Assembly: GCA_000002435.2 (NCBI GenBank) | Contig: CM018790.1 | Source: Giardia intestinalis | Taxonomy: Eukaryota | Length of the DNA stretch: 64,000 nt | Direction: 5' to 3' (one strand) | Part shown: positions 1 to 64,000 of the stretch, one piece after another | How the letters are laid out: each line of letters opens with the position of its first letter | Position numbering within the stretch: position 1 is the first letter of the stretch | Notes under the pieces: generated by a model | Seen by the model: only the letters and a program-made list of their open reading frames with translations | What the model was told of the DNA's origin: nothing | Databases searched by the model: none | Position numbers and translations under genes: made by a program

Positions 1-3000
1 AATTGCTTGAGGCCTCATTGAAAGGTTGTTGTGCTGAGGCGTCTTGTCCATCGTCAGCAGCCCCACTTTTGAGCTTAGCAGTATCGACACCGTCACCGTT
101 AGATTCATCTGAGCTGCTGTCCTGCGGAAGCTTCAGATAGACTGTGTGGCCATCTGGTGGCTGAAGGGTGACAAGGTCGACTTTATTTCTATGAACGTTT
201 AGAGGAGAAAAGGGATTGGAGAAAAGGATGCTGCTCTGTGTGCGCTTTGCAAATACTCGGAGCATGGCGACAAGCTGCTTCGGATCCGTTATATTGAGCT
301 TTGATAGCAAAAGAATGTCTGCTCCTTCTAGTAGCTTCGCCAAGCCAAAGTCTTGGTAGTGTATAAGGACTGTCAGCAGTTGGCTGAGAAGAGATCTTTC
401 GATTGAGATATTATTTATTTGGTACAGCTTCTTGAACAGGACAGTCACAGTATCACACACGTGCTGGAACGTCGTGCGTTGTAACGGCGCAACAAAGAGG
501 CAGCGTGCGGAGGCCTGTGTTATCGTTGTATCCAGCTTTGTTTTCCCGAGTCTGTCATCTCCCGATGTGATTGCAATTCCCCCTGTTGCAGTGCCTTTTA
601 TGTCTGCAAGAAGAAAGTCTATCTCCTCTATGGCTCCTTCCAGTACTGTCACCCAATAATAGGTTCGAATGCACGTGGAGGTGTCGCCGGAATTAAAGTC
701 CAGCTCTCCCACTTTCAGCCCATTTAGTATCCTCCACAGCACAAAGTCAGGGAGTTTCTCTGCCTGTCTTAGTGCTGCCGTTTTGGAAACATAAGCATCC
801 CGAAGAGCCTTCATGGCAAGGGTAATGTTCCGCTTGGAGTAGTTGCGATATAGTATGTCAAAATGCTTTAAGTGCATAGCTCGTGGGGAAAGCATGAAGT
901 TCGTGGTTGGATTAAAGTCGGGGCCGATTTCATACGACATGTTTAGATATGCTACTACACTGTTAAGGTATCTCCACAAATCTTCGCTAATGTCGTTAAA
1001 TGAATCTATTAGCGACGTTGTCAAGCACAGACTATAGCTAAGTATACCATCTATCAGCACATTAACGGCATTAGCTTTATACACATCAGGAGGTAGTGTC
1101 ACATGTGTTGCCTCTCCAGACAGAGTGCAAGTCTTTTTCAATGCATCAACGTTCACGTCAGTGTCACATCCTGAGACTAGGATAAGATATTTTTGAACTA
1201 GCGCACACAAGCTAGTTACCATGACAATAAAGTTGTCTTTGGGCTCCTTCAAGTAAGGCTTCAACTTCTGAGACACTAAATCGTTGAATGAGTTCAGGTC
1301 TGGGCTTGCTACATTGCACGTAGAACAAAATATGCCACCTAACACGAATAGCAATTGGTGTAGAAGAACCATCATCCCCACGTGGATGAAATATCTGGAA
1401 TCGCCTTCATAGGTGCAAAGATACTTACACCGTGACGCATCTTTAGACGCGCAGACGTACGCGGAAGGAGGAGATGAGGAATAGAGCTCCTTGAAGAGAC
1501 TGTCAAAAGAGTCCAGAAGCTCTATGATACAGTTTCTGAAGTTGGTGCAGAATTCTGTTAGAGATCCAGCAGGAATGTCATCACATTTTAGGAATTCTGA
1601 TGTTGTTACTTTATTATGTAATCTTTCAGATGAGGACATTATCTTTCGAAGGGGGGCAGACGCTGGAAAGGTTTGTAGTAGGTCTGTTACAATAGAGCAG
1701 AACATTTTGAATTCAGACCAATTGACAGCAAGATTTACCTGTTCTGCTGCCCGCGCCTCCTCGTCTCTCCTGGCCTGTTCTGCTGCCCGCGCCTCCTCGT
1801 CTCTCCTGGCCTGTTCTGCTGCCCGTGCCTCCTCGTCTCTCCTGGCCTGTTCTGCTGCCCGTGCCTCCTCGTCTCTCCTGGCCTGTTCTGCTGCCCGTGC
1901 CTCCTCGTCTCTCCTGGCCTGTTCTGCTGCCCGTGCCTCCTCGTCTCTCCTGGCCTGTTCTGCTGCCCGCGCCTCCTCGTCTCTCCTGGCCTGTTCTGCT
2001 GCCCGTGCCTCCTCGTCTCTCCTGGCCTGTTCTGCTGCCCGTGCCTCCTCGTCTCTCCTGGCCTGTTCTGCTGCCCGTGCCTCCTCGTCTCTCCTGGCCT
2101 GTTCTGCTGCCCGTGCCTCCTCGTCTCTCCTGGCCTGTTCTGCTGCCCGCGCCTCCTCGTCTCTCCTGGCCTGTTCTGCTGCCCGCGCCTCCTCGTCTCT
2201 CCTGGCCTGTTCTGCTGCCCGTGCCTTCTTATCAGTATCTGCTTTAGCAGCAACACGCAGTGACCTCAAAGATTTAGCAGACAGCGCCCTGTCTCGATTG
2301 AATAATATTGGCTCATACATTTTTGCCTTTTGTGAAACCGTTATGCGCTTTGTTCTGATGAGTTTCTTAGTCATATCCCTTGCTCCAACCACGTATGCCA
2401 AGTCGTTACAGAAGTGGAAGAGCTCCGAGAATACTATTATGGTAGCTTCGGGATTATGAAATATGTCGTCATCGACCAGCAAAAGATCGTGAAACGGACA
2501 CTTAAAGGATGCAGTGAACACTAAAAAGTCGAGCAAACCATAGTCGTGCTTTTTCGAAAATGTCACTCTAAAAAAGCTATCGATGTTCCCCTTGGTCGCC
2601 AGGAAATAATCCTTTAGAGTAGGGTAAGGCTCCAAATTGATTGGGACGTTACCTTCATTGTTCATTAGTTTATACATACCGAATATGCAGTTGCCGAGGT
2701 CCCTGAGCTCATTGCCATCGAAGTCAAAGCCAGTATAATGCTGTGGTCCTGCTCTAGATAGGTTATTGAGTTTGGTATAAAGATAGTTCATCCAGCTGAT
2801 TAGTATGAGCGTTGCATGGTTGCGAATGGAAGAAAAATGCAATCTATGAGGATTTTGAGAATAAGATGCTGCGGACTTAGCTCTTCCTGCTGCTCTAGAA
2901 CACAGGTAGGAGCTACATAGATCCCCAGGTGCAAGGCTTACCGAAGTGAAGTCATCAAAAGTGTGTGTTTTTGCAAAAGCACTAAAACCAGCGTCCTCAA

Positions 3001-3442
3001 TGCAAGCAGAGCAAAATGGAACTGGAGTAAGAGTCTCCTGCTCGAGTCCTCTGACCATTGCGGTAGCCGTCAGGGTTGCTATAGTAATAAGTGCATCATA
3101 CAACTCTTGAGATCGATTATTGTGCAACAAAAGCCCGGCTATATCCGGGGAAATCCCTATGTCCCTCACAACTCCCGACGCTATGAAGAGAACGGACATC
3201 TGGTCTATCCCACTTGAAAGCGCGCTCTTGAGAGACCGAACAGATTTAAGGGAGAGTAATTTTAGCCGTGTAGCGCAAGCGAGGACCAGATAGCCGAGAC
3301 TCGTCCCTGCGGATAGCCGATGAACAAAGTCGGCACCGTCATCGCTAAATGGTTCGACAGGCAGCCTTTCAGCGGCAAGTACTCGATTGGCGTATCGCGC
3401 CAGAAAGCCTAGTGAGGGCCTCTGGAACCGTGGACGGTCCAT
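1..3442 (-). CDS. Hypothetical protein, 3' end outside the window; contains a roughly 13.6-copy 12-aa tandem repeat (EQARRDEEARAA) followed by a non-repetitive C-terminal part
   Basis: ATG is the reverse complement of cat at 3440..3442. My manual minus-strand translation in that frame runs through the repeat array to position 1 without a stop. It is absent from the ORF track presumably because its stop lies outside the window. The only polymorphism among repeat copies is synonymous in this frame. Confidence 0.55.
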   Translation of the reverse strand, partial: MDRPRFQRPSLGFLARYANRVLAAERLPVEPFSDDGADFVHRLSAGTSLGYLVLACATRLKLLSLKSVRSLKSALSSGIDQMSVLFIASGVVRDIGISPDIAGLLLHNNRSQELYDALITIATLTATAMVRGLEQETLTPVPFCSACIEDAGFSAFAKTHTFDDFTSVSLAPGDLCSSYLCSRAAGRAKSAASYSQNPHRLHFSSIRNHATLILISWMNYLYTKLNNLSRAGPQHYTGFDFDGNELRDLGNCIFGMYKLMNNEGNVPINLEPYPTLKDYFLATKGNIDSFFRVTFSKKHDYGLLDFLVFTASFKCPFHDLLLVDDDIFHNPEATIIVFSELFHFCNDLAYVVGARDMTKKLIRTKRITVSQKAKMYEPILFNRDRALSAKSLRSLRVAAKADTDKKARAAEQARRDEEARAAEQARRDEEARAAEQARRDEEARAAEQARRDEEARAAEQARRDEEARAAEQARRDEEARAAEQARRDEEARAAEQARRDEEARAAEQARRDEEARAAEQARRDEEARAAEQARRDEEARAAEQARRDEEARAAEQARRDEEARAAEQVNLAVNWSEFKMFCSIVTDLLQTFPASAPLRKIMSSSERLHNKVTTSEFLKCDDIPAGSLTEFCTNFRNCIIELLDSFDSLFKELYSSSPPSAYVCASKDASRCKYLCTYEGDSRYFIHVGMMVLLHQLLFVLGGIFCSTCNVASPDLNSFNDLVSQKLKPYLKEPKDNFIVMVTSLCALVQKYLILVSGCDTDVNVDALKKTCTLSGEATHVTLPPDVYKANAVNVLIDGILSYSLCLTTSLIDSFNDISEDLWRYLNSVVAYLNMSYEIGPDFNPTTNFMLSPRAMHLKHFDILYRNYSKRNITLAMKALRDAYVSKTAALRQAEKLPDFVLWRILNGLKVGELDFNSGDTSTCIRTYYWVTVLEGAIEEIDFLLADIKGTATGGIAITSGDDRLGKTKLDTTITQASARCLFVAPLQRTTFQHVCDTVTVLFKKLYQINNISIERSLLSQLLTVLIHYQDFGLAKLLEGADILLLSKLNITDPKQLVAMLRVFAKRTQSSILFSNPFSPLNVHRNKVDLVTLQPPDGHTVYLKLPQDSSSDESNGDGVDTAKLKSGAADDGQDASAQQPFNEASSN
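1738..2228. repeat. 36-bp tandem repeat, about 13.6 near-identical copies (unit cctgttctgctgcccgYgcctcctcgtctctcctgg)
   Basis: Period 36 is visible directly. The single variable site (C/T) is a GCG/GCA Ala third-position change in minus frame 1 but non-synonymous in the other frames. Confidence 0.95.
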
Positions 3443-3451
3443 AGTTTTTTA

Positions 3452-3458
3452 ATTTACT
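3452..3458 (-). terminator. Candidate AGTAAAT polyadenylation signal downstream of the ankyrin-like gene
   Basis: Minus-strand AGTAAAT lies 63 nt past the stop at 3521 and matches the Giardia AGTRAAY consensus. It sits within the A-rich stretch before the next ATG. Confidence 0.3.
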
Positions 3459-3520
3459 TCACCATACGTTTTTAGAGTCAAACTTCAACGAAATGCTTTT
3501 TGGAAAATGTACTAGATTGC

Positions 3521-4438
3521 TTAGTCCTCTACGCTACATATACTTCCCTGAGCGCTCCCCCTGTTGCTTAAGACGTCGTTCCGTTGGTCCAGAAGGGAGT
3601 GGTAATATGTCCCGGGCCACTGGGCGTCTATGATCTCAAGGACAGTCAACCCATATGCATTTTCTATGTGAGTAGATGCATTGAGCTCCCTTACTAGATA
3701 TGTGAAGCATTGGACGCTCCCCTTCTCATCATGTAGACAGTAATGCAAAGGAGTCTGCTTACCCCGCTCCTGTGAGGACTGCATGCTGATGTTCATACCT
3801 GCAGAGAAAAGAAGCCTAAGCATGTCGACCCTGTCAAAGGAACAGACGACGTGTATAGAGGACATTCCATATGTCCCCTGGTCCGATAGGCAATTGAAGA
3901 GAGTTGTGTAGGTCTTGGGAGCCGAGTCTAAAAAGATACTGCGCTGTTCTGGAGTTAATCTAGGGGATTGTTGGGGAGATAGATGCTTTGGTGACTTTGA
4001 AGAGTGGACGGATCCCGACCCCGAGAGAGCCATCCCGGGATCATCTGAAAAGATTGAAATGAGATACTCAAGGCACACTGTACCGTTAAAGATGATGTCT
4101 CCAAAACATGCCAAAACTGCTGTAGGGATCCCAGCAGCAAAAAAATTCCTAAACTTAGGGTTCGTGGCTACAGTGAGAATGGCGAACATGATTCGTTGAT
4201 CCAATATCTTTGTGAAAGTAAACGTAGCGGACGTTTCACCTGTCGAAACCGTAACAAGGTGTGCCTCTCCGTTTTGCGTGTGTTCAAGGGACGTTATGCT
4301 CGAGAGGCGAAACACTGGTCCAGAGTGAATCTTGAGCTGATCAAGTGTCAAAACAACGTCTTTGGTTTCATTTTTCTTTTTCCGCGGGCAGAGAATAGGA
4401 AGCTTTGCCTTGAAAATAAGACTCTGATCGGATTTCAT
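3521..4438 (-). CDS. Hypothetical protein with C-terminal ankyrin-like repeats (protein 21.1-like)
   Basis: ATG start (cat 4436..4438). The C-terminal part shows TPLHYCLHDEKGSVQCFTYLV and SIHVVCSFDRVDMLRLLFSAGMN ankyrin-type patterns. Confidence 0.5.
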   Translation of the reverse strand: MKSDQSLIFKAKLPILCPRKKKNETKDVVLTLDQLKIHSGPVFRLSSITSLEHTQNGEAHLVTVSTGETSATFTFTKILDQRIMFAILTVATNPKFRNFFAAGIPTAVLACFGDIIFNGTVCLEYLISIFSDDPGMALSGSGSVHSSKSPKHLSPQQSPRLTPEQRSIFLDSAPKTYTTLFNCLSDQGTYGMSSIHVVCSFDRVDMLRLLFSAGMNISMQSSQERGKQTPLHYCLHDEKGSVQCFTYLVRELNASTHIENAYGLTVLEIIDAQWPGTYYHSLLDQRNDVLSNRGSAQGSICSVED

Positions 4439-4471
4439 TACGATGGCACCTAAAATTTATTTTTCCCGATT
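4439..4471. promoter_or_regulatory. 33-bp divergent spacer between the ankyrin-like (minus) and coiled-coil (plus) start codons
   Basis: Both ATGs verified. Spacer is A/T-rich (taaaatttatttttcccgatt). Confidence 0.35.
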
Positions 4472-5866
4472 ATGGAAACTTGCACGCTGGAAAACTTAAA
4501 GAACTACGAAGAAATCCTTGCGGAGAACGCCGATAAGTACCAGGCCCTTATAAACAAGGCCAAACAAGAGTTTTCAAATCTCTTGCCACGGTTTAGTGAA
4601 ATATTGAATCTTAAAGAAACCATACGAGCCCAAGCTTCAGAAGTCGAGCGGTTGAATATTGAGAATAATGTACTGCTGACAAAGCTGACAGCTGCGTCTC
4701 TAGAGCGCAACGAGGCAATTTATACAGCACAACAAGCCCAACTGCAGGTCGCTGCATTCCAGAACAAGAATGAGAAACTCTTGGAAATTGTTCACTTGCT
4801 CAGAAATAATGGGGGAAATATGGAAGATCTTTTCGTAGCCTCTTTTGAGTTACCCCACAACGGATCTAAAAAGGGAGCAATCGGGATGCTTGGTCGCATG
4901 GAGATGATAAAAGAAGATAGGATGTTGAGCCGCCCTAACAGTGCTATCAGATGCACAAATTGCAGAGCATCTGCAACGCCTCGGGACACGCACTCTGGAA
5001 GAGAGGATGAGTGGATAGCAGCTGTTAGCGGTACTAACTCTGGATTGCCTGAGGACTTACGTCACGCACCGTACGAGGCACGAATATCATCATTAGAGGC
5101 GGAGCGCGACGGCATTCTCGATCTCTACACAGCCCGGATCTCTGAACTTCAGGGCTCGCTTGAGCGGGTGCGCGCAACCCTATCCGAGCGTGCAGAGAAA
5201 GCGGAGAATGAGCTTGATGCCACATCGAAGGAGCTTGTGCGCAATCTTCGACGTGCAGGGGATTTGGAGGCCCGCGTCCTTCACTTGGAAAGCAATCTAG
5301 CCACGCTTGCTGCCAAGGGCACACTTACCGCCAACCGTGTGCGTGAGGAGGCAGAGCAGGCCATTCGAGACGCAAGAAGAGAGCTCAAAGTCTTTGAACT
5401 AAACAAGCAGAAAGAAATAAAGACCGTTGAAAAGAAAGCAAAGCAGACCATTTCGTTCGACAACAGCAAGCTCAAGGAACGGATTGCAGAGTTAGAGACT
5501 ATAAATGCCGAGTTATCTAATAAGGTAATATTGACAGAGGACAGACTTCATCGCTGCGAGAAAAAGCTGAGAGAGATCACTACAGAGAACGCCCTTGTGC
5601 GCGAGTCTCTTCGCAACCTCCATTCCTCGGGTTTGCCAAGCCTGGCGCTGACAGGAATCACGAAGAGCTCCGGGACACAGAGCTCGCTAAAGCAGGAGTC
5701 CACCACAAATGCACCATCCATCGATTTACTTAGTATCTGCAGTGGGGGAGATGATTGGGTGACCATGTACGAAGCATACAATGATAACAGTAGTAGTGTG
5801 AGTGCGGCCGGTTTCCAGAACATTTCCAGGCGGGACCCAAAAAGGAAGTCAACCACGGATGGGTAG
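4472..5866 (+). CDS. Coiled-coil hypothetical protein (464 aa)
   Basis: ATG with A/T-rich leader. Long heptad-like charged stretches (ERLNIENNVLLTKL, ELETINAELSNKV). Starts divergently 33 bp from the ankyrin-like gene. Confidence 0.6.
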   Translation: METCTLENLKNYEEILAENADKYQALINKAKQEFSNLLPRFSEILNLKETIRAQASEVERLNIENNVLLTKLTAASLERNEAIYTAQQAQLQVAAFQNKNEKLLEIVHLLRNNGGNMEDLFVASFELPHNGSKKGAIGMLGRMEMIKEDRMLSRPNSAIRCTNCRASATPRDTHSGREDEWIAAVSGTNSGLPEDLRHAPYEARISSLEAERDGILDLYTARISELQGSLERVRATLSERAEKAENELDATSKELVRNLRRAGDLEARVLHLESNLATLAAKGTLTANRVREEAEQAIRDARRELKVFELNKQKEIKTVEKKAKQTISFDNSKLKERIAELETINAELSNKVILTEDRLHRCEKKLREITTENALVRESLRNLHSSGLPSLALTGITKSSGTQSSLKQESTTNAPSIDLLSICSGGDDWVTMYEAYNDNSSSVSAAGFQNISRRDPKRKSTTDG

Positions 5867-5872
5867 ACTGTA

Positions 5873-6358
5873 TCATTCCAGTTGGAGGGTGGTGTGATCT
5901 GCTCCGCATGCGCTGCACGTAAAAGTCCTGCTATCACTTGCATATTGCTTTGCAGCGATCTTGTCCACGTTCTTAATAAGCCCTATGCCACCCTCTGCTT
6001 CATCGCTGAATAGGCTCGTAAATCCCACAATGATGTCGGTGAACGTAATAATGGGAGACCAGCTTTCTGGATGGAAAGATGTGTAAGAAAAGCAAATGTT
6101 TCTATTTGTTTCGAACCGGCCGCTGGGGGTGATCATCTGGATGTTGGGTGGCTTCGTGGGATGTGCCATATCCAGGAGAATTCGGCCGTGGTAGATACCA
6201 TTATCATAAATAGTGTCCTTTGGCCCCGCGACTGAGAAATGCAACTCTAGAAGGTCGTTGTTCTTAAGCATGAACAAGCGCACCCCAGGGGTTGTCTTCC
6301 TGAGCTCCTTTAGTATGTGGCGTTGGATTATTTGTGGATGCTGTGGACGTACGCTCAT
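5873..6358 (-). CDS. Ubiquitin-conjugating enzyme E2, UBC6/UBE2J-like catalytic core without a C-terminal membrane anchor
   Basis: GIYHGRILLDMAHPTKPPNIQMITPSGRFETNRNICFSYTSFHPESWSPIITFTDIIVGFTSLF aligns with UBE2J2 [58 protein letters not shown]. The catalytic Cys sits in an HP..W.P context. Confidence 0.75.
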   Translation of the reverse strand: MSVRPQHPQIIQRHILKELRKTTPGVRLFMLKNNDLLELHFSVAGPKDTIYDNGIYHGRILLDMAHPTKPPNIQMITPSGRFETNRNICFSYTSFHPESWSPIITFTDIIVGFTSLFSDEAEGGIGLIKNVDKIAAKQYASDSRTFTCSACGADHTTLQLE

Positions 6359-6373
6359 TTTGAATTAGTTTTA

Positions 6374-7507
6374 ATGTCGGTCAGAGCACTTTCAGACGGA
6401 GTGCAAGAATTGCTGAGCTCACCACTTCTCACAGAAAGGCGTGTTGCTGAGCTTCTGGATCCCATTCTACGCAAGCGCCCCTCCTTGGTCCTTCTTGTAT
6501 TTTCTCTTCTTATCCGTAGACTGTTGCTACCAGATATTGGGCCAGATGCCCACAACATCGCACTTTTATACAGCTTCTGTCTTGACCGCACACACGTTGG
6601 GACTTTTGAAGGGCTTTCGCTGGCTCTAGAAACTCACGCAACACTCTTGCTCCAATGTGTGATCGTGGAGGGCAACTTGCGCTTTGAAGATCAGCCTCAT
6701 TCTGTGTGTGCACTAGTGCGACATAAGGGAGCTCTCTCGATAATATTCAAAACTCTGGCACTCACCCCCTGGCTCTCCAAAGAGGATGTCGCTGCTTTAG
6801 TTCAGGCGCCAATTATTCAGCGCCTCCGTGCCAGCGAGCAATATTCTCGCCGGCAGGAGCACTTTACAAAACAGACCAACTTTGTAACAGCGTCTAAGCT
6901 TATCGTCAATATCACACGGCAGAAGTACCCTTTGTTACACAGCAGATACTCCGCGATCCTTTATTCGATTGTGCAAAACTATGATACCCTTTTTAACTCC
7001 ATTGAATCTGCTGATAATGCTCCTCTGTTTCGGGAGTACTTGCACGCCTTACAAGCAGAAAGATCCAGTGCTGCCGGGAATTTTGCTCAGCTAGGCCCCT
7101 ACTTTAAGTGGCGACATTATCGAGACCAGATATTAGCTGCTGCTGCCAGAGAACGCTCACAGGATCAGCCGACTGTCATCAAAACTGTAATGATCAATAT
7201 ACGTGGGTTTGCCGAACACTCAAGAGCACGTAGCTCCAATTTTACTCTAACATACAATGCATTCCTGCGAGAGATGCTAAGGATAACCTCTAATACTATC
7301 CCTTTGGAAAATGAACTAAAGAAACAGGAAGAGATCATAGAAACCCTTTTGTCCAACAACATACGTGCCGCAGCCATAGCTCTTCCAACTAACACCCTTA
7401 AACAGTGCCATGATATGCTGATATTGGCGGGCCTAATACGGCAAGATGTTTTAAACTGCTCTGGAACGACGCTCTTTCTCTTGGGGGTGTCCTATGGTAC
7501 AGACTAA
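6374..7507 (+). CDS. Hypothetical protein (377 aa)
   Basis: The ORF-track start at 6317 is GTG and would overlap the E2 gene. The first ATG outside that gene is 6374..6376, 15 bp from the divergent E2 ATG. No recognisable domain. Confidence 0.5.
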   Translation: MSVRALSDGVQELLSSPLLTERRVAELLDPILRKRPSLVLLVFSLLIRRLLLPDIGPDAHNIALLYSFCLDRTHVGTFEGLSLALETHATLLLQCVIVEGNLRFEDQPHSVCALVRHKGALSIIFKTLALTPWLSKEDVAALVQAPIIQRLRASEQYSRRQEHFTKQTNFVTASKLIVNITRQKYPLLHSRYSAILYSIVQNYDTLFNSIESADNAPLFREYLHALQAERSSAAGNFAQLGPYFKWRHYRDQILAAAARERSQDQPTVIKTVMINIRGFAEHSRARSSNFTLTYNAFLREMLRITSNTIPLENELKKQEEIIETLLSNNIRAAAIALPTNTLKQCHDMLILAGLIRQDVLNCSGTTLFLLGVSYGTD

Positions 7508-7520
7508 AAGACTAGAGGTT

Positions 7521-10500
7521 TCATGATACTATGCGTTTTATCCTTTCCTTATCAAAGTCTATGTACTCTTCTAGCTCCTCTAGCGTCTTTAAGAACGTTT
7601 CTCGAGCCAGTAGGTAAAGACCCTCATAGTCCCTATATTTTCCCATGAGCTGATTCGCAAGTACGATCTTTTCTGCTTGCAGGTTCATCAACCTGATAAT
7701 GAGCTTCCCCAATCTTTCGCGACAGAGCTCTATCTCAGTGTGTGTTAGGGAATTTGGTTCCTTACAATATACTGGCAGTTCATTGCGCAGAATGTCTATT
7801 TTTTCCGCTATGTGTGGTGGAAGCATCTCATTATTAGCCTGAACATAGTCAGAATTAGACATGAACCCAGTTATATTGAACCGACCGTGGTATCCAGACT
7901 CACGGCATGTACCATAGGGACCCATGAAGTATACATCTGAATCCGATTGAGGAATGTATGCTTTGTCTACATGTCGAAGCCTGTTTTGCTTTGATTCCTG
8001 GCTTGATCCGTGATAGGTGCTATCACCCGTAAGATAGCTCCCTTGGCGTAAAGCGTGAGTCGCCTTGCTATCGGGATACTTATATAAGTTGCGATAATGC
8101 TTCATCGAAACGTCTGTCTTGACCACCAACTTGGGGTATATTAAGTCAGACAAGAATACCTTTATCAGTCTGGGACATAGTGCGAAATAGCTTGAAGACG
8201 TAGTACCAGTGATGGTCTCTAGCTCTTCAGGTTCTTCCGGGTTCGTGGCTTCAGAAAAATCATCCACAGGGGTACTGAGTGGGGCCATCGCAAGGGATTG
8301 ATGGTATGGCATATTAAGCTTTAAGCTTGCTCTGATTGTTGCTAGTCGCTCGGTTGGAGTAAAGAGCTCTTTAATATCATAGCCTTCATCAGAGTTCAGC
8401 TCCGGGCTTCCTCCCGATTTACGTTTGTCGATAAGAGAATCTTCCAGACTGGTGGAGGGAGCCGTTTTTGTCACACTGTGTGCGCCTGAATAGAGGGAGC
8501 TAGACACGTCATCCATCATGTGTGCGTCTGTCAATTCTTTAGAGTGTACCTTTTGTTCTGGTCGATCTGTGGCTATCCCTACTGTTGGTGACGAAATGCT
8601 TTCTCTGTTTTGGTCATCAAATGGCATGATCTTTTCTGGGAATATCCTAAGCGAATCATCTGCTTCTACGCTACTCTCCAAACATCTTACGGATCGATTG
8701 CTTTGATCTCTAACTATTACATCCGTATTCATGGTTTGGTTTTCTAGAAGGCCGTCATTTGACTTCGTGGCAATGAACGTGTCGTGGTTGTCATTGAGTT
8801 GCTTCTCAGTAAGTGCCACAGTAGTCGATGAGACAAGGTCATCGAAGTTAACCACCTGGATTGTAGTCTCCTGCTCTTCGGAAAATTCATTTCGCTTATT
8901 CAGGAACATTCTAACAATGTCCATAGTTCCGCTGTTCACGCTGGGGGTCACGATACCTGTTAAGTTTTGAAAGACTTTATTAAGCTCATCTGGAAGCCTT
9001 TCAGTATCATAGATTGCTTTTTCAACTATCCTGATGGCCTCTTGGATTGGATTGCTGTATTCCTCATAGACGTATATGACTCTTTGGCGCGAATTTGTGT
9101 GAGGAAATGGGTGTGCAGTGTAGTAGTAAACATTTAGACATCCGGCTAATTTGATTGATGAATCACCAGAGTACACCTGCTGTTGTATCCGTCGCCGAAA
9201 GATTTGTCGCGAGGTGTAGGAATGAATCGTGTTGCAAGACGATCCAGTATCAACTGAGGTTTCGTCGGATGCTAAAACAAACGGATAGTAATTATAAATG
9301 ATATTGGAGTAATACGTTATTGGATAGCCATCTTTCTCATCGGTAGCTCTATGTGCAGATACATGGTCGGCGTGCGTCCGTAGTAGCACTTCCCCAGGGA
9401 TGTGTAAGTTCGGTTCTGTGTGTACAGGCACTAAGTGAGGATTAGAGTATGGCCCCCCAAGGAACGATAAGCTGTCTTCGGGGTGCCCAGCCTTACTGTC
9501 TGCTCCCATGTCATAAGAAAGTAGTTGAGCCAAGATCTTCTGTTTTATCTGCTCCTCCTTTTCTGTGAGAAGTGCAGCCGATTGAACTATCTTGTACGGC
9601 TCCACCTTCTGAACAATTATCTTGGGCGTGCCGTCAGGTTTCCGCAAATCAGGTGGGTCGTAGAACCGCTTCAACCTCTCAGTGAACTCTCGAATTGTCT
9701 CTGAGTGAGGACAGCAATAGATATATTCTGTAGTCGATTCCTTACCGTTGTTTTCCGTCGTGATAGACACCCAATAGTAGTGCACATTCTCATGTAGTTT
9801 GTAAGCGTCCTCGTGGCTCTTCTTTTCGGCCAGGAGTGCGTCACTATAGCACTGGATCATAGAAAGCGGGTCGAAATAGCTAGGTAGCTTATCTTGTGTG
9901 GGTGTAGCCAGAGAGCTAGAATACAGCTCCGTCAGTGTCATAAGAAGCTTGTAGATATGCTTGGTATATAAATAGAACTTGGCAGTCTGGAACTCGGTGG
10001 CAGCGCTCTGCAGTGCAAGTAGTAATTTGAAAAACTGACCACCGTCCAGAGATGAGTATATGTTTTCGCTTTTCCCCATTAGATGCTGTGCCTTTGCAAT
10101 GTACGCGAACCATACATCCAAATCGTTCTGCACAGTAATGTCGGGAATAATCTTGCGCAGCTCCGGGATAACTATCTTACTGAGAGAGTAGACTGAAGGG
10201 AGACTGGAGTAATCAATAACCTTGTCGTCAAATTGTGACCTGACAATTAAGTACTCGCTAATAAGCCCCGCAATCAATATAGACACCATTCCGGCTTCAA
10301 CGTGCCGTCTGTTTTCCCTTAAAAAGTTAAAGAGCGACTGCAGACTAAATAGGCGCAGGTCCACTTGACCAACGTAGCAATCTGCCTGTGACAGCTTGAG
10401 CTCTGCATACAGATCCAAGTCGGTAACGGTGCTCCCCATCGATTGGATCTTGGAGCGCTCCTTTATCATGTACTCGCTTTCTATTACTATGAGCAATCTA

Positions 10501-13500
10501 TCATAGAAGAGACATACAGTTGAATAGAAGTGCTTGCAGATAAAGCTAACCTTGCCTGAGACGGGAGTCATCTCATGCAACCCAGAACCGTCGTCACAGC
10601 CTCCGTTTATCCAGGCCTCGTCGTTAGAGCATATCTCGTTGACACCAGCACGTACGTAATCAAAGAATGAAATTATTGCCTTCTTCTTCTTGGCTGTAAG
10701 ATCCATAGTGACCAAGGAGTAATTGATCATCGAAAATAGAATGGACGTGTTGGCATGATAGTCAAATTCTATTTTGAGCAATATCGCGATTATCGTTGCT
10801 GCTAGACTGTACAGACTGAACTGTTCTAGGTCTATTTTATCAAGCAATGCCTTAATAACCATAGAGATTCCATGATCAAAATCAGATTTTTTATTTTCTA
10901 AACCATTGAATAAGATTGAGGCAATAGACGGAAAATAGTTGACAAGGGCGTTCAGCACAATCTCATTATACACAGCAAACTTGTGATCCTTAACTAGAAA
11001 GTATGCAAATGTATGAATTAATTCGGCGTGAACGTCACAGAAGCTTGAAGATGACGTTGACCCAGAATCCAGTACTCGAGTCTCGTCTGAATTGACAATA
11101 AGGTGTTGTGTGTATGAGAGTAATTGATACATAGCTGATTCATAAATAAGTGTCGAAAGCAGTGATGCAACCACGTCACAGGACGAATCAGGACCCTTTA
11201 TTAGCTTCAGATAAAGCAGGTCTGCTGATGTGGAATGGGCTCGTTGCGGGTTGCTTACATTATCCACGGTAGTTTGAGAAGCTAAAGAAATAGGCTTTTC
11301 AACGTGTGCTTCGGTTGAGTCAAGGACCGACAACTTATTACTTTTAATTTGGGCTGCTAGGTAGGTGATAACCTCCTCCACACTGGAGGGCTTCGTCCGA
11401 TGACTCAAGTGATGGCGAGGCGGGGATAGAGCTGGGGGGTGTGGCTCTACAGCAGGTATCTGCTTAATGCAGCTGTCAGTAAAAGTGAAGGTGCCTGTTA
11501 ATCTATGGACGCTCGAGCCTTTGTCGCGATGTCGAGCAGAAACGCTGTGAGATATTTCCTTCTCATCTCCGGTCATGTCCTCTTCTGCCGTGGGGTCGTC
11601 GATAGAGCCCACAACCGAATGTGTCAACTTATGCCAGGTGTGCTGAGACTCCTGAATATCTACAGAGTCCTCAAGCGCTCGATAGATGCTGGCATCGTCA
11701 GTATCATCAGAAGTAGTAAGAGTCGCCTGGCTGATCTGTGTGGAGATCTTAAATCCTTGGCGTGCAGATTGTTTAGAGGTAGGTTTCTTCATAGCGCGAT
11801 GCCCGCCTCTGGAGGTCGTAGACTCGCGCTGCTCCTTTATGATCCTCCTGGGGATGTATGGGATGTTGGGGCATGTCTGTTGTCCAAACGATGCTCCCGA
11901 AGGTATTGTTCCATGAGCATTATGATAGGCAGTTGCAGTGTGAAATAACTGGCTTGAAGTAACCCAAGTAGTAGAGGCATTTCTATCCGTTTTGGAGTAT
12001 GGGTCATAGGTCGACGTATGCTGAAGAGATAGCACCGGATTTTGGGTTGTATTGCTAGATAGTTTACCATCATCGTTATATTTGAGCACCCTCCCCATAA
12101 ACATATCCGTAATCGTTTCAGAAAACAAGAGTAGGTCATCACTCACCGAAGAACCAGATTTAAAAGAGTCAAAAAATGGACCGAGCCTCTGATGAGCGTG
12201 AACTTGCTGATTAGATGAATCACTATAGAATGGAGAAACAAACAGAAAAGGCGTGGGCTTAACAGAGCCATTATTTGGAGGAAGGAAGATGTTGTCGACA
12301 AGCTTGGAGTCACCAGACAGCAGAAAATTCAAATAACGCATGCTCTGAACACGGTAGGATGAAGATGTCAGAATAGTGGCCCTCTTTCTAAGAGAATCCT
12401 CGTCAAAGAGAAACGGTACATGGCGATAGATCTTAAGCATGCTCTGTGCTTGCTCCACAGTTAAGTTGCGCAAAAACTCAATGCAGTAATTTGTTAATCT
12501 TTGAAGAAAGGTAATAAGAAAGAGGAACATTTCTGCCATAAGAAGTTCCAACGAAAAGTCAGTGCATTGCGCCTGAACGTCCGATGTGTGTGAATACGGA
12601 GATCCCCGGACTGTCTTAGGTGTAGACGAATCTTCAAGATCTGATTGCTTCACAGTTGTCCTTGGAGTGGACAAGGATGCAACCGCCACTCCTGCATTGT
12701 CTGTAACATTACACTTCCTACCCTGGTCGCCAGGCACCGTGTGCACATCAGTCTCAGGTGTGCTTGCCCTATTACTGGTGTCAGTCTGCTTGTTGACTGA
12801 ATTGAAGAACTTGTCATAATTATCAAGAATTAATAGGAGCAGTGGGACACACGACACGTAGAGAAATGACGGGGTTTGTCTAGCTATGTCCCCCGAGCAA
12901 ACCTCCCAAAGAAATATAAAGATATTTGTGCAGATTGATCGGAAAGCCGTGTGGTCTTCTACGGAATGGGACAGCTCAGAATTATAGTTAAACAGCAGAC
13001 AATGCAATGCCTTGAGATACAAATGCGGAAGAATGCACCCCACTGGAATCAAGTTGAATGGTGGTAACGTGTAGTCGACGGAACCATCAGAGGTGTCGGA
13101 AGCGCCCCCTTGGAAAGTAAACGACTCCTTAGCGTGAATGTCTGTGAATGAGTATGAATAGAGAAGAGCCCGTTCCCTCATCAATTGGTGCAAAAAGTCA
13201 AAGAAGATCTGCCACCTGGTAAACCAATGACCACCCTTGAAGGTGTCATTTTTGTCAATCAGAGACTCGAGAAACGAGAACAACTTAGTCTTCTTGGGGC
13301 TAGTAACAACAAGAAGAATAAAAAGCTTTGCAGTCGAGGTAATAATAACAAAGGACTTATTGTACGAGGTTAGTGAATAACAGGAATCGATAAGATTATA
13401 AAGAATTGCGTTGATCAAATGGCCTATTGAGTTGATGAAAGCAATGAGGTCGGCTTCAAACTCAGCTCGCTCTACACTGTCATGAGAGACGGTCGCACTC

Positions 13501-16500
13501 GATGAGTGCGTGCCCTCCAAACTGTCGGAGTTTCCGGAGACATCCAGCACTGCGTTGTCAAAAAGAAAGCAGGACATACTAGCATTGTACAAATGCTTAT
13601 ACCTGGTCAAGATAATCATAAAGCTTTTGGCGATAAGGAGAAAGTTGTGGGGTATGATTGCAAAAAGACGGTCAACTAAAGAGGATTTCTGAATGATGTA
13701 CTTTATTACGCTGTTGTGTAAGTAAGAAACATAATTCTGAAGCGCTTGGAAGGTTGTTATAGAGCATATGTGGTGGGCAACCATGGCGTACACGGCCAGA
13801 TTGGCAAGTACGAAAGAGTCTTGCTTAAATGGCTCGGACAGGGAGGTATCTGATGAACTGTCTTGATGGTAGAACGAGATGTGATTGCCGATACCGCCGA
13901 GAGCCCGGTATATGTCTGATAGTGCCGCGAACTCGCCATCTAACGGATTCTGTATCGCGCTCGTAGAGCCAAACAACGGCGCTAGCATGGCCCCGAGAAG
14001 CGGAGTGTAGATGAAGTTCTGTAGCATCATAAGCCAGGAGTTGCGCCTCCCAAAAGTTTTGTGTGCTTTAAACGCGGCTGCCACTTCTTCGTTAATACAA
14101 TGGCGATATAAATTGTTGACAATCGCCATGCTCTCGTTTGAAATGGTGGTAAAGGGGGCAAGAACGTGCTCCAGGCAATTGAAAATAAGGTCCCTAGAAA
14201 CAACGTGTTCAAATAGCTCTTGGTGCATGAGCAGGGAGGCCAGTGCAACTGCAATATTATAGGTGGGCCCATATTGCTCCAATAGAATGCTCTCTCCATA
14301 AAATGGAATGGACTTACGCTTAGAAGCTGCTAGCTGGGCCTGAAGCTGGGCTTGAGTCGCTGCAAAGCTTGCACCTGCCGGTGCCAGCGGTCCACGTAGT
14401 TCGTCGCTCACAATGCTACTGGTAGCGTTTCCTAAGTATGCATCCCGGGATATCTTAAAACTGACCGCGTAGAGATTGACCTTGTCGCAAAATCTACGCA
14501 GGGTCTTCACGCTTTTATCCAGATCAATGCAGCTGTGGAGAACTATGTTCTTAGCGCATGTATATGCATAGTAAATTGCGTTCAAAAAGTGAGAATGTGT
14601 GTAAAGGGAAGATTCATAGCGTAGTGTGCAAAGCATATATCCTACCTGTTTAGTCTGCTTGCTGATGCCATCTGTTAGACCCTGTAAAGGCCTTTCCTTG
14701 TCAGCTTGAGACGACAAATAGCCTGCAGAAATTTGGCTCTGAAACGGGATAGAAATAGATCTATCATAGTTTTCGACAAACTCGCTATTTGTCATCATAG
14801 GAGGAGACAAGGCATCGACCCCGAGAGTGTTCTGCAGCACCGGTACTCCCAGCTCGTCGACACCCTTGACAAGAGGAAGGTATGCATAACCAAGTAGTGA
14901 AAGCTGAGTGCGTGCCTCAACGATGTGCTGAATGCTCGCTGGGTCTATTGAGTCTTGCATACCCGATCCCAGTATTTCAGTATATTGCGAGGATCTCACG
15001 GGAATGGAGTCAGCAGGATGCGACACGACGGAACTAGTGGTGGACATCTTACCTGAAGCAAGAGCATAGGTGGGGAATGTATGCTCCTTGTTATCAGTGG
15101 TACTACAGAATGCAGGTGTTGCATATAACTGTGTCAACTTGGTGAGATTCATGATCTCAGTGGCTGTTTTCTCTTGAGGTACAAAGACAGTATCGTCAAC
15201 ACCTACAATTGTCGAGAGATCACATTTATCTGCATGAGCCCTTTCTTTTGCAGAAAGCCCAGGAACCCCATAGAGCGTAAACAGGAAATGTGTCTTCGGA
15301 GTGATGTACAGCGGTAGCTCAAACTTAACCTCATCATGGAGTCGTACCACACGCGTATTGACAGCTGCAGAGGTCAAATACGAACTTCGAAAGGCTATTC
15401 GACCCTTAGTCATGTCATCCGGTGTCATGGAGCCGTGAAGCCTTGGATAAATGGCCCACATTATATCTTTATCGTCTAATGCATCATCAGAGCGCATCTC
15501 CACCTTCAGGAAGAAAGCATTGTAACGTGCATTCGGTAGAGTTACGATAAAAGACTGCGGATATAGGTAGACCCGATTCCTGAAGGGAGCGGCAGGAGTA
15601 CCGACCTCTCGGCGGAAGAAGCAGTCTAGCTGCTTAACGTAGATGTGGTTGGGATGAAGCTTATTTCCTCTAATGCGATCGAAGAAATAATGGGACTGAA
15701 GCGAAGAAAACGCCTTTTTATGCTCTAGTGTGGTCTCGGCGTCACGTAGCGTCAGATATATGCGTTGACTAGATATCCCTTGTGCGCTCATGAGGGCAAA
15801 TAATAAAAGATGACTCAGTGTGTCTGTAGTCAAATATCCGTGCTTCAAAAGCAACAATAAATCACTATGTTCTCCTCTCTCGAGAAGATGCAGACTATAG
15901 GACCAAACCATTAGCTCTAGTTCATGTGCAAAATCCGGAAGGTGATTTGGCTGCAGAGTGCGGTAACTTGGGGCGTCCTTTATAGCTCTGAACACCCCTG
16001 AACTTGAATCATAGACACCGAACGTATTGACAGAAGTATTGACATACAATTGAACGTAGTTTAAAGCCCGTTTCTTTGATACGCGATCATTGTATGTGTT
16101 TAAAAGAACAGAGGCCAGAGGCTCTGTTTGTGAAATATTTTTAGGAAGGCGAACAAAGGTGTTAAGCTTATGCGAAACGGGTCGCAAGGGGTGCACAAAG
16201 GAAAGCCCCTTCTCATTTAGAACACTAGAAAAACGAGGATCCTTTTTGAGCTTGCTTACAGAGTAAATGCCGCGCCTTTTCTGCTCATTGAAGTATCCAC
16301 ACATGCGGCCAATAAGCTCCCTGCGTTCAGGATCAGTGTCGGACTCCTGTAGATGCACAAATGAATCGGCGTCAGAGTTGGAATTGCAATCTGCCTCCAA
16401 TAGATCTTGCAGCCTGACCTGTTGCTCCATCCCATCTCTACGCTTGATGCTTGAAGTTCTAGAATAAATAATTTTGGTGAGCAAAAGAAAGTTTTCCAAT

Positions 16501-18503
16501 TGCTGAATAGAGACCTTGCTATCACAAACTGTAGTACTGATTTTTCCACGCGAAGAAGCTGTCTGTGCTAGTGTTGCAACTGGAACAGATTCGTCCGAGC
16601 GCACTACGCTCCGCGGTACTCCCATGATGCTAATATTATGAGCAAAAGCGTGGGGCTGAGAGTCTGGGTTAGAAGTACTTGGGCAAGCATCGTAAAAGTT
16701 AGAGTCGGGCAGGACACTGGCCACTTGGTCAAAGGTTGCTCGTGCACTACTTGTGTCTGCAGGGTCTAGAGACAGTGCTCCCTGAACATGGCTAGATGAG
16801 TCGTGCGGGTGGGCTACCCGCTTCAAAGATGCACTACCTTGCATAGAGAACGCCGATAAAGGAAAGATGGGAGAAATGCTCACGGCAAACGTCTCCCTGA
16901 GCCCACCAGTCTGTCTGATAGCTGCCCTAACCTTAGGGAGATACTTGTTACACTCTGCCAAGATCTGCTCACCATACTTTCCATAGGCTGCGAAGATACT
17001 AGTTGGAACTTTGGACTCAGTACTTAGGCTGCTAGTGCAGGTATAATCAATACCTGGATACTTAAAGAAAGGCATGTCACCTTTGGACTTCTTAGCTTCA
17101 AGTTTCCTCTTCGTGTGGCCCTGAACTGAGGGTGCACCAGATTGCTTGCTTTGGCTATCACTGGTCAGAGTGTGGGAAAGAGAACTGACTATCGCTTCAT
17201 TGATGCTACTGTCATGTCTTGTCTGGGAAAACTTGTTGCTTAGTACACCCGAGATTACTCTGATGTCATGGGATGCAACACCGTCTGCCAGTCTCTGCAA
17301 GTAAAGGCTGTAGCGGTCGACTTCCGACCTGATCTTTTCATCTGCAAGGGCAAGGTCTTCTAGCTCTTTGATCCTGGAGTAGAATGCGTGCGATTCATCA
17401 GACGAGACACCTATGGTCTTTTCTAGAAACACAACCAAGAAAATACGTCTGAAGCACGTCTGCGATGAAATGGGAATGGTAAACTCCACGAGCTTCGACC
17501 TTTCGATCGTATCCAAGATAGTCATGAGTCTGCTATAAAGGGGCTTAGAATCAAGTGATGTTTTATCACACGCGAAGCTCCGAAGTGTCGAAAAACAGTT
17601 CATATCTATATACTGGCTCTCAGACACCCTATAGAGCCCATGTTGACCGTTGTCAGTGGAGCTATAGTAATACAATGCAATTGAGCCGTAAAACGGCTCC
17701 ATGACCTCTCTGTTCACCATCCCTACCACCAAATTTTCAATGCTGAGACTCATTCTGAGCACAGGCGGCTTAATAAAAGGCGGTATTGATATCTTCTCAA
17801 AGAGAAAGTCGCTGGACGTGATCTTCCCGATGTTCATTAACTCCAAGAGCAACCGGGGCTCAGTAAAGAGTCTCTCCAAAAGGATGTTGATAGGTGGTAC
17901 GTTATTGACGGTTTTTTGGGTGGTAAAGGTCTTGCTCTTTTGGCTTCTGACACCACCTGTGTAACGGTCTAGAAGGACCGGCACATTACGCATAAGTTTG
18001 CTGGCATTTTCCAGCACACTTAGAGCCGACGACGTTCGAAATATGGGGTCCACATCGGCGTAGATGGTACACGGATGGGTCAGAAAAAACCGGATAATGT
18101 CCAGTGTGGCATGCGGATACTCTACCGCCTTAAGGAACGGAGCATCTATCTGAAGCCTTATGGAGCTTATAGGGCTGGAGGAAGTGGTACGATGGGTGGA
18201 GATAGATTCTTGTCCGTATCGTACACTGCCGCTCCTGTTAGAGTCTGGCTCCAAACGGCTATCCTCAGAAACCTGCATATCACAGAACTGTGGGCCTGCT
18301 CTACCACTAGGAGCGCTTTCACGGAGAGTCCTAAAATCATCAAGTACGTGCGGTGCCACGCGCCAGTACGTAAATGGCACTCTGGGGGAGCGCTGGATGC
18401 CAAATCCGGCCGCCTCCTTTAGGACATTGAAGTACTCCACGTCTGAGGCCTTCAAACCGAAGACAAATTGGTCCCAATTATACTGTGCTGAACTGTTTGA
18501 CAT
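7521..18503 (-). CDS. Giant (3660 aa) DOCK-like protein with DHR-1 (C2-like) and DHR-2 (GEF-like) motifs
   Basis: ATG (cat 18501..18503). Candidate DHR-1 signatures: KFELPLYITPKTHFLFTLYGV and LGYAYLPLVKG. Candidate DHR-2 signatures: TEYIYCCPHSE ... KIIVQKVEPYKI, resembling DOCK KEYIYKEPKLT ... YIQVTxVxPFF. Paralogous to the gene at 35739..45110. Confidence 0.55.
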   Translation of the reverse strand: MSNSSAQYNWDQFVFGLKASDVEYFNVLKEAAGFGIQRSPRVPFTYWRVAPHVLDDFRTLRESAPSGRAGPQFCDMQVSEDSRLEPDSNRSGSVRYGQESISTHRTTSSSPISSIRLQIDAPFLKAVEYPHATLDIIRFFLTHPCTIYADVDPIFRTSSALSVLENASKLMRNVPVLLDRYTGGVRSQKSKTFTTQKTVNNVPPINILLERLFTEPRLLLELMNIGKITSSDFLFEKISIPPFIKPPVLRMSLSIENLVVGMVNREVMEPFYGSIALYYYSSTDNGQHGLYRVSESQYIDMNCFSTLRSFACDKTSLDSKPLYSRLMTILDTIERSKLVEFTIPISSQTCFRRIFLVVFLEKTIGVSSDESHAFYSRIKELEDLALADEKIRSEVDRYSLYLQRLADGVASHDIRVISGVLSNKFSQTRHDSSINEAIVSSLSHTLTSDSQSKQSGAPSVQGHTKRKLEAKKSKGDMPFFKYPGIDYTCTSSLSTESKVPTSIFAAYGKYGEQILAECNKYLPKVRAAIRQTGGLRETFAVSISPIFPLSAFSMQGSASLKRVAHPHDSSSHVQGALSLDPADTSSARATFDQVASVLPDSNFYDACPSTSNPDSQPHAFAHNISIMGVPRSVVRSDESVPVATLAQTASSRGKISTTVCDSKVSIQQLENFLLLTKIIYSRTSSIKRRDGMEQQVRLQDLLEADCNSNSDADSFVHLQESDTDPERRELIGRMCGYFNEQKRRGIYSVSKLKKDPRFSSVLNEKGLSFVHPLRPVSHKLNTFVRLPKNISQTEPLASVLLNTYNDRVSKKRALNYVQLYVNTSVNTFGVYDSSSGVFRAIKDAPSYRTLQPNHLPDFAHELELMVWSYSLHLLERGEHSDLLLLLKHGYLTTDTLSHLLLFALMSAQGISSQRIYLTLRDAETTLEHKKAFSSLQSHYFFDRIRGNKLHPNHIYVKQLDCFFRREVGTPAAPFRNRVYLYPQSFIVTLPNARYNAFFLKVEMRSDDALDDKDIMWAIYPRLHGSMTPDDMTKGRIAFRSSYLTSAAVNTRVVRLHDEVKFELPLYITPKTHFLFTLYGVPGLSAKERAHADKCDLSTIVGVDDTVFVPQEKTATEIMNLTKLTQLYATPAFCSTTDNKEHTFPTYALASGKMSTTSSVVSHPADSIPVRSSQYTEILGSGMQDSIDPASIQHIVEARTQLSLLGYAYLPLVKGVDELGVPVLQNTLGVDALSPPMMTNSEFVENYDRSISIPFQSQISAGYLSSQADKERPLQGLTDGISKQTKQVGYMLCTLRYESSLYTHSHFLNAIYYAYTCAKNIVLHSCIDLDKSVKTLRRFCDKVNLYAVSFKISRDAYLGNATSSIVSDELRGPLAPAGASFAATQAQLQAQLAASKRKSIPFYGESILLEQYGPTYNIAVALASLLMHQELFEHVVSRDLIFNCLEHVLAPFTTISNESMAIVNNLYRHCINEEVAAAFKAHKTFGRRNSWLMMLQNFIYTPLLGAMLAPLFGSTSAIQNPLDGEFAALSDIYRALGGIGNHISFYHQDSSSDTSLSEPFKQDSFVLANLAVYAMVAHHICSITTFQALQNYVSYLHNSVIKYIIQKSSLVDRLFAIIPHNFLLIAKSFMIILTRYKHLYNASMSCFLFDNAVLDVSGNSDSLEGTHSSSATVSHDSVERAEFEADLIAFINSIGHLINAILYNLIDSCYSLTSYNKSFVIITSTAKLFILLVVTSPKKTKLFSFLESLIDKNDTFKGGHWFTRWQIFFDFLHQLMRERALLYSYSFTDIHAKESFTFQGGASDTSDGSVDYTLPPFNLIPVGCILPHLYLKALHCLLFNYNSELSHSVEDHTAFRSICTNIFIFLWEVCSGDIARQTPSFLYVSCVPLLLLILDNYDKFFNSVNKQTDTSNRASTPETDVHTVPGDQGRKCNVTDNAGVAVASLSTPRTTVKQSDLEDSSTPKTVRGSPYSHTSDVQAQCTDFSLELLMAEMFLFLITFLQRLTNYCIEFLRNLTVEQAQSMLKIYRHVPFLFDEDSLRKRATILTSSSYRVQSMRYLNFLLSGDSKLVDNIFLPPNNGSVKPTPFLFVSPFYSDSSNQQVHAHQRLGPFFDSFKSGSSVSDDLLLFSETITDMFMGRVLKYNDDGKLSSNTTQNPVLSLQHTSTYDPYSKTDRNASTTWVTSSQLFHTATAYHNAHGTIPSGASFGQQTCPNIPYIPRRIIKEQRESTTSRGGHRAMKKPTSKQSARQGFKISTQISQATLTTSDDTDDASIYRALEDSVDIQESQHTWHKLTHSVVGSIDDPTAEEDMTGDEKEISHSVSARHRDKGSSVHRLTGTFTFTDSCIKQIPAVEPHPPALSPPRHHLSHRTKPSSVEEVITYLAAQIKSNKLSVLDSTEAHVEKPISLASQTTVDNVSNPQRAHSTSADLLYLKLIKGPDSSCDVVASLLSTLIYESAMYQLLSYTQHLIVNSDETRVLDSGSTSSSSFCDVHAELIHTFAYFLVKDHKFAVYNEIVLNALVNYFPSIASILFNGLENKKSDFDHGISMVIKALLDKIDLEQFSLYSLAATIIAILLKIEFDYHANTSILFSMINYSLVTMDLTAKKKKAIISFFDYVRAGVNEICSNDEAWINGGCDDGSGLHEMTPVSGKVSFICKHFYSTVCLFYDRLLIVIESEYMIKERSKIQSMGSTVTDLDLYAELKLSQADCYVGQVDLRLFSLQSLFNFLRENRRHVEAGMVSILIAGLISEYLIVRSQFDDKVIDYSSLPSVYSLSKIVIPELRKIIPDITVQNDLDVWFAYIAKAQHLMGKSENIYSSLDGGQFFKLLLALQSAATEFQTAKFYLYTKHIYKLLMTLTELYSSSLATPTQDKLPSYFDPLSMIQCYSDALLAEKKSHEDAYKLHENVHYYWVSITTENNGKESTTEYIYCCPHSETIREFTERLKRFYDPPDLRKPDGTPKIIVQKVEPYKIVQSAALLTEKEEQIKQKILAQLLSYDMGADSKAGHPEDSLSFLGGPYSNPHLVPVHTEPNLHIPGEVLLRTHADHVSAHRATDEKDGYPITYYSNIIYNYYPFVLASDETSVDTGSSCNTIHSYTSRQIFRRRIQQQVYSGDSSIKLAGCLNVYYYTAHPFPHTNSRQRVIYVYEEYSNPIQEAIRIVEKAIYDTERLPDELNKVFQNLTGIVTPSVNSGTMDIVRMFLNKRNEFSEEQETTIQVVNFDDLVSSTTVALTEKQLNDNHDTFIATKSNDGLLENQTMNTDVIVRDQSNRSVRCLESSVEADDSLRIFPEKIMPFDDQNRESISSPTVGIATDRPEQKVHSKELTDAHMMDDVSSSLYSGAHSVTKTAPSTSLEDSLIDKRKSGGSPELNSDEGYDIKELFTPTERLATIRASLKLNMPYHQSLAMAPLSTPVDDFSEATNPEEPEELETITGTTSSSYFALCPRLIKVFLSDLIYPKLVVKTDVSMKHYRNLYKYPDSKATHALRQGSYLTGDSTYHGSSQESKQNRLRHVDKAYIPQSDSDVYFMGPYGTCRESGYHGRFNITGFMSNSDYVQANNEMLPPHIAEKIDILRNELPVYCKEPNSLTHTEIELCRERLGKLIIRLMNLQAEKIVLANQLMGKYRDYEGLYLLARETFLKTLEELEEYIDFDKERIKRIVS

Positions 18504-18645
18504 TGGTCAAAAGCCACAGGAGGATCGCAGCCCAACTAAAGCTCCAAGAGGACAAGTGCAATTAAATCTGTCCACAGTTTCCATACACTTTCCATATCTT
18601 TATTGCCAAATATCCAATCACATTAAAATTTTATCGGATTCTAAA

Positions 18646-19059
18646 ATGGCGGAAGCTGAACTGACGCAGGACGTGGCCGAGGCCTTCATGCATTTTTACT
18701 ATGATTCTCTATTAACAGACCTGTTGAGAATACAATCTGTGGTTGACCAAAGCTGCAAGTTTGTCTACCGCACGTGCAAGCCCCACGGGAAGGAATCCCA
18801 ATATGATTCTAAAAAAGATCCCCAGGCCATTATGAAGGCACTCGAGGTCATCTATAAAGATATAGATAAAGTAGACATATTGATGTGGACCCCTGTTCTT
18901 TTGGAGGACAGTATTACCCTTGTGGTGTCTGCTAAGTACCAGCAGAAAAATAAGCAAGAGCCTTTGCTTACTAGTGAAGTGTTAGTCATAGGAAGGAGCA
19001 AGCAAAAACAGAAGCGGGGATTCTCCCTATTAGCAATCACTACGCACATCATAGAATGA
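18646..19059 (+). CDS. NTF2-like small protein (137 aa; NTF2 / p15 fold)
   Basis: True ATG sits in the ctaaaATGgcg context. AEAFMHFYYDSL resembles NTF2 GSSFIQHYYQLF, and size and C-terminal beta-rich part fit the NTF2 fold. The track's upstream extension (18160) would overlap the divergent giant gene. Confidence 0.45.
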   Translation: MAEAELTQDVAEAFMHFYYDSLLTDLLRIQSVVDQSCKFVYRTCKPHGKESQYDSKKDPQAIMKALEVIYKDIDKVDILMWTPVLLEDSITLVVSAKYQQKNKQEPLLTSEVLVIGRSKQKQKRGFSLLAITTHIIE

Positions 19060-19097
19060 TAGCGGGGTGGCTAAAAAATAAATCAGGTGACGGTGAG

Positions 19098-19104
19098 AGT
19101 AAAC
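19098..19104 (+). terminator. AGTAAAC polyadenylation signal for the NTF2-like gene
   Basis: Exact AGTAAAC 39 nt after the TGA at 19057..19059, immediately before the ATG of the next gene at 19105. Confidence 0.5.
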
Positions 19105-21717
19105 ATGTGTCTCACGCATGCAGTGGAGACAATTGTGCATCGTCTAGAGGCCGAGCTAGACACCCCCTTGGGCAAGCTGCTGGAGGTTCATGAAAGCTAC
19201 CACGCCAAGGCATTTCCATTCAATGGGAGCTATAAGCAGCTACTCAAGCAACAGCACAGTATACCGTTCACAGAATATGATGCTATACTTATGTACAGGA
19301 TTCTATTTTATATCTACGATGCTATCAATCCAATTAATATATTACCAGAGCAGCTAAATGAAACAGTAGCTCCATGCGTCCTGTCCTTGCTCTCTCTGAT
19401 GCTTGGCAGGCACGTCTCCCCAGTGTTATGTGCCCTCAAAACCTTCATTTTATCAACCACACATGATACATTCTTTAAACCCATATACCGGAGTAGAGGT
19501 TGTGCATTTCCACATCTATTTCATGCATCGCTCAGCTCTGTCATCCAGGCTCATGCCGTAGGCTTCCTCACTGAAGCTTTGCAGGAGACGCCGTATGCAA
19601 AGTATATCAAATTGTACTGTAGACGATCGCGGCACGCCATATGCTGCCCTGTGATCTCCACGTCCTTTATCGACCAAGTACTTATGCAGTTTCTATCAAC
19701 ATCAAGCCCATTTTTGTCGAAAACACTGGCCAGTGAGTGCTGCAGCTGCGATCGATCAATAGTGCACGCTTTAAAGATAGTAGAAAAAAGGTGCAAGTTT
19801 CGGTACCTAGATAAGACTCGGCTCTACCTTCCAGACATCTCCTGTGGGTCCTCTTTCGGCCCGCCTGTGTCTTGCTTCAGTGACCAGAGCAGACCAGGAC
19901 CTGTTCGACTGACGTGGCTTCCAGTATCCAGGACCGTCATGAGTAGGGACGATCCTCTGTATCCTATTACTAAGTCCCCGGTGCCGTGTGCATGCTGTAG
20001 CTCTTCCACGACTTCGCCACAGACTTCCACCTGCACTCTAGGCATCACGGGGCGTGTTACCCAGCTCTTCCTAGACTTCCTGTCTCTCTCCTGTAAAACC
20101 GCAAAGGACTCGGGCAAGCCAGCCGACACACTTTCGTTTTTAAGATACTTAGAGACAACAGACACTAAGGATCTATGTTCCTGCATCAAACGGGATCTTA
20201 TTGCTGCTGCACAGCTTGATATGCTGCACGAACTTGATAAGCTCCTGCAGGAGGGCAGCCTGGCGTCTTGCCCTAGCCCAGCTGTGAGAAAGAAGCTTGC
20301 TGAGGTTGCTCATGTCTTTTCTATGCTGTATTATGATGTCCTAACATTGGAATGTCGAAGCACTGGACAATATACCACACTTTTGGCGTCCCACAATTAC
20401 ACTCCTGACAGGGCTCTCAGACTGTCCACTGGTGTCGGCAAGGTCCGAAAGACTAACAGCAATAACGAGGATCTTAGCAGCGACGGTGACTGGGTGCAGG
20501 AGCCAGCTAATGTACCTAAGAAAAAGCAATCATATCGGGTGTTCACCAGAGCCTTCGAAGCGAAAAATCTAGCACTGAACCTGTTCATCAAAGAGTGCAG
20601 TAGCTTCAAAGACCTGGATGCTTCGGGTATCTCTAAAGCGTCAGCGCTTTTCAGAATTATGACCTCTATGTGTCCAGAGAACAAAGATGAGGCCTTCTCA
20701 TCTACCTCCAAGGAGAAACGCGTCTCACTGCCATCTTCATATACTCACTCTGGCACCAGTAGCCATGAGGGAGACTCCCTCAGATACATTTTGGCTGTAA
20801 TGACCTCTTCTCTCTACAGTCCTGTCTCTCCCCCGCCCACGTCACACCCCTTCTACTTTTCCACAAGACAATTGTATAGGTTTATTCTGCTGAACAATTC
20901 TGCAAGTCCATGGATTCTTAATTTGGTAGAGCAGATCAGAACAAAAGACATCCAGATTGTGCGACACCGTGTACTGCCGACCAGAAGGATGTCCGTCTAT
21001 GAGTGTTCCAGACAGTGCTCGTGCCCCCTCTCATGCTTACGCCGGTGCGTTCAGTTTGGCAAGCGGTATAGGCTTCAAATCTTCCGGCAGCGGTATGGAT
21101 ATTGGGGTCTCAGGACACTGGATTATATACCAAAAGGAGCGCCGGTGTGTGAGTACACCGGAGATCTGATTGGAGAGAACCTAGCAGAGCGACGGGGTGT
21201 AATAGCTGACATGCAGCGCTGCTCATATCTCTATGACATCGTTTGTGTCTTCAAGTATTGCTTCTCATCTTCTGAAAAGCCAGCTCACAGAGACGCCCGC
21301 GGTGCATCCTCTGGAGGAATGCGGCTTGGACTTTCTAGCCATGGGATACGGGGTGCACACGTTTCTCAAGAAACCGCTGACTCCGATGATTCTTATAACC
21401 GCAGCGCATCAGACTTGGAGGCCAGCACCATATATGTTATAGACGCCACTAGAGCAGGCAATGAAGGCCGATATGCTAACCATCGCACAAGGGATAATAT
21501 AGTAGCCAAGCGAATAATATGGGACGACGACCCGATCACTAGTCACTTTGCCCACCCTCATCTTTACTTCTTTGCCACCACTGACATCAAACCAATGGAA
21601 GAGCTGTTCCTCAACTACATGTACAAGGACAACGGCGACGGCCTCATAAGGCTGAAGTACCCCTGGGCTTTCGACAATGAAGCAGTGACGAAGGAAGCCA
21701 ATGAGGAGATTCACTAA
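19105..21717 (+). CDS. SET-domain lysine methyltransferase with a pre-SET-like Cys cluster (SUV39-like architecture, no post-SET)
   Basis: C-terminal pre-SET-like ECSRQCSCPLSCLRRCVQFGKRYRLQIFRQRYGYWGLRT; SET-N GAPVCEYTGDLIGE; SET-C IDATRAGNEGRYANHRTRDN ... ELFLNYMY. Track start 19087 is GTG; first ATG is 19105. Confidence 0.75.
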   Translation: MCLTHAVETIVHRLEAELDTPLGKLLEVHESYHAKAFPFNGSYKQLLKQQHSIPFTEYDAILMYRILFYIYDAINPINILPEQLNETVAPCVLSLLSLMLGRHVSPVLCALKTFILSTTHDTFFKPIYRSRGCAFPHLFHASLSSVIQAHAVGFLTEALQETPYAKYIKLYCRRSRHAICCPVISTSFIDQVLMQFLSTSSPFLSKTLASECCSCDRSIVHALKIVEKRCKFRYLDKTRLYLPDISCGSSFGPPVSCFSDQSRPGPVRLTWLPVSRTVMSRDDPLYPITKSPVPCACCSSSTTSPQTSTCTLGITGRVTQLFLDFLSLSCKTAKDSGKPADTLSFLRYLETTDTKDLCSCIKRDLIAAAQLDMLHELDKLLQEGSLASCPSPAVRKKLAEVAHVFSMLYYDVLTLECRSTGQYTTLLASHNYTPDRALRLSTGVGKVRKTNSNNEDLSSDGDWVQEPANVPKKKQSYRVFTRAFEAKNLALNLFIKECSSFKDLDASGISKASALFRIMTSMCPENKDEAFSSTSKEKRVSLPSSYTHSGTSSHEGDSLRYILAVMTSSLYSPVSPPPTSHPFYFSTRQLYRFILLNNSASPWILNLVEQIRTKDIQIVRHRVLPTRRMSVYECSRQCSCPLSCLRRCVQFGKRYRLQIFRQRYGYWGLRTLDYIPKGAPVCEYTGDLIGENLAERRGVIADMQRCSYLYDIVCVFKYCFSSSEKPAHRDARGASSGGMRLGLSSHGIRGAHVSQETADSDDSYNRSASDLEASTIYVIDATRAGNEGRYANHRTRDNIVAKRIIWDDDPITSHFAHPHLYFFATTDIKPMEELFLNYMYKDNGDGLIRLKYPWAFDNEAVTKEANEEIH

Positions 21718-21811
21718 CGCGTCAATTGTGTAACCAACTCTGCGCTTCTGTGAACAGGCACCTTGATGCCTCACAGGCGACAATCTAAGTCCGACGAGCC
21801 GACAGCTTGCT

Positions 21812-22294
21812 CTACTTACGGCTCACTTGAGAACTCAAGTCCCCGACGCGCCCGCCAACGGTTCCGGAACCCTTTGCAACAGAGTCTCTGCCAGCCAGAC
21901 CACGCCCGGTACCGTCCGCGTTGAAGCGCTCCTTGTGGGTTCCATGGTAAGTGCTCGGGTCCGTCAACCTATCAAATATAGACCCGCCCTTGACCTGGGA
22001 CGCAGCCTTTGGCTTGTCTCTACTGGAGGTCGGGTGTTCCGTGTGTGCTGCCTCGGTACCTGCAGGCTTACGGTTGACAGTCGGTGCAACGGGATCGTGC
22101 TTTTTGTTAATGTTGGATGCCTCCTGGAGCTTGATGTGGTCGTGCTTCACATCAGGGCGATCGTTGAAGCGAGCGCGGTGGGACGCCTGATAGGTGCTCG
22201 GATCCGTCAGCCTGTCGAATATGGAGCCGCCCTTGATCTGGGAGGCGGCTTTGGGCTTTTCCGTCATGTCTTGTTTCGCGTAATGGTCCGGCAT
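21812..22294 (-). CDS. p25-alpha / TPPP-family protein with a tandemly duplicated core motif
   Basis: GGSIFDRLTDPSTYQASHRARFND and GGSIFDRLTDPSTYHGTHKERFNADGTGRGLAGR match the TPPP signature [28 protein letters not shown]. ATG preceded by aattaaaaagct. Confidence 0.65.
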   Translation of the reverse strand: MPDHYAKQDMTEKPKAASQIKGGSIFDRLTDPSTYQASHRARFNDRPDVKHDHIKLQEASNINKKHDPVAPTVNRKPAGTEAAHTEHPTSSRDKPKAASQVKGGSIFDRLTDPSTYHGTHKERFNADGTGRGLAGRDSVAKGSGTVGGRVGDLSSQVSRK

Positions 22295-22346
22295 GAGCTT
22301 AGCTTTTTAATTGGGGACACGAAAAACCTGTAATTTTATATTTAGA

Positions 22347-25300
22347 TTATCCTACCCATTCCCCTTCGAAGACTGTGCCATTTGCATATGTCATGACACC
22401 CTTACCGCATATCTTATTTGCCAGAAAGTGCCCCACATAAACATCTCCATTTGCATACCTCAGAGTTCCCTTTCCGTGGTACTTACCATAGCTAAACTCT
22501 CCTGTATACACGTCTCCACTCTTCTGCCGACGCACTCCTTCACCGTGCGGCATCCCAGCAGCAACGTTTCCTTCGTAGTAGTCTCCATTACTGTATGTTA
22601 TCTTGCAGTCGCTTCCTTCCATAACGTCATGGGCGAACGTTCCCTCCAGGACATCTCCGTTGATAAGGCGCATGATGCCCTGGCCGTGCTTCATGTTGTT
22701 AGCAAACTCCCCCTCATATCTGTCGCCGTCTCTGTAGACCAAAGTTCCTGCACCCCACATTTCGTTTTCTCTCCACATTCCCTCGTAGACACTGCCATCT
22801 GGAAAGGTCATTTTACCGAGTCCGCTACGAAGATCTTCCTTGTACGGTCCAGTGTATGTACTGCCGTTAGGATAATTCATCGTGCCGTGTCCATGCCGAA
22901 GGTCGTTAAGAAACTCACCTACATAAATCTTCTCTTCTTTGTATATTAGAGTGCCACTTCCACAGCGCTTATCCTCTTTATACTCGCCTTTGTACTTTAG
23001 CGCTCCAGTAGACAGGTAGAATGCACCACTCCCATGCCTCATGCAATCAAGTACGTCGCCCTCATAGTAGTCTGAGTTTGGATATACCATCCTGCACTTG
23101 TGGGCAGAAGGGGTTATGCTGGGGTTTGTCAGGGCAGAAGCATCGGCGTCTACCTCGTCTAGGGCCAAATTGTATTGAGCACATAAGTTCTCGGACGGGT
23201 CTGTGTGTCCTTTGTTGAGCAGCTCTATCCTGGCAGAGCACAGCGTAGAGTAGTGCTTCTTAAACTGCTCTGGTAATCTCTTAAGCTGCCAATGGATTGT
23301 AAGAAACGTGGTAGTTGATGAAAGAAACGCCTTTCCGGCTCCATAGAACACTCCGTAGACATATTCTCCTATATATCTAATATCGGAGCTTTTGAACACA
23401 ATCTCCACAGTATCTTTCTCGTTACCATTCTCATATGTGTTTTCCATTATTATTGGCTGGAGAGGTTGTATGGTTTTTTCTAGCACACCATCATCACTTT
23501 TACCGTCCTTGTCGCGTCGCTCTAACACCCGAAACCGGTTAGATGTGCCGTTGATGAATTTGACAAGCTTTCCGGATGGGACTCCTTTGACGTATCTTCC
23601 TGTTTCAATCTCTCCCTGGGAACTCAGAATAGTCTGATCACCGCACAGGTTGTCGTTCCTGAAAGCCCCAATGACTAGCAACCCGGATCCTGCTGAAAAT
23701 GCCTTCCCGGCCCCGTGTCGTCTATCTGCGTAGAAGCCTCCACGATATATGTCTCCGTTGACATAATGCACGACTGCAATGTTAGACGATGTAAGTGTAA
23801 ACTCATAGGGATCCTCACTACACCCAAGAGTCAGACAATAGCTAGGCTCCGCACTCTCTGGACCATGATCTTTCGAGGATGCAAACCTCATTGGGCCGGC
23901 GTATGTTCTTATGTGACTGTGTGGGCCATAAGGCCTTGTCTCGCTATGAGCGTAGATCAAAAGATTGTACCCCCCGTGGGAGATGTCTCCCTCATAAAAG
24001 CTAGCTGTCAGCACATAGTTATACATAGGGTTTGTCAGCTTCCCAAGCCCAGAAAACTTCCCTCTAGAAAATCTCCCTTTGTAGCTGATTCCATTAGAAT
24101 ATTCTAGGAGGCCTTCTCCGTGGAAGAGGCCGTCCTTTAAAGGGCCTCTATAATGGTAGGTATTATCTGAAACAGTGTATACTGTACATGCACCAGCCTG
24201 AGCTTGCTGTATCCCTTTAACTACCCGCCTGTTTTGCGGGTCTGAATATTTAAATATCACCGTGCAGTGCTCTTGTGCCTTTCCATCCTCAAACTCACCT
24301 TCTGTTAGAGTGTCTTCTGCGCTGCTATAATATGTGCCCACACCCGTTTGCTTTCCTGCGATAAACTGACCCTTGTACCATGAGCCATCACCGAATGAGA
24401 GTGTTCCATCTCCATGGGGAAGCCCATTTGCAAATTCTCCTACATAGCTAGCATCACCCATCCTACCATTGTTTCCATAGGTGATCTTGCCTGCACCCTC
24501 CAGACGCCCTTCAACGAAATTCCCTTCGTAGATGTCTCCCGTCGTGGTCAACAGCAACCGCCCGGGGCCATGTCTAACATTATTGTAAAATGCTCCCACA
24601 TATTCTTCTCCTTCACTGGGAAGTTCTTGGCGGGATTCTGGGCCATCACGGCGAGACTGCACAAAAATCCCCTCGTACCGCTCCTGCAGTGTTGGTCGGC
24701 CATTGTGATCTCTTTTATAAAGAGACAGAACTCCGTGACCCGAAAGGACATTATCACTGATTGGCCCCTGGTAATTGAAAAGTTCCGATGATATAACAAT
24801 GCTTTTTCCACAGAGCGTTAATTCAGGACTAATATATCCTTTGTAGTTCGCTAGAACTGGTTCCTCGTAATCAATCCCTAGTGCTTGGAAAAAGTTTTCT
24901 TCCACAAATGAGGCCTCCAAAGCTATCTCTACTTCCCCTTGAAAAGAGCATACACAAGACAAGAGCTGTTTAGAGCCTAGTAGTTCTAAAAGCCTGTAGT
25001 ACCTAGAGAGATTGAAGTAGTTACATAGCTTGTACAGGTCTGGCTTCTGAGGCGAGGTCACAACTCCTGAAACAACCCCTAGACCTGGAGCAGTTACTTT
25101 GCCTTCTAGCAAGGGAAGATCGGCGTCAAATTGGCCGGAGTATTCTACTAAGAGCTTGTCATTGCATTTCAGAGCAAACTCTCCTTGTCCCCTGCGTCTG
25201 CCGTTACGGTACGTCCCCGAGTAGAGGAGACGTAACTGCGAAGATCCTGTGTCAGACGAGTGAACAGAGATGTCCATGGTGGCCTCTCCGTCTAGTATGG

Positions 25301-27677
25301 AACTATTGTAGGTCCCAGTAATTGTTGCAGTGCATACTAAATAAGGAGCTTCTGCCTGAGAAAGCGTAGCATACTCTGATTCCACTTTATCCTGAGTAAG
25401 AACGGATAGCTCAAGCGATCCATCTAAGTAGCCATCTGCGAAAGACCCGGTTGCTAAAACAGCAAGCCTGGTGTCAGGAAATTGATAGAACATAGCTCCA
25501 GTCCCTGTCAGGCGCATATCCTCCAGTGTTCCAGCGTAGAACTGTGGAACGAGGCTAGTCAAGTTGCTAGGATCTAGGGTAACCGACTTCAAGTTACACG
25601 TTTGCACATCTGTCAAAACAGCTTGCTCGCTATTGAGGTCCTCTCCGGCTAAGATCTTGGCCACGACAGTTTCAAGATTATCTGCCGAAGCGTTGAAGAA
25701 AGATACGAAATAGGAGGGTGAAAACCTAGAAGGATTGGCCCTTTTGATTGGCTGAAGCTGACTAACAGTCATGAGGTCTGACGGATCATCAACCGTATCT
25801 CTGGCAGCTCTGGAAACAGAAAGGGATGTCTTAAGGCAGAGCTTCCGCATCGCACTCGTCACTAGCGATGGGAAGGCATTCGGTGCACTGCAATACACAC
25901 GATAGCGAAACGTATCCACCTCAACTAGGACAGGGCATTGTGGCACATTGTGCTTGAAAGAACCAATGGTTCTGCGGGCTATGTGTTCATTGGTTACTTT
26001 GTCTAAACACATGTAATCCGTGAGGACGCCAGATAAGAACGTATCATCCTCAAATTTTCCAACGAAATGATACAGATTTCCAGCCTGTTGTGTCCCCCGT
26101 CCTGATCGGAGGCCACGAACAAAGGTCCCCTTGTAAACTACCGCCAATCCTTTTCCCGGGAGTGTAGATCTTCCAAGGCGAGAAACACCTGTTGTTTGAA
26201 GGAATGATTCTATCACGGAAGCCTCCACTGTTGAAGATTGACAGACAGAGCTATGTTGAGGACGGAGCGCCGGATTGAAGCCCATCGAAAGGGTGCCCTC
26301 CCCCGTTATCTGATCATCCTGTGCAGTACCACTAAAATAGAGGTTATTGCAGATTATGTCAAGGTCTCCCTGTCGCTGGCACATAGTATCCAGTGTAAAC
26401 TTAGACTTATATGTAAGCGCGTTATTGGCCCTATCCTTAAACTCAATAGAGATACTACATGCGCCATGGAACACATTGCTTGAATATTTGGAAAATGTGA
26501 TCGCAAGTTTGAAGTACTGAATTAGGTCGACTTCACTTGATTCCAAAATAGCTAGGTCCCCTGTATAGCTGAAAGCAACGGTCCCAGTAGATGGGATCCC
26601 AGCTACATAATCTCCCGAAAAGGTGAACTGGTTATCGTACTCCACCTCACAGCTACCGTCCAATACCCCGGCCTTAATAGACCCTGTATAGCTTACTATT
26701 AATCGAGGAGAGATACATGAAGAGAGAAAGCGCATAAGCGGCTCCACTCTAGCGTTCCAGACACTCGTGTAGAGACCATCTTCATAGCAAAGGAGGTAGT
26801 CACTGAACACAGACACGCTATCGGGTTCTAGCAGCCCCAGAATAGTGTTAATGGTGTGTCTGGATGGGTACTTATTGGATCCCTTTATCACGTAGTGAGC
26901 TGCTCTGTCCTCTATCTTGCCAGAATTGAACTGTGCCTCATAGATGCCTCCGTCTGGAAGTAGAAGCCTTCCTGCACCGCTATATAGGCCATCCAGAAAG
27001 CCTCCTACGTAAATTGTCCCATCCTTATATTCTATTCTGCCCTGTCCTGTCTGTTGTCCATCCGAAAACTCTCCTTTGTACGTGTACTCTTCGGTTTGCA
27101 GCTCGCCACTGCCATGAAATACCCCCTTAGTGAACGCACCTACGTAGTAGAAGGCAGGGGTTTTAAGGGTTCCAGAGCCATGGTAATCCCCACATTCAAA
27201 GGCACCCTCATAGTGTGCCTCACCCACGATATCCAGAACCCCTTTGCCATGGCGAAGGTTGCTTTTCCATTCACCTTCGTAGTAGCTCCCGTCTTTATAC
27301 GTCAAGATGCCTCTACCCTCACGAACATCATTGGCCCATGTACCCTCATAGACTGAGCCATCGGGATAATGGCACGTCCCTGTGCCGTCACGCTTCTCTT
27401 GCCTGTATGTTCCTTCGTATACCGTACCGTCCTTATAGCGTGTGCGGCCCTTTTTAAACATCTGAAGAGACAATCCTTTGGTTTTATAGAGGTTTATGTC
27501 TTGGTCCTTAAGTATCGTTCCATTGGATGGTGGCAGATCATAGTACATCCAAAGATAAACTGTGACTATAGCTATAGGCAGGAGATGCGATTTATGAAAA
27601 CGGTGCTTGACGGTAAGCAAAGTCAATCTTATAGCACCTTGGTCGCCAGAAGGGTGTATGGATATTACACTACGCAT
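22347..27677 (-). CDS. Giant MORN-repeat protein (1776 aa)
   Basis: Dozens of YxGxWxxGxxHGxG units at both ends (YEGEWKSNLRHGKGVL, YEGTWANDVREGRGIL, YTGEFSYGKYHGKGTL). The first ATG overlaps the Dicer stop by 8 nt; in-frame ATGs at codons 44 and 73 are alternative starts. Confidence 0.8.
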   Translation of the reverse strand: MRSVISIHPSGDQGAIRLTLLTVKHRFHKSHLLPIAIVTVYLWMYYDLPPSNGTILKDQDINLYKTKGLSLQMFKKGRTRYKDGTVYEGTYRQEKRDGTGTCHYPDGSVYEGTWANDVREGRGILTYKDGSYYEGEWKSNLRHGKGVLDIVGEAHYEGAFECGDYHGSGTLKTPAFYYVGAFTKGVFHGSGELQTEEYTYKGEFSDGQQTGQGRIEYKDGTIYVGGFLDGLYSGAGRLLLPDGGIYEAQFNSGKIEDRAAHYVIKGSNKYPSRHTINTILGLLEPDSVSVFSDYLLCYEDGLYTSVWNARVEPLMRFLSSCISPRLIVSYTGSIKAGVLDGSCEVEYDNQFTFSGDYVAGIPSTGTVAFSYTGDLAILESSEVDLIQYFKLAITFSKYSSNVFHGACSISIEFKDRANNALTYKSKFTLDTMCQRQGDLDIICNNLYFSGTAQDDQITGEGTLSMGFNPALRPQHSSVCQSSTVEASVIESFLQTTGVSRLGRSTLPGKGLAVVYKGTFVRGLRSGRGTQQAGNLYHFVGKFEDDTFLSGVLTDYMCLDKVTNEHIARRTIGSFKHNVPQCPVLVEVDTFRYRVYCSAPNAFPSLVTSAMRKLCLKTSLSVSRAARDTVDDPSDLMTVSQLQPIKRANPSRFSPSYFVSFFNASADNLETVVAKILAGEDLNSEQAVLTDVQTCNLKSVTLDPSNLTSLVPQFYAGTLEDMRLTGTGAMFYQFPDTRLAVLATGSFADGYLDGSLELSVLTQDKVESEYATLSQAEAPYLVCTATITGTYNSSILDGEATMDISVHSSDTGSSQLRLLYSGTYRNGRRRGQGEFALKCNDKLLVEYSGQFDADLPLLEGKVTAPGLGVVSGVVTSPQKPDLYKLCNYFNLSRYYRLLELLGSKQLLSCVCSFQGEVEIALEASFVEENFFQALGIDYEEPVLANYKGYISPELTLCGKSIVISSELFNYQGPISDNVLSGHGVLSLYKRDHNGRPTLQERYEGIFVQSRRDGPESRQELPSEGEEYVGAFYNNVRHGPGRLLLTTTGDIYEGNFVEGRLEGAGKITYGNNGRMGDASYVGEFANGLPHGDGTLSFGDGSWYKGQFIAGKQTGVGTYYSSAEDTLTEGEFEDGKAQEHCTVIFKYSDPQNRRVVKGIQQAQAGACTVYTVSDNTYHYRGPLKDGLFHGEGLLEYSNGISYKGRFSRGKFSGLGKLTNPMYNYVLTASFYEGDISHGGYNLLIYAHSETRPYGPHSHIRTYAGPMRFASSKDHGPESAEPSYCLTLGCSEDPYEFTLTSSNIAVVHYVNGDIYRGGFYADRRHGAGKAFSAGSGLLVIGAFRNDNLCGDQTILSSQGEIETGRYVKGVPSGKLVKFINGTSNRFRVLERRDKDGKSDDGVLEKTIQPLQPIIMENTYENGNEKDTVEIVFKSSDIRYIGEYVYGVFYGAGKAFLSSTTTFLTIHWQLKRLPEQFKKHYSTLCSARIELLNKGHTDPSENLCAQYNLALDEVDADASALTNPSITPSAHKCRMVYPNSDYYEGDVLDCMRHGSGAFYLSTGALKYKGEYKEDKRCGSGTLIYKEEKIYVGEFLNDLRHGHGTMNYPNGSTYTGPYKEDLRSGLGKMTFPDGSVYEGMWRENEMWGAGTLVYRDGDRYEGEFANNMKHGQGIMRLINGDVLEGTFAHDVMEGSDCKITYSNGDYYEGNVAAGMPHGEGVRRQKSGDVYTGEFSYGKYHGKGTLRYANGDVYVGHFLANKICGKGVMTYANGTVFEGEWVG

Positions 27678-29934
27678 CAGCTACTACTTGTGGGAGAACA
27701 TGCTCTCGAACAAAAGCACCTGCTGCCTCTTCCCCGCACGCAAGAAGAATTGCTGCCAAAATGGCTTCAAATGTATCGCCATAAACCTTGCTGTCAGGCT
27801 GTATTTTCGGATGGGATTCTATAATAACCTCAGAAACTACAGAAGGAAACCTTTTTGTCAATCTTCCCAGTACAGAATTTGTTTCTGCAGATTGCCGCAT
27901 GCGTGTAAGAGCGCCCTCTGTGAGCGTGGGGTGGAGAGCGTGGAGATGGAGAGCAAGGCTGCACTTCAGGAATGCGTCTCCAAGAAGCTCAAGTTTTTGG
28001 TACACGTGAGGAGTTAGTGCTATTTGCAATAACCGAATCAGGAAGGGGATAGTGCCACTAGGAATGGGTACGGCCAGAGATCTGCTAACTGTCTGAGCTG
28101 CTATATGCTTACTACCTCCTGATGACTCATATGCCAGAATCTTCTCATAGAGAGCGAGAACCTTAGAAGCAACGGGCCCTGTAGGGGTTTCTGTGAGCGA
28201 CCCATATAAAACAGGACACTGCACAGAGCGATGATAGATATATAAAACAGGTATAGTGGGCGGACAAGCCGACTCATTCTTATCAGTTTGCTGTTCAACA
28301 TAGAAGCCTGGAGAGCCCAGCCATAGGCCTCGAGCCAAATGTGTCATTATGTCTATAACTGATACGACGCCGCCAGGTCCTGATAGGCCTGAACGATGCG
28401 AAAACTGGATACCAAGTCGGTACCAATCTAGCATGTCCTCTGCTGGAATGTCTCTGAGACGCTCGAGAAACATAGTTGACACCCGCGAAGAACAGAAGAC
28501 ACTAATGCCTTGCTCACAAGCATAGTCCACAAGGCTTCTGAATTCATGCGCCCCCGCTTCTCCCATGCAAACACGCTTTGATGCCTTGGTGACTGCATCT
28601 GGACAGGCAGATCCTACTGTCTTGGAGTGTTCGGGACTCATAAGCGTCTTCGCAAGAAATTCCTCACAGCCATAGATTCCATTAGGTCCCGTAAAGATTG
28701 ATCCAACGATCTCCTCATACATATCTGCCCATGTTTTGCTCTTCGCCACAAGGTTGTTGGAAAACTCCGCCAACTGAGGAAGTCCAAGCGTTTGTACAAG
28801 ATAGTTTAGAGCCTCATTGCGAACAAGCTCCATCTTTAGCTCAACAAGTGTTCCCACAGACGCATCTGGAAAAAGGCAAAGGAGGCGGGCAGTCACGATA
28901 AAGCCTAACACAGCATCTCCTAGCAATTCGAGTCGCTGGAAAACATCGGTGTGACTTACACCAAAAGGCCCAAAGGGTGTTCTCCAACCGGCAAGCCCTC
29001 GTCCACGCCCCTGATCGAGCCGAAGTCCGGCAGTGATTGCAAAGTATCGCTCGCCACCGATCCGCCCACAGTCAGGAAAGCTTTTATCCAGGGCACAGAT
29101 TGTATTCTGTATGTCACATATGTGCTTAGCAATCTCTGGTAGAAATTGAAGCGCCTGGACCCTGATTAGATCAAATTCATCTGGCAGCAGTAGGCAGAGC
29201 TCAGGCGGCAGGAAGCGAAGCTTGGGAGCCAAATCATCCCAGGATCCAGGCGCGGGAATCTGGTGGTCTTTTAGATCGTCTAATCTGACTGCTGCCACAA
29301 GCGGAAGATCTGCAGCACGCAGGTGAATATTGTGGGCTGTTGCATAGTATCTCATGTATGTTATTGATTCATTTGCTCTGGTAAAGTAAGAAAGGCTAGT
29401 TTGGGTAGAATCGATCCCAAGAACGACATAAAGAGACCAGCTTATTTCGGGAGTTGCAACCATACGCCCATGGAGGGATGCAGATAAAGTGGAATAGTCT
29501 GTATATTCATCTGACAAGCGCTTTGCATCACACATGAGTTGTGCAGTGACCATTAATGCACGCAAGTCCAGAGGGCTGGTAGGAGATAGTAAGGGTAAAA
29601 ATGCCAGGGTGGCGAATTGTGGTGGATTGGATATAAATCGAGGGAAAGTGTATTCATTGTGAGGCATTGTTGCTCCAATCTCAGTCCATGAAGCAGGAAA
29701 TGTGGGTCCCAGCAGCTGAAAGAGAATGGACTGATACACGGCTACTATAGTTGCATCAGTTCGAGAGAGAGACACCCTCGGACCCGCTTCAAAGTACACC
29801 TCTGCGGCGGGAAGCCCTCGGCCTGCACTAACCTTAAACCCTGGCAAGGTGCCCAGGTGAGTGTCTAGAAGTAGCAACCAGTGGGATGGTCCTCTAGTAG
29901 TCACAACTGTGCAACAGTGTCCCAAAGCATGCAT
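27670..29934 (-). CDS. dicer: Dicer (minimal PAZ plus two RNase III domains, 754 aa)
   Basis: 754 aa with two RNase III signatures (FQRLELLGDAVLGF, YQKLELLGDAFLKC). Length and N-terminus MHALGHCCTVVTTRGPSHWLLLLDTHLGTLPGFKV match the crystallised Giardia Dicer as I remember it. Confidence 0.92.
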   Translation of the reverse strand: MHALGHCCTVVTTRGPSHWLLLLDTHLGTLPGFKVSAGRGLPAAEVYFEAGPRVSLSRTDATIVAVYQSILFQLLGPTFPASWTEIGATMPHNEYTFPRFISNPPQFATLAFLPLLSPTSPLDLRALMVTAQLMCDAKRLSDEYTDYSTLSASLHGRMVATPEISWSLYVVLGIDSTQTSLSYFTRANESITYMRYYATAHNIHLRAADLPLVAAVRLDDLKDHQIPAPGSWDDLAPKLRFLPPELCLLLPDEFDLIRVQALQFLPEIAKHICDIQNTICALDKSFPDCGRIGGERYFAITAGLRLDQGRGRGLAGWRTPFGPFGVSHTDVFQRLELLGDAVLGFIVTARLLCLFPDASVGTLVELKMELVRNEALNYLVQTLGLPQLAEFSNNLVAKSKTWADMYEEIVGSIFTGPNGIYGCEEFLAKTLMSPEHSKTVGSACPDAVTKASKRVCMGEAGAHEFRSLVDYACEQGISVFCSSRVSTMFLERLRDIPAEDMLDWYRLGIQFSHRSGLSGPGGVVSVIDIMTHLARGLWLGSPGFYVEQQTDKNESACPPTIPVLYIYHRSVQCPVLYGSLTETPTGPVASKVLALYEKILAYESSGGSKHIAAQTVSRSLAVPIPSGTIPFLIRLLQIALTPHVYQKLELLGDAFLKCSLALHLHALHPTLTEGALTRMRQSAETNSVLGRLTKRFPSVVSEVIIESHPKIQPDSKVYGDTFEAILAAILLACGEEAAGAFVREHVLPQVVADA

Positions 29935-29948
29935 TCCTACTAAAAATC
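29935..29948. promoter_or_regulatory. 14-bp divergent spacer (tcctactaaaaatc) between the Dicer ATG and the ATG of the gene at 29949; putative bidirectional initiator region
   Basis: Start codons at 29934 (minus) and 29949 (plus) verified in the sequence. The A-rich element sits directly before the plus-strand ATG. Confidence 0.4.
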
Positions 29949-30935
29949 ATGAAGGCCAAGCCCTTTTCAATTGACTTGCTCCCACGCTTTATAGCACGCC
30001 TGGACGCGCATGGGGAGATGGCTAGGATTGTCGTGGGTAACTCTACCCCCCATGGCCCCATCGCTGCGACAGTGACTGTCTCTGAGTCTTCTGTCTCTCT
30101 CGTGCGACAGGTTGCGCGGCCGCTTTCGTATGGCCCAAATATGAGTGTAACGACACAGAAGCTTACGTTCATGCTGATTCATCGGCTTGGATCCCCACGG
30201 CAGCACTTACTTCTAGGATTCGAAGATGGAACTCTGGTCATTCTCTGTGCTGAGAGCGGGGTGCTCGTGGCTGCTGCACGGCTGCCTTGTGAGAATCCAG
30301 TCCACTCAATTGCATTTGATGACATGGGTGGGATTTTCGTGGTTATGACTGCAGTTGGAGGTGTTTACAGACTCGATGGTATGGCAGGAATCCTTGCAAG
30401 TGAGCGCCCTCCACTGCTGGATCTACAGCGCTGCAGCACTCTTAGTGCCGGAAGCGAGGTCTTCACATGTGGTTTTATCCCCGGCTCAGGAGGGGAGTCA
30501 CGGCTTCTGATCCTTTATTCCTCTGGGCGGATTGACCTCTTTAGTACTGCAGCAGACACATTTCTTCAGCCAGAAACAAACAGATCTGTCACTCTTCCAG
30601 TCCTTGGCGCAATGAACATTATCACTGCAGCGCATCTATGCCAACAATCCAGAGTCCTCTACGTTGGCACTTTCAATGGGTCTGTGCTTACGGTGCCACT
30701 GGACACTCTCACTCCCGACACCCATTTGCCAGATTGCGGCGGGCCTGTCAGCGCCATTTCCCCCGTTGAAGACGGGATTTGCGTGGGAACTCTTGGTGGC
30801 CGGGTGCTTTTCAAGGACACTACGATCTATGAAGACACGCACTGCTCCATATATTGCTTGGAGGCTCTAAATTCTCGGCTTCCCATAGTCTTGGCAGGAA
30901 CCAGTGTATGGTCCCTCATATTAGTAATGCTTTAA
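29949..30935 (+). CDS. Hypothetical protein (328 aa)
   Basis: ATG with ctaaaaatc leader. No recognisable motif. Stop is 5 bp from the convergent SMYD-like gene stop. Confidence 0.5.
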   Translation: MKAKPFSIDLLPRFIARLDAHGEMARIVVGNSTPHGPIAATVTVSESSVSLVRQVARPLSYGPNMSVTTQKLTFMLIHRLGSPRQHLLLGFEDGTLVILCAESGVLVAAARLPCENPVHSIAFDDMGGIFVVMTAVGGVYRLDGMAGILASERPPLLDLQRCSTLSAGSEVFTCGFIPGSGGESRLLILYSSGRIDLFSTAADTFLQPETNRSVTLPVLGAMNIITAAHLCQQSRVLYVGTFNGSVLTVPLDTLTPDTHLPDCGGPVSAISPVEDGICVGTLGGRVLFKDTTIYEDTHCSIYCLEALNSRLPIVLAGTSVWSLILVML

Positions 30936-30940
30936 ATATT

Positions 30941-32170
30941 TTATTCCAAAGATAACTCGGCAAGACAGCGCGTGCATTGACAGGTAAAGCACCACTGCGC
31001 AAGCTCACGCCGACGCTCGACCACCGAGCGACCCAGGTCCGTAATATATGAGATATAAAGTTCCTCTTTTTGGGCACACGGCCGCAATAGAACAAGCGTG
31101 GCTTCGCGCGCATTTTCGCTATCTCCAAAAATAACTTGAGCATTAGGTGTGCAGCTGTGGTTGCAGCAAGATATTAGAGAATAGAGGCCTGCGCCTATCT
31201 CCTGTCCGGTCTTATCCTCTATGCTATAGCTATTTGTTAATAATATGCACACAAAATAGTTAAACATTTGAGCTCCCAAAAGTGTTGCCCTCGTTAATAG
31301 AAAATAATGCTCCGCAAATGATACGTCTGGGATAAGTTTCTCGAAAACACGACCTATATCTGGAAAAACCACATTGGGGAGGTTTTGTGAAGAACTCAGC
31401 TTTGTCTTCCGGGCCTGATTTCCAGGCTCCAGATATGCATAGTACATAAATGCGTATTGGAGGCTCAGTGCTTCGTCCTCTATCTCCATTAGATACGCGG
31501 CCTCTTTGCACATAATTTGGGCCATAATCTCCAGGACGTTATATGCAGAGAAGGGGGCACATAGCTCTGGGCAGTCGTGGATGGTATGCAGAATATCTTC
31601 GGCGATGTCTGGCCAGAGGGAAACACATAGGGCTACATGACCAAGAATGTAATGCCGTTCACGACAATTCTCTGAGCAGTATTCATGCCGACACGAAAAC
31701 GCATTTTCCTTGCGGTGCTTACATGGAACGGGCTGGCCTTTGATTGAAGAAAGACAACAAAAACAGTAACGCTTCTCATTGGTGGGCTGAATGACGTACT
31801 TTGATAGTGAATTGCGAGCCGTTAAGTCCAGGCGTTCGCGTGGAGTCTGGACCGCGGGGCTGATCTGTTCCCGAGGCGAATCAAACTCATCGTGGGTACG
31901 GCCGTGTTGACTGCTTGTTTGCTTATCGGTATAGACCTCCTTGACATAGGATGGGTGAAGCCAGCAGATTAGGGGGTTTTCAACAATAACCTGTGTGCCC
32001 TCTTCGGCATTTTCGGTGAGAAATAACCCTTTCATTTCACCCTGGCGGAAAGTGGCTCGTTTGCTCAGTCGCTTGTTTGCGCGCGACCTCTGTCCAATGA
32101 GTGACCGCCTCACCTCTAGGTTCGTACCCATCAGCAGCTGCGCATAGTGAGCATATAAATCTGTATTCAT
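30941..32170 (-). CDS. SMYD-like SET-domain protein with a MYND-type zinc finger
   Basis: N-terminal SET half GLFLTENAEEGTQVIVENPL; MYND Cys/His cluster CFCCLSS...CKHRKENAFSCRHEYCSENCRERHYILGHVALC; SET-C GAGLYSLISCCNHSCTPNAQVIF...LRPCAQKEELYISY. Confidence 0.7.
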   Translation of the reverse strand: MNTDLYAHYAQLLMGTNLEVRRSLIGQRSRANKRLSKRATFRQGEMKGLFLTENAEEGTQVIVENPLICWLHPSYVKEVYTDKQTSSQHGRTHDEFDSPREQISPAVQTPRERLDLTARNSLSKYVIQPTNEKRYCFCCLSSIKGQPVPCKHRKENAFSCRHEYCSENCRERHYILGHVALCVSLWPDIAEDILHTIHDCPELCAPFSAYNVLEIMAQIMCKEAAYLMEIEDEALSLQYAFMYYAYLEPGNQARKTKLSSSQNLPNVVFPDIGRVFEKLIPDVSFAEHYFLLTRATLLGAQMFNYFVCILLTNSYSIEDKTGQEIGAGLYSLISCCNHSCTPNAQVIFGDSENAREATLVLLRPCAQKEELYISYITDLGRSVVERRRELAQWCFTCQCTRCLAELSLE

Positions 32171-32636
32171 TGCAAAATTACTTTGTTTGTCTAATCAGTA
32201 GTTCTTTGAAATCTCTCGGCGCGCTAGAGCAATAGATAAAAGGGAAGTGTGTCCGAAGAAACGTGCACGGAAATTCATAGTCAGAATAAGCCTTGGTCAC
32301 CTTAGTACTGTAGCTGCTACCAACAAGGAAGCTCCGTACTGTCTCTATGCTTCCTTGCAATATGTATACAAAGTCTATACATTCGTTACTAGCATTGCTA
32401 GATCTATGCATACTAACTTGGTTTCTATTCTGAGTTTCTATTCTGAGATAGATACTCTTTCAGAGTTGTGCCGTTAACAGAGTGTTACAGTGGTCAACAG
32501 CCCATATGCTCCAATGCATTAAGCGATGTATGAGTCTGCAAGTCTAGAGTTCCTCCATAACGACTCTTAGATGCTAAATTGATGTGCCAACAGCCTTCCA
32601 GTTATGGCATGGATCTAACGTGGATCTTAAAAAAAC

Positions 32637-33401
32637 ATGAGCGAAGAGGGCGGACAGGTGACTGTGTTGGGCTCGTTTCTATTGGCCAACGAGACTCGTC
32701 TGCCATTAGCCTACAGAAACAAGGAGCGTCTTGGTGCAGCAATGCTACGCAGATGCGCTAACGAGATAGGAGGCGAGTTCGACACAGACTCCGCAGATAT
32801 TGCTCATTTAGGACCGGTGGATGATCTCTCCGCACGAGAAGATGAAATCCTCTTAGACAGGGATGTTGCTGCGCTGATGAACATGGACGAGCTCGACCTT
32901 CAGAGACTGCTGGAAGACCTCGAGCAAGAGGTTGACCGCACTTTCAGCTCTGATGTTCTCGTCCAGTGGGCTGCCCGACGCCCAGAAGCAGTCGCTTTTG
33001 CCCAAGATGACGAGAACTACAAGATGGCAACGGAGTCCATCAGGGATAGCGCTGGAACAATTTGCATGAAAATGTATGAAGATATAAGGGAGAAGAATAC
33101 TCTGGAAAAGGACCTTGTGCGGGTGTTAGATCAAAATATAGCAGAACTTCAGTCAGCCGCTCTTCAGCTGACTTCTCAACAAACAAGCGACGTAGTCGGG
33201 AATGTACGTCACTCGCTCATACACATAAAAATGCGTCTCGATGAGCGCCGCAGACAATCTACCTCGAGGCGGGCGTGTCGGGTTAAGAAGGCCGAAAGGA
33301 AAGAAATGTACTTAGCCGTGGCACCAAGTGACCAAGAGGCCCGCTTGCACGAGCTGAGACAACGGGTTGCACACTATATAGCAGCTGATGCAGGCGTGTA
33401 A
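32637..33401 (+). CDS. Hypothetical acidic protein (254 aa)
   Basis: ATG in an aaaaaacATGagc context. No recognisable domain. Confidence 0.45.
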   Translation: MSEEGGQVTVLGSFLLANETRLPLAYRNKERLGAAMLRRCANEIGGEFDTDSADIAHLGPVDDLSAREDEILLDRDVAALMNMDELDLQRLLEDLEQEVDRTFSSDVLVQWAARRPEAVAFAQDDENYKMATESIRDSAGTICMKMYEDIREKNTLEKDLVRVLDQNIAELQSAALQLTSQQTSDVVGNVRHSLIHIKMRLDERRRQSTSRRACRVKKAERKEMYLAVAPSDQEARLHELRQRVAHYIAADAGV

Positions 33402-33422
33402 CACGTCCTAAAATAAATTGTA

Positions 33423-35066
33423 CTATTTATTTTTAAACAGATTGGTGTCGGTGGGAATTGGTTGAACAACTGCGTCTGTGTTCAAAAGAACAGACGAAAC
33501 TCCCAGTGCAGAATCAAGTGCAGTTGTAACTACTTTGGTTGCATCCAGTATGCCTGCTTTCTCCATGTTAACAAATTGCCCATTCAGGGCATCAAAGCCA
33601 TAGAAGTTGTCCGGAGAGTTCTTTATGGCTTCAGCCACAACGTGGCCACTTGCTCCTGCACTTTCAGCGATGATCCGGGCAGGTTCATGAAGGGCAGCGA
33701 TGAGGGCTTTGTGTGCTGCGATAGTCACCGGGTCTGCTACCTTTCCTTCGGCAAGCTTTCGCTCCATTACCTGTGCTGCACGCAGAAAAGCTACTCCACC
33801 ACCCGGCAAAAGTCCTCCCTCAAGAGCAGCCCGGGCTGCAGAGAGAGAATCTATATATCTATCTTTCTTTTCCTCTGCCTCAAGCTCTGTTTTCGCGCCT
33901 ATGCGGATAGTACACACCTTACCCAATAGTCTGCCTATACGTTCATTTAACTTACTCCGTTGATAGTTGGTGAGGTTATTCGATTCTAAAAGAGAACGCA
34001 GACCCGCGACACGTCCACGGATAAGTGAGTTGCAGTTCTTGTCGTCATTGAAGTGTAAAACTGTATTTGCTGGTGTTATGATTGCTTTGTGACAGGATCC
34101 AATATTAGAAAGAACCGCGCTTCCCGGAGCACTGGCAGTGTGGAGCTCATCTGAGATATACGTCGGTATCCCCACTACTGCTGCAAGATCCTCCAGTACG
34201 CCCTTCTTAACGTCTCCGTAGCCTGGAGCGCGGACGGCACAGCAACGCACAGTACCTTTGAGTGTATTGATTGCGAGTGTACTTAATGCGTCCCCTGTCA
34301 CATCCGATGCTATAATAAGAAGTGGTCTTTTCTCTTTCACGCAACGTTCCAGAATAGAAACAAGAGGAGCTGCTGAGGACAGAACTGTGTCGGTAATGAC
34401 CACCAACGGGTTGGTGAGCTCAAGGTAACGGGAGCCTCCCAGAGCGAAATAAGGAGACAAAAACCCACTTGGAATGGAGCATCCGTCGGTAACGTTAAGC
34501 GTGTCAATGTCTGTATATCCATCCTCGACAGTTATTGTTCCTTCTCGGCCAACAGCCGCAAATGCGTCAGAAACAACCTTACCAATTTTGGGGTCGTTGT
34601 TGGCTGCAATTGTGGCCACGCTATAAAGCATCTTATTGCTCTCAATGGCTCTGGATTGCTTTCTTAGAGATTGGAGGCAATCTACACCAGCTGAATTGAG
34701 AGCCTGGAGTAACTGGAGATTCCCTAACCCACTTAATGCATACTTGTTCATCTCATTGACTAGTTTGCCGGAGAGAATAAGAGAAGTTGTGGTTCCATCC
34801 CCTGCCATGGTATTTGTACGAAGAGACGCATCTTTAATGAGGTCGGCACCCACGCCTTCCAGTCCAGATAAATTAATTGCTCGTGCAACTGAGACCCCAT
34901 CCTTCGTCACCTTCGTGGTGCCAGATGCACTTCCATCTGCCAGAATAACTGCGCGTCCTCGGGGGCCGAGTGTGGTAGCCACAACATCTGCAATGGTCTT
35001 AATCCCTCGGAGAAGTCCCGACCGCGCATCCTCTCCACTAATGACGGAGGTATAATGCTGGAGCAT
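33423..35066 (-). CDS. cpn60: Chaperonin Cpn60 / Hsp60 (group I, GroEL-type; mitosomal)
   Basis: VTKDGVSVARAINL, MAGDGTTTSLILSG and TLGPRGRAVIL match GroEL ITKDGVSVAREIEL, AGDGTTTATVLA and TLGPKGRNVVL. 547 aa, with no obvious cleavable presequence. Confidence 0.9.
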   Translation of the reverse strand: MLQHYTSVISGEDARSGLLRGIKTIADVVATTLGPRGRAVILADGSASGTTKVTKDGVSVARAINLSGLEGVGADLIKDASLRTNTMAGDGTTTSLILSGKLVNEMNKYALSGLGNLQLLQALNSAGVDCLQSLRKQSRAIESNKMLYSVATIAANNDPKIGKVVSDAFAAVGREGTITVEDGYTDIDTLNVTDGCSIPSGFLSPYFALGGSRYLELTNPLVVITDTVLSSAAPLVSILERCVKEKRPLLIIASDVTGDALSTLAINTLKGTVRCCAVRAPGYGDVKKGVLEDLAAVVGIPTYISDELHTASAPGSAVLSNIGSCHKAIITPANTVLHFNDDKNCNSLIRGRVAGLRSLLESNNLTNYQRSKLNERIGRLLGKVCTIRIGAKTELEAEEKKDRYIDSLSAARAALEGGLLPGGGVAFLRAAQVMERKLAEGKVADPVTIAAHKALIAALHEPARIIAESAGASGHVVAEAIKNSPDNFYGFDALNGQFVNMEKAGILDATKVVTTALDSALGVSSVLLNTDAVVQPIPTDTNLFKNK

Positions 35067-35173
35067 TTATATGCTTTAAAGCATTGGAAGGTGTCAGCAT
35101 CTGATAAAATTTACACCTCCACAGTAGTAGCGACGATAGTTGATTGATCGAGCAAACCAATCCCACTGCCATT

Positions 35174-35610
35174 TCAGTGCTGCCCGTGCCTTTTCTTCTC
35201 TTCGCTTGCAAGAATGTCACTTTCGCTAAGGACGTTCTTGTTAAAGGAGGGTATGCGTACTGTCGCTCCCTCCAGCATGCTACTGAGTTTTACTGCACAC
35301 GAAAGCCGCGATGTGGGCTTGGGGTTGGGTACCTGATCTAGGAGAACCGCTTCTTCCTTTGTCGCTCGCGGAATACGCTTGTACGTCTTTTTGTCCAAAT
35401 AAACACCGCAGGTACCACAGCCAAGGTGTCCTTCGCACGCGTCCTGAATGGGGATATGCGCAGCCTTGATGGCATCTAGTAAGCTCTGGCCGACAGCACC
35501 TGAAACTGTGTGTTCCACGCCCTGTTGGACCACTCGGAACGTTATGAAGCGCCCTGTGTGTTAGTTGTTTGGGTGGTTCTCAACATAGTTATTGACGATA
35601 GTAGAGACAT
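35174..35610 (-). CDS. [2Fe-2S] ferredoxin (adrenodoxin-type, mitosomal); split gene complement(join(35174..35553,35589..35610)), 133 aa
   Basis: The exon 2 ORF has no in-frame ATG (track start 35531..35533 is GTG). Upstream exon 1 ATGTCTCTACTATCGTCAATAA plus a 35-nt intron gives the spliced product MSLLSSIRRFITFRVVQQGVEH...; total 402 nt in frame. Cys cluster CEGHLGCGTCGV ... C. Confidence 0.85.
35554..35588 (-). other. 35-nt spliceosomal intron with a non-canonical CT 5' splice site and the Giardia branch/3' motif
   Basis: Minus-strand sequence CTATGTTGAGAACCACCCAAACAACTAACACACAG: 5' CTATGT (the GTATGT consensus with C), 3' ACTAACACACAG fused branch-point/acceptor motif. Removing it restores the reading frame. 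Confidence 0.85.
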
Positions 35611-35738
35611 GGAGTCTCAAGTTTTAAAATGTTCATGGTTTTTGTGGTAGGCTAAAATTGCCAAACGTTACGTCAAAGTGTATGACAGTATAGGTTAACA
35701 CTGGCCTCAGTCGGCCATAAAGATTCGAGTCATAAAAA
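35611..35738. promoter_or_regulatory. 128-bp divergent intergenic region between the ferredoxin exon 1 ATG and the DOCK-like gene ATG
   Basis: Start codons verified at 35610 (minus) and 35739 (plus, cataaaaaATG). A/T-rich initiator-like elements next to both ATGs. Confidence 0.35.
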
Positions 35739-38700
35739 ATGCTTCCAACTTTGTTTGTTAAGGTAGATAACGCACAGAAATGGAGCACAACTGATATAAA
35801 ACAGCCCATAGAAAGTGAAGTACTTGATGTTGATATGGTCAGAAGGGTACTAGGGCGGGCTTTTGATCTAAGCAAGTGTCCCCCTAAGCCTACCATTATG
35901 CATGTGGCTAGCTCTGCGCTGTGCAGGGATCCCGTTCCCAGTAGTGTGCTTACTCGGTACGAACAACTCTCAGACCCGCCAATTCTTCTCCGGTCTGTCA
36001 TCGAGCTATTAACGAGAAAATCGGCGATTTGTGTATGGCCACGGCCTAACCCCTCCATAAATTGCGTCAGATTCCAGTTGTCAGCTTCTGAGATGGATGA
36101 GTTGATAGCTCCCCAGCATTCTAACAATATACATCGAGCCACAGATGCAATCCTTAGCGGCCAGCCGGCCTTTCTCCCTGTACGCTATCCCTCTTATTCT
36201 AGCGGATCTTTAGAAGCCTTAGGCGATTTGTCAGGCTATAGCATGGTTCCTAGGAGCTTACGGTCCCCTGGGGGTTCTCGGCGGCCTTGCCTCCACCTTC
36301 TCATTGATATTACCAATGTAACCTATGGAGACACGAATAAGCAACGATATGAGCCTCTCTGGGGCTCCCTAGCGGTTTATCTACGGCGCACAACCGATTC
36401 AAAGCTTACCCTTCACAAGGTCAGTGAAAGCGCACACTTCGACTTCACTACAAAGGATGTGCTAAGTTTAATGGGTCATGAGTCCTCCGGGAGGGACGTA
36501 ACTGCAATTGCTGAGGCCAGCAGGCTTGTTGAGCTTAGGTTTCCCTTGGATTGCGACTACAATTTGGCAGATTTAGTCCTGGTCATGCAACTGGAACAGC
36601 TCTGGCACAATGAACACCAAACAAGGCACGCAATCTATTCTAAGATCATGTCTCAGGAAGGAAAGCAATCTTCCAAAGGCGCGGCGAGAGAGGCAGCCAA
36701 GATGGCCACAGCCAGTATAATTGCAGCCAGCACAGCAAGTGTGGTGAATACGGGGGGTGAAAAGAAGACGCTTTTTGATACTGTCGGCTCTAATGGCTCT
36801 GTAGTGATGACAGAACTTCAGAAGAAGGATCAGAACTCTATTTGCTCACGGGCTGCCAATGTATGGAAGCGTGCTGGTGCAGTGAGGACGCCTGTAGCTT
36901 TCGGCTTTGCATCTCTGGACTTGTCGTCTCTCCTCCTCTCTCCACAGCCAATTTTGGATGGTGTTCATAAGCCATCTTCCGATAAGCTCATGCAGTACAT
37001 TCTGAAATCACACGCACCTATTCTCAGCGGAGATAAAATTCTCATTACACCGCTTTCTAGATACAATCATGGACCAGCGTGGCACTTCGTCCTCTTAGAT
37101 CAAAGTTATGAAGATTTCTTGACTAACTCGGAGGGATTCCACGAACTTCTGGAGGAGCACTACCGTGAATGGTTACGCAAGAACATACCCGAAGTCCACT
37201 ACATCCATGCTTCGCTCACAGTGCAGTTTCTCAACTTGGGAGTCTTCCACCGGTCCAAGAGCATTCTCACTATCTTTTCGGAGCTCTTTTCTTCTACCTC
37301 ACTCAACCCAGACATGACAATCAACCAGACAGTTGCGAGGCAGAGATATCTGCGCAAAGCCTACAACTCGAGCGTGTCATCCTCTTCGGCAAACGATACA
37401 CCTTATTTCCAGGGCACTGATGGTATGAGCTATCCTACTGAGCTGGCTGCTCTTTTATCTGGGGCAGCAGACTGCAGTGCTCCAATTACAGCAGATGACC
37501 TGGTGCGGCTACTCTCAACGAACAGCGAGGCAAACCTGGCACGGGGTATAATGGACTTAGAGGTAGGTGCTACAAGCATCTCCCAGCAAGCAACTACGGC
37601 CCATGGGATTGTGTATTCTGCAGAGCTCGATAACTTCTTCAACAAGCATGCATTTCTGTCACCACTGAACACAGGAATGTTCAACAATAGAATGTATTTA
37701 TATATGAGCAAGTGCTACATCCGACGTAAGTTCACTGGGAACCTGCTTGTGCGTGTGGAACTGCGTGATAGTGATGACTTGTCGTCATATACTATTATTC
37801 AGTCGTTTTACTCTCGGTACACAGATAACTACAACCCAACAAATGCACCATCCTCGAGCATATTTTGCAGTTCTGTCGTCCAGCTGACTGGCTATGAAAG
37901 CTCCAGAGTTGCTCAGCTAGGCGTCAATACTGTGGACCTTCCCCTCTTGCTTCCATCCCAATTAACTTGCTGTGCACCCCACACCAAGGCAGCGTACTTT
38001 GGTACTGAATTCAAGTTGGAACTTCCTTTAGTTATTACAGAGGGCATGCATTTCTTTTTCACGATATATTCGGTCAATGCCTTGCACGGCGATAAGCAAG
38101 ACCGGCTTGTATCACTTGATGACACGATACTCAGCCATGCCAGCAGTGCGTCTGGTATCACTCTAGGGGCATCCAATTTTTCCACATCCATGTCCACAGC
38201 GAGCACTATCTATCGATCCTCTCGGCAGCCAGATTCCACAACAAAGTCTGCGACCACGCACCGTGCTGTCAAGAACGACGCCTTCACCCCTATAGGCTAT
38301 GCCTATCTCCCGCTTCAACAGTTTGACTCTGCACACAACCGCATGTACCATCTCTCTGCCGACTATCTCTCCCTACGAGTGTTTGAGACAGATTTGTCTT
38401 CAGGGTATCTTTCTGCTTCTCCAATCGGAGACCGCACAAGCTCTCACCTAGTCGTAAAGTGCACATCTCAAAGCTCCATTTTCACTCAGAATGTTAATGT
38501 TTTTCAAGTCCTAGAGCAGTACAGTCTGATTGATCAAAGCATCTCCCGCGCGACTGGCTCCATTGCCGGAACCGTGGCAAGCTCGGGCTCCTCTGCCTAT
38601 GAGATAGAGCTTTCTCCCCTAGAGCTTTCCAAATTACTAACTTCTCTTAATGCCAGGCTGCAGGATCTTCTCGAGGTTCTCCAGAAAGGTGAGGACCCGG

Positions 38701-41700
38701 ATCTAATGGTGTCTCTTCTTCACTATCTTCCGGTGTTTATAACAATGCATTCTACTATTCAGTCACGCATACTTCTAATAAGGGAAGTGACTGAGAGCTC
38801 TGTTGTGCTTACAAGTATGGCTCGTGGGCTTTCTCTTTTAGTGCTGATAACACGAACTTTTGAGAGAGACCAGCCATCGAGCCACGACGCTGCTCTTTCT
38901 TATGCACAACGAATTCTCTTTAGTGCATGTGTCTTTCGAAGTAAGCCTCAGTATGACGCATTGCTCCGCGACCAGACGCAGTATGGAAAATTGGTGTCAC
39001 CGTTCCTTCCTTTGGAGCCGGAGCTCAATGCTAATAAGGCTTCAAGGCTGGAAAGGCTGGAAAACATTTCAAAGTTGCAGGAACCGTGGAAGAAAGTATC
39101 TACTACGTCTGCCTATTCCCTTTCATTTCTTCTAGATAGTCGGACCTGTTTTAACAACCCTGTGCCTTCTTTTTACACTAAGCCTTGTACTGACGAAGTA
39201 CCCTCGATCGTTGCCAATGCCGTTTATAAAAGTGCCTACCCAGAGACTCTCTCCGAGCTTACGGGCTTCGTGGAAGCTGCCCTTCTTCACCTAGACGCAG
39301 ACACATCTCTTGGTGCTGCTCTGCAGGCCTCATGGTATAGCCTTCAGCAAATTGAGAAGTCTCTTGCCTTTATATTTGCCGAAACAGAGTGCACTCTGGA
39401 GCACCGATTCTATGAGGCGCTTACACCAGGAGGCCTTCTTTCTCCGATGTCCCAGTCTAAGAGTAGCCCATCAGACGGCGCTAATGCATATGTTCCCCTG
39501 TCACCTCTTAATAGCAAACAAACACCTGTTCTTTCGAGTACTAAATCCCCAGCAACTGTACACACAGATGCTGATCTTCTTTATCTTCAGAGCAGCCTAC
39601 AGAGACTACTGATCATCCTAGGGCGAAAAATGCTGGTCTATATTGCTAGGACCTTAGATAAAGCCGGAGTTCTCCCGGATGTCTCTCGCTCAATTGCCCG
39701 AGTGATATCAGTGTGCCACGCCTTTCATTACGATACTCTAGGCTCGGTACTTACTACTTGTTTCTGTGGCCAAGTGCTACCTACATTAGTCGACACCTCA
39801 TGGTCTTATGGCGAGTTCAAGCAGTTCCAGATCTTCACAAGCATTCAGGACCAAATCAAGGATATGCACTCCACTAACTTTATGTGGAACACCATTGAAG
39901 CAGAGACGCTGGCCAGCATAGAGACCCCTGAACCTGTTGCAAAGATTCTGACCCACTGCTACAAGAACATCTATTATCCCTTCTTTTCCGAAATGTTCTC
40001 TTTAGGGCTACCATATATTCACTTTTCCTACAACCAGTTTCGTCGCTATTCTAAAGCTGGCCGTATAGAAAGCGAAATTGCGCCAGTTCCTCCAGATAAC
40101 TTGGTCTCTATTCGCGAACTTGCCCGTGCACCCGAGGTTCGGTCAGACTCTGTGTCCTCTCACGCTCTGACAAATATGGCTACTAAGCAAGTGCTTCCAC
40201 CATCTTCTCCCACGCAACGAGCTTCTAGTACTTCCACTCCTGTCCCTGGCAGCATTGTTAGAACGATCCCCTCAGCAGCTATTGGGGGCTTTTCTCCACC
40301 TCAAACTCCCGTTTTCCCATCTACGGATAAGTCCTCGCAGCCTGATAAGCAGCGCCAAGATCTATTTAATTCTATTGAGCGCCTGACCACCGAGCAACTC
40401 GTCCCTCCTCTTCTCAAGTATTTTCAGGAAGTGCTGGTTCACTGTCTTATGCGATGTGACAGTGCCACAGTGCAGTTGATAGTGATGTTTATGAAGGAGC
40501 TACTGTTAGACATTCCCTTTTTCACCACAGACGCATTCTTCGGAGGCTGGGACAAGTATACTCATCATACAGCCTTCTTGGTTCGGCCAGTGTTTTATGC
40601 TCTTATCATGACCTTTACCAGAGTAATCTCGCTCTCCTATTCTGCTGATCTACCACAGGCAGTGGGAGCTGCTGCGATAACACAGAGAGCAGAGGCAAGT
40701 GTTTCCGTGGAGGAACGGAAGGTTGACCTCACCTATGGAGAGTCAAGTGATCCGTCAATTCCTGGCTTACAGGCTCAAGACAGTGCGAATCTCCGGGTCG
40801 CTAAAATACAATCTGCGTCCATGGAGCCCAGTAACATCTCCACAATGTCCGGGACACCAAATCTTCAGTTGGGCCGCCTCCCGACCAACATTGCAGCAAC
40901 AAACGCACCAGATAGAGCTATCTCTACAGTTATTGTGCGAACGGTCATCCATCTTATCCTATTTGCGCTTGTCTACGACCGTGACGTCTTAAGTCTCACC
41001 ACCACGTCTCTTGATCATCTAGCTACTGTCTGTCAATGCATTTCTATGATTCCAAAATATTATTCGAGTGACTCGTTGGCCTCCTCGCACTTTCTATCCG
41101 TAGGATCAATGAGCTTTCTGGATCATCACATGGCTAACATATATCAAGCGGCAACGCGGTACGAGATGGACTATATTGTGAAAAGCAGTGAGTTCCACAG
41201 CGCTACAGATAAGATGGCGTGTTTGGTTGGTGTATATCTCAGACAGCTTGAACTTCTTTATTCCCCTTCCCATATTTCAACAAGTCCACAAGTCGATTTG
41301 GCCGCTATAAAATCCCGGCACCAGAGACGGCCGATTAAAGCAAAGATATTTCGTAACCTGTTTGCTAAGAAGCGTTCCGCTAGCTCAACAAAGGGCCTGG
41401 GTCATAATGGGGAACTGGATCTGCTTGAGACGAGTACACTAGCAACCCCCAGTGAGCGCCAGGACAGGTCTCCCATCCGAAAGAGTCTGTTCGATAGCAA
41501 CGCAACGCCTCCGCGAAGCAAGAACGCATTTGTAACGGGCAGAAAGCGTGTCTCCATGCGATCGAAGTCTAAAGGGGGGCAATTGGACAAAATACCAGTG
41601 CAGGAGGCTTCTCAAGACGGAGTGACTGGAGACTATAGCGATATGGATGAGTTTTCTGCCCTGCAGGCATCCCTACTAATCAGCAGTGTTAGGAGCTCGT

Positions 41701-44700
41701 TCCGCAATAGCGGAAGGCTGGGACTATTAGAAGCATCAACAGAAAGCAGTATTCTATTTGATAATCAGTCAGATTCCACCGTATTTCAGCTATATACCAT
41801 AGCTGATTTGGCCACGGATACCTCTGCAAACCAGGCACTTCAAAAGGTAGACGAGCAATGTATCGCTCATCTAGGTCATATTATCCTCGTGCTCGGACTG
41901 TCGTATTTCAAGCGCGTTTTTCACCAATTCCGTATCCTCATTTCCACTATCAAAGGACACGGCGACTACAGGCGCATCATTTCTGGGGGTCCCTTTTATC
42001 CTACTCTTTTAGGTCCTGATAGCTTGCGGCACTCCCCACTCGCTACCAGAGAGCTGGGCAACGTGCAGAATTCCACTGTAATAAAACGAAAGTCGATTGA
42101 TCCGGCAGACAAGTCGTCTGAGCAGGCAAGGCAGAATACCTCCTTCAAGCGCTTAGAAGATGTACCCAACTCGCATACCCTGGTGTGCATGATCGCTAGA
42201 ATGGTGTGGGCGGTGCATCTTACTATTTATAACTTTATTCCTTGCCCCTTATTTACTGATCAACTCAGAATTAAGCTCTTGGATTATGCACGTGACTTCG
42301 TGAGCGGGTATAAGGACTACTTGTATATAGATTCACGGTACTCATCCATTGAGCCGATGTTTGCGTACTTTAACATATATAGGGTTCTATTCCGTTTAGC
42401 AATGGAAAGTAGGGGAGCCCTGCAGAATAAGTCGCTCGCTCCTGCAAAGGACAATAACGATGATCAGCATAAGAAGGCAGTTGAACTCGCAATCGAAGGC
42501 AAAGAAAAACTGTATAAAAAGTCAGTTGAGCTTGTCAGAATGCTGCTTCGAGAAGAGAGCTATCGCATAAATAGGGTTAACAACGTTAGTCTAGTCCAGA
42601 TATCCACTCTTTTCTCAAGTCTAGTCACGAATAAGAACGAGTACGAGACCATGCTCATTGTGATTGATGATATAACTAGAGATAGCAACGCACTGGCTAA
42701 TATATCTGAGAAGCTGCGTCAGATTTTACTGGATCGAAACCATATAAATAACATGGCATTCTGCATCAATCCACATACCGGAAAGCAGTGCTACCAACTG
42801 GATTATCTTTTGAACCTGTACTTTGACCAGGCAGAGCTCTACTTTCAGCAACCAGAGATGCGCTTTGAAGCATTACACGCGTTGTTCCATCTTTTACTGG
42901 AGCATGACAGGCAAATTGAGGCAGCCCACATGGCAATTTTAATGTGCAGCCTCATTTCTGAGTTGACCCACCGAGAGGCCACTATAAGCGACTCCTATGA
43001 CGTGGAACTGCGTTATGCGATCATTCCTGGTCTTCTGATAAGCTCCAAATCGTCGAGGTCTGCCCTTTTGTCGCCAAGGTCTGGCTCACAGGCGCTCTAT
43101 CAAAACATTGTTGATTCTCCGACAATTTCTAGCGTAATTTCGCAAATACCCTATCGGCTGGAGCAAATATGGTTGTTCAGGGAGTGCATCCATGACTTCC
43201 GGCGTATTCTCCCAGGTCTCACGATACAGACGGAAAAAGATGTGATCCAGAGAATGTTTGATCAGAGTGCTTCTCCCTTCTCTCTACACGATTTTTTTGG
43301 ACATCTGGCCACAGCAGGCGAGATCTTTTTAAAGAGCAACTATTTTTGGCAAGCGTCTGTTGTATTCAGTCTGCTACTGCAGCTACATAACAAGTTTGGG
43401 AACATTAACAAAGCAATCGAAGCAGCAGAGCTATACACCAAATCTATCAAGCAATACCTGGCAGGCGAACAAGTGACCAAGTCACGGATGTACCTCGTGT
43501 CATTCCATAACTTCAGTGAAGATGTGGACGTTGAGGAATACATATACTGTAATAACCTCAGTCCAGATGACTTCCGCCTCAATCTGAGAACATTCTATAC
43601 CGCTAAGTACCCTGACGTTATTATTTGCGGCCAGGGCTCGAGACTTGATTCAGACCAAATAAAAGCAAAGACGATACGCATAGCAAATGTGACACCCATC
43701 ACACTCATACCAGGGACAGATTTGACAGAGTCAATCTTGAATCGAATTCAAACATCGCTGCTAGCATACTTTTCCAGGATAATCGGCTCCACGCCAGCAT
43801 CCAACCAACATCACTCGCATGGCCTCAGGAACGTTGCTGTCAATTCTACTGCGAGTGCAATCACCGAAGACTCGCCTCTTAGACCATTGTCGCCTGTTCC
43901 CAGGTTTTCTCAACAAAGACTCGATGCTGCTGGATTTAATGTACATAGATATATTGCTCTAGTTCTTTCGTACGTCTGTGGAGCGACTGGACCCAACTAT
44001 TCCTCCTTAGATCTAAAAGTTAGGCATCCAGACATACAAAAGCAAGGTGCACATCTTTACTCTTTCGTCTTCAAGTACTCGTATGCGGATACACACGAGG
44101 TGGATAGGAGACAAGATGGGAAAACAGCCGTATACGGACAAATAGATCGGTATTGCTTCGTTCCTTACGCATTTCCTTCTTACAAGACTCGTCAGATAGT
44201 AATAGGCTCGTACAGTAACAAGATTCCTCCCATAGTCGCAAGCGCGTTTAGGGTTCTTGAAAAGGCTGCGGCCATCACTCAGCACGTGCAGAATAAGGAT
44301 CCGCTCGGACAGATCCAGCTTACGCTTTCTGGCATGCTTATGGCATTTGTCAACAAAGGACCCGTGCATCTAGCCGAGCTATTCCTGAAGAGAATCGTCC
44401 CAGCCGAGCATAACACTATGCCTAAAGACTTGCACTCCAATCGAACCCAAACCCCTGTCTTGAGTAATGCACTGAGCATAGGCAATCTTAGCATTGCACG
44501 GGTGATATCTCAACGTGCCATCGAGGGAACTCCTCAGGCACAGACTCTACAAGTCTCTATAACCGCGGAAAGTGACACCACGCAGGGGCGCTTCAGTGGA
44601 GCCTTTGGGGCTCTGTATCCCGGTCTCCCAGGAACCACAGTGGGAGCGGGCGCAAGCTATGACACGCTTACACGCTGCAGTATAAGGAATGATGAGCCGT

Positions 44701-45110
44701 CAATGGAGAGTAGAATCAGCCGCGCTTATCGCACAAGTGGATATCTTACATGTCCAGATTTTTCAAGTAATAGGGAGTCTGTGGCAAGCGTTGCCTTCAG
44801 TGACGGCGGGCTTGTGATAGAGTCAAACGCAACCTGTCCTGAGTCTCTCCTGTCTAGCTGGGAAGAGTTCGAACCCTCGGAATACCTGAGTATCAGCTTG
44901 AAGTATATGATGGACCGGATAGTTCTTGGCTTGAGATATTCTACCGAGCTGTGCAAACATGGGATGAATGAGATAACCCTACAAAAAACGCTTATGCAGC
45001 GATGCATCGAGATGATTAACGCCCTTAAATTTTACATTGACGGTTGGGACTACAACCCACTAATTGATCAATGTGTGGCGCTGGCTTCCCTATTAGAAAT
45101 TATTTCCTAG
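35739..45110 (+). CDS. Giant (3123 aa) DOCK-like protein with DHR-1 and DHR-2 motifs
   Basis: DHR-1-like EFKLELPLVITEGMHFFFTIYSV and IGYAYLPLQQFD (nt about 38011..38340). DHR-2-like EEYIYCNNLSPDDFRLNLRTFYTAKYPDVIICGQGSRLDSDQIKAKTIRIANVTPI (nt about 43531..43712), resembling DOCK KEYIYKEPKLT...VKIIQDS.KV...YIQVTYVTPF. Confidence 0.6.
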   Translation: MLPTLFVKVDNAQKWSTTDIKQPIESEVLDVDMVRRVLGRAFDLSKCPPKPTIMHVASSALCRDPVPSSVLTRYEQLSDPPILLRSVIELLTRKSAICVWPRPNPSINCVRFQLSASEMDELIAPQHSNNIHRATDAILSGQPAFLPVRYPSYSSGSLEALGDLSGYSMVPRSLRSPGGSRRPCLHLLIDITNVTYGDTNKQRYEPLWGSLAVYLRRTTDSKLTLHKVSESAHFDFTTKDVLSLMGHESSGRDVTAIAEASRLVELRFPLDCDYNLADLVLVMQLEQLWHNEHQTRHAIYSKIMSQEGKQSSKGAAREAAKMATASIIAASTASVVNTGGEKKTLFDTVGSNGSVVMTELQKKDQNSICSRAANVWKRAGAVRTPVAFGFASLDLSSLLLSPQPILDGVHKPSSDKLMQYILKSHAPILSGDKILITPLSRYNHGPAWHFVLLDQSYEDFLTNSEGFHELLEEHYREWLRKNIPEVHYIHASLTVQFLNLGVFHRSKSILTIFSELFSSTSLNPDMTINQTVARQRYLRKAYNSSVSSSSANDTPYFQGTDGMSYPTELAALLSGAADCSAPITADDLVRLLSTNSEANLARGIMDLEVGATSISQQATTAHGIVYSAELDNFFNKHAFLSPLNTGMFNNRMYLYMSKCYIRRKFTGNLLVRVELRDSDDLSSYTIIQSFYSRYTDNYNPTNAPSSSIFCSSVVQLTGYESSRVAQLGVNTVDLPLLLPSQLTCCAPHTKAAYFGTEFKLELPLVITEGMHFFFTIYSVNALHGDKQDRLVSLDDTILSHASSASGITLGASNFSTSMSTASTIYRSSRQPDSTTKSATTHRAVKNDAFTPIGYAYLPLQQFDSAHNRMYHLSADYLSLRVFETDLSSGYLSASPIGDRTSSHLVVKCTSQSSIFTQNVNVFQVLEQYSLIDQSISRATGSIAGTVASSGSSAYEIELSPLELSKLLTSLNARLQDLLEVLQKGEDPDLMVSLLHYLPVFITMHSTIQSRILLIREVTESSVVLTSMARGLSLLVLITRTFERDQPSSHDAALSYAQRILFSACVFRSKPQYDALLRDQTQYGKLVSPFLPLEPELNANKASRLERLENISKLQEPWKKVSTTSAYSLSFLLDSRTCFNNPVPSFYTKPCTDEVPSIVANAVYKSAYPETLSELTGFVEAALLHLDADTSLGAALQASWYSLQQIEKSLAFIFAETECTLEHRFYEALTPGGLLSPMSQSKSSPSDGANAYVPLSPLNSKQTPVLSSTKSPATVHTDADLLYLQSSLQRLLIILGRKMLVYIARTLDKAGVLPDVSRSIARVISVCHAFHYDTLGSVLTTCFCGQVLPTLVDTSWSYGEFKQFQIFTSIQDQIKDMHSTNFMWNTIEAETLASIETPEPVAKILTHCYKNIYYPFFSEMFSLGLPYIHFSYNQFRRYSKAGRIESEIAPVPPDNLVSIRELARAPEVRSDSVSSHALTNMATKQVLPPSSPTQRASSTSTPVPGSIVRTIPSAAIGGFSPPQTPVFPSTDKSSQPDKQRQDLFNSIERLTTEQLVPPLLKYFQEVLVHCLMRCDSATVQLIVMFMKELLLDIPFFTTDAFFGGWDKYTHHTAFLVRPVFYALIMTFTRVISLSYSADLPQAVGAAAITQRAEASVSVEERKVDLTYGESSDPSIPGLQAQDSANLRVAKIQSASMEPSNISTMSGTPNLQLGRLPTNIAATNAPDRAISTVIVRTVIHLILFALVYDRDVLSLTTTSLDHLATVCQCISMIPKYYSSDSLASSHFLSVGSMSFLDHHMANIYQAATRYEMDYIVKSSEFHSATDKMACLVGVYLRQLELLYSPSHISTSPQVDLAAIKSRHQRRPIKAKIFRNLFAKKRSASSTKGLGHNGELDLLETSTLATPSERQDRSPIRKSLFDSNATPPRSKNAFVTGRKRVSMRSKSKGGQLDKIPVQEASQDGVTGDYSDMDEFSALQASLLISSVRSSFRNSGRLGLLEASTESSILFDNQSDSTVFQLYTIADLATDTSANQALQKVDEQCIAHLGHIILVLGLSYFKRVFHQFRILISTIKGHGDYRRIISGGPFYPTLLGPDSLRHSPLATRELGNVQNSTVIKRKSIDPADKSSEQARQNTSFKRLEDVPNSHTLVCMIARMVWAVHLTIYNFIPCPLFTDQLRIKLLDYARDFVSGYKDYLYIDSRYSSIEPMFAYFNIYRVLFRLAMESRGALQNKSLAPAKDNNDDQHKKAVELAIEGKEKLYKKSVELVRMLLREESYRINRVNNVSLVQISTLFSSLVTNKNEYETMLIVIDDITRDSNALANISEKLRQILLDRNHINNMAFCINPHTGKQCYQLDYLLNLYFDQAELYFQQPEMRFEALHALFHLLLEHDRQIEAAHMAILMCSLISELTHREATISDSYDVELRYAIIPGLLISSKSSRSALLSPRSGSQALYQNIVDSPTISSVISQIPYRLEQIWLFRECIHDFRRILPGLTIQTEKDVIQRMFDQSASPFSLHDFFGHLATAGEIFLKSNYFWQASVVFSLLLQLHNKFGNINKAIEAAELYTKSIKQYLAGEQVTKSRMYLVSFHNFSEDVDVEEYIYCNNLSPDDFRLNLRTFYTAKYPDVIICGQGSRLDSDQIKAKTIRIANVTPITLIPGTDLTESILNRIQTSLLAYFSRIIGSTPASNQHHSHGLRNVAVNSTASAITEDSPLRPLSPVPRFSQQRLDAAGFNVHRYIALVLSYVCGATGPNYSSLDLKVRHPDIQKQGAHLYSFVFKYSYADTHEVDRRQDGKTAVYGQIDRYCFVPYAFPSYKTRQIVIGSYSNKIPPIVASAFRVLEKAAAITQHVQNKDPLGQIQLTLSGMLMAFVNKGPVHLAELFLKRIVPAEHNTMPKDLHSNRTQTPVLSNALSIGNLSIARVISQRAIEGTPQAQTLQVSITAESDTTQGRFSGAFGALYPGLPGTTVGAGASYDTLTRCSIRNDEPSMESRISRAYRTSGYLTCPDFSSNRESVASVAFSDGGLVIESNATCPESLLSSWEEFEPSEYLSISLKYMMDRIVLGLRYSTELCKHGMNEITLQKTLMQRCIEMINALKFYIDGWDYNPLIDQCVALASLLEIIS

Positions 45111-45557
45111 ATGAGTGTGAATCCACTGTTTACTTTGTGGGTGTAAATTTAGGTTATAATCACCAGATCAGCGGCCTAGCCCTTACTGCACCATGTATCA
45201 ATTTAGTACTACGGAAGCCATGGGTCTTCAGCAGTCTTCATCTTATGAGACTACCTTACCATCCTGTAAATATTTGGACATTATCAACTGATGCAAAAGC
45301 CCTATGTGGCCTTGAGTAAAGGACCTTTGGTGTGTAGATGTGTTTACTCGCCATCAGGATGGAAAGTATAGATACGTCAGCATTAGAGTAGGATGCTAGG
45401 ATGATCGAGAAACAGCGTCACTGTGGTGGCAAAAAGTTTGTTCAAGATTGATGGGGAGTATGTTGTAAAGGAGCATATCGTCCACAAGTATTAATATTTC
45501 CAAAATAGTGGTGGAAGATACAATGATTTAAACAAATTAAACAAATTAAAAAAGCAA

Positions 45558-48500
45558 ATGATCTGCTTGACCTGGCTTCTAGTCCTTAGCCTCACTGAAG
45601 AGTGCCAGCGTCGCGATACCACGATAGGCATCTATAGCGAAAGCGATTTTAACAAAATCAGGGACTGTCCTTGCTGCGATTATGCAATAGGTGCAGACAT
45701 CGCCTTTCAGCGCCCCATAGTCCCCATTCCTGTTTTTACCGGTAGCCTCTATGGTCAGAATCACACGCTGAGCAATATACGGTTTGATCTTAGCGGAACG
45801 CCTAATGAGTACGTTAACTGCGGAATATTTGGATTTCTGGACCAGGGGACTGTTGCAGCAGTATCCCTTGTTATCAGTCATACAATGGTTGACAGCAAAA
45901 TCCTGAACTTGGGCACTGTGGCAGGGTATGCCTACAAGCCACGACTATACATGATCAATGTAACTGGAACCATCGAAGGCACCTTTTCCACACCTTCTAG
46001 CTCAAGCGAACACCCTTATCTGGACAAAGGATCCTCCATCGGAGGCATCGTTGGCCTTTTAGAGAATGAAAACGGGGAGCCCATCACCGAGATGAGGGGC
46101 TTTGTTAATGTCTCTCTCAGCAACGTTAACAGTGTATACTATCCTCTTAATATCGGCAGCTTCTTCGGTAGATTCGAAAGCGATACCCCACTGCAGCACT
46201 TCATCATACACTGGTCGTCTACTATGCAGGTCGCTCTTAAGAGTAACACTACGGCATATGTCGGTGGCGCTGTGGGGTACTGTGCTGCAGACGTGGTGCA
46301 CGCCACAATAGGAACTAACCAGACCTCTGGAACTATAACTGGAAAGGGTACTCCAACCCTGTTTCTCGGCGGCGCGTTTGGCTCCGTCGGAGGCCTGTAC
46401 AAAATACTGAGTTGGAACAAGAACACTACCTGTGCTGCTGAAGAGGGAACTTGTGTCTCTGGCGCGATAGCCGGAATGGTCTCCACAAGGAAAGCGGTAT
46501 ATAATTTAACCTTTGGCGGCCCCTCAACCGTTAGTTGTGATGCACTGTCATGCACAACTGGTGGGGTGATAGGCAGTGCAGACGCAGGGAAGTTTGATAC
46601 GATGCTGTTCAACGGATCTGTCAGCTGCAAAGCACGCGATACAGTAACGTGTGGTGGGGTGTTTGGTCATGTCTTTTCATCCCTTGATAGGATCTATTCA
46701 TATGCACAGAGCGTTGTAGCATCTTCAGTTGCTAGCTCTTCAGACATGATCATGGCTGTAGGAGGCCTTGCCGGTATTATTGGAGGAGACTCACTGAACG
46801 GGGAAATGCTCGTTATCAATTCCAGTGTTTCCAATGTAACAACTGTTAGTGGAACCGGTCCTGGCTCTATCTTCATAGGCGGGTTTGCAGGAAAAATAGC
46901 AATGCAAGCAGTGAGACTCATACGGATTTACTCATGTGCAGCATACAGCAATACAGTCAATGCAACAGAGACGTCCTCTAGTTACGCAATTAGCAATCAT
47001 GCTACAGCAGGCGGTTTTGTCGCGTTCTCCAAAATGGCAAAGTACGATTTTTCCTACTCGTACAATAGCCAGAATATATCAGCGGAAAGTAAGCTTTCAT
47101 CTGCTGCTGCCGGCGGCTTTGTCGGAGACGGGCTTGAAACGCACGGAAATCATATGATGATATACAACGCATACATAAATGGCACCAGTGGCGGGCCAGA
47201 ACAGGCATCTGTCCGTGTAGGCGGGTTCGGTGGGGGACTAGAAGGGAATGCCTTGGTTCGCTATACTGGTGCTTTCAGTAAAGCTCTAATTGGAAAGTCG
47301 GTAGCCCAAGCAGCTCTCAATGTAGGAGGGTTTGCTGGGATTCTCCAGGGAGCTCACTCTTACGGCGGGTTTTGCGAGGCCGACATCATTGATGTGACAG
47401 CCACTGGGGATGCTGGTCGCTATTCTGTAGGGGGGTTTGTTGGGACACTGAATGGTGTGACATCATACGTCAACGGAGCGTGGGCAAAAGCCAACATCAA
47501 AGTAACTAATCCTGGTAGTGCAGCTTTCGACTCTAAAAAGGGTATGAGGATTGGTGGCTTTGTAGGGACAATGGAGAGCTCGTCAGTCTTAAACTCAACT
47601 CAGGCTTTTGGATCGATCACGCTGAGCCAAGCCCAATCAGCTAAGGCTGGTGCGATGGTGGGTGCAGCACATACAGCAAACATATCAGCATGCATGAGCA
47701 ATGTAACATTCTCCTCGTCTCCATCACAATCCGATCCCTTCAAGATGGTGGGATACTCGGACGGGACGATCAGCATGGACGATGGCTCGATGAACTTCCA
47801 AATTGTAGAAACAGAAGGACAGGCAAGCGAAACCAACGTGACGTATTTGACCTGGGACAAGGCGAAGAAGAACAGCAGCTATCAAACTACATCAGGTAGC
47901 TATTATCACGGGTTCAATTTAAACAACCCTAGTAGGCGCCAATATCTCATTAAGTACGAGAACGAGTACCCAGGCCTTCAAGTTTTACCCAACCCTTGCT
48001 CGGTAGATAATCCGCGCTGGAGGGAGGGCAACTATTGCATCTTTGTGGAGTTCAACGTCAACATAACACTGTCCAGTGAGTACATGGATGGCAAGCCTTT
48101 CGTTGCAGCGCATGTAGCGCCAGACACGTGCCCGGACTTCTCCGTCTGCCGGGGGCACTACACTAGTCCTCTTACCGTTGACTGCAATCCTGGCTTTGGA
48201 GGGTTGCGCTGTGGAAATTGCACCACCGACTCAGCATGTGCTCATGGAGGTAGCTGTGACAAGTCCTTTGGTTCTTCATATGGATCGTGCAAGTGTGTTC
48301 GGGGTTACAAAGGTGTCGACTGCACATACGAAACCTGCGGGGGGTATAAGAACGATCAATGTAATGGATTGGGCATGTGTACCTATGTCAATGATGGCTT
48401 TTATATCTGTGATTGCCCATCCAAGGAGTACTACATCAAGAATCAGCTCTGTGCCAAGGGGTGCATGGGCCTCACAACCGGCATGTGTGTAGGTCCGCCC

Positions 48501-48824
48501 TCCAACTTAGATAGAAATATACTCTGTCCTCCAGGGCAATCCTATAAAACGTTCTGTGGATCACAATCAGGCGTAAATCAGAGCGGGTATATTGCATCCA
48601 TCAGCATTATGACGATAATCGCCGTAGTTGCGGTCATTCTTCTGGTCCTAGTTGCGCTGGGGAAGGTTTCCTTTACCTGTTGCAAAGCCAACGGAGGCCA
48701 CCAGAGAGATCTGGGAGATTCCATGCCACTGGCAGATCGTGAAATGGTCAACAGCATCCACTCACCACTGGACGCAAGTGTTCGCCGTATCCAAAGCGTT
48801 AGTGGTGGGGTGTCAATCCTCTAA
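45558..48824 (+). CDS. High-cysteine membrane protein (EGF-like / tenascin-like type) whose ectodomain consists of GGFVG periodic repeats (GLUG-like)
   Basis: Signal peptide MICLTWLLVLSL; repeated GGF[VA]G units about every 30 aa (SVGGFVGTLNGVTSYVNGAWAKANIKVTN, RIGGFVGTMESS); C-terminal Cys-rich EGF-like modules (CKCVRGYKGVDCTYETCGG..., CDCPSKEYY); transmembrane segment IMTIIAVVAVILLVLVAL; 60-aa cytoplasmic tail. Confidence 0.7.
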   Translation: MICLTWLLVLSLTEECQRRDTTIGIYSESDFNKIRDCPCCDYAIGADIAFQRPIVPIPVFTGSLYGQNHTLSNIRFDLSGTPNEYVNCGIFGFLDQGTVAAVSLVISHTMVDSKILNLGTVAGYAYKPRLYMINVTGTIEGTFSTPSSSSEHPYLDKGSSIGGIVGLLENENGEPITEMRGFVNVSLSNVNSVYYPLNIGSFFGRFESDTPLQHFIIHWSSTMQVALKSNTTAYVGGAVGYCAADVVHATIGTNQTSGTITGKGTPTLFLGGAFGSVGGLYKILSWNKNTTCAAEEGTCVSGAIAGMVSTRKAVYNLTFGGPSTVSCDALSCTTGGVIGSADAGKFDTMLFNGSVSCKARDTVTCGGVFGHVFSSLDRIYSYAQSVVASSVASSSDMIMAVGGLAGIIGGDSLNGEMLVINSSVSNVTTVSGTGPGSIFIGGFAGKIAMQAVRLIRIYSCAAYSNTVNATETSSSYAISNHATAGGFVAFSKMAKYDFSYSYNSQNISAESKLSSAAAGGFVGDGLETHGNHMMIYNAYINGTSGGPEQASVRVGGFGGGLEGNALVRYTGAFSKALIGKSVAQAALNVGGFAGILQGAHSYGGFCEADIIDVTATGDAGRYSVGGFVGTLNGVTSYVNGAWAKANIKVTNPGSAAFDSKKGMRIGGFVGTMESSSVLNSTQAFGSITLSQAQSAKAGAMVGAAHTANISACMSNVTFSSSPSQSDPFKMVGYSDGTISMDDGSMNFQIVETEGQASETNVTYLTWDKAKKNSSYQTTSGSYYHGFNLNNPSRRQYLIKYENEYPGLQVLPNPCSVDNPRWREGNYCIFVEFNVNITLSSEYMDGKPFVAAHVAPDTCPDFSVCRGHYTSPLTVDCNPGFGGLRCGNCTTDSACAHGGSCDKSFGSSYGSCKCVRGYKGVDCTYETCGGYKNDQCNGLGMCTYVNDGFYICDCPSKEYYIKNQLCAKGCMGLTTGMCVGPPSNLDRNILCPPGQSYKTFCGSQSGVNQSGYIASISIMTIIAVVAVILLVLVALGKVSFTCCKANGGHQRDLGDSMPLADREMVNSIHSPLDASVRRIQSVSGGVSIL

Positions 48825-48888
48825 TTGACCAGCCGTCACTAATCTCATCTTTAGCGGAGAATAGCCGTAAAGATAGGAATAAGTACAT

Positions 48889-49926
48889 TCACTTGTCATC
48901 GGCCTTATCGGCATCCTCGACAACTTCGTCGTCATCATCATCTCCAGTGGACTCTTCTTCCTTGGAGTCATTGTTTGCTGCCTCGCGCTCCGCAATGGTC
49001 CTCTTCAAGGCCTCGGCCGCGTCATTCTCCATCTTTTTGATGTCATCCATAGTCATTCCTTTCCACTCATCCCACCAGATACAGCACTTCTTGTGTGTTT
49101 CTGTGAACACCGACTCCATCTTCTTCCCTAGTATGCCTTCGATGAGCTTCTCGCCTGGAAAAGCCGTATGGACCTTCAGGATTTTGTAGACTATGCAATG
49201 GTCGCCGTTGTTTTCCTTAGAGATACGCTTAATGTCTGCCTTCAGAGGGCCCTCACTGAGAGCCTTCGGTGCTTCCCTGTTCTCCTTGGCAGCAAGCTTC
49301 TTCTCCTTAGCTTCCTTTTTCTTGTCTATCTTCAGAGGCTGTGTGACATCGCAATACACACGCTCGATGACACCCCCCTTGGCCTCTGCAAACTCTAGCT
49401 TCGAAATATCCTCTGTATCTTTGCGCTCTTTAAGGGCCTCCTTGTCCTTCTTCAGCGATTCCTTATCTTTCTTCTCAAGAGTAAATGACTCCGGTATACT
49501 CTTGCGAACCTCCTCGGGGAGGTCGAAGGTCTCGGCGTATGATGCGTTCTTCGGAGCACTATAGACCCAGGTCTCAACCGACATCGCCAGCTTATCGGGG
49601 TACCCGGGGTTATGGTAGGACGTAACCGTGTGGGGGAAGGCGTTGTAACAGGTCTCCTCCATCTTGAGACCCTTCTTGGGAATCAGATTTGCAATGGCCT
49701 TGGGTACCATTTTGGACAAGTGAAGCAGCTTAAAGGTATAGATGCCGGATTCCTCCTGTCCTGAGGGGAGTGTGCGAGTGTACGGCTCATTTTTGAGAAT
49801 CTCAAACCCATCAGAAGACTTCTTGGAGCTCTCTTCTAAGGTAGATCTGGCAACCATGTAGAGCTGCCCGAGTTTATACTTCTCGATCGAGAAGGGAAGG
49901 GGGATGGCAAACACATAGTAGCGCAT
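48889..49926 (-). CDS. Phosphatidylinositol transfer protein (PITP) with an acidic C-terminal tail
   Basis: MRYYVFAIPLPFSIEKYKLGQLYMVARST matches PITP-alpha [29 protein letters not shown], and CCIWWDEWKGMTMDDIKKME matches FCWLDKWVDLTMDDIRRME. Track start 49962 is TTG; true ATG is cat 49924..49926. Confidence 0.85.
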   Translation of the reverse strand: MRYYVFAIPLPFSIEKYKLGQLYMVARSTLEESSKKSSDGFEILKNEPYTRTLPSGQEESGIYTFKLLHLSKMVPKAIANLIPKKGLKMEETCYNAFPHTVTSYHNPGYPDKLAMSVETWVYSAPKNASYAETFDLPEEVRKSIPESFTLEKKDKESLKKDKEALKERKDTEDISKLEFAEAKGGVIERVYCDVTQPLKIDKKKEAKEKKLAAKENREAPKALSEGPLKADIKRISKENNGDHCIVYKILKVHTAFPGEKLIEGILGKKMESVFTETHKKCCIWWDEWKGMTMDDIKKMENDAAEALKRTIAEREAANNDSKEEESTGDDDDDEVVEDADKADDK

Positions 49927-49998
49927 GTATTTTTGTTGTCGAATATTGTTTTTAAGACACAAAATTTTGAATTTCCCAACTTCGTATTTTCAAAAAGC

Positions 49999-51507
49999 AT
50001 GGCAACTAATCGCTTCGTCGTAGCGCACTTCGAGGCCTATCAGAAAGCACGGCAAGATTTTGTTCAGGGGCTAGCAGAATTAGCACAGCATCCCCAGAAT
50101 GTGGAAACGATAAAATCTCTCGGTGGTGTGGCTCTCTGCAGATCTTTGTTAATGGATAATGTGCCATCCATACAGCACTCTGCGGCCACAGCTCTAGGGA
50201 GAATTGCTAACTTTTCCGAGGAGATGGCCGAACTGGTCGTTGCGAACGATGTTCTTCCTCAGTTGGTATTCTCTCTCGCGGAACGGAATCGGCACTACCA
50301 AAAAGCCGCAGCATTTGTGCTTCGCAGTGTCGCCCGTCACTCTCCGTCTCTGGCCCAGGCTGTGGTTGATGCAGGATCTTTAGAGCCTCTTGCAATCTGT
50401 TTGGACGAGTTTGATCCGTGTGTCAAGGAGGCTGCAGCTTGGGCACTGGGGTACATTGCACGTCATAACGAGCACTTAGCGCAAGCAGTTGTTGATGCTG
50501 GCGCTGTTCCTTTTCTCATTGCTGCTGCACAAGAACCTGAGCTGAGCCTGAAACGCATCGCTGTTTCGGCTCTTTCAGACATATCTAAACACACACCAGA
50601 ACTCGCACAAGCAGTCGTGGACGCTGGGGCTATCTCCTACATCAGTCCTCTAATCTCGTCTAAGGATGCGAGGGTGCGACGCCAGGTGTGCTCCGCCTTG
50701 TCTCAGCTGGCCAAGCACTCAGTGGAACTGGCAGAGCTCTGCGTTGAAGGTGAGATATTTCCACGTGCCCTTCTTCTTCTTCGGGACAAGGACAGTATTA
50801 CTTCGCGCAACGCGGCGACACTTGTTCGCGAGGTGGTAAAGCACACAGCAGAGTTGGCTCAGCTAGTCGTTAATGCTGGAGGCATTGGTGCCCTCGTTGA
50901 GTTCATATCTGTGACGCGAGGACCAGACCGGCTTCCAGGAATAATGGCTCTGGGCTTTATAGCAGCCTTTAGCGAAACTTTGGCCCTCTCCATTATAGTT
51001 GCAAAGGGGGTGACGCCGTTAGTCAGTTGCCTGGTCTCTGAAGTAGAGGATCATGTGCTGGCTGCAACTGTTTGGACCTTGGGGCAGATAGGCCGTCACT
51101 CCCCCGACCATGCGAAAGCCATCTGTGACGCAAACGTTCTGCCCAAACTTCTGGCTCTATTCATCAGTGAGAGCTCCAGTGACGACCTAAGACAAAAGGC
51201 GAAGAGAAGTATCAAGTTCACTGTACAAAAGACAACAGCGCTCCCTGCCCTTGACCCCCTGCTCTTCCAGAGTCCACCGTCCATACTGAAGCACGTCGTG
51301 GCTCAGTATGCAAAGATACTCCCCAAGGATGTAGAGTCCAGGAGACAATTTGTTACATCCGGCGGATTGCAGAAAATACAATCCATCGCATGTGAGCCGG
51401 GAACAAAACTTTATGAAGCCATCGAGCAATGCAATGCGTGCTTCCCAGACGAAATAGTTAAGTACTACACCCGAAAGCCAGAGAATATGCTCGATCTGAT
51501 CAAGTAA
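49999..51507 (+). CDS. PF16: SPAG6 / PF16 armadillo-repeat protein (axonemal central-pair)
   Basis: Collinear match to human SPAG6 over most of its length (FEAYQKARQDFVQGLAELAQHPQNVETI vs FEQYQKARTQFVQMVAELATRPQNIETL; KEAAAWALGYIARHNEHLAQAVVDAGAVP identical stretch). 502 aa versus 509. Track start is TTG; true ATG at 49999. AGTAAAT overlaps the stop. Confidence 0.92.
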   Translation: MATNRFVVAHFEAYQKARQDFVQGLAELAQHPQNVETIKSLGGVALCRSLLMDNVPSIQHSAATALGRIANFSEEMAELVVANDVLPQLVFSLAERNRHYQKAAAFVLRSVARHSPSLAQAVVDAGSLEPLAICLDEFDPCVKEAAAWALGYIARHNEHLAQAVVDAGAVPFLIAAAQEPELSLKRIAVSALSDISKHTPELAQAVVDAGAISYISPLISSKDARVRRQVCSALSQLAKHSVELAELCVEGEIFPRALLLLRDKDSITSRNAATLVREVVKHTAELAQLVVNAGGIGALVEFISVTRGPDRLPGIMALGFIAAFSETLALSIIVAKGVTPLVSCLVSEVEDHVLAATVWTLGQIGRHSPDHAKAICDANVLPKLLALFISESSSDDLRQKAKRSIKFTVQKTTALPALDPLLFQSPPSILKHVVAQYAKILPKDVESRRQFVTSGGLQKIQSIACEPGTKLYEAIEQCNACFPDEIVKYYTRKPENMLDLIK

Positions 51508-51509
51508 AT
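51503..51509 (+). terminator. AGTAAAT polyadenylation signal overlapping the SPAG6 stop codon
   Basis: caAGTAAATgaac; the TAA stop at 51505..51507 is embedded in the AGTRAAY motif, a typical Giardia arrangement. Confidence 0.5.
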
Positions 51510-51562
51510 GAACCCAAGTCCGGGTACCAAGTATAGCGTTCTAAGGACTGCAGCATGGCAGC

Positions 51563-52156
51563 TCACCAAATAGCAGTCTCCAGGTTGTCGTCTTCACGTG
51601 CATTGCCGCTATCGATAAGGAGCTCCGAGAGAAGCCATGAGAAAGCCTCATCGAGGCCCTGGCGACTCATAGCAGAACAGGGAAGCACAGCCCACTTTCT
51701 ATTACTGCATAGAGCATCTAGGGTAATGGCAGCAGAAATCTCTTCAACAGACAAGGCTGAAGGTATGTCCTGCTTGTTGCATAGGATCATCACAGGGCAG
51801 CCCTGGAGGCGCTCGGCATGAAGAACTTCGCTGAGTGCCTTTCTACATGTGTCCATCCTTCGCCGGTCTGTGGAATCGACCACCCAAATAAGCGCATCCG
51901 TGGATGAAAAGTAGTTGCGCCAGTATGTTCTGATGGTCTGCTGTCCACCAACATCCCAAAGCGCAACGGCCATAGAGGTGTTCTGGGGTCGCCACGTGCT
52001 GATTTTGAAACCAAGAGTCGGTGCAATCTCTGTAAGTGGCTTTCCCAGAAGAGAGCTGACGATAGTGGTCTTGCCAGAGCAGTCCAGCCCAACAACTAAG
52101 ACTCGTGCTTCATTTTCAGAGGCTTTGATGGCGCGCAAGACGGAGAGAAAGCCCAT
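51563..52156 (-). CDS. ARL2: ARF-like small GTPase, ARL2-like
   Basis: MG N-terminus. [39 protein letters not shown] matches ARL2 [48 protein letters not shown] P-loop and NKQD present. Confidence 0.8.
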   Translation of the reverse strand: [197 protein letters not shown]

Positions 52157-52204
52157 AAGATTGTCCTAAATCTGGTTAACAAGAATAAGATTTTTTCACA
52201 TCAA

Positions 52205-53842
52205 ATGAGCGTAGAGTACACTTATACAGACGCCAAGGAGCTCTCCAGTGGTGCCTTTAGCTCTGTCTTCTGCGCAGTGCAACGAAATGCAGCAGGAAAT
52301 CCTGTCCGGCTGGTTGCCCTCAAGCGGCTGAACAAAATCCCAGAGAATGACAGAAATATACTTTCAAACGACCCTCATCGGGAGAAGATGTTTCTGGAGG
52401 CTCTCTGTCATGAAAATGTTGTGGAGTTGCTTGATTTTTTCGAGTCAATGCCTTACAGTCACTCTCGGAAAGGGTCTCGCTTCATAGCCAATAGTGATTC
52501 TGAAGAGCTACACTGTACAGCAACATCGGACGGAGAGGAGTCCTCAGAGGAGTCCTTCGAAGAGGAGAATCGACAGGAGTTGAGAAGGGCTTTAAGTCAG
52601 GCACCACTTGCAGATGTGCTCGAGTGCGATTCGCAGGTACTAGCATCTAACATGTATAACGTCTCAAACATGTCGAATAGAACCACAACTGAGAGCATTC
52701 CGAGGCTTACAGATGAGCACGACTTAACAGAGGAAGACTTGAGCATAGTACCCCTCAGCACCGGGGCCACGTCACCCCACTCAGCCCAGTTAAATAGTTC
52801 AGATACCTTGCTGGGCAGCCAATCAAGCGTTGCTGAGTCCATTGAGAAACAGCGAAGAAGTAGGGGTCCATCTGGAAGCGTGCGATCACGGTCATCGCAC
52901 ATTACATCACGCTCTGGTGCCCGTCTCACAAAAGTGTACTTTATAGTGATGGCATATTTTCCGTACAACCTTCACGATCTCCTGTATTGCAATGATGTCC
53001 GGTTCCATCTGCCCCAGCGCCTTCCCATTGCTATAGCCAAGAACATCTGTTTGCAAATGGCCCGGGGGGTCGCATACGTCCATAGCCGCAACATTATCCA
53101 TAGGGATCTGAAGTTGCTAAACTTTCTACTTGCAGCAGATGGCACAGTCAAGCTGGGTGACTTTGGACAGTCGTGCCATATCTCGGAGGCAAAGCTTTCT
53201 AATTCTGGCACACGTAACTACAGGGCAATAGAGTTGTGTCTGGGCCGGACAGACTACGACTACTGTGTCGATGTGTACTCATTGGGCTTGCTCTTCTTTG
53301 AGGTTATATGTGGGAGGCCTCTGTTTAGCTGTTCTAACGACATAGAATACGTTTACAAAACAAACCAGCTTCTGGGGCCGCTGTCGCCGTTCGAATCGGT
53401 ATATTCTGCTCCCGACTTCGACAAGCTTGTACTGACATCAGAGCATGAATTTCAATCTGGTTTGCTGTCCCTTCTAAATAAATACTATCCTGAGATACCG
53501 GAAGGGTTCTACTCTGAGAGCTTCTTTGCAGCACCCGAGCGGTCACGTCAGCTACCCCAACTGCATTCTAATCCTGCCACCATTAAGAAGCCTAAGATGG
53601 TACAATCAATGAACACCATAGTAGACGGTGTGTCCAGCAAAAGTGCCAGGAGCGATGGGGGCAACAAAGGCTCCCTCTTCTGTAACTTATTGTGCGGTAT
53701 GTTGCACCCCAACATAAAGCAGCGGCTCAAAATGCCCGAGGTACTGTCGCATCCATGGTTTCGAGACGGTATAGGATCAACAGAACTAGTAGCCAAGTTC
53801 ATTAAACTCTCTGATGCAGCCACCGTGGACAAAGATCGATAA
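52205..53842 (+). CDS. Ser/Thr protein kinase, CMGC/CDK-like, with a roughly 170-aa acidic/Ser-rich insertion in the N-lobe
   Basis: HRDLKLLNF catalytic loop, DFG as KLGDFGQS, and TRNYRAIELCLGRTDYDYCVDVYSLG resembling CDK TxWYRAPEiLLG...AVDiWSlG. Insert lies between VELLDFFES and KVYFIVMAYFPYNLHDLL. Confidence 0.7.
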   Translation: MSVEYTYTDAKELSSGAFSSVFCAVQRNAAGNPVRLVALKRLNKIPENDRNILSNDPHREKMFLEALCHENVVELLDFFESMPYSHSRKGSRFIANSDSEELHCTATSDGEESSEESFEEENRQELRRALSQAPLADVLECDSQVLASNMYNVSNMSNRTTTESIPRLTDEHDLTEEDLSIVPLSTGATSPHSAQLNSSDTLLGSQSSVAESIEKQRRSRGPSGSVRSRSSHITSRSGARLTKVYFIVMAYFPYNLHDLLYCNDVRFHLPQRLPIAIAKNICLQMARGVAYVHSRNIIHRDLKLLNFLLAADGTVKLGDFGQSCHISEAKLSNSGTRNYRAIELCLGRTDYDYCVDVYSLGLLFFEVICGRPLFSCSNDIEYVYKTNQLLGPLSPFESVYSAPDFDKLVLTSEHEFQSGLLSLLNKYYPEIPEGFYSESFFAAPERSRQLPQLHSNPATIKKPKMVQSMNTIVDGVSSKSARSDGGNKGSLFCNLLCGMLHPNIKQRLKMPEVLSHPWFRDGIGSTELVAKFIKLSDAATVDKDR

Positions 53843-54031
53843 ATATCTTCACTAACTTTATTAATTTTTGACGTCCAAAGGCTGCAGGCTTGTAGATTTG
53901 TGGAGCTGATGGAGTCAGCAAGTCGACACCGTAGAACACCTCTTACTTACTTCTTCCATTCCTTTTACCTTTGCATGCACTTTGTGTTGATAGAATGTAT
54001 TTATTAAACGCAACACAGGTGTCCTCAAAAA

Positions 54032-54922
54032 ATGCCACAACATCTTGAATGTACATTAGAGCAAAAACAGATCCTGCAGGGTCTGGCGGCCAATGTTGTG
54101 CGTGTGCGCGGAGGGGCTTTCACAGTGGAGGAACTTCTTGCCAATCCCGTCCTGCTACACGAACAAGTTTCTAGCATCCGTGTGAGCTGGGACGCGATAG
54201 TGAAGCATCTCAATATAAGCAGGAACAGCGCATATCACTGGTATCACGAAACTTATGTTCGCCACATTACAGGAACAAAAGTCACGCCGGTTGATAAAGC
54301 TATAATTAGAAACACGATATTGCGAGGCATAGAAGACCGTTCAATCCTGCTCGACGAGTTCAGGTCAAAGCTGAAGGCGTCGTTGAGTCGGAATTATCAT
54401 AGGGCAGAGTTCACTATGACGTACAACAATCTTTTGCGCAGTCGCTGTGTGCAGACAGCCATGGCGAACGCAGGAATAACCCTCCCTTCTCGCAGGTCTA
54501 CTAGGCCCAACCAAAACAGCGCTCAGAAAACTGCCCAGAAGGGGGTTGTCCCTGTTCTCCCAGATAAGGCTGATTTCACAGCACAACTCAACGCCCCGTT
54601 CAGTGCACAGCCAGCACAGCCAGTCTACAAGCCACCGCCTCCCTTATACATGGAGGCTCCGGACCGCATTCTGTCCACACCTGTTTTTGCCCCCATACAA
54701 AACAACTTTATCACAAATCTTCCATTCATATCCACTGCGCCCGTCATGTCCTTCTCATATCCCAAAAATGCCCACACAGAAGGCGTTACTTCTACCGCCC
54801 CGCTGACTAACAATCCAATCTCATATGAGCTGCTGAGCATCCCCCCTCCTTGCCTGCCACAATGGGGCACACCCTTTTCTATTCAGCAAATACCGAGCAG
54901 CTCCATTCTGCCGGCGAAGTAG
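54032..54922 (+). CDS. Hypothetical protein with a possible Myb/SANT-like segment and a Pro-rich C-terminus
   Basis: VSWDAIVKHLNISRNSAYHWYHETY loosely resembles the Myb repeat WSVIAKHLKGRIGKQCRERWHNHL. The C-terminal third is P/Q/S-rich. Good ATG context ctcaaaaaATG. Confidence 0.35.
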   Translation: MPQHLECTLEQKQILQGLAANVVRVRGGAFTVEELLANPVLLHEQVSSIRVSWDAIVKHLNISRNSAYHWYHETYVRHITGTKVTPVDKAIIRNTILRGIEDRSILLDEFRSKLKASLSRNYHRAEFTMTYNNLLRSRCVQTAMANAGITLPSRRSTRPNQNSAQKTAQKGVVPVLPDKADFTAQLNAPFSAQPAQPVYKPPPPLYMEAPDRILSTPVFAPIQNNFITNLPFISTAPVMSFSYPKNAHTEGVTSTAPLTNNPISYELLSIPPPCLPQWGTPFSIQQIPSSSILPAK

Positions 54923-55298
54923 ATGAGGCAAAATATCTAATTCTAACACTGTTCAGCTCTTGTGCTTAACCTTGGAGCTGATCTAAGTTGTGAATTTGTA
55001 ATGTTTTTGTAATGTTTTGATGGAGATATATGGAATAGAGGGGGATTGAGACTGTTCATGGTTATCTTTTGCTTACATTACACATGCTAATGTATGTATC
55101 TTGCTAGAGTAGAGTGAGTGAACTGATTTTATGTATGTGTGTACATGTATGCGTCTTTATCCACAATTGTGCTTCGCCAAATGTCGAGATTATGATCTAG
55201 AGCGATTAGCTTCTTCCTCACGCCACGTTGTCCATCGTTCCTTGTCTTTCCTGTGGGCGTTTATGTAGATGGCTAGTTAAAAACATAATCTACGAAGG

Positions 55299-56909
55299 AT
55301 GTTCTTTACTTTCGTATGGACTACGGTAACTATATTGAGCTCGGAAACAAATACAATAGACTCTTCTGAACCGTACCGTAATGGTTTTGGAGATACTTGC
55401 CGTGCTGGACAGGTAGGCTCTTGCGTTAGTAACAAGTGTATCAACATAGGAAGATTCGCTAACGTTTGCACAGAGTGTCAGGGGGACAAGGTTCCTATCA
55501 ACGGTGTTTGTAGTGATGGTTCTGGACGCGACCAGAACCCAGATACCTCTATGTGTGTGAAGGTGACTAAGAACGGGTCATCATACTGTACAGGCTGTAA
55601 CGCAAAGTCTGCAAGTGACAATACGTTCTTTCTTTTCTATGGGGGATGCTATGATACTAAGGATTTCCCTGGATCGAACATTTGCTCTACGGCTAGCAAC
55701 GGAGTTTGTTCATCGTGCAATCCCAATAGTAGATTTGTGTTTGTTAATCCAAACAATCAAGCACCTGAGAAGTGCATCCTGTGCTCTGACAATGTTGGAT
55801 TCAGTGGAAATCAAGGTGTAGCAGGTTGTGCAGTGTGTCTCGAGGGCTCTTGGAAGCACGCACCATTCCAGGACGCCGGTGTCCAGTGCACTGTTTGTTT
55901 CTTGAAAGAATATGCCCCCATAGATGGCTCGTGCAAGGAGTTTAACCCGCACATCTGTAGCGATGGATATTGCACATACTGCTATAAGACACACATATAT
56001 CACAATGGCGGATGCTACGATAGAAATCAGCAGTACAGTGCTTCAATCTGCTCCCCAGAAAATCAGTTTGTTCTTGGAGATTATACAGGTTGCAAAGAGT
56101 GTGCAAATGAAAACGAAGTACCACGTGAGGGGGGCTGCAAGCGGACACTGAATGTTGATAATTGTTCTAAGGACGCTGCGAAGGGTATGTGTCTCGACTG
56201 CCGAAAGCATAACCCTGGCACCACCGTCTTTCTATACATGGGAGGCTGCTACAACACCACTGAACGCATGGGACAGCAGGTATGTTCGTCAGCTTCAAAC
56301 GGAGTCTGCACAACATGCGCCATCAGCGGGTGTACTAAGTGTGACCTTCAGTCGACCGTGATTCAGTGTAACGACTGTGGGTCAGGCTATCTCAGTTTGG
56401 ATAAGTCTATGTGCCTCCAGTCGTGCCCAGCACCGAGTCAGCGGCCAGCAGCGGGCTCTCCCAACAAATGCGAATGCAGTGATGGCTATGTTTTTAATCA
56501 AGTCAGTACAACGTGCGATTCAGTAACTAATTGCCCAGCTAGCGTCACCGGCTGTTCCACCTGTGATAATGCTGGCTTGTGCCTGACCTGTGTGTATCCT
56601 GCGTACAGCATTCAGCCAGATAGGCGGTCGTGTTCCTTGGGATGCCCAGACAATTTTATCGGAGTGGCTGGAGAAATGTGCCGTTGCAAAGACGGATACA
56701 TTTTGCAGGGGAGTACATGCATTGCCATGTCCAATAAGGCAGGCCTTGCTACTGGGTCAGTAGTCGCCATAGTGGTCGTGGTCTTAGTTCTCTTGGTGGT
56801 TGCTGGTGTCCTTTGCTGGTTCTTCCTCAAGAAGAAGAAGGTAATCAAGAATAAGCCCACACACTCGCTAGAAAATCTCGGTTTGGTATCTGCTGTAGAT
56901 ACGCTGTAA
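55299..56909 (+). CDS. High-cysteine membrane protein (VSP-like, HCMP type, not a canonical VSP)
   Basis: Signal peptide; many CXXC and GGCY motifs (FLFYGGCYD, YHNGGCYD, LYMGGCYN); transmembrane segment VAIVVVVLVLLVVAGVL followed by a 40-aa tail (KKKKVIKNKPTHSLENLGLVSAVDTL) instead of CRGKA. Confidence 0.8.
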   Translation: MFFTFVWTTVTILSSETNTIDSSEPYRNGFGDTCRAGQVGSCVSNKCINIGRFANVCTECQGDKVPINGVCSDGSGRDQNPDTSMCVKVTKNGSSYCTGCNAKSASDNTFFLFYGGCYDTKDFPGSNICSTASNGVCSSCNPNSRFVFVNPNNQAPEKCILCSDNVGFSGNQGVAGCAVCLEGSWKHAPFQDAGVQCTVCFLKEYAPIDGSCKEFNPHICSDGYCTYCYKTHIYHNGGCYDRNQQYSASICSPENQFVLGDYTGCKECANENEVPREGGCKRTLNVDNCSKDAAKGMCLDCRKHNPGTTVFLYMGGCYNTTERMGQQVCSSASNGVCTTCAISGCTKCDLQSTVIQCNDCGSGYLSLDKSMCLQSCPAPSQRPAAGSPNKCECSDGYVFNQVSTTCDSVTNCPASVTGCSTCDNAGLCLTCVYPAYSIQPDRRSCSLGCPDNFIGVAGEMCRCKDGYILQGSTCIAMSNKAGLATGSVVAIVVVVLVLLVVAGVLCWFFLKKKKVIKNKPTHSLENLGLVSAVDTL

Positions 56910-57036
56910 TGGAGGTACTGCTTGTGCCTTGATTCTTGTGGCCTCCGCCTTCGTTTGGTAATATTGGTAAAGTCCTTTATGAATAAATTTTCCCAGAGCT
57001 TGCCTTCACTTCCTTGCTAATTTGAAAATAATTGTT

Positions 57037-58158
57037 ATGTCTCTGGCCGATAAGATAGCCGAGGTTGAGGCGGAGATAGCGCGCACCCAGAAGAACAAAG
57101 CGACAGAGTTCCACATCGGCCGCCTCAAGGCCAAGTTGGCCCAGCTCCGCCGTGACCTGATAGGGACAACCACCAAGAGGGGTGGCACCGGGGGGATAGG
57201 GTTTGACGTGTCTAAGACGGGCCATGCGCGCGTTGGCCTTGTTGGCTTTCCGTCTGTTGGAAAAAGTACCCTCCTGACAAAGCTTACTTCAGCGAAGTCT
57301 GAGGTGGCTGAGTATGAGTTCACAACGTTGACAGCGATTCCAGGGACCTTTGTCCATAAGAACACTAAGATACAGCTTGTGGACTTGCCTGGGATAATCG
57401 AAGGTGCTGCAGACGGCCGGGGTAAGGGTCGTCAAGTAATAGCTACAGCTCGCACTTCCGACTTAATCCTGATAGTCCTGGACGCAACAAAGTCCTTAGC
57501 AATGAAGCGCAAGATAGAGAGGGAGCTTGAAGGCTTTGGAATACGACTTAATAAGCGCCCTCCCTTGATCAAGGTGGACAGGAAAGACAGAGGTGGCATC
57601 ACCTTCTCGATTGGGATACCTGGAGGTGAAGAGCTAAAGAATCTCTCAGAAGCTCTTGTTACTTCCATCCTCAGCGAGTATAAAATCCACAATGCAGATG
57701 TCACTATTCAGGATGCAAACGTCACCGTCGACGATCTCATTGACGTAATAGAAGGCAATCGTGTCTACATGCCGGCGCTCTATGTGGTCAACAAGATAGA
57801 TAGCATCACCATAGAGGAGCTGGATCTCTTTGATGAGCTTCCAAACTGGGTACCCATTTCCAGTGAGCACGAGTGGAATTTGGATGAGCTTCTTGACAGA
57901 ATATGGGAGAAGCTGGGCATCATACGCGTTTATACAAAGCCGCGCGCTGGAAAGGTTGACTTTGAGGAGCCAGTCATCATCCGAGTTCGCAAAGAAGAGC
58001 CGACGGTTGAGACATTCTGCCGTCATATCCACAAGGAGATACTCAATCGGATGAAGTCGGCGATTGTCTATGGAACCAGTGCAAAACATTTGGGGCAACA
58101 GGTGGGAAAGGCCCATGTCCTTCACGACGAAGATGTTGTCACTATTTTGACTAGTTGA
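57037..58158 (+). CDS. DRG: Developmentally regulated GTP-binding protein (DRG, OBG-family GTPase with TGS domain)
   Basis: [41 protein letters not shown] matches DRG1 [42 protein letters not shown]; [10 protein letters not shown]-loop. Track start 57022 is TTG; true ATG at 57037. Confidence 0.9.
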
Positions 58159-58473
58159 TAGTAGGGTTTGCGCGACTTGTGTCTGGCCATTTACTTATAC
58201 ATATTAAAAGGATGTCGCCAGAATGACTAGTCTCGTTTTCGCTTATCCCACTTAGGGTGCAGTAAAATCTACTAGAGTGGCACGATTTATCCTATTCTAT
58301 TCTATCTTACTATACACTACACTACAGTGCACAAAGGGTTAGTAAACGAACTTTTGTTGCCTGACAGTTTAACAATTGAGGGTAATACTTGAGAGATTGG
58401 ATTAAAAAAAATTGTTAATCCCCGCCAGGAGCAGGCTCGAAAAGCCTCACCCCAGCATCACAGCGAAAAGACT

Positions 58474-61400
58474 ATGAAGACTGCGGCGCTATCTATTGAA
58501 CATACACTATATTACCAGCTCAGGAATGATGGGCGCAACGCCGTGGAGATTAGTCTTGAGGATGGGGCCGAGCTAACACACATGGGAGAAACCCCTGACG
58601 ATGTGCTTGTTCTACTGAAAAAGATCAATGCACATGCCTCCACGGCTCAGGGCTCTCATCTTACAATTCAAGTTCGTGGACAGACCCCTTCTGGTGCACA
58701 CACTAAGACTCCGTTGCATCTGCCACCGTTAGTCACCATTGGAGTCATGAAGCTGCCTGACTCATTACTGCTTGGTGAGTTCAACTACTTTAACGTTTTC
58801 ATGAATAATCCCCGTACCGCCAATGACCTATCTGATAGTCAAGTTCTCTGTGCTATAGACTCCCCAGGAATCTTCTGGGACGTCATTCAAGATAAAATAA
58901 AGCAACTAGACATGCTTAGATTCTTTGACACTGACGTTGTTACTCTGTTAGCAACGTATAGTGCTCAAGAGCTCTCTTTCTCACTGGCTATCAACGGAGT
59001 CGTCAAGCCTTTGTTTTGTAATTATCGCTTAACATCTCCACAGGCACAGGGGCATGTCAGCCCTTTCTTTTTTATCCAATTCAATAATATCAGCCTTAAA
59101 GTCGTTGGCAATATAGCTAGTGTACAGGCCAGCCTTCCAAATCCGAAAAAGACGTTTAGTCCTTTTTCTCACTATCTCCAAAATAATTTTACTTCCAATC
59201 TTATCACTCCCCTGCTTTCCAAGATTGAACCACCACTTAACGAGCCGCCTGGTCTCTGTGCACCCACGCCCCCACTACCTGGTGTGTCAGCCACTGCTAC
59301 CATAGCTTTTTCTACCACTCCACAGCAGCCACAACAGGTCGTGCTCTCTTCGGAGAAGATTATGTACAAACACACTGCTAGCAAGCCTTCTCCAAAGCCA
59401 GCTGTGCTACCTTTCAAACCCACAACTTCTACTGTGGAACAGCACATGCAATTCGTGCAGTCTGCGCCGCCTGTTTGGGATAAACTTACTGGAGTTAGAA
59501 AGCCCGTTGAACTGTCGAACATTTATGGTTTCGGTAAGCAGATGGGCAACCATACGGTGTGCGCTGATGAATCGACTATTTATGTAGAAGTAGACTTGGG
59601 AGCTCTTAATGTTTCAGCAAACCAGAAGCCAATCCAGCAATATAACTTTTCAACTACAGCCACTGAGTCATCACTGGAAAACTTAGATGCATCACAGTTT
59701 TCTCTTGCTGTCTTCTCGCTTGTTAAGACCTTGGGATCTCTATCTTCCATGGTGATCAATACACGCTCTTCGGACCTTATCAAGCCTAATGTGAGACTAA
59801 TATGTGTCCACAAAGAAGTTCTCAAGGCATTACCTTTATGTGCATTGTTTCCCATTTTCTTGTCTTCTAACGTCATTGAACCCGAGATACCATCTATTAG
59901 GTCCTCTGGACTTTATGATTTCTTAGTAAGTGAAAACGGCGTGGAAATGCAGTCGCACCGCGACGGCACTCTCATTAAGATTGACAGGTTTATACTCAGA
60001 ACTTTTGACAATCTTTCTCAATTCTTTGACAAGGATTTCTATGAGAAAATGGTATCGTTGGAAAGCAACCTAATCAGTGATCGACCTCCCCTTGATCTTC
60101 AGATTAGTTCGTATGTCCTCTGTATCTCTATCAACACTGCGTGCATTAGCGTTCTCCAGCACACAGATGAGCGCCGTACAAAAGTACTCGCGTCGATGAG
60201 TAATGCACAAGTTCAGAGCTGGTTTTCGTTGTCTCAGCTATCTACACCACTCGCTTGGCACAGAGTAGCTGAAGTTATGTACAGGCAAATGCCTGACAAT
60301 GCCTCCTATTCCAATGGCTTCCGGTTTCTTCGAAACACTCTGGGATTTATGGGCTTTATCGACTTGTCCTACAGAATTGCCACTATAGACACTGAGGGCG
60401 TTGCAATAACAACCCCTATTCCCCTGGCCGATCCTCGACTCACCACAACCGATACCTTGGAGACCCCCGTATCCATCTGTGGAGTATCCATGCCCAAGGG
60501 ATGCACTCTTCAACTGGTGACGTACGACATTTCAAGGGATAGAAAGCTGGGAGGACATAAAAACATTTCACAGGACTACTTCCTTAATCCGCCGGGAAAA
60601 TCATCGTATCTGGATTATTCTACCTTTAATCGTGGGGTATACCAAAGCGAAGCGATAAAAACTTATGAATTTCTATATGAAAACGTTTTTGCTAAGAAAG
60701 GCGACAAGCGAGCCGCTGACAACAAGGCACATGCTATGGACACTGCCCTCAAACACACCCTAAGTGAGCTTTTGTCGTTGCTTGACACACACCATGACCT
60801 ACTAGATGCTGCAGCTTCCCATTTAAGCAGTCCAGACTATCTTTATGATGTCTTCATAAGCAGAGAGCTGGATAGGGTCCAGTCTCCGGTCAGATCTTCT
60901 GTCATTAGGCACGCATGTTCATTTCATACTGATATTAGAAGGATTGATGCCTCGATTGATAGTGTGAAAAACTCTATAGACATATGGAACAAGCTTAAAT
61001 CCATAGTGGAGGCAGGCCTTCCTTTTTGGATCTTCTTCGACGAAATAACCAACGTGACGAGAAGCCAATCTGAAGCGCACGAACAGGATTTTGTAGTGAC
61101 GAACAATTCCCCCTCTTTCAACGGCCGTGAATTCATAATTGTTGCGCATCGAGTGGGTGCCCGTATCCTCTATGTTTTATATGCTGATGGAACTCCTGTG
61201 CAAACGGTCCTCACAGCTAAACCAATCAATGTCATGTTGGCGTTCGACTCTCCCTGGGCCATGAACTCCAAATATTATCTCTGCAAATCACCCGTATATT
61301 CGCCCAATTATTTGAGGTTGACATCGTGGAAAGAGTGCTTCCAAAAGCCTATTCCATTCACTCCCTATCTTCCCTCCCACTTAGAAATGATCCCGCTGAC

Positions 61401-63318
61401 ATCGTCTCTAAATTTGGAAATGGGGTCTTCTATGCTTAGCAACAGCAATAGCAGCGCTGAGTCGTTGTCACTGTATAACAACGTCGCCAACAAGATGTCT
61501 CATTGGGAAAGCCTACTATTTGTGGGATCGAACTCCCTTGTCACCCCTCAGACCACCAATATTTATATCTCTATCTATTCGCCGTACCACCCTGACGATG
61601 ACAATCTGTCAATTCTCCACCACTCACTGGTTAGACAGTATGGCAGCAAGAGCCCCAGAGGCTCATACGAGGAGGGGAACTACATAAGCCTCGTAGCATC
61701 TCAGTACCGTCAGCGTGTATCTAGCCATGTCGGTCTCCACAGCTTCAGCAATAGAAGCTCTACGCGTAGACTTGACATCGACACCACCATGCTTAATCTT
61801 AGCAAGAAAGACATTGAGAAAGCGCCAAAGAACGACCATGTTCTCAACAACATCTCTATGTATCGGTTGGGAAAGGCTGCAAAGGCAGAGCTATTGGCTA
61901 ATATTACGAATCAATATTACATGGATGGATACAAGTTTGATGGCGTAAACAATCCGCTTCTAGAGGATAAATCCATTGAAAGATTGAAAAAGAGTATCCA
62001 TGCACCGGAGAGTTACAGGTTTAGCTGGCAGGATTTGAAGGCATCTCTTGGGGGCCTTTATGAAGAGCCCATCCTTTTGTTTCTATGCATGGGGCATTGT
62101 ATTGATTATACACACATGTTCAACACAGAAGAACTGTTCTATGGAGAAAATGATACGGATACCATTGTCTGGAACCTTCTACTATTGATATTTGGCGGTG
62201 GAAACATCTACAAGCCGTGTATCCCGGTGGTCAATTTTCTGATAAATGGTATAAATGAACGAGCAACCCGTCTACAGAGTCCAACCAATCCAGAACTTTT
62301 AATGAACGGAAACGTTGGACCCATTAAGAGGCCAATCAATCCCAAAACCCTATTGGATATATCTTTTCCACCAAATATATTGCGAGATGAGTATCGCTCT
62401 TTCTATAACTATGACAAGCTGTGTTATGCATATGCAAGTAATGCGTTTGAAGCGTACCACTTTGGGGAGAGCCTAAGGTCTGTTGAAACTAGCCAAGACA
62501 CGAGGATAACGTCCACTGTTTCTCTTGCTCCTACGTGCAATCCTCCTGCGTCTGTCTATGTTCGGTTTGAGTATATCTATGTCCCTAGAATATCTACTGG
62601 TTCCATTGATGAAATACTGCTCCACGAGAGTGAGAGAGTCAACAAGGTGATAGACGACCTTCACAACGTTGCAAGTGGACAGGATGACAACTGCGAGGCT
62701 TCTTTCCCCCAATTTGAACTGGTCAATACCGCGACATCGAAGCCATTATATGCATCTTTTCAGCGAACCAATGTCACCACAGTGGTACCATATGCAGCCT
62801 CAAAAAGCAACAGGTCCACAATGCAGCTGTCCAACAAGCCAACGACTTCATTTGTCCCAAGCGTCGATGGCAATAGCAACAAGGATATTAACAGAGAGAT
62901 GAACATGTACACGGTTTCCAACAATGGATACGCCGTTGACGCTACAAACCTGGACATCTGTGTGCTTCTCAGTGAGATGCTTCCAAACAGGCCTCTCTAT
63001 TCTCATTGCTTAAAAGTAGTTGTGCGATTCCAAGGAAAGTATGGTCGCTTTATGATCGACAGATATAGCTCTACATTTTCGTGCGCACGATTCACTGGAG
63101 ATGATCGCACAAAAAAGAAGTACATGGAAATGCACGGCGAAATGCGGGTGACCATCATCCTGGATTACAAGCAGATGTTCATCTTTATGTTTCTGCAGGA
63201 CCTTCTCTCAAACAGCCAGACAAATGCCCAACGTGTGCCGTGGAAAATCAACTGGCCTGTTCGCTTCATGGTTCTTCTTCATCACGCTTCTGCAGAGATC
63301 ACTACCTTGGAAAACTGA
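58474..63318 (+). CDS. Large orphan hypothetical protein (1614 aa)
   Basis: Single uninterrupted ORF with ATG (gaaaagactATG). No domain recognised by eye. Confidence 0.55.
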   Translation: MKTAALSIEHTLYYQLRNDGRNAVEISLEDGAELTHMGETPDDVLVLLKKINAHASTAQGSHLTIQVRGQTPSGAHTKTPLHLPPLVTIGVMKLPDSLLLGEFNYFNVFMNNPRTANDLSDSQVLCAIDSPGIFWDVIQDKIKQLDMLRFFDTDVVTLLATYSAQELSFSLAINGVVKPLFCNYRLTSPQAQGHVSPFFFIQFNNISLKVVGNIASVQASLPNPKKTFSPFSHYLQNNFTSNLITPLLSKIEPPLNEPPGLCAPTPPLPGVSATATIAFSTTPQQPQQVVLSSEKIMYKHTASKPSPKPAVLPFKPTTSTVEQHMQFVQSAPPVWDKLTGVRKPVELSNIYGFGKQMGNHTVCADESTIYVEVDLGALNVSANQKPIQQYNFSTTATESSLENLDASQFSLAVFSLVKTLGSLSSMVINTRSSDLIKPNVRLICVHKEVLKALPLCALFPIFLSSNVIEPEIPSIRSSGLYDFLVSENGVEMQSHRDGTLIKIDRFILRTFDNLSQFFDKDFYEKMVSLESNLISDRPPLDLQISSYVLCISINTACISVLQHTDERRTKVLASMSNAQVQSWFSLSQLSTPLAWHRVAEVMYRQMPDNASYSNGFRFLRNTLGFMGFIDLSYRIATIDTEGVAITTPIPLADPRLTTTDTLETPVSICGVSMPKGCTLQLVTYDISRDRKLGGHKNISQDYFLNPPGKSSYLDYSTFNRGVYQSEAIKTYEFLYENVFAKKGDKRAADNKAHAMDTALKHTLSELLSLLDTHHDLLDAAASHLSSPDYLYDVFISRELDRVQSPVRSSVIRHACSFHTDIRRIDASIDSVKNSIDIWNKLKSIVEAGLPFWIFFDEITNVTRSQSEAHEQDFVVTNNSPSFNGREFIIVAHRVGARILYVLYADGTPVQTVLTAKPINVMLAFDSPWAMNSKYYLCKSPVYSPNYLRLTSWKECFQKPIPFTPYLPSHLEMIPLTSSLNLEMGSSMLSNSNSSAESLSLYNNVANKMSHWESLLFVGSNSLVTPQTTNIYISIYSPYHPDDDNLSILHHSLVRQYGSKSPRGSYEEGNYISLVASQYRQRVSSHVGLHSFSNRSSTRRLDIDTTMLNLSKKDIEKAPKNDHVLNNISMYRLGKAAKAELLANITNQYYMDGYKFDGVNNPLLEDKSIERLKKSIHAPESYRFSWQDLKASLGGLYEEPILLFLCMGHCIDYTHMFNTEELFYGENDTDTIVWNLLLLIFGGGNIYKPCIPVVNFLINGINERATRLQSPTNPELLMNGNVGPIKRPINPKTLLDISFPPNILRDEYRSFYNYDKLCYAYASNAFEAYHFGESLRSVETSQDTRITSTVSLAPTCNPPASVYVRFEYIYVPRISTGSIDEILLHESERVNKVIDDLHNVASGQDDNCEASFPQFELVNTATSKPLYASFQRTNVTTVVPYAASKSNRSTMQLSNKPTTSFVPSVDGNSNKDINREMNMYTVSNNGYAVDATNLDICVLLSEMLPNRPLYSHCLKVVVRFQGKYGRFMIDRYSSTFSCARFTGDDRTKKKYMEMHGEMRVTIILDYKQMFIFMFLQDLLSNSQTNAQRVPWKINWPVRFMVLLHHASAEITTLEN

Positions 63319-63521
63319 GGATCGACAGCCTTGTCCAATCTTGCCCCTAATGTTTAAATGAACTGGAACAGATTTTATTTTTTTACAATCAGATTTACCT
63401 GCTCATTTTTTTGAATTAAAAAATAAAAACCCAGATTTAAACAACATTAAACAACACGGCAAGAGTATTACATCGAGCAGAGGAGACGGTAGTCTCTGTG
63501 CAAGGAGTCTACGAAGTGGGG

Positions 63522-64000
63522 ATGAAACACCTTCTTCTTCTGCGGCCAGCAGACCCATACGACTTCCTTTACAGATACTATAGGACTCTGGCTCAGGAGT
63601 CTGTTCCCATCAAGCTGATTCTCGATATGATATCAGAGCTTCCGCTGGATGCGGTTGATATCTTCTGTCTCTATATGAGTCGTCTATTTTCAATCCTGAA
63701 GGATAACCAGGTGTATGTAGAGGGCATTTGCAACGCGTCGAGCCACTACATTCTCACGAACAAGCTCGTTAACGAGGAAGGCCGGCTGCTACTATCGCAA
63801 ACGAGCATGCACAAAGTGCTGCCTCTCTGCATGATCCAGAATGTTCCACACGTTGACTTTTCATTGTTTCTGGCAAAGATACGAGCAGCATTTGTTATAA
63901 ACAAGGTGATCCGACTGCTATACAATGTCCTGCAGGACCTGTCTGTCAATGGAAGAGTTCCTGAGAGCGCCATAAAGGTTTTGGCATACTATATTCCGAT
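63522..64000 (+). CDS. Hypothetical protein, 5' partial (runs off the window end)
   Basis: Open frame from the first ATG after the stop at 63438 to the window end (MKHLLLLRPADPYDFLYRYYRTLAQES...). Not in the ORF track because no stop is present. Start context is not A-rich, so the start is uncertain. Confidence 0.35.
   Translation, partial: MKHLLLLRPADPYDFLYRYYRTLAQESVPIKLILDMISELPLDAVDIFCLYMSRLFSILKDNQVYVEGICNASSHYILTNKLVNEEGRLLLSQTSMHKVLPLCMIQNVPHVDFSLFLAKIRAAFVINKVIRLLYNVLQDLSVNGRVPESAIKVLAYYIP

What the first reader, a model, noticed from the sequence alone, without database searches (positions are those of the whole stretch)
1738..2228. Near-perfect 36-bp (12-aa) tandem array whose only variable site is synonymous in the coding frame
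About 13.6 copies encode (EQARRDEEARAA)n. Copies differ only at one position (cccgCgcc versus cccgTgcc), which is GCG/GCA (Ala) in the frame continuous with the ATG at 3442 but changes R/H or other residues in alternative frames. This supports the minus frame-1 reading, which the ORF track does not list. The extreme homogeneity implies recent expansion or ongoing concerted evolution, so the array is probably length-polymorphic between isolates and is a potential typing marker.
Basis: seen in the sequence. Interest (0 to 1): 0.5.

Follow-up and report, generated by a model that had tools for sequence, protein, structure and literature searches.

The report
Length-variable helical repeat in Giardia protein
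The 36-bp array is real and codes for a 12-residue Glu/Arg/Ala repeat, probably a stiff single helix, inside an uncharacterised Giardia-only protein; its copy number runs from 1 to 13 between isolates, which makes it an ordinary but usable coding minisatellite.

Summary
Window 1738..2226 holds 13.6 head-to-tail copies of a 36-bp unit. They differ at one site only, GCA or GCG (Ala). The minus-strand frame from the ATG at 3442 is open for all 1147 codons to the window edge. That translation is an exact prefix of Giardia intestinalis WB hypothetical protein GL50803_4883 (1471 aa).

The predicted length polymorphism is real:
- Assemblage A: WB has 13 units (12 in the 2007 assembly), DH has 7, other A isolates have 1.
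- Assemblage E: P15 has 5.
- Assemblage B: 4, 5 or 1.
- G. muris has an unrelated Pro/Glu-rich linker at that position.

Unit variants are isolate-specific, which indicates concerted evolution. ORF length, orthologue conservation and dN/dS of 0.07-0.2 settle the frame.

The repeat has no hydrophobic residues and a near-optimal i+3/i+4 salt-bridge pattern, and AlphaFold2 models it as one unbroken helix. It is more likely an ER/K-type single alpha-helix spacer than a coiled coil. The host protein has no detectable homologues outside Giardia. Interest is low to moderate.

The parts
1738..2226 (-). 36-bp (12-codon) in-frame coding minisatellite with 13.6 copies. It encodes KKARAA-(EQARRDEEARAA)x13-EQ, which is aa 405-568 of the protein. 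It is 67% GC, and the sense strand has no T and is 78% purine.
   Evidence: TRF; 13 exact units at 1745..2212; codon tables; composition.
1754..2222 (-). The only polymorphic position inside the array. It recurs every 36 nt (1754+36k) and is the third base of an Ala codon, GCG in 5 units and GCA in 9. The order A G G A A A A G A A A A G G suggests duplication of a 5-unit (180-bp) block.
   Evidence: The block duplication is an inference from the pattern.
1..3442 (-). Codons 1-1147 of GL50803_4883 / GL50803_004883 (XP_001705547.2, hypothetical protein, 1471 aa). The start ATG is at 3440-3442 and an in-frame TAA lies 9 nt upstream. The gene continues beyond the window edge.
   Evidence: Translation without a stop; exact prefix of P0006; upstream TAA read from the sequence.
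2285..3442 (-). N-terminal conserved domain (aa 1-386). It is the most conserved part of the protein, up to 70% identity to G. muris over aa 251-350. It is all-alpha in the model.
   Evidence: Alignments; dN/dS 0.07-0.2; no homologue outside Giardia among 1.84 billion representatives.
2..1737 (-). Start of the C-terminal alpha-helical domain (aa 569-1147 of about 900 residues). The window cuts it short.
   Evidence: AlphaFold2 secondary structure with pLDDT 60-85 over aa 580-1040; dN/dS 0.08-0.17; Foldseek gives only generic TPR/HEAT-like hits with E>0.01.
3443..3520 (-). 78-bp intergenic spacer to the upstream ankyrin-repeat gene (3521..4438, minus strand). The A/T-rich stretch AAATTAAAAAACT sits directly before the ATG and is probably the Giardia-type initiator/promoter.
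   Evidence: Sequence; ankyrin Pfam hits. The promoter reading rests on general knowledge of Giardia AT-rich initiators and was not tested.
1491..2459 (+). Spurious antisense ORF (322 aa, TTG start) that is open only because the repeat has no stop in any frame. The variable site is silent here too.
   Evidence: ORF list; translation to (CSAARASSSLLA)n; six-frame test.

Best explanation
The array is an in-frame 36-bp coding minisatellite inside the Giardia-specific gene GL50803_4883. It lies in a variable linker between a conserved N-terminal domain (aa 1-386) and a large C-terminal alpha-helical domain.

DNA level. Replication slippage and/or unequal sister-chromatid exchange add and remove whole 12-codon units, sometimes in multi-unit blocks. 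The frame is therefore always kept, and the units within a lineage are homogenised (concerted evolution). The result is 1 to 13 units in different isolates.

Protein level. The Ala/Glu/Arg unit EQARRDEEARAA most likely forms a continuous, salt-bridge-stabilised single alpha-helix of the ER/K type. This would be a semi-rigid spacer of about 25 nm in WB and about 3-5 nm in the shortest alleles. Its sequence pattern is under constraint, but its length is only weakly constrained.

Status of each step. Shown: the array, the frame, the gene identity, the polymorphism, the isolate-specific unit variants and the helix-favouring charge pattern. Inferred: the slippage/recombination mechanism, the monomeric-helix state and the spacer role.
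For: Array and frame.

Gene identity: the window protein is an exact prefix of WB GL50803_004883. The organism is confirmed by Dicer at 27670..29934, which matches PDB 2FFL at 1727 bits, and by Pfam Giardia Dicer_N at 1e-100.

Polymorphism: WB has 13 units (12 in the older WB protein record), DH 7, the P0002/P0016/P0011 assemblage-A alleles 1, P15 5, GS 4, and two other assemblage-B alleles 5 and 1. The 1-unit allele sits on 14 contigs, including uninterrupted 81.6-kb contigs. One of those samples belongs to the clinical-isolate study PMC10132058.

Concerted evolution: the within-array variants differ by isolate. They are GCA/GCG at Ala9 in WB, GCA/GCG at Ala12 in DH, AGG/AAG in P15 and AGA/CGA in GS.

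Coding constraint: dN/dS is 0.07-0.2 in the flanking domains. Between assemblages A and B the unit differs by 4 synonymous and 2 non-synonymous changes.

Helix: there are no LIVMFWYC residues and 58% of residues are charged. Each unit has 8 opposite-charge and 0 like-charge i+3/i+4 pairs, and only 0.28% of composition-preserving shuffles do as well. AlphaFold2 gives one unbroken helix over aa 381-591 with pLDDT 95-98 when that segment is modelled alone, and helices H401-488 plus H492-591 in the 1147-aa model. A survey of SAH domains found that diplomonad SAH domains prefer Arg over Lys (PMC5812594), which matches this Arg-rich unit.

Linker position: the G. muris orthologue has an unrelated 189-aa Pro/Glu-rich segment at exactly this place.
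Against: No experiment bears on the fold, and AlphaFold2 cannot tell a single helix from a coiled-coil strand. The charged fraction (0.58) is below that of classic SAH domains (up to about 80% E/K/R), and Ala makes up 33%. Arg-rich designed repeats have been reported to aggregate (PMC5812594). The 1-to-13 range and the disordered G. muris linker argue that helix length is not important, so the spacer function may be trivial. Several copy numbers come from 454 or short-read assemblies that could under-count units. The 12 versus 13 difference in WB may be an assembly error.
Confidence: 0.68

Rival explanations
1. The repeat is a functionally neutral, slippage-prone low-complexity insertion in a tolerant linker. 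It may be helical or disordered, but neither its structure nor its length matters to the protein.
For: Copy number ranges from 1 to 13 with no visible cost. G. muris has an unrelated, probably disordered, linker at this site. The sequence flanking the array inside the linker is poorly conserved between assemblages.
Against: The 12-residue unit is kept at 10-11 of 12 residues between assemblages A, E and B, while the whole protein is only 72-85% identical. The differences between units are mostly synonymous or conservative. The charge arrangement falls in the top 0.3% of shuffles for helix-stabilising pairs.
Confidence: 0.2
2. The array forms a two-stranded coiled-coil rod that dimerises the protein.
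For: AlphaFold2 models a long uninterrupted helix. Charged helical repeats are commonly scored as coiled coils by prediction programs.
Against: There is not a single hydrophobic residue in the assemblage A and E units, and only one Leu per 12 residues in B. A 12-residue period does not fit heptad or hendecad packing; 36 residues make 10 turns of an unstrained helix, so no seam forms. Like-charge i+3/i+4 pairs number zero.
Confidence: 0.08
3. The repeat is an immunodominant tandem-repeat B-cell epitope of the kind common in parasite antigens, and copy number changes under immune selection.
For: Tandem-repeat proteins in many parasites are strong antigens (general knowledge). Copy number and unit sequence differ between isolates.
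Against: The N-terminus (MDRPRFQRPSLGFLARY...) shows no signal peptide or membrane segment by eye. The protein looks cytosolic and is all-alpha. No serological data were found.
Confidence: 0.04
4. The differences in copy number are assembly artefacts (collapse or expansion of a perfect repeat) and not biological variation.
For: Two protein records from the same WB isolate differ by one unit, 1459 versus 1471 aa. Short-read contigs of WB type end at the array: P0008 and P0015 start just downstream of it. Tandem repeats are a known source of assembly error (PMC6868369).
Against: The 1-unit allele is crossed without a break by 81.6-kb contigs in several samples and is also found by a different assembler in ENA. 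With two or more units, a k=31 graph would branch at the unit-unit junction; this is my reasoning about how Logan assembles. Two independent GS assemblies agree on 4 units. The arrays carry different internal variants, which collapse cannot create.
Confidence: 0.04

Closest known systems
ER/K single alpha-helix (SAH) domains, for example in myosin VI/VIIa/X, caldesmon, INCENP, the CAF-1 KER region and drebrin
   Same: A long run of Glu and Arg with dense opposite-charge i,i+3 and i,i+4 pairs. There is no hydrophobic seam, the segment is modelled as one continuous helix, and it sits between two folded domains as a spacer (features as described in PMC5812594 and PMC4183817).
   Different: Perfect 12-residue tandem periodicity instead of a degenerate pattern. 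It has 33% Ala and only 58% charged residues, uses Arg almost exclusively, and contains one Asp per unit. Its length varies about ten-fold within one species. No biophysical test has been done.
Designed Ala-based helical peptides and rigid linkers of the (EAAAK)n / (EAAAR)n type (from my own knowledge)
   Same: An Ala-rich background with Glu and Arg spaced so that they form intrahelical salt bridges. Such peptides behave as rigid helical spacers.
   Different: This one is natural, has a higher charge density, a 12-residue unit with Gln and Asp, and is embedded in a 1471-aa protein.
Coding minisatellites/VNTRs used for typing parasites, for example the Cryptosporidium gp60 serine repeat and C. 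parvum MLVA loci (PMC10665698)
   Same: An in-frame unit, copy number differing between isolates, homogenised units, and possible PCR sizing across conserved flanks.
   Different: It lies in an intracellular orphan protein and not in a surface glycoprotein. My literature searches surfaced no Giardia VNTR typing scheme. The organism is tetraploid, so more than one allele per isolate is possible.
Calponin-homology (CH) domain plus rod proteins, for example alpha-actinin, spectrin, plectin and fimbrin
   Different: The model is of low confidence (mean pLDDT 53) and the matching region could not be located. Pfam CH, a PDB profile search and hhalign against an alpha-actinin ABD profile are all negative. 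There are no spectrin repeats.

Membership tests
Coding minisatellite / VNTR | Head-to-tail copies of a 10-100 bp unit | tested here: met
   Period 36, 13.6 copies, 98% identity; 13 exact units.
Coding minisatellite / VNTR | Unit length is a multiple of 3 and the array lies inside a translated ORF | tested here: met
   36 nt equals 12 codons. The frame is open for 1147 codons in the window and for 1471 in the full protein. dN/dS is 0.07-0.2. Peptides of GL50803_4883 were detected by mass spectrometry, though at only 2 hits (PMC8552679 Table S3).
Coding minisatellite / VNTR | Copy number varies between isolates | tested here: met
   13, 12, 7 and 1 units in assemblage A; 5 in E; 4, 5 and 1 in B.
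Coding minisatellite / VNTR | Units within an array are more alike than units between lineages (concerted evolution) | tested here: met
   Unit variants are isolate- or assemblage-specific...ARAA in A, EQAKRD... in E...ARLA or ...ERLA in B. Each array also has its own private synonymous site.
ER/K single alpha-helix (SAH) domain | High E/K/R content with dense opposite-charge i,i+3 and i,i+4 pairs and few like-charge pairs | tested here: met
   Charged fraction 0.58. Each 12-residue unit has 8 opposite-charge and 0 like-charge pairs, matched by only 0.28% of shuffles. The charge fraction is lower than in classic examples.
ER/K single alpha-helix (SAH) domain | No hydrophobic seam at heptad a/d positions | tested here: met
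   0% LIVMFWYC in the WB array.
ER/K single alpha-helix (SAH) domain | Predicted as a continuous helix not packed against other elements | tested here: met
   Helix over aa 381-591 at pLDDT 95-98 in the segment modelled alone; H401-488 and H492-591 in the long model.
ER/K single alpha-helix (SAH) domain | Monomeric, stable helix in solution (CD, SAXS, AUC) | not testable with these tools
   This needs recombinant protein.
Coiled coil | Heptad (or related) repeat with hydrophobic a/d core positions | tested here: not met
   There are no hydrophobic residues and the 12-residue period fits no coiled-coil periodicity.
Calponin-homology / actin-binding-domain proteins | Sequence match to the CH domain family (Pfam PF00307) | tested here: not met
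   No Pfam hit even at E<=10. The PDB profile search gave no CH chain. hhalign against the alpha-actinin ABD gave probability 0.2%.
Calponin-homology / actin-binding-domain proteins | CH fold in a confident structure | tested here: inconclusive
   [not shown]
Any curated protein family for the host protein | Significant match in Pfam, in PDB sequences, or among 1.84 billion representative proteins outside Giardia | tested here: not met

The most novel reading that the evidence does not exclude
GL50803_4883 may be a highly divergent cytoskeletal linker. In this reading a CH/actin-binding-domain-like module and a large helical domain are joined by an ER/K single helix, and the length of that helix is reset by minisatellite dynamics from about 3 nm to about 25 nm between isolates. 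The locus would then be a natural length series of a molecular spacer, in an organism described as lacking all canonical actin-binding proteins (PMC8552679).
Probability: 0.12. Interest if true: 0.6.

Novelty: new member of a known kind. Interest (0 to 1): 0.27.

Why it matters
Practical use. Giardia sub-assemblage typing relies on a few slowly evolving genes, and my searches turned up no VNTR scheme for it. A locus that reads 13, 7 and 1 units in three assemblage-A lineages, and 1 to 5 units in assemblage B, could add resolution. It could also flag mixed infections. It needs amplicon sizing or long reads, because short-read assemblies break or may under-count at this array.

Biological use. 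The locus offers a natural length series of a probable single alpha-helix between two conserved domains of an orphan Giardia protein. That is convenient material for asking whether spacer length matters.

Otherwise this is a routine example of a coding minisatellite evolving in concert.

Tried and rejected
Searches that found nothing
- Phage/virus origin: megablast of 1..3700 against the phage collection gave no match. My first guess of a large DNA virus was dropped once Giardia Dicer was recognised.
- Pfam on the protein and its orthologues, even at E<=10, gave nothing credible.
- A profile of the N-terminal domain against 1.84 billion representative proteins returned only Giardia.
- PDB sequence searches with the array and with the N-domain profile gave nothing.
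- Foldseek against PDB gave no hit at E<=0.001, only generic TPR/HEAT solenoids. The afdb50 library was not available.
- A JGI metagenome scan with a degenerate pattern for the downstream flank gave 0 hits.
- Literature searches for the gene identifiers found nothing in main texts. The gene is absent from the held supplements of the 2026 Giardia localisation atlas.

Tests that stayed inconclusive
- hhalign of a real alpha-actinin ABD alignment (sequences) against the Giardia alignment gave probability 0.2%. The only local match was QQRKTFTAWCN against LQRTTFQHVCD near WB residue 988, which is not significant. The CH-domain lead therefore remains untested at the sequence level.

Considered and rejected
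- A splice donor at CAG|GTAAAT directly after the array. The frame continues and the next residues (NLAVNWSEF) are conserved in frame in all assemblages.
- The antisense ORFs 1491..2459(+), 1825..2247(+) and 1735..2256(-). They exist only because the repeat has no stops.

Full report
**Observation**

Tandem Repeats Finder reports one strong array in the first 6 kb: 1738..2226, period 36, 13.6 copies, 98% matches and no indels. A degenerate unit pattern finds 13 exact full units at 1745..2212 on the minus strand, with none expected by chance. Codon tables show that the copies differ at a single base. This is the third position of an Ala codon, GCG in five units and GCA in nine, in the order A G G A A A A G A A A A G G along the gene. 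The peptide is KKARAA-(EQARRDEEARAA)x13-EQ. The minus-strand frame from the ATG at 3442 is open for 1147 codons down to window position 1. The ORF list left it out only because it does not report ORFs that run off the source.

**Source and gene**

The window is eukaryotic, not viral or bacterial.
- The ORF at 27670..29934(-) matches the whole Pfam Giardia Dicer N-terminal domain at 1e-100.
- The same ORF matches the Giardia Dicer crystal-structure sequence 2FFL at 1727 bits over its full length.

A search with the repeat deleted found only five protein clusters, all from Giardia. The window translation is an exact prefix of XP_001705547.2, hypothetical protein GL50803_004883 of G. intestinalis WB, 1471 aa. 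Orthologues are:
- DHA2_154378 (DH, assemblage AII)
- GLP15_2582 (P15, assemblage E)
- GL50581_3987 / GSB_150185 (GS, assemblage B)
- GMRT_14243 (G. muris)

All of them lie between the same ankyrin-repeat gene and an HscB-like DnaJ gene.

**Reading frame**

All six frames are free of stops across the array. The WB variable site is silent in the true frame and also in the antisense ORF 1491..2459(+), where it reads CGC/CGT, and that ORF's repeat peptide (CSAARASSSLLA)n is equally invariant. Three other facts settle the frame:
- the uninterrupted 1471-codon ORF with an in-frame TAA 9 nt upstream of the ATG;
- conservation of the protein as far as G. muris;
- Nei-Gojobori dN/dS of 0.07-0.2 in the flanking domains between WB and DH, P15 and GS.

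GL50803_4883 also appears, at only 2 hits in one condition, in the mass-spectrometry table of a Giardia actin pull-down study (PMC8552679 Table S3). That is weak evidence that the protein is made, and no real evidence that it binds actin.

**Polymorphism and concerted evolution**

Unit counts below use the register EQA[RK]RDEE[AE]R[AL]A.

| Isolate or allele | Assemblage | Units |
|---|---|---|
| WB, current record | A (AI) | 13 |
| WB, older record XP_001705547.1 | A (AI) | 12 |
| DH | A (AII) | 7 |
| P0002 / P0016 / P0011 | A | 1 |
| P15 | E | 5 |
| GS, two independent assemblies | B | 4 |
| ENA metagenome allele (L007) | B | 5 |
| ENA metagenome allele (L004) | B | 1 |
| G. muris | not applicable | none (unrelated 189-aa Pro/Glu-rich segment) |

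The 1-unit assemblage-A allele lies on 14 contigs, including unbroken 81.6-kb contigs from several sequencing runs. One of those runs belongs to the clinical-isolate project of PMC10132058. If two or more units were present, a k=31 assembly graph would branch at the unit-unit junction, so a clean pass-through argues that the allele is real. This last point is my own reasoning about the assembler. Conversely, WB-type short-read contigs stop at the array (P0008 and P0015).

The three assemblage-A lineages differ by only 12-18 residues elsewhere in the protein, so copy number changes much faster than point substitution.

Each array has its own private variant: GCA/GCG at Ala9 in WB, GCA/GCG at Ala12 in DH, AGG/AAG (Arg/Lys) in P15, AGA/CGA in GS, and Ala-to-Glu and Gln-to-Arg changes in one assemblage-B allele. 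Whole arrays also carry assemblage-specific units. This is the classical signature of concerted evolution. The WB pattern (G A A A A)(G A A A A) suggests that a 5-unit block was duplicated, which is an inference. The array is 67% GC against 45% for the rest of the gene, and its sense strand has no T.

**What the repeat probably does**

The unit has no hydrophobic residue and is 58% charged. Per 12 residues it has eight opposite-charge and zero like-charge pairs at i+3/i+4, an arrangement matched by only 0.28% of composition-preserving shuffles. AlphaFold2 models aa 381-591 as one unbroken helix with pLDDT 95-98 when that segment is modelled alone. In the 1147-aa model it gives two long helices at pLDDT 50-72.

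These are the defining sequence features of ER/K single alpha-helices, which act as semi-rigid spacers or constant-force springs between domains (PMC5812594, PMC4183817). That survey also notes that diplomonads prefer Arg in such domains. A coiled coil is unlikely because there is no hydrophobic seam and a 12-residue period fits no coiled-coil packing.

If fully helical, the WB array spans about 25 nm and the shortest alleles about 3 nm. The unit peptide is better conserved between assemblages (10-11 of 12 residues) than the protein as a whole (72-85%). Length, by contrast, varies freely and G. muris uses a different linker. I therefore read the pattern as constrained and the length as only weakly constrained.

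**The host protein**

It has no Pfam family. Its best-conserved domain has no relative outside Giardia among 1.84 billion representatives. It has no PDB sequence relative and no significant Foldseek hit.

- fimbrin, filamin, IQGAP, parvin, Vav, MICAL and others

I could not locate the matching region. A profile-profile comparison with a real alpha-actinin ABD alignment was not significant. This remains a lead only.

**Verdict**

The phenomenon is of a well-known kind. The specific locus and its polymorphism do not appear in the literature I could search. Interest is modest. It is a candidate typing locus and a natural length series of a probable single alpha-helix, with a small chance of marking a divergent cytoskeletal linker.

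Noticed in passing
[not shown]
   Followed up: partly
window 7521..18503 (-) and 35739..45110 (+): Two giant ORFs of 3660 and 3123 aa lie within the same 64-kb window. Both have DOCK-C2 and DHR-2 (DOCK-family Rho-GEF) Pfam matches.
   Followed up: no
window 27670..27677: The stop end of the Dicer ORF (27670..29934, minus strand) overlaps the listed start of the MORN-repeat ORF (22347..27677, minus strand) by 8 nt. The true start codon of the MORN gene was not checked.
   Followed up: no
window 18160..19059 (+) against 7521..18503 (-): A 299-aa ATG ORF overlaps the 5' end of the DOCK-like ORF on the opposite strand by about 340 nt. It was not examined.
   Followed up: no
P0006 against P0007 (WB protein records): Two records for the same WB gene differ by exactly one repeat unit: 1471 aa in XP_001705547.2 and 1459 aa in XP_001705547.1. 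This is either an assembly error in one genome version or a change during culture.
   Followed up: partly
P0005 (G. muris GMRT_14243), residues about 370-560: At the position of the array the G. muris orthologue has an unrelated Pro/Glu-rich segment of 189 aa. That is almost the same length as the WB linker (191 aa), although other G. duodenalis alleles have linkers of 46-119 aa.
   Followed up: no
window 1738..2226: The sense strand of the array contains no T at all and is 78% purine and 67% GC, against 45% GC for the rest of the gene. Such strand asymmetry might favour slippage or non-B DNA, but this was not tested.
   Followed up: no
PMC8552679, supplementary Table S3: GL50803_4883 is listed with F 0 / G 2 / DSP 0 hits in one replicate of a Giardia actin pull-down mass-spectrometry screen. 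This is weak evidence of expression and is not a credible interaction.
   Followed up: partly

Follow-up and report, generated by a model that had tools for sequence, protein, structure and literature searches.

DOCK proteins and the Rac GTPase of Giardia

DOCK proteins, a family of Rho/Rac activators, are recognized by two domains: DHR-1, a C2 of the DOCK type, and downstream of it, at the C-terminus, DHR-2, which is built of lobes A, B and C. An ARM/TPR α-solenoid lies between DHR-1 and DHR-2, and the concept of a further C2 domain N-terminal to DHR-1, the DHR3-C2, has been introduced (PMC10152721). The nearest described systems include the human proteins, comprising DOCK-A/B (DOCK1-5), which work with ELMO, and DOCK-C/D (DOCK6-11); the plant protein SPIKE1; and the DOCKs of excavates. 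SPIKE1 is not known to have large inserts within its lobes. This Arabidopsis protein, likewise a non-metazoan DOCK, acts at ER exit sites as an activator of ROP, a Rac-like GTPase. It has a DHR3-C2 as well (PMC10152721) and has already been invoked as a parallel for the Giardia Rac, GlRac, by Krtkova et al. (PMC4999545). Among excavates, Fort and Blangy (2017, PMC5499878) described ‘unique DOCK proteins’ in Euglenozoa and Diplomonadida, lineages that lack Dbl GEFs and keep a DOCK with C2 and DHR-2 domains.

GlRac governs the trafficking of encystation vesicles, the flange used for attachment and a pathway resembling autophagy (GlRac papers, including PMC4999545). The initial annotation noted that Giardia has a single Rac-like GTPase and few recognizable GEFs; GlRac is its only Rho-family GTPase, and diplomonads are without Dbl GEFs (PMC5499878). 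No activator is named in the GlRac papers that we searched, and a 2026 GlRac paper mentions no GEF.

A giant DOCK-family gene in Giardia intestinalis

Within the 64,000-nt stretch of G. intestinalis DNA analyzed here (the window), a single ATG-start ORF in the open reading frame listing occupies 7521..18503 on the minus strand, to which all the coordinates of this gene refer. It is the complete CDS of GL50803_114201 (3660 aa plus stop), and its translation is identical to XP_037901681.1/GL50803_00114201. The initial annotation had singled out this ORF by quoted motif strings, all of which we located in the translation at ranges agreeing with those given: KFELPLYITPKTHFLFTLYGV at aa 1060-1080 (nt 15264-15326), LGYAYLPLVKG at aa 1204-1214 (nt 14862-14894), TEYIYCCPHSE at aa 2925-2935 (nt 9699-9731), and KIIVQKVEPYKI at aa 2961-2972 (nt 9588-9623). 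In the reference annotation the product is a ‘hypothetical protein’, the copies from DH and assemblage B (ESU36517.1 and KWX15216.1) bear the GenBank name ‘Putative GTP-binding protein’, and one study lists it among ‘predicted C2-containing phosphoinositide kinases’ (PMC7058353). The DOCK assignment is itself not new, being already found in databases and in one survey paper; GL50803_114201 is presumably among the Giardia DOCKs counted by Fort and Blangy. Literature searches with its gene ID and that of its paralogue (see below), with Giardia ‘dedicator of cytokinesis’, and with GlRac plus GEF recovered no functional study of either gene.

A Pfam scan of the entire protein at E ≤ 10 returned three DOCK families and nothing else, namely the DOCK-C2 and lobes A and C of DHR-2. 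With the relatives collected by an exhaustive HMMER search, ortholog profiles extended these matches to solved DOCK structures, so that the DHR-1 and DHR-2 signatures perceived in the initial annotation represent a likeness far beyond chance. The predicted layout is that of a DOCK: an N-terminal DHR3-C2-like block, the DHR-1 C2, a long central region and, accounting for all of the C-terminus, a DHR-2 with lobes A, B and C.

The N-terminal block, DHR-1 and the central region

The first conserved block (aa ~240-400, 17304..17786), which includes the motif EPFYGSIALYY, is shared by both Giardia paralogues and all orthologues. A single-sequence search of it against PDB sequences gave no match; the ortholog profile reached DOCK6 residues 280-353 (E = 2.8e-4) as its sole match there. 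It is a probable DHR3-C2-like domain, an identity that both this block and the DOCK6 segment receive from position only.

The DHR-1 domain is split in two. Its first part (aa ~955-1084, 15252..15641) contains KFELPLYITPKTHFLFTLYGV and overlaps the PF14429 match at aa 974-1091 (E = 2.7e-8, 34.4 bits, the cut-off being 33.6), with the orthologues scoring 41-53 bits for this family. For the C2 region, the ortholog profile finds the DHR-1 of DOCK8 (7clx) at 2.6e-12 and DOCK6 at 4.3e-11. Between the two matched C2 pieces lies a poorly conserved polar insert (aa ~1085-1198, 14910..15251), which shows 43% identity to the assemblage B ortholog in the segment aa 1141-1200, and of which the two spanning segments are covered by G. 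muris over only 30-52%. The second part (aa ~1199-1290, 14634..14909) includes LGYAYLPLVKG, the equivalent of the DOCK motif GYSWLPI: in the ortholog profile tllGYaylpLv aligns collinearly but weakly with sllGYSWLPIL of DOCK8, and G276 and L282 are invariant in the alignment of this part (A2).

The central region (aa ~1291-2693, 10425..14633) is conserved in patches and equals or exceeds the size expected for the solenoid. The ortholog profile of aa 1215-1920 found no DOCK among PDB sequences; hence, we assign it by position only as a presumed α-solenoid with disordered inserts.

The DHR-2 domain

Built from the orthologues, a profile of the DHR-2 region matches DOCK10, DOCK9 and DOCK6 with E = 1.2e-30 to 1.6e-28, and hhalign likewise aligns it with canonical DHR-2 domains. 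Lobe A (aa ~2694-2900, 9804..10424) contains the PF06920 match at aa 2701-2858 (E = 1.5e-7, 32.3 bits against a cut-off of 26) and is modelled as helical, with pLDDT up to 93.

The motif pair TEYIYCCPHSE and KIIVQKVEPYKI, originally described as DHR-2-like, belongs specifically to the first β-sheet of lobe B (aa ~2901-2980, 9564..9803). Profile alignments place the EYIY...V-x-P pattern onto lobe B of DOCK9, DOCK10 and DOCK6; the positions E237, Y240, V278 and P280 show little or no variation in our 27-row alignment, and this part is modelled as strands (pLDDT ~80). The Pfam lobe B model stayed below threshold in the whole-protein scan. An insert of ~105 aa follows (aa ~2981-3090, 9234..9563), gapped against canonical DHR-2 in hhalign, of low conservation, and with pLDDT mostly below 50 save for one short stretch of ~62. 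Lobe B then resumes at aa ~3091-3150 (9054..9233), with QIFRRR... and HPFPHT; F444, P445 and R450 are invariant in all 27 sequences, and phmmer aligns this part to DOCK6 and DOCK10.

The first part of lobe C (aa ~3151-3212, 8868..9053) comprises the NPIQEAI helix and α10. Positions 10-55 of PF20421 match aa 3171-3214 with 20.4 bits, under the cut-off of 26 for this protein alone; the ortholog-profile matches extend through this part as well. In DOCK9, Val1951 is the catalytic valine of a seven-residue insert in α10 of lobe C (PMC10152721). The corresponding ‘nucleotide sensor’ here would be GIVTPSVNSG (aa 3183-3192, 8928..8957), in which we predict V3189 (codon nt 8937-8939) to be the catalytic valine, as the alignments retain the invariant α10-insert valine of the family. 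This valine is invariant in six of six diplomonad sequences (V520) and in 16 canonical DHR-2 domains (V404), and at least 90% of the rows in the 27-row alignment carry it (V500). The ortholog profile aligns V3189 to index 347 of the DOCK9 chain 2wm9_A. Which of the two conserved α10-insert valines is the equivalent of Val1951 depends on this chain beginning at residue 1605, as we assume; the conclusion for GL50803_114201 is unaffected by this numbering, because both candidates are Val there.

Lobe C is in turn split by a polar, fast-evolving insert of ~375 aa (aa ~3213-3587, 7743..8867), so that its final helices would come to lie at the extreme C-terminus (aa ~3588-3660, 7524..7742). The insert shares 53-75% identity with assemblage B, compared with 93% in the lobe B/C segment before it (aa 3121-3180); it has pLDDT below 50, and is gapped against every canonical DHR-2 in the untrimmed MAFFT alignment. 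A profile of the C-terminal tails found no DOCK among PDB sequences; therefore, the case for a split lobe C is built on four other observations. The tail of one orthologue (P0033) matches positions 39-101 of the Pfam lobe C model (E = 7e-5), hhalign weakly (E = 0.0024, 12% probability) lands the tails on canonical columns 424-474, just past the end of the main alignment at 411, MAFFT places them on the canonical terminal helices, and their pLDDT is 85-91. We propose that these helices pack into lobe C.

A structural model of the native 971-aa DHR-2 region predicts the DHR-2 fold that the initial annotation anticipated, at low overall confidence (mean pLDDT 54.5, pTM 0.49), with both the lobe B and lobe C inserts at loop positions and predicted to be disordered. 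As its input alignment includes canonical DOCKs, the model does not count as evidence separate from the sequences. AlphaFold applied to aa 2670-3300 with a six-row alignment gave a poor model (mean pLDDT 48), for which the Foldseek matches are DOCK DHR-2 domains at TM 0.17-0.27; given its quality and these scores, we count it as weak support only.

Position within the family

By sequence, the branch nearest to GL50803_114201 is DOCK-C/D (DOCK6-11). A single-sequence search of PDB gives DOCK6 as the best match and the DHR-2 profile puts DOCK9/10 slightly ahead, these being similarity scores from which we claim orthology to neither subfamily. The protein differs from this branch in having only ~20% identity in DHR-2, inserts in DHR-1, lobe B and lobe C, and a central region unrecognizable by sequence. 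At 3660 aa it is ~1.8 times the 2053-residue DOCK6 chain in PDB, close to the ‘nearly twice’ of metazoan DOCKs first estimated. We attribute the doubled size to poorly conserved polar inserts: one in DHR-1, several in the central region, and those of ~105 aa and ~375 aa in lobes B and C. The Pfam scan at E ≤ 10 found neither the N-terminal PH domain featured by DOCK-D, of which a very divergent version could escape such a scan, nor the N-terminal SH3 domain with which, together with a helical region, DOCK-A/B proteins bind ELMO; the DOCK6/7/8-like layout of DOCK-C has neither domain. DOCK2 is matched by the profile only at E = 0.037, as against 1e-30 for DOCK9/10, and nothing in GL50803_114201 suggests dependence on ELMO.

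A neighboring paralogue

A second DOCK gene, GL50803_114209 (3123 aa), is encoded on the plus strand at 35739..45110, 17 kb away in the same window. It shows the same three Pfam matches (DOCK-C2 36.2 bits, lobe A 33.9 bits, lobe C 21.4 bits), four collinear blocks homologous to those of GL50803_114201, and a conserved C-terminal tail and the V-N-x-G sensor. However, the two are only 24-29% identical in the shared blocks, and GL50803_114209 differs in having larger lobe A inserts and, at the G-x-V position, a Leu where GL50803_114201 has the first valine. In UniProt, its orthologues already go by the name ‘C2 DOCK-type domain-containing protein’. G. muris likewise has two paralogues, as compared with the ‘unique DOCK proteins’ of Fort and Blangy.

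Proposed mechanism and alternative interpretations

Domain homology, collinearity and the retention of invariant catalytic and structural residues, together with a predicted DHR-2 fold and catalytic blocks that are better conserved than the inserts, lend support to the DOCK-like, candidate Rho-GEF interpretation of the initial annotation. In our assessment, GL50803_114201 is a genuine, extremely divergent and insert-swollen DOCK-family protein, which probably works by a mechanism of exchange on GlRac derived from the family. By analogy with characterized DOCKs, we infer exchange activity with GlRac as the substrate, lipid binding and dimerization. The C2 domains would bring the protein to phosphoinositide-containing membrane, where lobes B and C would clamp switch 1 of GDP-bound GlRac. 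Val3189 of the α10 insert might then enter the nucleotide pocket and exclude Mg2+, causing GDP to leave; binding of GTP-Mg2+ would displace the sensor and release active GlRac. Lobe A probably mediates dimerization.

The large inserts weigh against this mechanism, as they interrupt lobes B and C, which jointly form the catalytic unit; so do the weak Pfam results for these two lobes, the central region in which no likeness to solved DOCKs was found, and the low overall confidence of the model. One could envisage a DOCK-derived scaffold or pseudo-GEF that has lost exchange and keeps the conserved blocks for binding partners or membranes. The two interruptions of ~105 aa and ~375 aa, the failure of Pfam to detect lobe B and the sub-threshold lobe C would fit such a protein. 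Further, DOCKs with a normal-looking DHR-2 occur in eukaryotes without Rac and have GEF-independent roles (PMC5499878), so a conserved DHR-2 is no proof of Rac-GEF function. We nevertheless regard loss of activity as unlikely: the catalytic Val and the L-x-G-x5-V-N, F-P...R and P-I motifs are kept in both paralogues, not only in G. intestinalis and G. muris but also in a more distant relative, and no other part of the protein is conserved as strongly as the blocks bearing the catalytic motifs. Moreover, the inserts fall at predicted disordered loop positions of the model, and Giardia has a Rac and no other recognized Rho-GEF family.

An active DOCK-type GEF might instead serve a small GTPase other than GlRac, inasmuch as two ancient paralogues for one Rac could mean divergent substrates and lobe B, which contacts the GTPase, departs most from the canonical form. 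However, all characterized DOCKs act on Rac/Cdc42-type GTPases (PMC10152721) and nothing in the present analysis points to another GTPase, making such a substrate decidedly improbable. The readings as a C2-containing phosphoinositide kinase or a GTP-binding protein, for which the PMC7058353 listing and the names of ESU36517.1 and KWX15216.1 speak, are scarcely credible, as the C2 is specifically of the DOCK type and the C-terminus is entirely DHR-2. We rejected both labels on finding neither a PI3K/PI4K catalytic domain nor a P-loop GTPase domain with Pfam at E ≤ 10.

Returning to the DOCK-type activator of GlRac, we offer a tentative extension, which we rate as somewhat less than an even chance. 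The diplomonad DOCKs would form a distinct structural variant, with disordered hundred-residue inserts in lobes B and C and with the last helices of lobe C supplied from the extreme C-terminus, ~375 residues further on. The ancient neighboring pair would be the only activators of the single Giardia Rac, dividing between them its roles in encystation/trafficking, the flange and attachment, and the autophagy-like pathway.

Implications

The DOCK reading would correct the labels ‘hypothetical protein’, ‘putative GTP-binding protein’ and, in one paper, ‘C2-containing phosphoinositide kinase’. It leaves the general knowledge of the DOCK family unchanged; in structural terms, the positions of the inserts indicate the sites at which very large loops are tolerated by the DHR-2 fold. 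As members of a family of Rho/Rac activators, GL50803_114201 and GL50803_114209 are the obvious candidate activators of GlRac, and the lack of Dbl-type GEFs in diplomonads makes them a short list, upholding the prime-candidate status first suggested for DOCK-like giants. With these two candidates, the question of what activates GlRac becomes directly testable.

Gene Identity and Conflicting Annotations

The giant protein GL50803_114201 (hereafter 114201) is encoded by an uninterrupted minus-strand ORF of 3660 codons with an ATG start at 7521..18503, as seen in the ORF listing and its translation. An exact sequence look-up identified it as GL50803_00114201 of Giardia intestinalis WB clone C6 (XP_037901681.1, KAE8301995.1, UniProt D3KHS6), named 'hypothetical protein' or 'Uncharacterized protein' in the WB records. 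The copies from other isolates (ESU36517.1, KWX15216.1 and ESU44947.1) bear the conflicting name 'Putative GTP-binding protein'; the first, which is of equal length and falls in the same 90% cluster as 114201, is termed here the DH isolate copy, based on the DHA2_ locus tag on the ESU record of the neighbouring paralogue. The sole main-text mention that we found is in passing, as a 'C2-containing phosphoinositide kinase' (PMC7058353). No kinase or GTPase domain is detectable in 114201 and nothing in its sequence backs these labels, which we consider almost certainly wrong. At the database level, the precomputed Pfam matches for exactly this protein already include DOCK-C2 and lobe A of DHR-2, and 'C2 DOCK-type domain-containing protein' is the UniProt name of its orthologues in assemblage B and G. 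muris, and also of those of the second paralogue 114209.

At the 5' end of the gene, a mechanically called 299-aa ORF on the opposite strand (18160..19059, plus) overlaps 114201 by 344 nt. Public assemblies have at this site a gene of only 137 aa that does not overlap 114201 (L001 1445..1858), and the 299-aa reading is probably artefactual, produced by the start codon chosen.

DOCK Domains of 114201

A Pfam scan of the whole protein at a permissive threshold (E <= 10) recovered exactly three families, all of them DOCK and in canonical order: DOCK-C2 (aa 974-1091; 34.4 bits against a cut-off of 33.6), DHR-2 lobe A (aa 2701-2858; 32.3 bits against 26) and DHR-2 lobe C (aa 3171-3214; 20.4 bits against 26). 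The same scan detected no SH3 or PH domain. In a phmmer search against all PDB sequences the matches were exclusively DOCK proteins, led by DOCK6 (E = 2e-4) with three collinear stretches corresponding to C2, lobe A and lobe C, and followed by DOCK10 and DOCK9. Since these single-sequence scores are modest, relatives were collected and profiles built from them. The profile of six diplomonad DHR-2 regions matched DOCK10 (1.2e-30), DOCK9 (9.6e-30) and DOCK6 (1.6e-28), with lower matches to DOCK7 (2.5e-19) and DOCK8 (4e-16) and merely 0.037 for DOCK2; lobes A, B and C were each recovered as a separate aligned stretch. Profile-profile comparison of the diplomonad DHR-2 with 16 canonical DHR-2 sequences gave a probability of 99.9% (E = 1.7e-31) over 366 columns. 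The C2-region profile matched the sequence of the DOCK8 DHR-1 crystal structure (2.6e-12) and DOCK6 (4.3e-11), with LGYAYLPL aligned to LLGYSWLPI of DOCK8 in a collinear though weak correspondence.

These results bear out both domains that the initial annotation had recognized from signature motifs: DHR-1, through the above-cut-off DOCK-C2 match and the DOCK8 DHR-1 profile match, and DHR-2, through the above-cut-off lobe A and the profile matches to DOCK9, DOCK10 and DOCK6 across all three lobes. The four peptide strings on which it relied are present at aa 1060-1080, 1204-1214, 2925-2935 and 2961-2972 (nt 15264-15326, 14862-14894, 9699-9731 and 9588-9623), inside the ranges it had assigned. 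Its 'DHR-2' motif pair (EYIY and I-x-V-x-x-V-x-P) forms the first beta-sheet of lobe B and is found again in all the diplomonad relatives as well as in canonical DOCKs. We therefore place 114201 in the DOCK family with very high confidence. Overall it resembles a DOCK-C/D-type core, a likeness from which we claim no orthology to either subfamily.

The N-terminal block at aa ~240-400 is common to both paralogues, and its profile matches DOCK6 residues 280-353 (E = 2.8e-4). A DHR3-C2 domain has been described for all DOCKs (PMC10152721), to which this block probably corresponds by position. A profile of the central region, covering aa 1215-1920, found no match to solved DOCKs in the PDB.

Relatives and the Second Paralogue

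Queried with aa 2680-3330, an exhaustive HMMER search of 1.84 billion representative proteins yielded only seven at E <= 1e-3. The lineage thus stands very much alone in sequence space, and every one of the seven has DOCK Pfam domains. They are GL50581_3982, which is the orthologue in assemblage B and 70% identical from end to end, GMRT_14228 and GMRT_14231 of G. muris, the 4685-aa P0033 from an SRA assembly (SRR31929897, 37-kb contig, locus L003, 8001..22058), the second paralogue of the window, 114209, a fragment from the Carpediemonas-like Aduncisulcus, and a DHR-2 of canonical type from Pellita, an amoebozoan. P0033 is Ala/Gly/Pro-rich, with inserts even larger than those of 114201, and the genes around it are tightly spaced, as in Giardia.

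The paralogue GL50803_114209 (D3KHS5; 3123 aa) lies ~17 kb from 114201 on the plus strand (35739..45110). It shows the same three Pfam families (DOCK-C2 36.2 bits, lobe A 33.9 bits, lobe C 21.4 bits) and aligns with 114201 in four collinear blocks of 24-29% identity. A summed-score matrix separates two orthogroups, {114201, GL50581_3982, GMRT_14228, P0033} and {114209, GMRT_14231}; as each includes a G. muris member, the duplication is older than the split between G. intestinalis and G. muris. The G. muris genes have locus tags three apart, which suggests that they too are neighbours. Fort & Blangy 2017, surveying 175 genomes with Giardia intestinalis as the example diplomonad, reported 'unique' diplomonad DOCK proteins, whereas we find two, both with G. 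muris orthologues.

Between the two DOCK genes lie a Dicer gene (27670..29934, minus; Giardia Dicer_N at 1e-100, PAZ and two RNase III domains by Pfam), a 1776-aa MORN-repeat protein directly downstream of it (22347..27677, minus), whose mechanically called ORF overlaps that of Dicer by 8 nt, two SET-domain proteins (876 aa, 19087..21717, plus; 409 aa, 30941..32170, minus) and a CCT/TCP-1 chaperonin subunit (33423..35066, minus). Elsewhere in the window, Pfam gave nothing for a 1088-aa ORF (45558..48824, plus) beyond a teneurin-EGF-like match below threshold (17 bits; cut-off 65), and a 1614-aa ORF (58474..63318, plus) has no Pfam match at all.

Inserts, a Probable Split of Lobe C and Predicted Structure

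A windowed orthologue comparison revealed conserved islands in 114201 at aa 241-420, 900-1080, 1201-1260, 1981-2040, 2521-2940, 3121-3180 and 3601-3660, with 82-95% identity between assemblages A and B. Between them are polar, fast-evolving stretches of 40-65% identity that are often absent from G. muris and that account for the added length of 114201. Those within domains measure ~114 aa in DHR-1, ~105 aa in lobe B and ~375 aa after alpha10, the last being a disordered insert in lobe C (7743..8867, minus).

This insert probably splits lobe C, which would be completed by aa ~3588-3660 at the extreme C-terminus (tail helices, 7524..7742, minus). Only the first half of the Pfam lobe C model is matched in 114201, and the main hhalign alignment ends at canonical column 411 of 522. 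The proposal draws on four observations. In P0033 the two halves match the Pfam model separately (positions 3-44 at aa 4128-4169; positions 39-101 in the last ~85 residues, E = 7e-5), with a disordered insert of ~430 aa between them. The tails of six diplomonad proteins gave a single, weak hhalign match (E = 0.0024, 12% probability) to canonical columns 424-474, exactly the piece missing from the main alignment. MAFFT on untrimmed sequences placed the terminal helices of canonical DHR-2 opposite the tails, opening one long gap, and the tail helices are predicted with pLDDT 85-91 despite the ~375 disordered residues before them. Searched against the PDB, a profile of the tails retrieved no DOCK.

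A first structure model (631 aa, six-row alignment) was poor. A second covered aa 2690-3660 in native form and used 27 aligned rows, canonical DHR-2 sequences among them. Its mean pLDDT was 54.5, low because inserts make up more than half of the chain, and the conserved blocks reached 70-93. Its first 19 Foldseek matches are all DOCK DHR-2 domains (TM normalised to target 0.46-0.60), after which the list jumps to E = 0.28. As DOCKs were in the alignment, the model corroborates the DHR-2 assignment and is not independent proof of it.

Catalytic Signature and Proposed Function

According to reviews, the alpha10 insert of seven residues, the 'nucleotide sensor', holds a valine (Val1951 in DOCK9) that is invariant in all DOCKs, keeps Mg2+ out of the GTPase and is essential (PMC10152721, PMC8063744). 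The corresponding insert of 114201 is GIVTPSVNSG (aa 3183-3192). At V3189, the second of its valines, all six diplomonad sequences and the whole canonical set (V404) have valine, as do no fewer than 90% of the rows when the 27 sequences are aligned together. In the alignment with the six-sequence profile it pairs with index 347 of the DOCK9 chain 2wm9_A, which is residue 1951 if, as we assume, 1605 is the first residue of that chain. Because the first valine of the motif is also Val, the conclusion does not depend on this numbering. E2926, Y2929, V2967, P2969, F3133, P3134, R3139, P3152, I3153, L3181, G3183 and N3190 are likewise common to the 27 sequences, with few or no exceptions.

The initial interpretation of 114201 as a DOCK-like giant and candidate activator of GlRac, the only Rho-family GTPase of Giardia, is supported, and we consider it rather likely that it is a real exchange factor (GEF) for GlRac. 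In the proposed mechanism, the C2 domains would recruit 114201 to membranes, lobes B and C would capture switch 1 of GlRac, V3189 would exclude Mg2+, and subsequent binding of GTP-Mg2+ would release GlRac. That the protein is instead a DOCK-derived scaffold or pseudo-GEF, with this signature retained, appears unlikely, and a GTPase other than GlRac as its substrate less likely still.

The DOCK family assignment of 114201 is already known at the level of databases and surveys, and to this we add little: a further paralogue, a map of where the inserts lie, and a lobe C that is probably split. The searched literature identified no GEF for GlRac, and in practical terms these results put forward two genes as the short list of candidate activators of the only Rac of Giardia.

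Follow-up and report, generated by a model that had tools for sequence, protein, structure and literature searches.

A divergent DOCK-family protein of Giardia intestinalis, a paralogue of a second giant DOCK, as a candidate exchange factor for GlRac

Architecture of the two Giardia DOCK proteins

DOCK-C proteins and SPIKE1 are organized in the order NTD, C2 (DHR-3), DHR-1, ARM and DHR-2, and carry neither SH3 nor PH domains (PMC13503879, PMC10152721). The tandem C2 arrangement, with DHR-3 placed N-terminal of DHR-1, has been reported for all human DOCKs as well as for SPIKE1 (PMC13503879). Within DHR-2 of DOCK9, Val1951 directly follows Gln1950, a position occupied by Thr in DOCK7 and by Lys in DOCK10 (PMC10152721). 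Diplomonads possess DOCK proteins and lack Dbl GEFs (PMC5499878), and GlRac is the sole Rho GTPase of Giardia (PMC4999545), where it governs trafficking during encystation as well as the ventrolateral flange and cytokinesis (PMC4999545, PMC9089883). Our literature searches found no paper that links GlRac to DOCK or to any identified GEF.

We analysed a window of 64,000 nucleotides from contig CM018790.1 of Giardia intestinalis WB. The window contains two genes for giant DOCK-like proteins, GL50803_114209 and GL50803_114201 (hereafter 114209 and 114201), with the following features.

7521–18503, minus strand: 114201, the 3660-aa paralogue, with the same domain order as 114209 and nearer canonical DOCKs
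35739–45110, plus strand: 114209, complete gene for a divergent DOCK-family protein, ATG to stop, 3123 codons plus stop (ORF listing and translation)
36210–36998, plus strand: N-terminal shared block, residues ~158–420, a C2 equivalent to DOCK6 DHR-3/C2, split by a non-conserved insert at ~308–365
37611–38498, plus strand: DHR-1 (C2 DOCK-type), residues ~625–920, containing RVELRDSDD, EFKLELPLVITEGMHFFFTIYSV and IGYAYLPL
38499–42755, plus strand: long linker of ~1.4 kaa, residues ~921–2339, where DOCKs have the ARM/HEAT solenoid
42756–43478, plus strand: DHR-2 lobe A, residues ~2340–2580 (Pfam PF06920, 33.9 bits, cut-off 26; BLASTP E 3e-8 against the paralogue)
43479–44228, plus strand: DHR-2 lobe B, residues ~2581–2830, with the strands MYLVSF..EEYIYCNN..FY..IRIANVTP and YAFPSYKTRQ and two low-confidence inserts
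44229–44408, plus strand: DHR-2 lobe C helix α10 and insert, residues ~2831–2890, motif LSGMLMAFVNKGPVHLAELFL (BLASTP E 9e-7 against the paralogue)
44349–44351, plus strand: codon of Val2871, counterpart of DOCK9 Val1951; positions 44346–44363 translate to FVNKGP
44409–45107, plus strand: conserved C-terminal extension, residues 2891–3123, dN/dS 0.05–0.075

The two genes lie on opposite strands with a measured spacing of 17,235 bp, in agreement with the ~17 kb given in the original prediction. They also flank the genes for Dicer and the mitosomal protein cpn60, as had been proposed. A functional tie between the DOCK genes and these intervening genes was considered and dropped, as nothing found here supported it; the interval is ordinary gene-dense Giardia sequence.

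Both ORF products match proteins of G. intestinalis WB exactly, KAE8302006.1 / XP_037901683.1 in the case of 114209 and KAE8301995.1 in the case of 114201. NCBI labels each of them "hypothetical protein", and the automatic UniProt name of the orthologues is "C2 DOCK-type domain-containing protein". A full-text literature search for "114209" returned nothing relevant, and the supplements of the ventrolateral flange paper mention neither DOCK gene. 114209 adds a new, uncharacterised protein to a known family, and public databases already include both this gene and the DOCK domains of its product.

Orthologues of 114209 are intact and full length in three other G. intestinalis lineages (99, 81–82 and 75% identity), the G. 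muris orthologue is 35% identical, and the neighbourhood of the gene is syntenic in assemblage B. Purifying selection is strong over all 3123 codons, with a dN/dS of 0.058 (against assemblage B) and values of 0.03–0.12 in all 250-codon windows. This selection and the orthologues in G. muris mark 114209 as a real gene.

In the N-terminal part of 114209, the DHR-3/C2 is directly N-terminal of DHR-1, giving a tandem C2. The DHR-1 typical of the DOCK (CZH) family is recognized by Pfam PF14429 (36.2 bits, cut-off 33.6; E 7.6e-9; residues 746–919), and 114201 scores 34.4 bits with the Pfam DOCK-C2 model (cut-off 33.6). Furthermore, phmmer aligns residues 742–780 of 114209 to residues 609–647 of the DOCK6 chain, which belong to DHR-1. 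Between the two Giardia paralogues, DHR-1 is matched by BLASTP at E 2e-10 and by hhalign, C2 against C2, at E 8.3e-22. The DHR-1 of 114209 contains a Ser/Thr-rich insert at ~800–845, and its RRK loop (residues 662–664) is approximately aligned with the Arg563/568 loop of DOCK6. The linker that follows has no hhalign match in the paralogue, cognate or non-cognate (E >= 0.17), and no Pfam match; with a dN/dS of 0.03–0.12, it is still under purifying selection. Judged from its position only, the linker may be a helical solenoid.

The predicted architecture of 114209 is DOCK-C-like. Its best PDB sequence matches are to human DOCK-C proteins (DOCK6/7/8, "Zir"), with which it has in common the domain order and the DHR-2 motif ..G....VN.GP....FL; it differs from them in being ~1000 aa longer, in having large inserts in DHR-3, DHR-1 and all three DHR-2 lobes, and in carrying extra sequence after α10. 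Its similarity to DOCK-C is far under the family norm, with phmmer scores from single digits to ~16 bits; the likeness to SPIKE1 was compared by literature description only. The best structural matches of the 114209 DHR-2 model are found in DOCK-D (DOCK9/10/11, zizimins; DOCK10 at 2.6e-13, DOCK9 at ~3e-11), and no Pfam match at E <= 1 corresponds to the N-terminal PH domain of that subfamily. With DOCK-A/B (DOCK1–5, CDM), 114209 has the overall DHR-1/DHR-2 logic in common, and its DHR-2 fold matches DOCK2 and DOCK5 (E 1.5e-10 to 4.5e-8). Neither SH3 nor any other N-terminal Pfam domain was matched at E <= 1, and since SH3 was not detected, we found no basis for ELMO binding. Sequence matches of 114209 in the PDB are limited to DOCK6, 7, 8 and 10, and the chains of DOCK1, 2 and 5 were not matched by sequence in any PDB search. 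By profile and fold comparisons, both Giardia proteins are nearer DOCK-C/D than DOCK-A/B.

114201 and its orthologues (GL50581_3982 and the 4685-aa protein P0005) resemble 114209 in having an N-terminal C2, DHR-1 and DHR-2 in that order, together with the sensor valine. Both 114201 and 114209 are giant proteins, have a long linker and continue beyond helix α10 with additional sequence. In contrast, their identity is ~25% and limited to the modules, their linkers and tails are unrelated in sequence, and 114201 is 537 aa longer. 114201 is also markedly nearer canonical DOCKs: in the PDB, its family profile matches DOCK6 at E 8e-20, DOCK10 at 3e-14 and DOCK9 at 1.5e-10, whereas the 114209-family profile matches DOCKs at just E 0.08–0.44.

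DHR-2 and the proposed activation of GlRac

The three-lobe organization of DHR-2, with helical lobes A and C and two beta sheets in lobe B, is recovered in 114209 by the Pfam match of lobe A and by the AF2 model and Foldseek, lobe C being below the Pfam cut-off. The DHR-2 model passes from helices through beta sheets to a helix, at moderate confidence (pLDDT 61, pTM 0.50). Specifically, lobe A is helical, with a pLDDT of 70–93 outside a disordered insert at 2418–2475, and the lobe A of 114201 scores 32.3 bits with Pfam (cut-off 26). The beta strands of lobe B comprise residues 2583–2605, 2645–2654 and 2775–2829 of the model. Pfam lobe B has no match in 114209, and the canonical motif YFRVxFYG..FG is degraded to MYLVSFHNF; residues Y2601, Y2603, Y2620, I2646, P2813 and Q2819 do not vary between the two Giardia families and are also found in a canonical DHR-2 fragment. 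Lobe C reaches 21.4 bits with Pfam PF20421, under the cut-off of 26, and is aligned by phmmer to lobe C of DOCK7, DOCK8 and DOCK6.

Foldseek with the DHR-2 model returned 19 matches at E <= 0.001 (2.6e-13 to 3.6e-6), all of them DOCK DHR-2 domains (DOCK10, 9, 2, 5, 8 and 7), and the next match is at E 0.08. The alignments with full DHR-2 chains (DOCK9, DOCK10 and DOCK2) extend over 511–537 columns. The model leaves out the C-terminal 223 residues, and of the four-helix bundle of lobe C it covers α10 only. The C-terminal extension has no significant match to the tail of the paralogue or to any PDB chain. When the extreme C-terminus was compared with lobe-C helices α11–13, hhalign gave E 0.013–0.24, and two PDB searches returned no match; on visual resemblance only, the final ~70 residues may supply the rest of the lobe-C helices.

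Because Val1951 of DOCK9 comes directly after Gln1950, the nucleotide sensor is the V of V-N-x-G-P. A Val-to-Leu change at the sensor of 114209 (LSGMLMAFVNKGP versus LQGSVGTTVNQGP) was considered and ruled out, the V-N-x-G-P valine (PMC10152721) being found in both paralogues. In 114209, V2871 (FVNKGP) falls in the same alignment column as the valine of VNQGP (DOCK7 and DOCK6) and of VNAGP (DOCK10), so that 114209 has the sensor valine of the DOCK (CZH) family. The valine column is invariant in 8/8 aligned sequences, as is the flanking motif G..VN.G..FL (invariant residues G2865, V2871, G2874, F2882 and L2883). The sensor valine of 114201, at residue 3189, is part of SVNSGT.

We conclude that 114209 is very probably a functional, highly divergent DOCK (CZH) Rho-GTPase exchange factor and an old paralogue of 114201. 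Its most likely function, in our analysis, would be that of a membrane-targeted GEF for GlRac (GL50803_8496). With no Dbl-type GEFs in diplomonads, activation of GlRac would fall to the two DOCK paralogues. By analogy with DOCK9, DOCK2, DOCK6 and DOCK7, the two C2 domains would recruit 114209, probably as a dimer formed via lobe A, to phosphoinositide-containing membrane. Lobes B and C would clamp switch 1 of GDP-bound GlRac, and Val2871 would insert into the nucleotide pocket with displacement of Mg2+, upon which GDP would leave; binding of GTP-Mg2+ would then release active GlRac. The two paralogues would presumably activate GlRac at different places or times, a division of labour that is speculation.

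A different assignment, which we consider unlikely, makes 114209 a DOCK-derived scaffold or pseudo-GEF, or a GEF for another small GTPase, and makes the slower-evolving 114201 the real GlRac activator. It would account for the unequal divergence of the two families (DOCK6 matched at 8e-20 by one, a best E of 0.08 for the other) and for the sub-cut-off lobe C, the lobe B without a Pfam match and the degenerate lobe-B motif. In addition, DOCK proteins occur in organisms without Rac (Fort & Blangy, PMC5499878), so DHR-2 need not mean Rac-GEF activity, and catalysis-independent functions of DOCKs have been mentioned (PMC5499878). Against this assignment, 4/4 sequences of the 114209 family, that of G. 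muris included, keep the catalytic valine and its motif unchanged; DHR-2 is the part of the gene under the tightest constraint (dN/dS 0.03–0.05); and the predicted fold can still be aligned to whole DHR-2 domains across more than 510 columns.

A further scenario, in either of two forms, has a small chance of being right. The fast-evolving 114209 may no longer have to activate Rac and may have taken on a new job, such as exchange on a non-Rho GTPase or catalysis-independent scaffolding, using its conserved, family-specific 1.4-kaa linker and 233-aa C-terminal extension; or the two DOCKs may split GlRac activation between processes, for example encystation trafficking versus control of the flange and cytokinesis. 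If such a split of GlRac activation is true, Giardia would be a minimal two-GEF, one-GTPase Rho system.

Duplication history and shared blocks

The original prediction proposed an ancient duplication, and the orthologues bear this out. Assemblage B holds both paralogues, and the G. muris protein GMRT_14231 (TNJ30230.1, 2704 aa) is a full-length collinear orthologue of 114209 (1155 bits). In a DHR-2 tree built without human DOCK or metamonad outgroup sequences, GMRT_14231 joins the 114209 family with 98.7% bootstrap and lies outside the family of the 3660-aa protein, and the duplication is therefore older than the split between G. intestinalis and G. muris. GMRT_14231 keeps the valine, in LSGILMAYVNRG, and differs from 114209 in being 419 aa shorter, with losses mostly in the inserts and the linker. 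P0005 (4685 aa), from a locus with a GC content of 61.9%, is placed in the same tree with 34% bootstrap, and its full-length scores favour the 114201 family (282 versus 159 bits; summed BLAST 444 versus 278 bits). When 1.84 billion representatives were scanned exhaustively by HMMER with a profile of the 114209 DHR-2, only five proteins came out at E <= 0.001; they belong to the two Giardia families or, in one case, are a canonical DOCK fragment.

It is improbable, in our estimate, that the two genes go back to distinct DOCK subfamilies that the last eukaryotic common ancestor already had, instead of to a duplication in the diplomonad lineage. Such an origin would fit an identity of just ~25% that is confined to three domains, and it draws on the weakly placed third lineage, P0005, in a tree that has no metamonad outgroups or human DOCKs. 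At equal database size, each paralogue resembles the other more than any solved DOCK: with the 114201-family profile, 114209 reaches 180 bits (E 3e-52) and DOCK6, the solved DOCK that it matches best, 72 bits, and the second comparison gives 108 versus 12.5 bits, although shared fast evolution could inflate the similarity between the two. Moreover, both proteins match only DOCK-C/D chains by sequence, never DOCK1, 2 or 5, which are present in the PDB, and SH3 and PH are absent from both.

The duplication is recorded in blocks that the two proteins share. All motifs quoted in the original prediction were found, and they are collinear in the two proteins.

3123-aa protein: RVELRDSDD at 672, EFKLELPLVITEGMHFFFTIYSV at 757, IGYAYLPLQQFD at 852, EEYIYCNN at 2599, KTIRIANVTPI at 2644
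3660-aa protein: KVEMRSDDALDDKD at 1000, VKFELPLYITPKTHFLFTLYGV at 1059, LGYAYLPLVKG at 1204, TEYIYCC at 2925, KIIVQKVEPY at 2961

Pairwise and profile alignments show that the similarity reflects homology and not composition. Composition-adjusted BLASTP of 114209 against 114201 gives four collinear HSPs with E 2e-10, 3e-10, 3e-8 and 9e-7 (55.5, 55.1, 48.1 and 43.5 bits), whereas the best score against a shuffled partner is 30.4 bits in 100 global shuffles and 28.9 bits in 100 local, 30-aa shuffles. In a 6x6 hhalign matrix of regions, matches are confined to cognate pairs (E 4e-16 to 8e-22), and the 33 non-cognate pairs all have E >= 0.075. The profile–profile alignment of DHR-2 between the two orthologue families reaches E 3.6e-41 over 469 columns. 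The entropy of the shared blocks is ordinary, 3.99–4.08 bits compared with 4.11 for the whole 3123-aa protein, in which no 40-aa window falls below 3.0 bits.

A third shared block, near the N-terminus (residues 158–307 versus 222–382, E 3e-10), had been overlooked. The view that only the catalytic and C2 cores were retained is right in that these are kept, and needs amending in that the cores kept are three: the N-terminal C2 (DHR-3-like), DHR-1 and DHR-2. As had been stated, identity is low outside the shared blocks, where neither the region from DHR-1 to DHR-2 nor the C-terminal tails can be aligned.

That the blocks are a compositional or low-complexity coincidence in two long spurious ORFs, as the Ser/Thr-rich composition, the long unalignable stretches and a pairwise identity of just 24–29% might suggest, has next to no chance of being correct and is already refuted by the shuffles, the normal entropy and the cognate-only alignments, as well as by independent curated Pfam models that match both proteins, a fold search that returns DOCK domains only, and the purifying selection and G. 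muris orthologues that mark a real gene.

Significance for Rho signalling in Giardia

The two giant DOCKs, with their catalytic valines intact, are the only candidate GlRac activators found here. They do not represent a new kind of system, as diplomonad DOCKs are on record (PMC5499878) and the UniProt and Pfam pipelines already tag DOCK domains. Both proteins show how far DHR-3, DHR-1 and DHR-2 tolerate divergence and inserts while the sensor motif stays. Given two candidate GEFs, the way in which GlRac is activated can now be tested directly, and Giardia would offer a very reduced model of Rho signalling, with one GTPase and two GEFs.

Two giant genes and their shared blocks

By exact-sequence look-up, the two giant ORFs are GL50803_00114209 (114209) and GL50803_00114201 (114201) of Giardia intestinalis WB, both labelled "hypothetical protein" at NCBI. 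In the ORF listing they lie on opposite strands, separated by 17.2 kb:

35739..45110, +, 114209 ORF, 3123 aa
7521..18503, −, 114201 ORF, 3660 aa

Orthologues from isolates DH, P15 and GS carry the automatic UniProt name "C2 DOCK-type domain-containing protein", and 114201 orthologues are "putative GTP-binding protein" in some records. 114209 is a real gene. It has full-length orthologues at 99%, 81–82% (assemblage B) and 75% identity, and the G. muris orthologue GMRT_14231 (2704 aa, 35% identity) is collinear end to end. An assemblage-B contig keeps the gene order around it, and dN/dS against assemblage B is 0.058 (Nei-Gojobori; dS close to saturation), ranging from 0.03 to 0.12 per 250-codon window, non-alignable linker and C-terminal extension included.

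Both translations contain, in collinear order, all motifs quoted in the original prediction, and BLASTP with composition-adjusted statistics returns four collinear HSPs.

BLASTP HSPs (114209 residues; 114201 residues; E)
158-307; 222-382; 3e-10
625-798; 954-1107; 2e-10
2348-2574; 2690-2854; 3e-8
2793-2885; 3114-3203; 9e-7

These score 43.5–55.5 bits, compared with top scores of 30.4 bits when the partner sequence was shuffled globally (100 times) and 28.9 bits when it was shuffled locally (30 aa, 100 times). The entropy of the shared blocks is normal and 114209 contains no low-entropy 40-aa window, so the blocks are not products of composition or low complexity. We also compared family alignments A3 (114209 from WB, assemblage B and a third lineage, plus G. 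muris) and A4 (114201 from WB and assemblage B, plus P0005, a 4685-aa relative) using hhalign. The DHR-2 profiles match at E 3.6e-41 across 469 columns. In a 6x6 regional matrix, the cognate N-terminal blocks (3.8e-16), DHR-1 (8.3e-22) and DHR-2 (4.5e-23) match, while the 33 other region pairs do not (all E >= 0.075). Because only cognate regions match, the proteins are homologous and their linkers and tails are unrelated in sequence, in agreement with the low identity beyond the blocks that had been noted.

Among adjacent ORFs, one is a cpn60; another matches the Pfam "Giardia Dicer N-terminal domain" (E 1e-100). Further genes of the window are:

19087-21717 (+) and 30941-32170 (−), SET-domain proteins of 876 and 409 aa
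22347-27677 and 27670-29934, both −, MORN-repeat and Dicer ORFs
48889-49962 (−) and 49933-51507 (+), phosphatidylinositol-transfer and armadillo-repeat proteins
55299-56909 (+) and 57022-58158 (+), VSP-like cysteine-rich protein and GTPase

The SET-domain genes lie between the DOCK genes, one on each side of Dicer. The 1776-aa MORN-repeat protein is encoded on the same strand as Dicer, and its ORF starts 8 nt inside the Dicer 3′ end; on the assemblage-B contig, Dicer is called at 661 rather than 754 aa. As listed, the phosphatidylinositol-transfer and armadillo-repeat ORFs have TTG starts and 5′ ends that overlap by 30 nt, so the true starts are probably further in. The VSP-like protein (Pfam VSP, E 1.4e-14) adjoins a putative OBG/DRG-type GTPase carrying MMR_HSR1 and TGS domains.

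DOCK architecture and the DHR-2 centre

In both proteins, DOCK-C2 and lobe A of DHR-2 exceed the Pfam curated thresholds and lobe C is detected under threshold; the Pfam scan found no SH3 or PH domain. PDB-wide sequence searches with either protein match only DOCK6, 7, 8, 9 and 10. The A4 profile retrieves DOCK6 (8e-20, five collinear pieces), DOCK10, DOCK9, DOCK8 and DOCK7, whereas the A3 profile scarcely reaches the PDB DOCKs, indicating that 114209 is the faster-evolving copy. The N-terminal block profile of both families has a sole PDB match at E <= 10, residues 280–354 of the DOCK6 chain (E 5.4e-4; the 6-residue chain offset was worked out manually from where Arg563/568 fall in the A4-profile alignment). 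In the DOCK6 cryo-EM structure, the NTD spans residues 44–256, Val263 lies within C2 (DHR-3), and Arg563/568 lie in DHR-1 (PMC13503879), identifying the block as a DHR-3-type C2. The C2 and catalytic cores originally proposed to be shared thus stand, with this third block added, and the order C2, DHR-1, linker, DHR-2 equals that of DOCK-C proteins.

The first DHR-1 loop of 114209 carries a basic cluster, RRK (residues 662–664, window 37722-37730), of which R663 and K664 do not vary among the three G. intestinalis lineages. A manual alignment drawn from HMMER output pairs the cluster approximately with the DOCK6 loop bearing phosphoinositide-binding Arg563/Arg568; 114201 has a single Arg at this position.

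In DOCK9, the α10 insert contains Gln1950 (Thr in DOCK7, Lys in DOCK10) beside the invariant sensor Val1951 (PMC10152721), placing the sensor at the V of V-N-x-G-P. Both proteins keep this valine (FV2871NKGP in 114209, SVNSGT in 114201), and V2871, G2865, G2874, F2882 and L2883 do not vary when the two families are aligned with a canonical DHR-2 fragment. An apparent Val-to-Leu change at the 114209 sensor came from an error in alignment register. Residues 2340–2900, modelled with AlphaFold2 (mean pLDDT 61.2, pTM 0.50; pLDDT >= 70 at 231 residues), run from helices through beta sheets to a helix. All 19 Foldseek matches in the PDB at E <= 0.001 (2.6e-13 to 3.6e-6) are DOCK DHR-2 domains, and the next-best match has E 0.08.

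After lobe-C helix α10, 114209 extends for 233 aa (residues 2891–3123, window 44409-45107), conserved at dN/dS 0.05–0.075. By eye, the last ~70 residues resemble those lobe-C helices of canonical DOCKs that are otherwise missing; hhalign gives E 0.013–0.24 and two PDB searches gave no confirmation. If the likeness is true, lobe C would be interrupted by an insert of ~160 aa (~385 aa in 114201).

Age of the duplication and further relatives

Assemblage B holds both paralogues, and GMRT_14231 clusters with the 114209 family at 98.7% bootstrap, which places the duplication, predicted to be ancient, before G. intestinalis and G. muris separated. With database sizes matched, 114209 reaches 180 bits against the A4 profile, compared with 72 for DOCK6, and 114201 reaches 108 bits against the A3 profile, compared with 12.5 for the best PDB DOCK; sequence matches of both proteins are to DOCK-C/D only. 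These results tentatively favour a duplication inside the lineage leading to Giardia over the retention of two ancestral DOCK subfamilies.

When 1.84 billion representatives were scanned exhaustively with HMMER, the 114209 DHR-2 profile matched just five proteins at E <= 0.001 (the 114209 and 114201 clusters, GMRT_14231, P0005 and one canonical fragment), so the scan gives no hint of a third DOCK in Giardia. P0005 is nearer the 114201 family (282 vs 159 bits), and its lobe-B motif retains the canonical form, YFRIAFYG..FGEALDGKEYIY. It is encoded at L002 10001-24058 (Logan contig SRR31929897_181098, a Giardia-like organism, locus 61.9% GC), and its neighbours show no synteny with the window.

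Proposed activity

Diplomonads are reported to have DOCK proteins and to lack Dbl GEFs (PMC5499878), and GlRac is the sole Rho GTPase of Giardia (PMC4999545), making 114209 and 114201 candidate GlRac activators. If 114209 works like DOCK9, DOCK2 and DOCK6, the protein, probably dimeric, would be brought to phosphoinositide membranes by its tandem C2 domains. GDP-bound GlRac would have its switch 1 opened by lobes B and C and its Mg2+ expelled by Val2871; GDP would then depart, and GTP binding would release the active GTPase. That 114209 has instead been catalytically retired or re-targeted seems improbable.

Public databases already list the 114209 gene with its DOCK domains, and diplomonad DOCKs have been published. 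The original reading of the pair as DOCK paralogues holds, now with one more domain and a dated duplication, and 114209 belongs to the known DOCK family as an unusually divergent, uncharacterised member.

What the first reader, a model, noticed from the sequence alone, without database searches (positions are those of the whole stretch)
46700..47700. Ectodomain of the high-cysteine EGF-like membrane protein is built from GGFVG periodic units resembling bacterial GLUG repeats
Units such as AGGFVAFSK, AAAGGFVGDG, VRVGGFGGGLEG, LNVGGFAGILQG, SVGGFVGTLNGVTSYVNGAWAKANIKVTN and RIGGFVGTMESS recur every 25 to 35 aa with conserved N/S/Y positions. This pattern is strongly reminiscent of the GLUG motif (GG-L-hydrophobic-G) of bacterial IgA1-protease/ZmpB-type surface proteins and is not a usual feature of eukaryotic EGF/tenascin-like proteins. 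It could indicate convergent beta-solenoid architecture or an ancient lateral acquisition fused to Giardia-type EGF modules.
Basis: inference. Interest (0 to 1): 0.55.

Follow-up and report, generated by a model that had tools for sequence, protein, structure and literature searches.

The report
Giardia surface protein with GLUG beta-helix
The repeats are real: this Giardia membrane protein (GL50803_114210, switched on when the parasite touches gut cells) carries a long rod-shaped beta-helix related to the "GLUG" helices of bacterial surface proteins and IgA1 proteases, a link that public annotation of sister strains already hints at.

Summary
The ORF at 45558..48824 (+) is identical to Giardia intestinalis WB GL50803_114210. 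The GGxxG units exist. They are far commoner than chance (16 motifs against 0.8 in shuffles). They extend well beyond the flagged range, giving about 18-19 units from aa ~57 to ~730, spaced 30-44 aa (mean 36).

The protein itself fails Pfam's Glug cut-off (13-16 bits against 20.5). Homology is nonetheless well supported:
- A profile of the Giardia family finds hundreds of bacterial and archaeal Glug/Peptidase_M26_N proteins (E down to 5e-49).
- In the PDB, that profile matches only the beta-helix of S. pneumoniae IgA1 protease (E 8e-8).
- hhalign gives 100% probability over 503 columns, including the N-terminal cap.

This is common descent rather than convergence. Lateral acquisition from prokaryotes is plausible but not proven.

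It is not an HCMP (3.7% Cys), not a protease (no HExxH, no catalytic domains), and not complement-factor-H-like.

Novelty is modest: GenBank already names the DH and GS orthologues "Putative GLUG motif protein".

The parts
45558..48824 (+). Complete gene, 1088 aa plus stop. It is identical to Giardia intestinalis WB GL50803_114210 (XP_001705529.1).
   Evidence: ORF list. 0 differences to P0006. Names from cluster look-up.
45558..45605 (+). Probable signal peptide, aa 1-16 (MICLTWLLVLSLTEEC). This is an inference; no predictor was run.
   Evidence: Hydrophobic N-terminus read directly. A comparable hydrophobic start is present in all family members.
45606..45812 (+). N-terminal cap and first turn, aa 17-85: IYSESDFNKIRDCPCCDYAIGADIAF..PIPVFTGSLYGQNHTLSNIRF.
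   Evidence: P56, F60, G62, L64 and G66 are invariant in the family. The region aligns to the bacterial cap consensus in hhalign. In phmmer, aa ~23-146 match proteins whose matched stretch lies in the C-terminal half of Peptidase_M26_N. The AF2 model shows a helix then strands here, with pLDDT mostly above 90.
45813..47738 (+). Right-handed parallel beta-helix made of about 18 GLUG-like rungs, aa 86-727. G-x-x-G anchors lie at aa 89, 119, 162, 200, 236, 271, 302, 335, 366, 402, 441, 485, 519, 555, 590, 625, 666 and 698.
46700..47700 (+). It covers the C-terminal 10 rungs, which are the most GLUG-like.
   Evidence: The best Pfam Glug partial match lies here (aa 586-618). 3 of 18 single units hit Glug, best E 0.002, and Glug is the only Pfam family hit by any unit.
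47739..47996 (+). C-terminal cap and linker, aa 728-813. It includes TYLTWDKAKKNSSYQ..GFNL..RRQYLIKYENEYPGLQVLP, a relaxed form of the bacterial post-helix motif T-T-x-E-M-K...W-D-F...W-x-I...Y-P-x-L.
   Evidence: Family alignment. A strict regular expression finds the bacterial motif 18 times in the fetched GLUG proteins. The HMM test was inconclusive (best E 0.004 among about 125 sequences). AF2 confidence is low for aa 742-760.
47997..48557 (+). Cys-rich, EGF-like stalk, aa 814-1000, with 24 Cys.
   Evidence: Cys positions. Sub-threshold Pfam hits to EGF_TEN and EGF. The cysteines are invariant across the family.
48588..48662 (+). Single transmembrane helix, aa 1011-1035 (YIASISIMTIIAVVAVILLVLVALG).
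   Evidence: Sequence read directly. Predicted helix 1014-1033 in the first AF2 model.
48663..48821 (+). Cytoplasmic tail, aa 1036-1088. It has no CRGKA motif, the motif that ends VSP tails according to PMC7461913.
   Evidence: Sequence. VSP tail motif as described in PMC7461913.

Best explanation
The gene encodes a type I plasma-membrane glycoprotein. Its ectodomain is one long right-handed parallel beta-helix of about 19 rungs, 30-44 residues each. That is roughly 9 nm, if the usual rise of about 4.8 A per rung applies. Each rung is a divergent GLUG unit. The G-G-h-h-G turn is the only strictly kept feature, presumably because these glycines form the tight turn between strands.

The helix begins with the same N-terminal cap as the bacterial and archaeal GLUG/Peptidase_M26_N surface proteins and is homologous to them. 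It is held away from the membrane by an EGF-like cysteine-rich stalk, followed by one transmembrane helix and a tail of about 50 residues.

It has no catalytic domain. The most likely role is a rigid, glycosylated binding or adhesion rod displayed on the trophozoite surface and induced on contact with host epithelium. The GLUG module was most likely acquired by an ancestor of Giardia from prokaryotes and joined to a eukaryotic EGF/TM anchor. It then duplicated, giving the paralogues GL50803_7188 and GL50803_137747.

Shown here: the repeats, the homology, the fold prediction, the absence of protease motifs, and the family. Taken from the literature: surface location, glycosylation, and induction. 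Inferred: the binding function, the ligand, and the direction and timing of transfer.
For: Repeats:
- 16 motifs against 0.82 expected; spacing 30-44 aa, mean 35.8.
- Autocorrelation peaks at lags 33 and 35.
- The anchor glycines are invariant in 8 family members that share only 21-30% identity.

Homology:
- Exhaustive phmmer of aa 17-800 against 1.84 billion proteins gives 16 hits. They include bacterial-type proteins that pass Pfam Glug: P0039 (E 1.5e-7, Glug 72 bits), P0040 (1.4e-5, 48 bits) and P0042 (8.3e-5, 95.7 bits plus Peptidase_M26_N 45 bits). A distant homologue of the same architecture, P0033 (E 2.7e-36), itself passes Glug at 35.2 bits.
- The family profile A4 finds 425 proteins at E<=1e-3. 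Beyond Giardia, most carry precomputed PF07581 and/or PF05342 hits (best 4.6e-49).
- A4 against the PDB matches only IgA1 protease 6XJB/7JGJ/6XJA (E 7.6e-8). The matched chain residues 212-347 correspond by my renumbering (construct starts at residue 665) to about 876-1011, inside the solved beta-helix 781-1070 (PMC7695701).
- hhalign of the Giardia rows against the bacterial rows gives probability 100, E 4.4e-49, over 503 columns including the cap. The rung spacing is the same in both sets, median 35.

Fold:
- AF2 on the 26-sequence alignment gives pLDDT 87.7 and pTM 0.90.

No enzyme: no HExxH motif and no Pfam catalytic domain.

Biology from the literature: ORF 114210 is a 'hypothetical surface protein' and 'large membrane protein'. 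It is glycosylated. It is one of only four genes among the top 30 up-regulated in all three Giardia-Caco-2 data sets (PMC7461913 and PMC9094438).

Analogy: in IgA1 protease the GLUG helix binds the IgA1 Fab and gates the active site. In gut archaea, GLUG proteins are proposed adhesins.
Against: - The protein itself does not reach Pfam's Glug gathering score (13.2 and 15.8 bits against 20.5). The orthologues P0002-P0004 give no Glug hit at all.
- Self-BLAST finds no internal repeat.
- The first AF2 run, on 4 close orthologues, was unusable (pLDDT 43). The good model depends on an alignment that includes bacterial GLUG segments, so the fold result is not fully independent of the homology claim.
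- Foldseek E-values are weak (best 0.022).
- No ligand or adhesion experiment exists.
- The direction of transfer rests on distribution only. Three distant homologues sit on eukaryote-like contigs from unidentified organisms, so the eukaryotic range may be wider than seen here.
Confidence: 0.8

Rival explanations
1. Convergent beta-solenoid. The GGxxG periodicity arose independently in Giardia and only mimics GLUG, because any beta-helix with tight glycine turns would look like this.
For: Only the glycines are conserved between units. Pfam Glug is sub-threshold. Repeat proteins can inflate profile scores.
Confidence: 0.05
2. A member of the Giardia cysteine-rich surface families (HCMP, VSP or tenascin-like) whose ectodomain is essentially EGF-like.
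For: The C-terminal 190 residues are Cys-rich with weak EGF_TEN and EGF similarity. UniProt names the P15 copy 'EGF-like domain-containing protein'.
Against: Cys is 3.7% overall and 1.9% in aa 17-735. The papers list ORF 114210 apart from the HCMPs. There is no CRGKA tail. The gene lies between DOCK-type, PITP and ARM-repeat housekeeping genes, whereas HCMPs are said to sit often in variable regions.
Confidence: 0.05
3. A complement-factor-H-like regulator, as suggested from I-TASSER threading (Ansell 2019, quoted in PMC7461913).
For: Only the published threading result.
Confidence: 0.02
4. An enzyme: either an M26-type IgA protease (the DH copy of paralogue 137747 is named 'Putative peptidase, GLUG motif') or a pectin-lyase-fold glycan-degrading enzyme acting on mucus.
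Against: Only the non-catalytic N-terminal helix of IgA1 protease is matched. There is no HExxH motif and no middle or C-terminal protease domain. The IgA1P active site lies between the MD and CTD, outside the helix. No lyase or hydrolase family is hit in Pfam.
Confidence: 0.08

Closest known systems
N-terminal beta-helix of M26 IgA1 metalloproteases (S. pneumoniae IgA1P/ZmpA 6XJB and 7JGJ; Gemella haemolysans 7UVK; Bacteroides ovatus BACOVA_03286 3N6Z). Pfam: the C-terminal part of Peptidase_M26_N (PF05342) plus Glug (PF07581).
   Different: The Giardia helix is more than twice as long: about 640 residues against about 290. It is not followed by the MD and CTD protease domains and has no HExxH. 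It is anchored by an EGF-like stalk and a C-terminal TM helix. By my recollection the streptococcal enzymes use an N-terminal LPXTG/TM region with G5 domains; only the G5 domain is mentioned in the text I read. The host is a eukaryote.
Bacterial and archaeal GLUG-domain surface proteins or adhesin-like proteins of gut anaerobes, for example the Coprobacter tertius T9SS protein P0077 and the Methanimicrococcus 'GLUG domain-containing proteins' P0101 and P0106.
   Same: Long multi-rung GLUG helices on cell-surface proteins of gut-dwelling organisms. Profile E-values run from 1e-49 to 1e-16. A post-helix motif ending in Y-P-x-L is present. An adhesive role is proposed for them (PMC9723798).
   Different: Their anchoring and partner domains are prokaryotic: T9SS sorting domains, Flg_new, Big, dockerin and fibronectin type III. 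None of the listed hits carries the EGF plus TM module.
Giardia paralogues GL50803_7188 and GL50803_137747, and the unnamed eukaryote-like homologues P0033, P0035 and P0038.
   Same: The same architecture from end to end: signal peptide, cap, about 18 rungs, C-cap, EGF-like Cys pattern and TM. The glycines and cysteines are invariant.
   Different: They share only 21-30% identity with 114210. P0035 has a much longer EGF region (1388 aa). P0033 passes Pfam Glug (35.2 bits) whereas 114210 does not.
Other right-handed parallel beta-helix adhesins: PfbA of S. pneumoniae, the autotransporter passenger domains UpaB, Ag43 and Vag8, and L. reuteri SRRP.
   Different: No sequence-level relationship was detected, and they rank below the IgA1P-type helices.

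Membership tests
Pfam Glug (PF07581, 'The GLUG motif') | Whole-protein score at or above the curated gathering threshold (20.5 bits) | tested here: not met
   13.2 bits (E 0.13) for the full protein and 15.8 bits (E 0.019) for aa 1-801. The orthologues P0002-P0004 give no Glug hit. The distant homologue P0033 passes (35.2 bits) and P0035 scores 20.3.
Pfam Glug (PF07581, 'The GLUG motif') | Repeated G-G-[LIVF]-[LIVAF]-G units recurring at regular intervals | tested here: met
   16 motif matches plus 2 degenerate units, spaced 30-44 aa. Shuffles give 0.82. Glug is the only Pfam family hit by single units: 3 of 18, best E 0.002.
GLUG/Peptidase_M26_N beta-helix superfamily (homology rather than Pfam threshold) | Significant profile-level similarity to bona fide Glug-annotated proteins | tested here: met
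   Profile A4 finds 425 hits at E<=1e-3, dominated by PF07581 and PF05342 proteins, best 4.6e-49. hhalign gives probability 100, E 4.4e-49. Single-sequence phmmer gives E 1.5e-7 to 8e-5 against Glug-positive proteins.
GLUG/Peptidase_M26_N beta-helix superfamily (homology rather than Pfam threshold) | N-terminal cap: Y-x-L-x-x-D-I-x-L...W-x-P-I...F-x-G-x-[LF]-x-G-x-G-h-x-I, followed by G-[LI]-F-G | tested here: met
   The window has DYAIGADIAF..PIVPIPVFTGSLYGQNHTLSNIRF...CGIFGF. It aligns to the bacterial consensus in hhalign. P56, F60, G62, L64, G66, G89 and F91 are invariant in the family.
GLUG/Peptidase_M26_N beta-helix superfamily (homology rather than Pfam threshold) | Right-handed parallel beta-helix fold like the solved IgA1P N-terminal domain | tested here: met
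   [not shown]
M26 IgA1-specific metallopeptidase | HExxH zinc site and the MD and CTD catalytic domains | tested here: not met
   No HExxH motif. Pfam finds no peptidase domain. The PDB profile match is confined to the helix.
Giardia high-cysteine membrane proteins (HCMP) | High cysteine content with many extracellular CXXC and CXC motifs (Davids 2006, as summarised in PMC7461913) | tested here: not met
   3.7% Cys overall, and 1.9% in the 719-residue helix region. The literature treats ORF 114210 as a non-HCMP 'hypothetical surface protein'. The numerical threshold in the original definition was not read here.
EGF-like domain proteins | Pfam EGF-family score above threshold, or the six-cysteine EGF pattern | tested here: inconclusive
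   EGF_TEN scores 17-21 bits against a cut-off of 65, and EGF 12-15 bits against 21.5 in the orthologues. The pattern CKCVRGYKGVDC is present, and 17 cysteines of this region are invariant in the family.
Complement factor H / CCP (Sushi) proteins | Tandem CCP/Sushi domains | tested here: not met
   No Sushi hit in Pfam at E<=10. The predicted fold is a beta-helix.

The most novel reading that the evidence does not exclude
The GLUG helix of GL50803_114210 is a laterally acquired, bacterial-type host-binding module. Like the only GLUG helix with a known ligand (the IgA1-protease N-terminal domain, which grips the IgA1 Fab), it would bind a host mucosal molecule such as secretory IgA or mucin. 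That would make this contact-induced protein an adhesin or immune-evasion factor of Giardia.
Probability: 0.1. Interest if true: 0.7.

Novelty: new member of a known kind. Interest (0 to 1): 0.35.

Why it matters
ORF 114210 is one of only four genes found among the top 30 up-regulated in all three Giardia-Caco-2 data sets compared in PMC9094438. Yet the reference strain still calls it 'hypothetical', and the literature quotes a complement-factor-H-like model for it.

Placing its ectodomain in the GLUG beta-helix family gives a concrete structural frame: a glycosylated rod of about 9 nm on an EGF-like stalk. It removes two misleading labels (factor-H-like and peptidase). It defines a family of three paralogues in G. 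intestinalis plus more distant eukaryotic relatives. It also suggests direct experiments, namely binding of the recombinant helix to IgA, mucins or epithelial cells.

It adds a candidate to the list of prokaryote-derived surface modules in gut protists. The gain is incremental, because the GLUG hint is already in GenBank names for other isolates.

Tried and rejected
- blastp of the protein against itself found no internal hit at E<=1. The repeats are too divergent for pairwise detection.
- phmmer of the ectodomain against PDB sequences found nothing. Only the family profile worked.
- NCBIfam gave no hit.
- The first AF2 run, with 4 close orthologues over the full length, gave pLDDT 43 and was discarded.
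- An HMM of the C-terminal cap (aa 745-815), searched against about 125 fetched bacterial GLUG proteins, gave a best E of 0.004. This is inconclusive. The motif resemblance is visible by eye and by regular expression only.
- The third homologous-protein search, with the C-terminal alignment A6, returned only one fragment from 910 candidates. The word index evidently missed even the known orthologues, so it says nothing about where the EGF-like module occurs. The A4 search also did not list P0033, P0035, P0037 or P0038, although they were in the query.
- The afdb50 fold library was unavailable. The distribution of this fold in other eukaryotes could not be checked that way.
- The organisms behind P0033, P0035 and P0038 could not be named. 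No cluster member carries a name, and there is no synteny with the window.
- Literature searches linking Giardia with GLUG found no relevant paper. The 28 hits for 'Giardia' plus 'glug' (15 listed) matched Glugea, a microsporidian genus; 'GLUG motif' returned two non-Giardia papers; two further searches returned nothing.
- The minus-strand ORFs overlapping the gene (46139..46630 and 45579..45881) were considered. I dismissed them as by-products of a long coding region, with no supporting evidence for them.
Full report
**What is at the locus**

The flagged stretch (46700-47700) lies inside a single 1088-aa ORF at 45558..48824 on the + strand. The product is identical, residue for residue, to Giardia intestinalis WB clone C6 GL50803_114210 (XP_001705529.1, 'hypothetical protein'). 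The window is therefore G. intestinalis assemblage A.

Orthologues cluster at 99%, 79%, 77% and 73% identity. The 79% cluster contains the GS isolate copy. Two GenBank records, for isolates DH (ESU36529.1) and GS (ESU44934.1), already name the protein 'Putative GLUG motif protein'. UniProt calls the P15 copy 'EGF-like domain-containing protein'.

**Checking the observation**

- The motif G[GAS]-h-h-G occurs 16 times in aa 17-735, against 0.82 expected from 5000 shuffles (maximum 7).
- A BLOSUM62 autocorrelation of aa 81-730 peaks at lags 33 and 35 (z 3.9 and 3.8). The 95th percentile of the best lag in shuffles is 3.54. The glycine indicator has its strongest Fourier component at period 36.

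The repeat is wider than reported. Eighteen units can be anchored from aa 89 to aa 698, spaced 30-44 aa (mean 35.8).

The units are extremely divergent. Only the two glycines of G-x-x-G are at least 90% conserved. A self-BLAST finds nothing at E<=1. So the periodicity does not 'dissolve', but pairwise alignment cannot see it.

The protein is not cysteine-rich overall. It has 40 Cys (3.7%), 24 of them in aa 814-1000. The Giardia papers list ORF 114210 apart from the HCMPs.

**Is it GLUG? The direct test**

Pfam's Glug model scores 13.2 bits on the whole protein and 15.8 bits on aa 1-801, against a gathering threshold of 20.5. The orthologues P0002-P0004 give no Glug hit. Taken one at a time, 3 of the 18 units hit Glug (best E 0.002), and Glug is the only one of 24,736 Pfam families hit by any unit. 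By the curated criterion, membership is not met.

**Homology by deeper searches**

An exhaustive phmmer of aa 17-800 against 1.84 billion representative proteins returned 16 hits. They fall into two groups.

- Proteins of the same length and architecture, matching over the whole ectodomain:
  - P0033 (E 2.7e-36, 30% identity)
  - P0034 = GL50803_7188 (1.9e-18)
  - P0035 (1.6e-17)
  - P0037 = GL50803_137747 (4.7e-12; the DH copy is named 'Putative peptidase, GLUG motif')
  - P0038 (5e-11)
- Bacterial-type proteins: P0039, P0040, P0042, P0043, P0045 and P0046. Several of these pass Pfam Glug (72, 48 and 95.7 bits) and/or Peptidase_M26_N.

P0033 itself passes Glug at 35.2 bits, and P0035 scores 20.3.

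In the alignment of eight family members, the invariant columns are almost exclusively three kinds. They are the rung glycines, a cap motif (P56, F60, G62, L64, G66, G89, F91) and the EGF-region cysteines.

A profile of the ectodomain alignment (A4) gave these results.

- It found 425 proteins at E<=1e-3. Beyond Giardia these are bacterial and archaeal proteins, most carrying precomputed PF07581 and/or PF05342 domains. The best is a Coprobacter tertius T9SS protein (E 4.6e-49). Methanimicrococcus 'GLUG domain-containing proteins' are also present.
- Against PDB sequences it matched only S. pneumoniae IgA1 protease (6XJB, 7JGJ, 6XJA; E 7.6e-8), with the GGxxG rungs in register. The matched chain residues 212-347 correspond by my renumbering (construct starts at residue 665) to about 876-1011. 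That lies inside the experimentally solved beta-helix, residues 781-1070 (PMC7695701).
- hhalign of the Giardia-family rows against 18 bacterial segments gave probability 100% and E 4.4e-49 over 503 columns. The alignment starts in the non-repetitive cap (I-x-s-x-x-d-L...Y-x-L-x-x-D-I-x-L...W-x-P-I...F-x-G-x-L-x-G-x-G-h-t-I-x-N...G-l-F-g). The median rung spacing is 35 aa in both sets.

One caveat applies. The bacterial segments were chosen as hits of the Giardia profile, so that E-value is descriptive and not a database statistic. The independent statistics are those.

**Fold**

AlphaFold2 on four close orthologues failed (pLDDT 43). On a 26-sequence alignment it gave mean pLDDT 87.7 and pTM 0.90. 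That alignment had window aa 17-760 first, then seven family ectodomains and 18 bacterial segments. All five models scored 87.0-87.7. The model is an uninterrupted all-beta structure with about three strands per rung from aa ~57 to ~720. Only aa 742-760 fall below pLDDT 50.

The model is not independent of the bacterial sequences in its alignment.

**Anatomy**

| Region | Residues | Basis |
|---|---|---|
| Probable signal peptide | 1-16 | inference |
| Cap | 17-85 | |
| Beta-helix, about 18-19 rungs | 86-727 | |
| C-terminal cap and linker | 728-813 | |
| Cys-rich EGF-like stalk | 814-1000 | |
| Transmembrane helix | 1011-1035 | |
| Cytoplasmic tail | 1036-1088 | |

The helix would be roughly 9 nm long at the usual 4.8 A per rung. 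That figure is established knowledge about beta-helices and was not measured on the model.

The C-terminal cap is a relaxed form of the bacterial post-helix motif (T-T-x-E-M-K...W-D-F...W...Y-P-x-L). This is visible by eye and by regular expression, but the HMM test was inconclusive.

There are 21 N-x-S/T sequons, 16 of them in the helix. This fits the reported glycosylation (Ratner 2008, as cited in PMC7461913). There is no HExxH motif and no catalytic Pfam domain.

**How it most likely works**

The protein is a rigid, glycosylated beta-helical rod displayed on the trophozoite plasma membrane on an EGF-like stalk. It has no enzymatic part.

Published transcriptomics place ORF 114210 among the few genes reproducibly induced when trophozoites or encysting cells meet Caco-2 or IEC6 cells. 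It is one of only four genes shared by three data sets, and the other three are HCMPs.

In the one GLUG helix with a solved complex, the helix contacts the IgA1 Fab and gates the active site. In gut archaea, GLUG proteins are proposed adhesins.

I therefore commit to a binding or adhesion function towards a host or luminal ligand. The ligand is unknown. This step is inference.

The published I-TASSER reading, 'similar to complement factor H', is contradicted at the fold level. The 'peptidase' label on a paralogue is not supported either.

**Evolution**

GLUG helices are abundant in bacteria and archaea. Among eukaryotes, the searches found them only in two places:
- the three G. intestinalis paralogues;
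- three unnamed contigs that look eukaryotic. L002 carries cathepsin C with its exclusion domain and Rab GDI. L003 carries a Ser/Thr kinase. GC content is 67%, 61% and 45% for L001, L002 and L003.

All eukaryotic members share the same EGF-like plus TM C-terminus. That points to one origin followed by duplication.

This pattern, with collinear homology including the cap, favours common descent over convergence. It fits a prokaryote-to-protist transfer fused to a eukaryotic anchor. No phylogeny was made, the organisms behind the three contigs are unknown, and the AlphaFold DB fold library was unavailable. The transfer remains a hypothesis.

**Comparison with what is known, and novelty**

The protein works like, and is homologous to, the GLUG/Peptidase_M26_N beta-helix of bacterial surface proteins. 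It fails the Pfam gathering score. It meets the other family criteria tested here: the motif repeat, the cap, profile similarity and the predicted fold.

It differs from the bacterial proteins in four ways:
- helix length (about 640 residues against about 290 in IgA1P);
- the lack of any protease domains;
- the EGF-like/TM anchor;
- the eukaryotic host.

The GLUG hint is already in GenBank names from the DH and GS genome annotations. No paper in the searchable library connects Giardia with GLUG.

I rate it a new, divergent and structurally characterised member of a known kind. It is useful to Giardia biology because it replaces a misleading annotation of a prominent host-induced gene. It is not surprising to a specialist in protein families.

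Noticed in passing
not in window; P0034 (GL50803_7188) and P0037 (GL50803_137747): G. intestinalis has two paralogues with the same cap, about 18 GLUG rungs, an EGF-like region and a TM helix (1103 and 1087 aa, 22-23% identical to 114210). The DH copy of 137747 is named 'Putative peptidase, GLUG motif', although no peptidase domain was seen in the Pfam scan.
   Followed up: partly
L001 4001-7225; L002 4664-8830; L003 2023-5289: Distant homologues of the whole protein (24-30% identity, same architecture) lie on contigs of very different composition (GC 67%, 61% and 45%) from samples SRR14944320, JGI 3300010163 and ERR3333381. L002 also encodes cathepsin C and Rab GDI, and L003 a Ser/Thr kinase, so they look eukaryotic. 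The organisms are unknown and there is no synteny with the window.
   Followed up: partly
window 35739..45110 (+): The upstream neighbour is a 3123-aa protein with DOCK-C2 and DHR-2 lobe A and C matches, that is, a DOCK-family Rho/Rac guanine-nucleotide exchange factor.
   Followed up: partly
window 48889..49962 (-) and 49933..51507 (+): A phosphatidylinositol transfer protein (IP_trans, E 2.5e-46) with a long acidic, lysine-rich C-terminal extension lies head-to-head with an armadillo-repeat protein. With the first ATG codons (about 49926 and 49999) the two genes are only about 70 bp apart. The apparent overlap in the ORF list comes from alternative TTG starts.
   Followed up: partly
[not shown]
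   Followed up: yes
window 46139..46630 (-), 45579..45881 (-), 48178..48492 (+): ORFs of 100-163 aa overlap the gene on the opposite strand or in another frame. There is no evidence that they are genes. They are probably by-products of the long coding region.
   Followed up: no
P0036 (1691 aa, JGI metagenome): A bacterial protein with Big_3_5 and InlK_D3 domains matches the N-terminal cap of the Giardia protein (query 9-63) in four separate stretches (E 4e-16). This suggests the cap can occur as a repeated module on its own.
   Followed up: no
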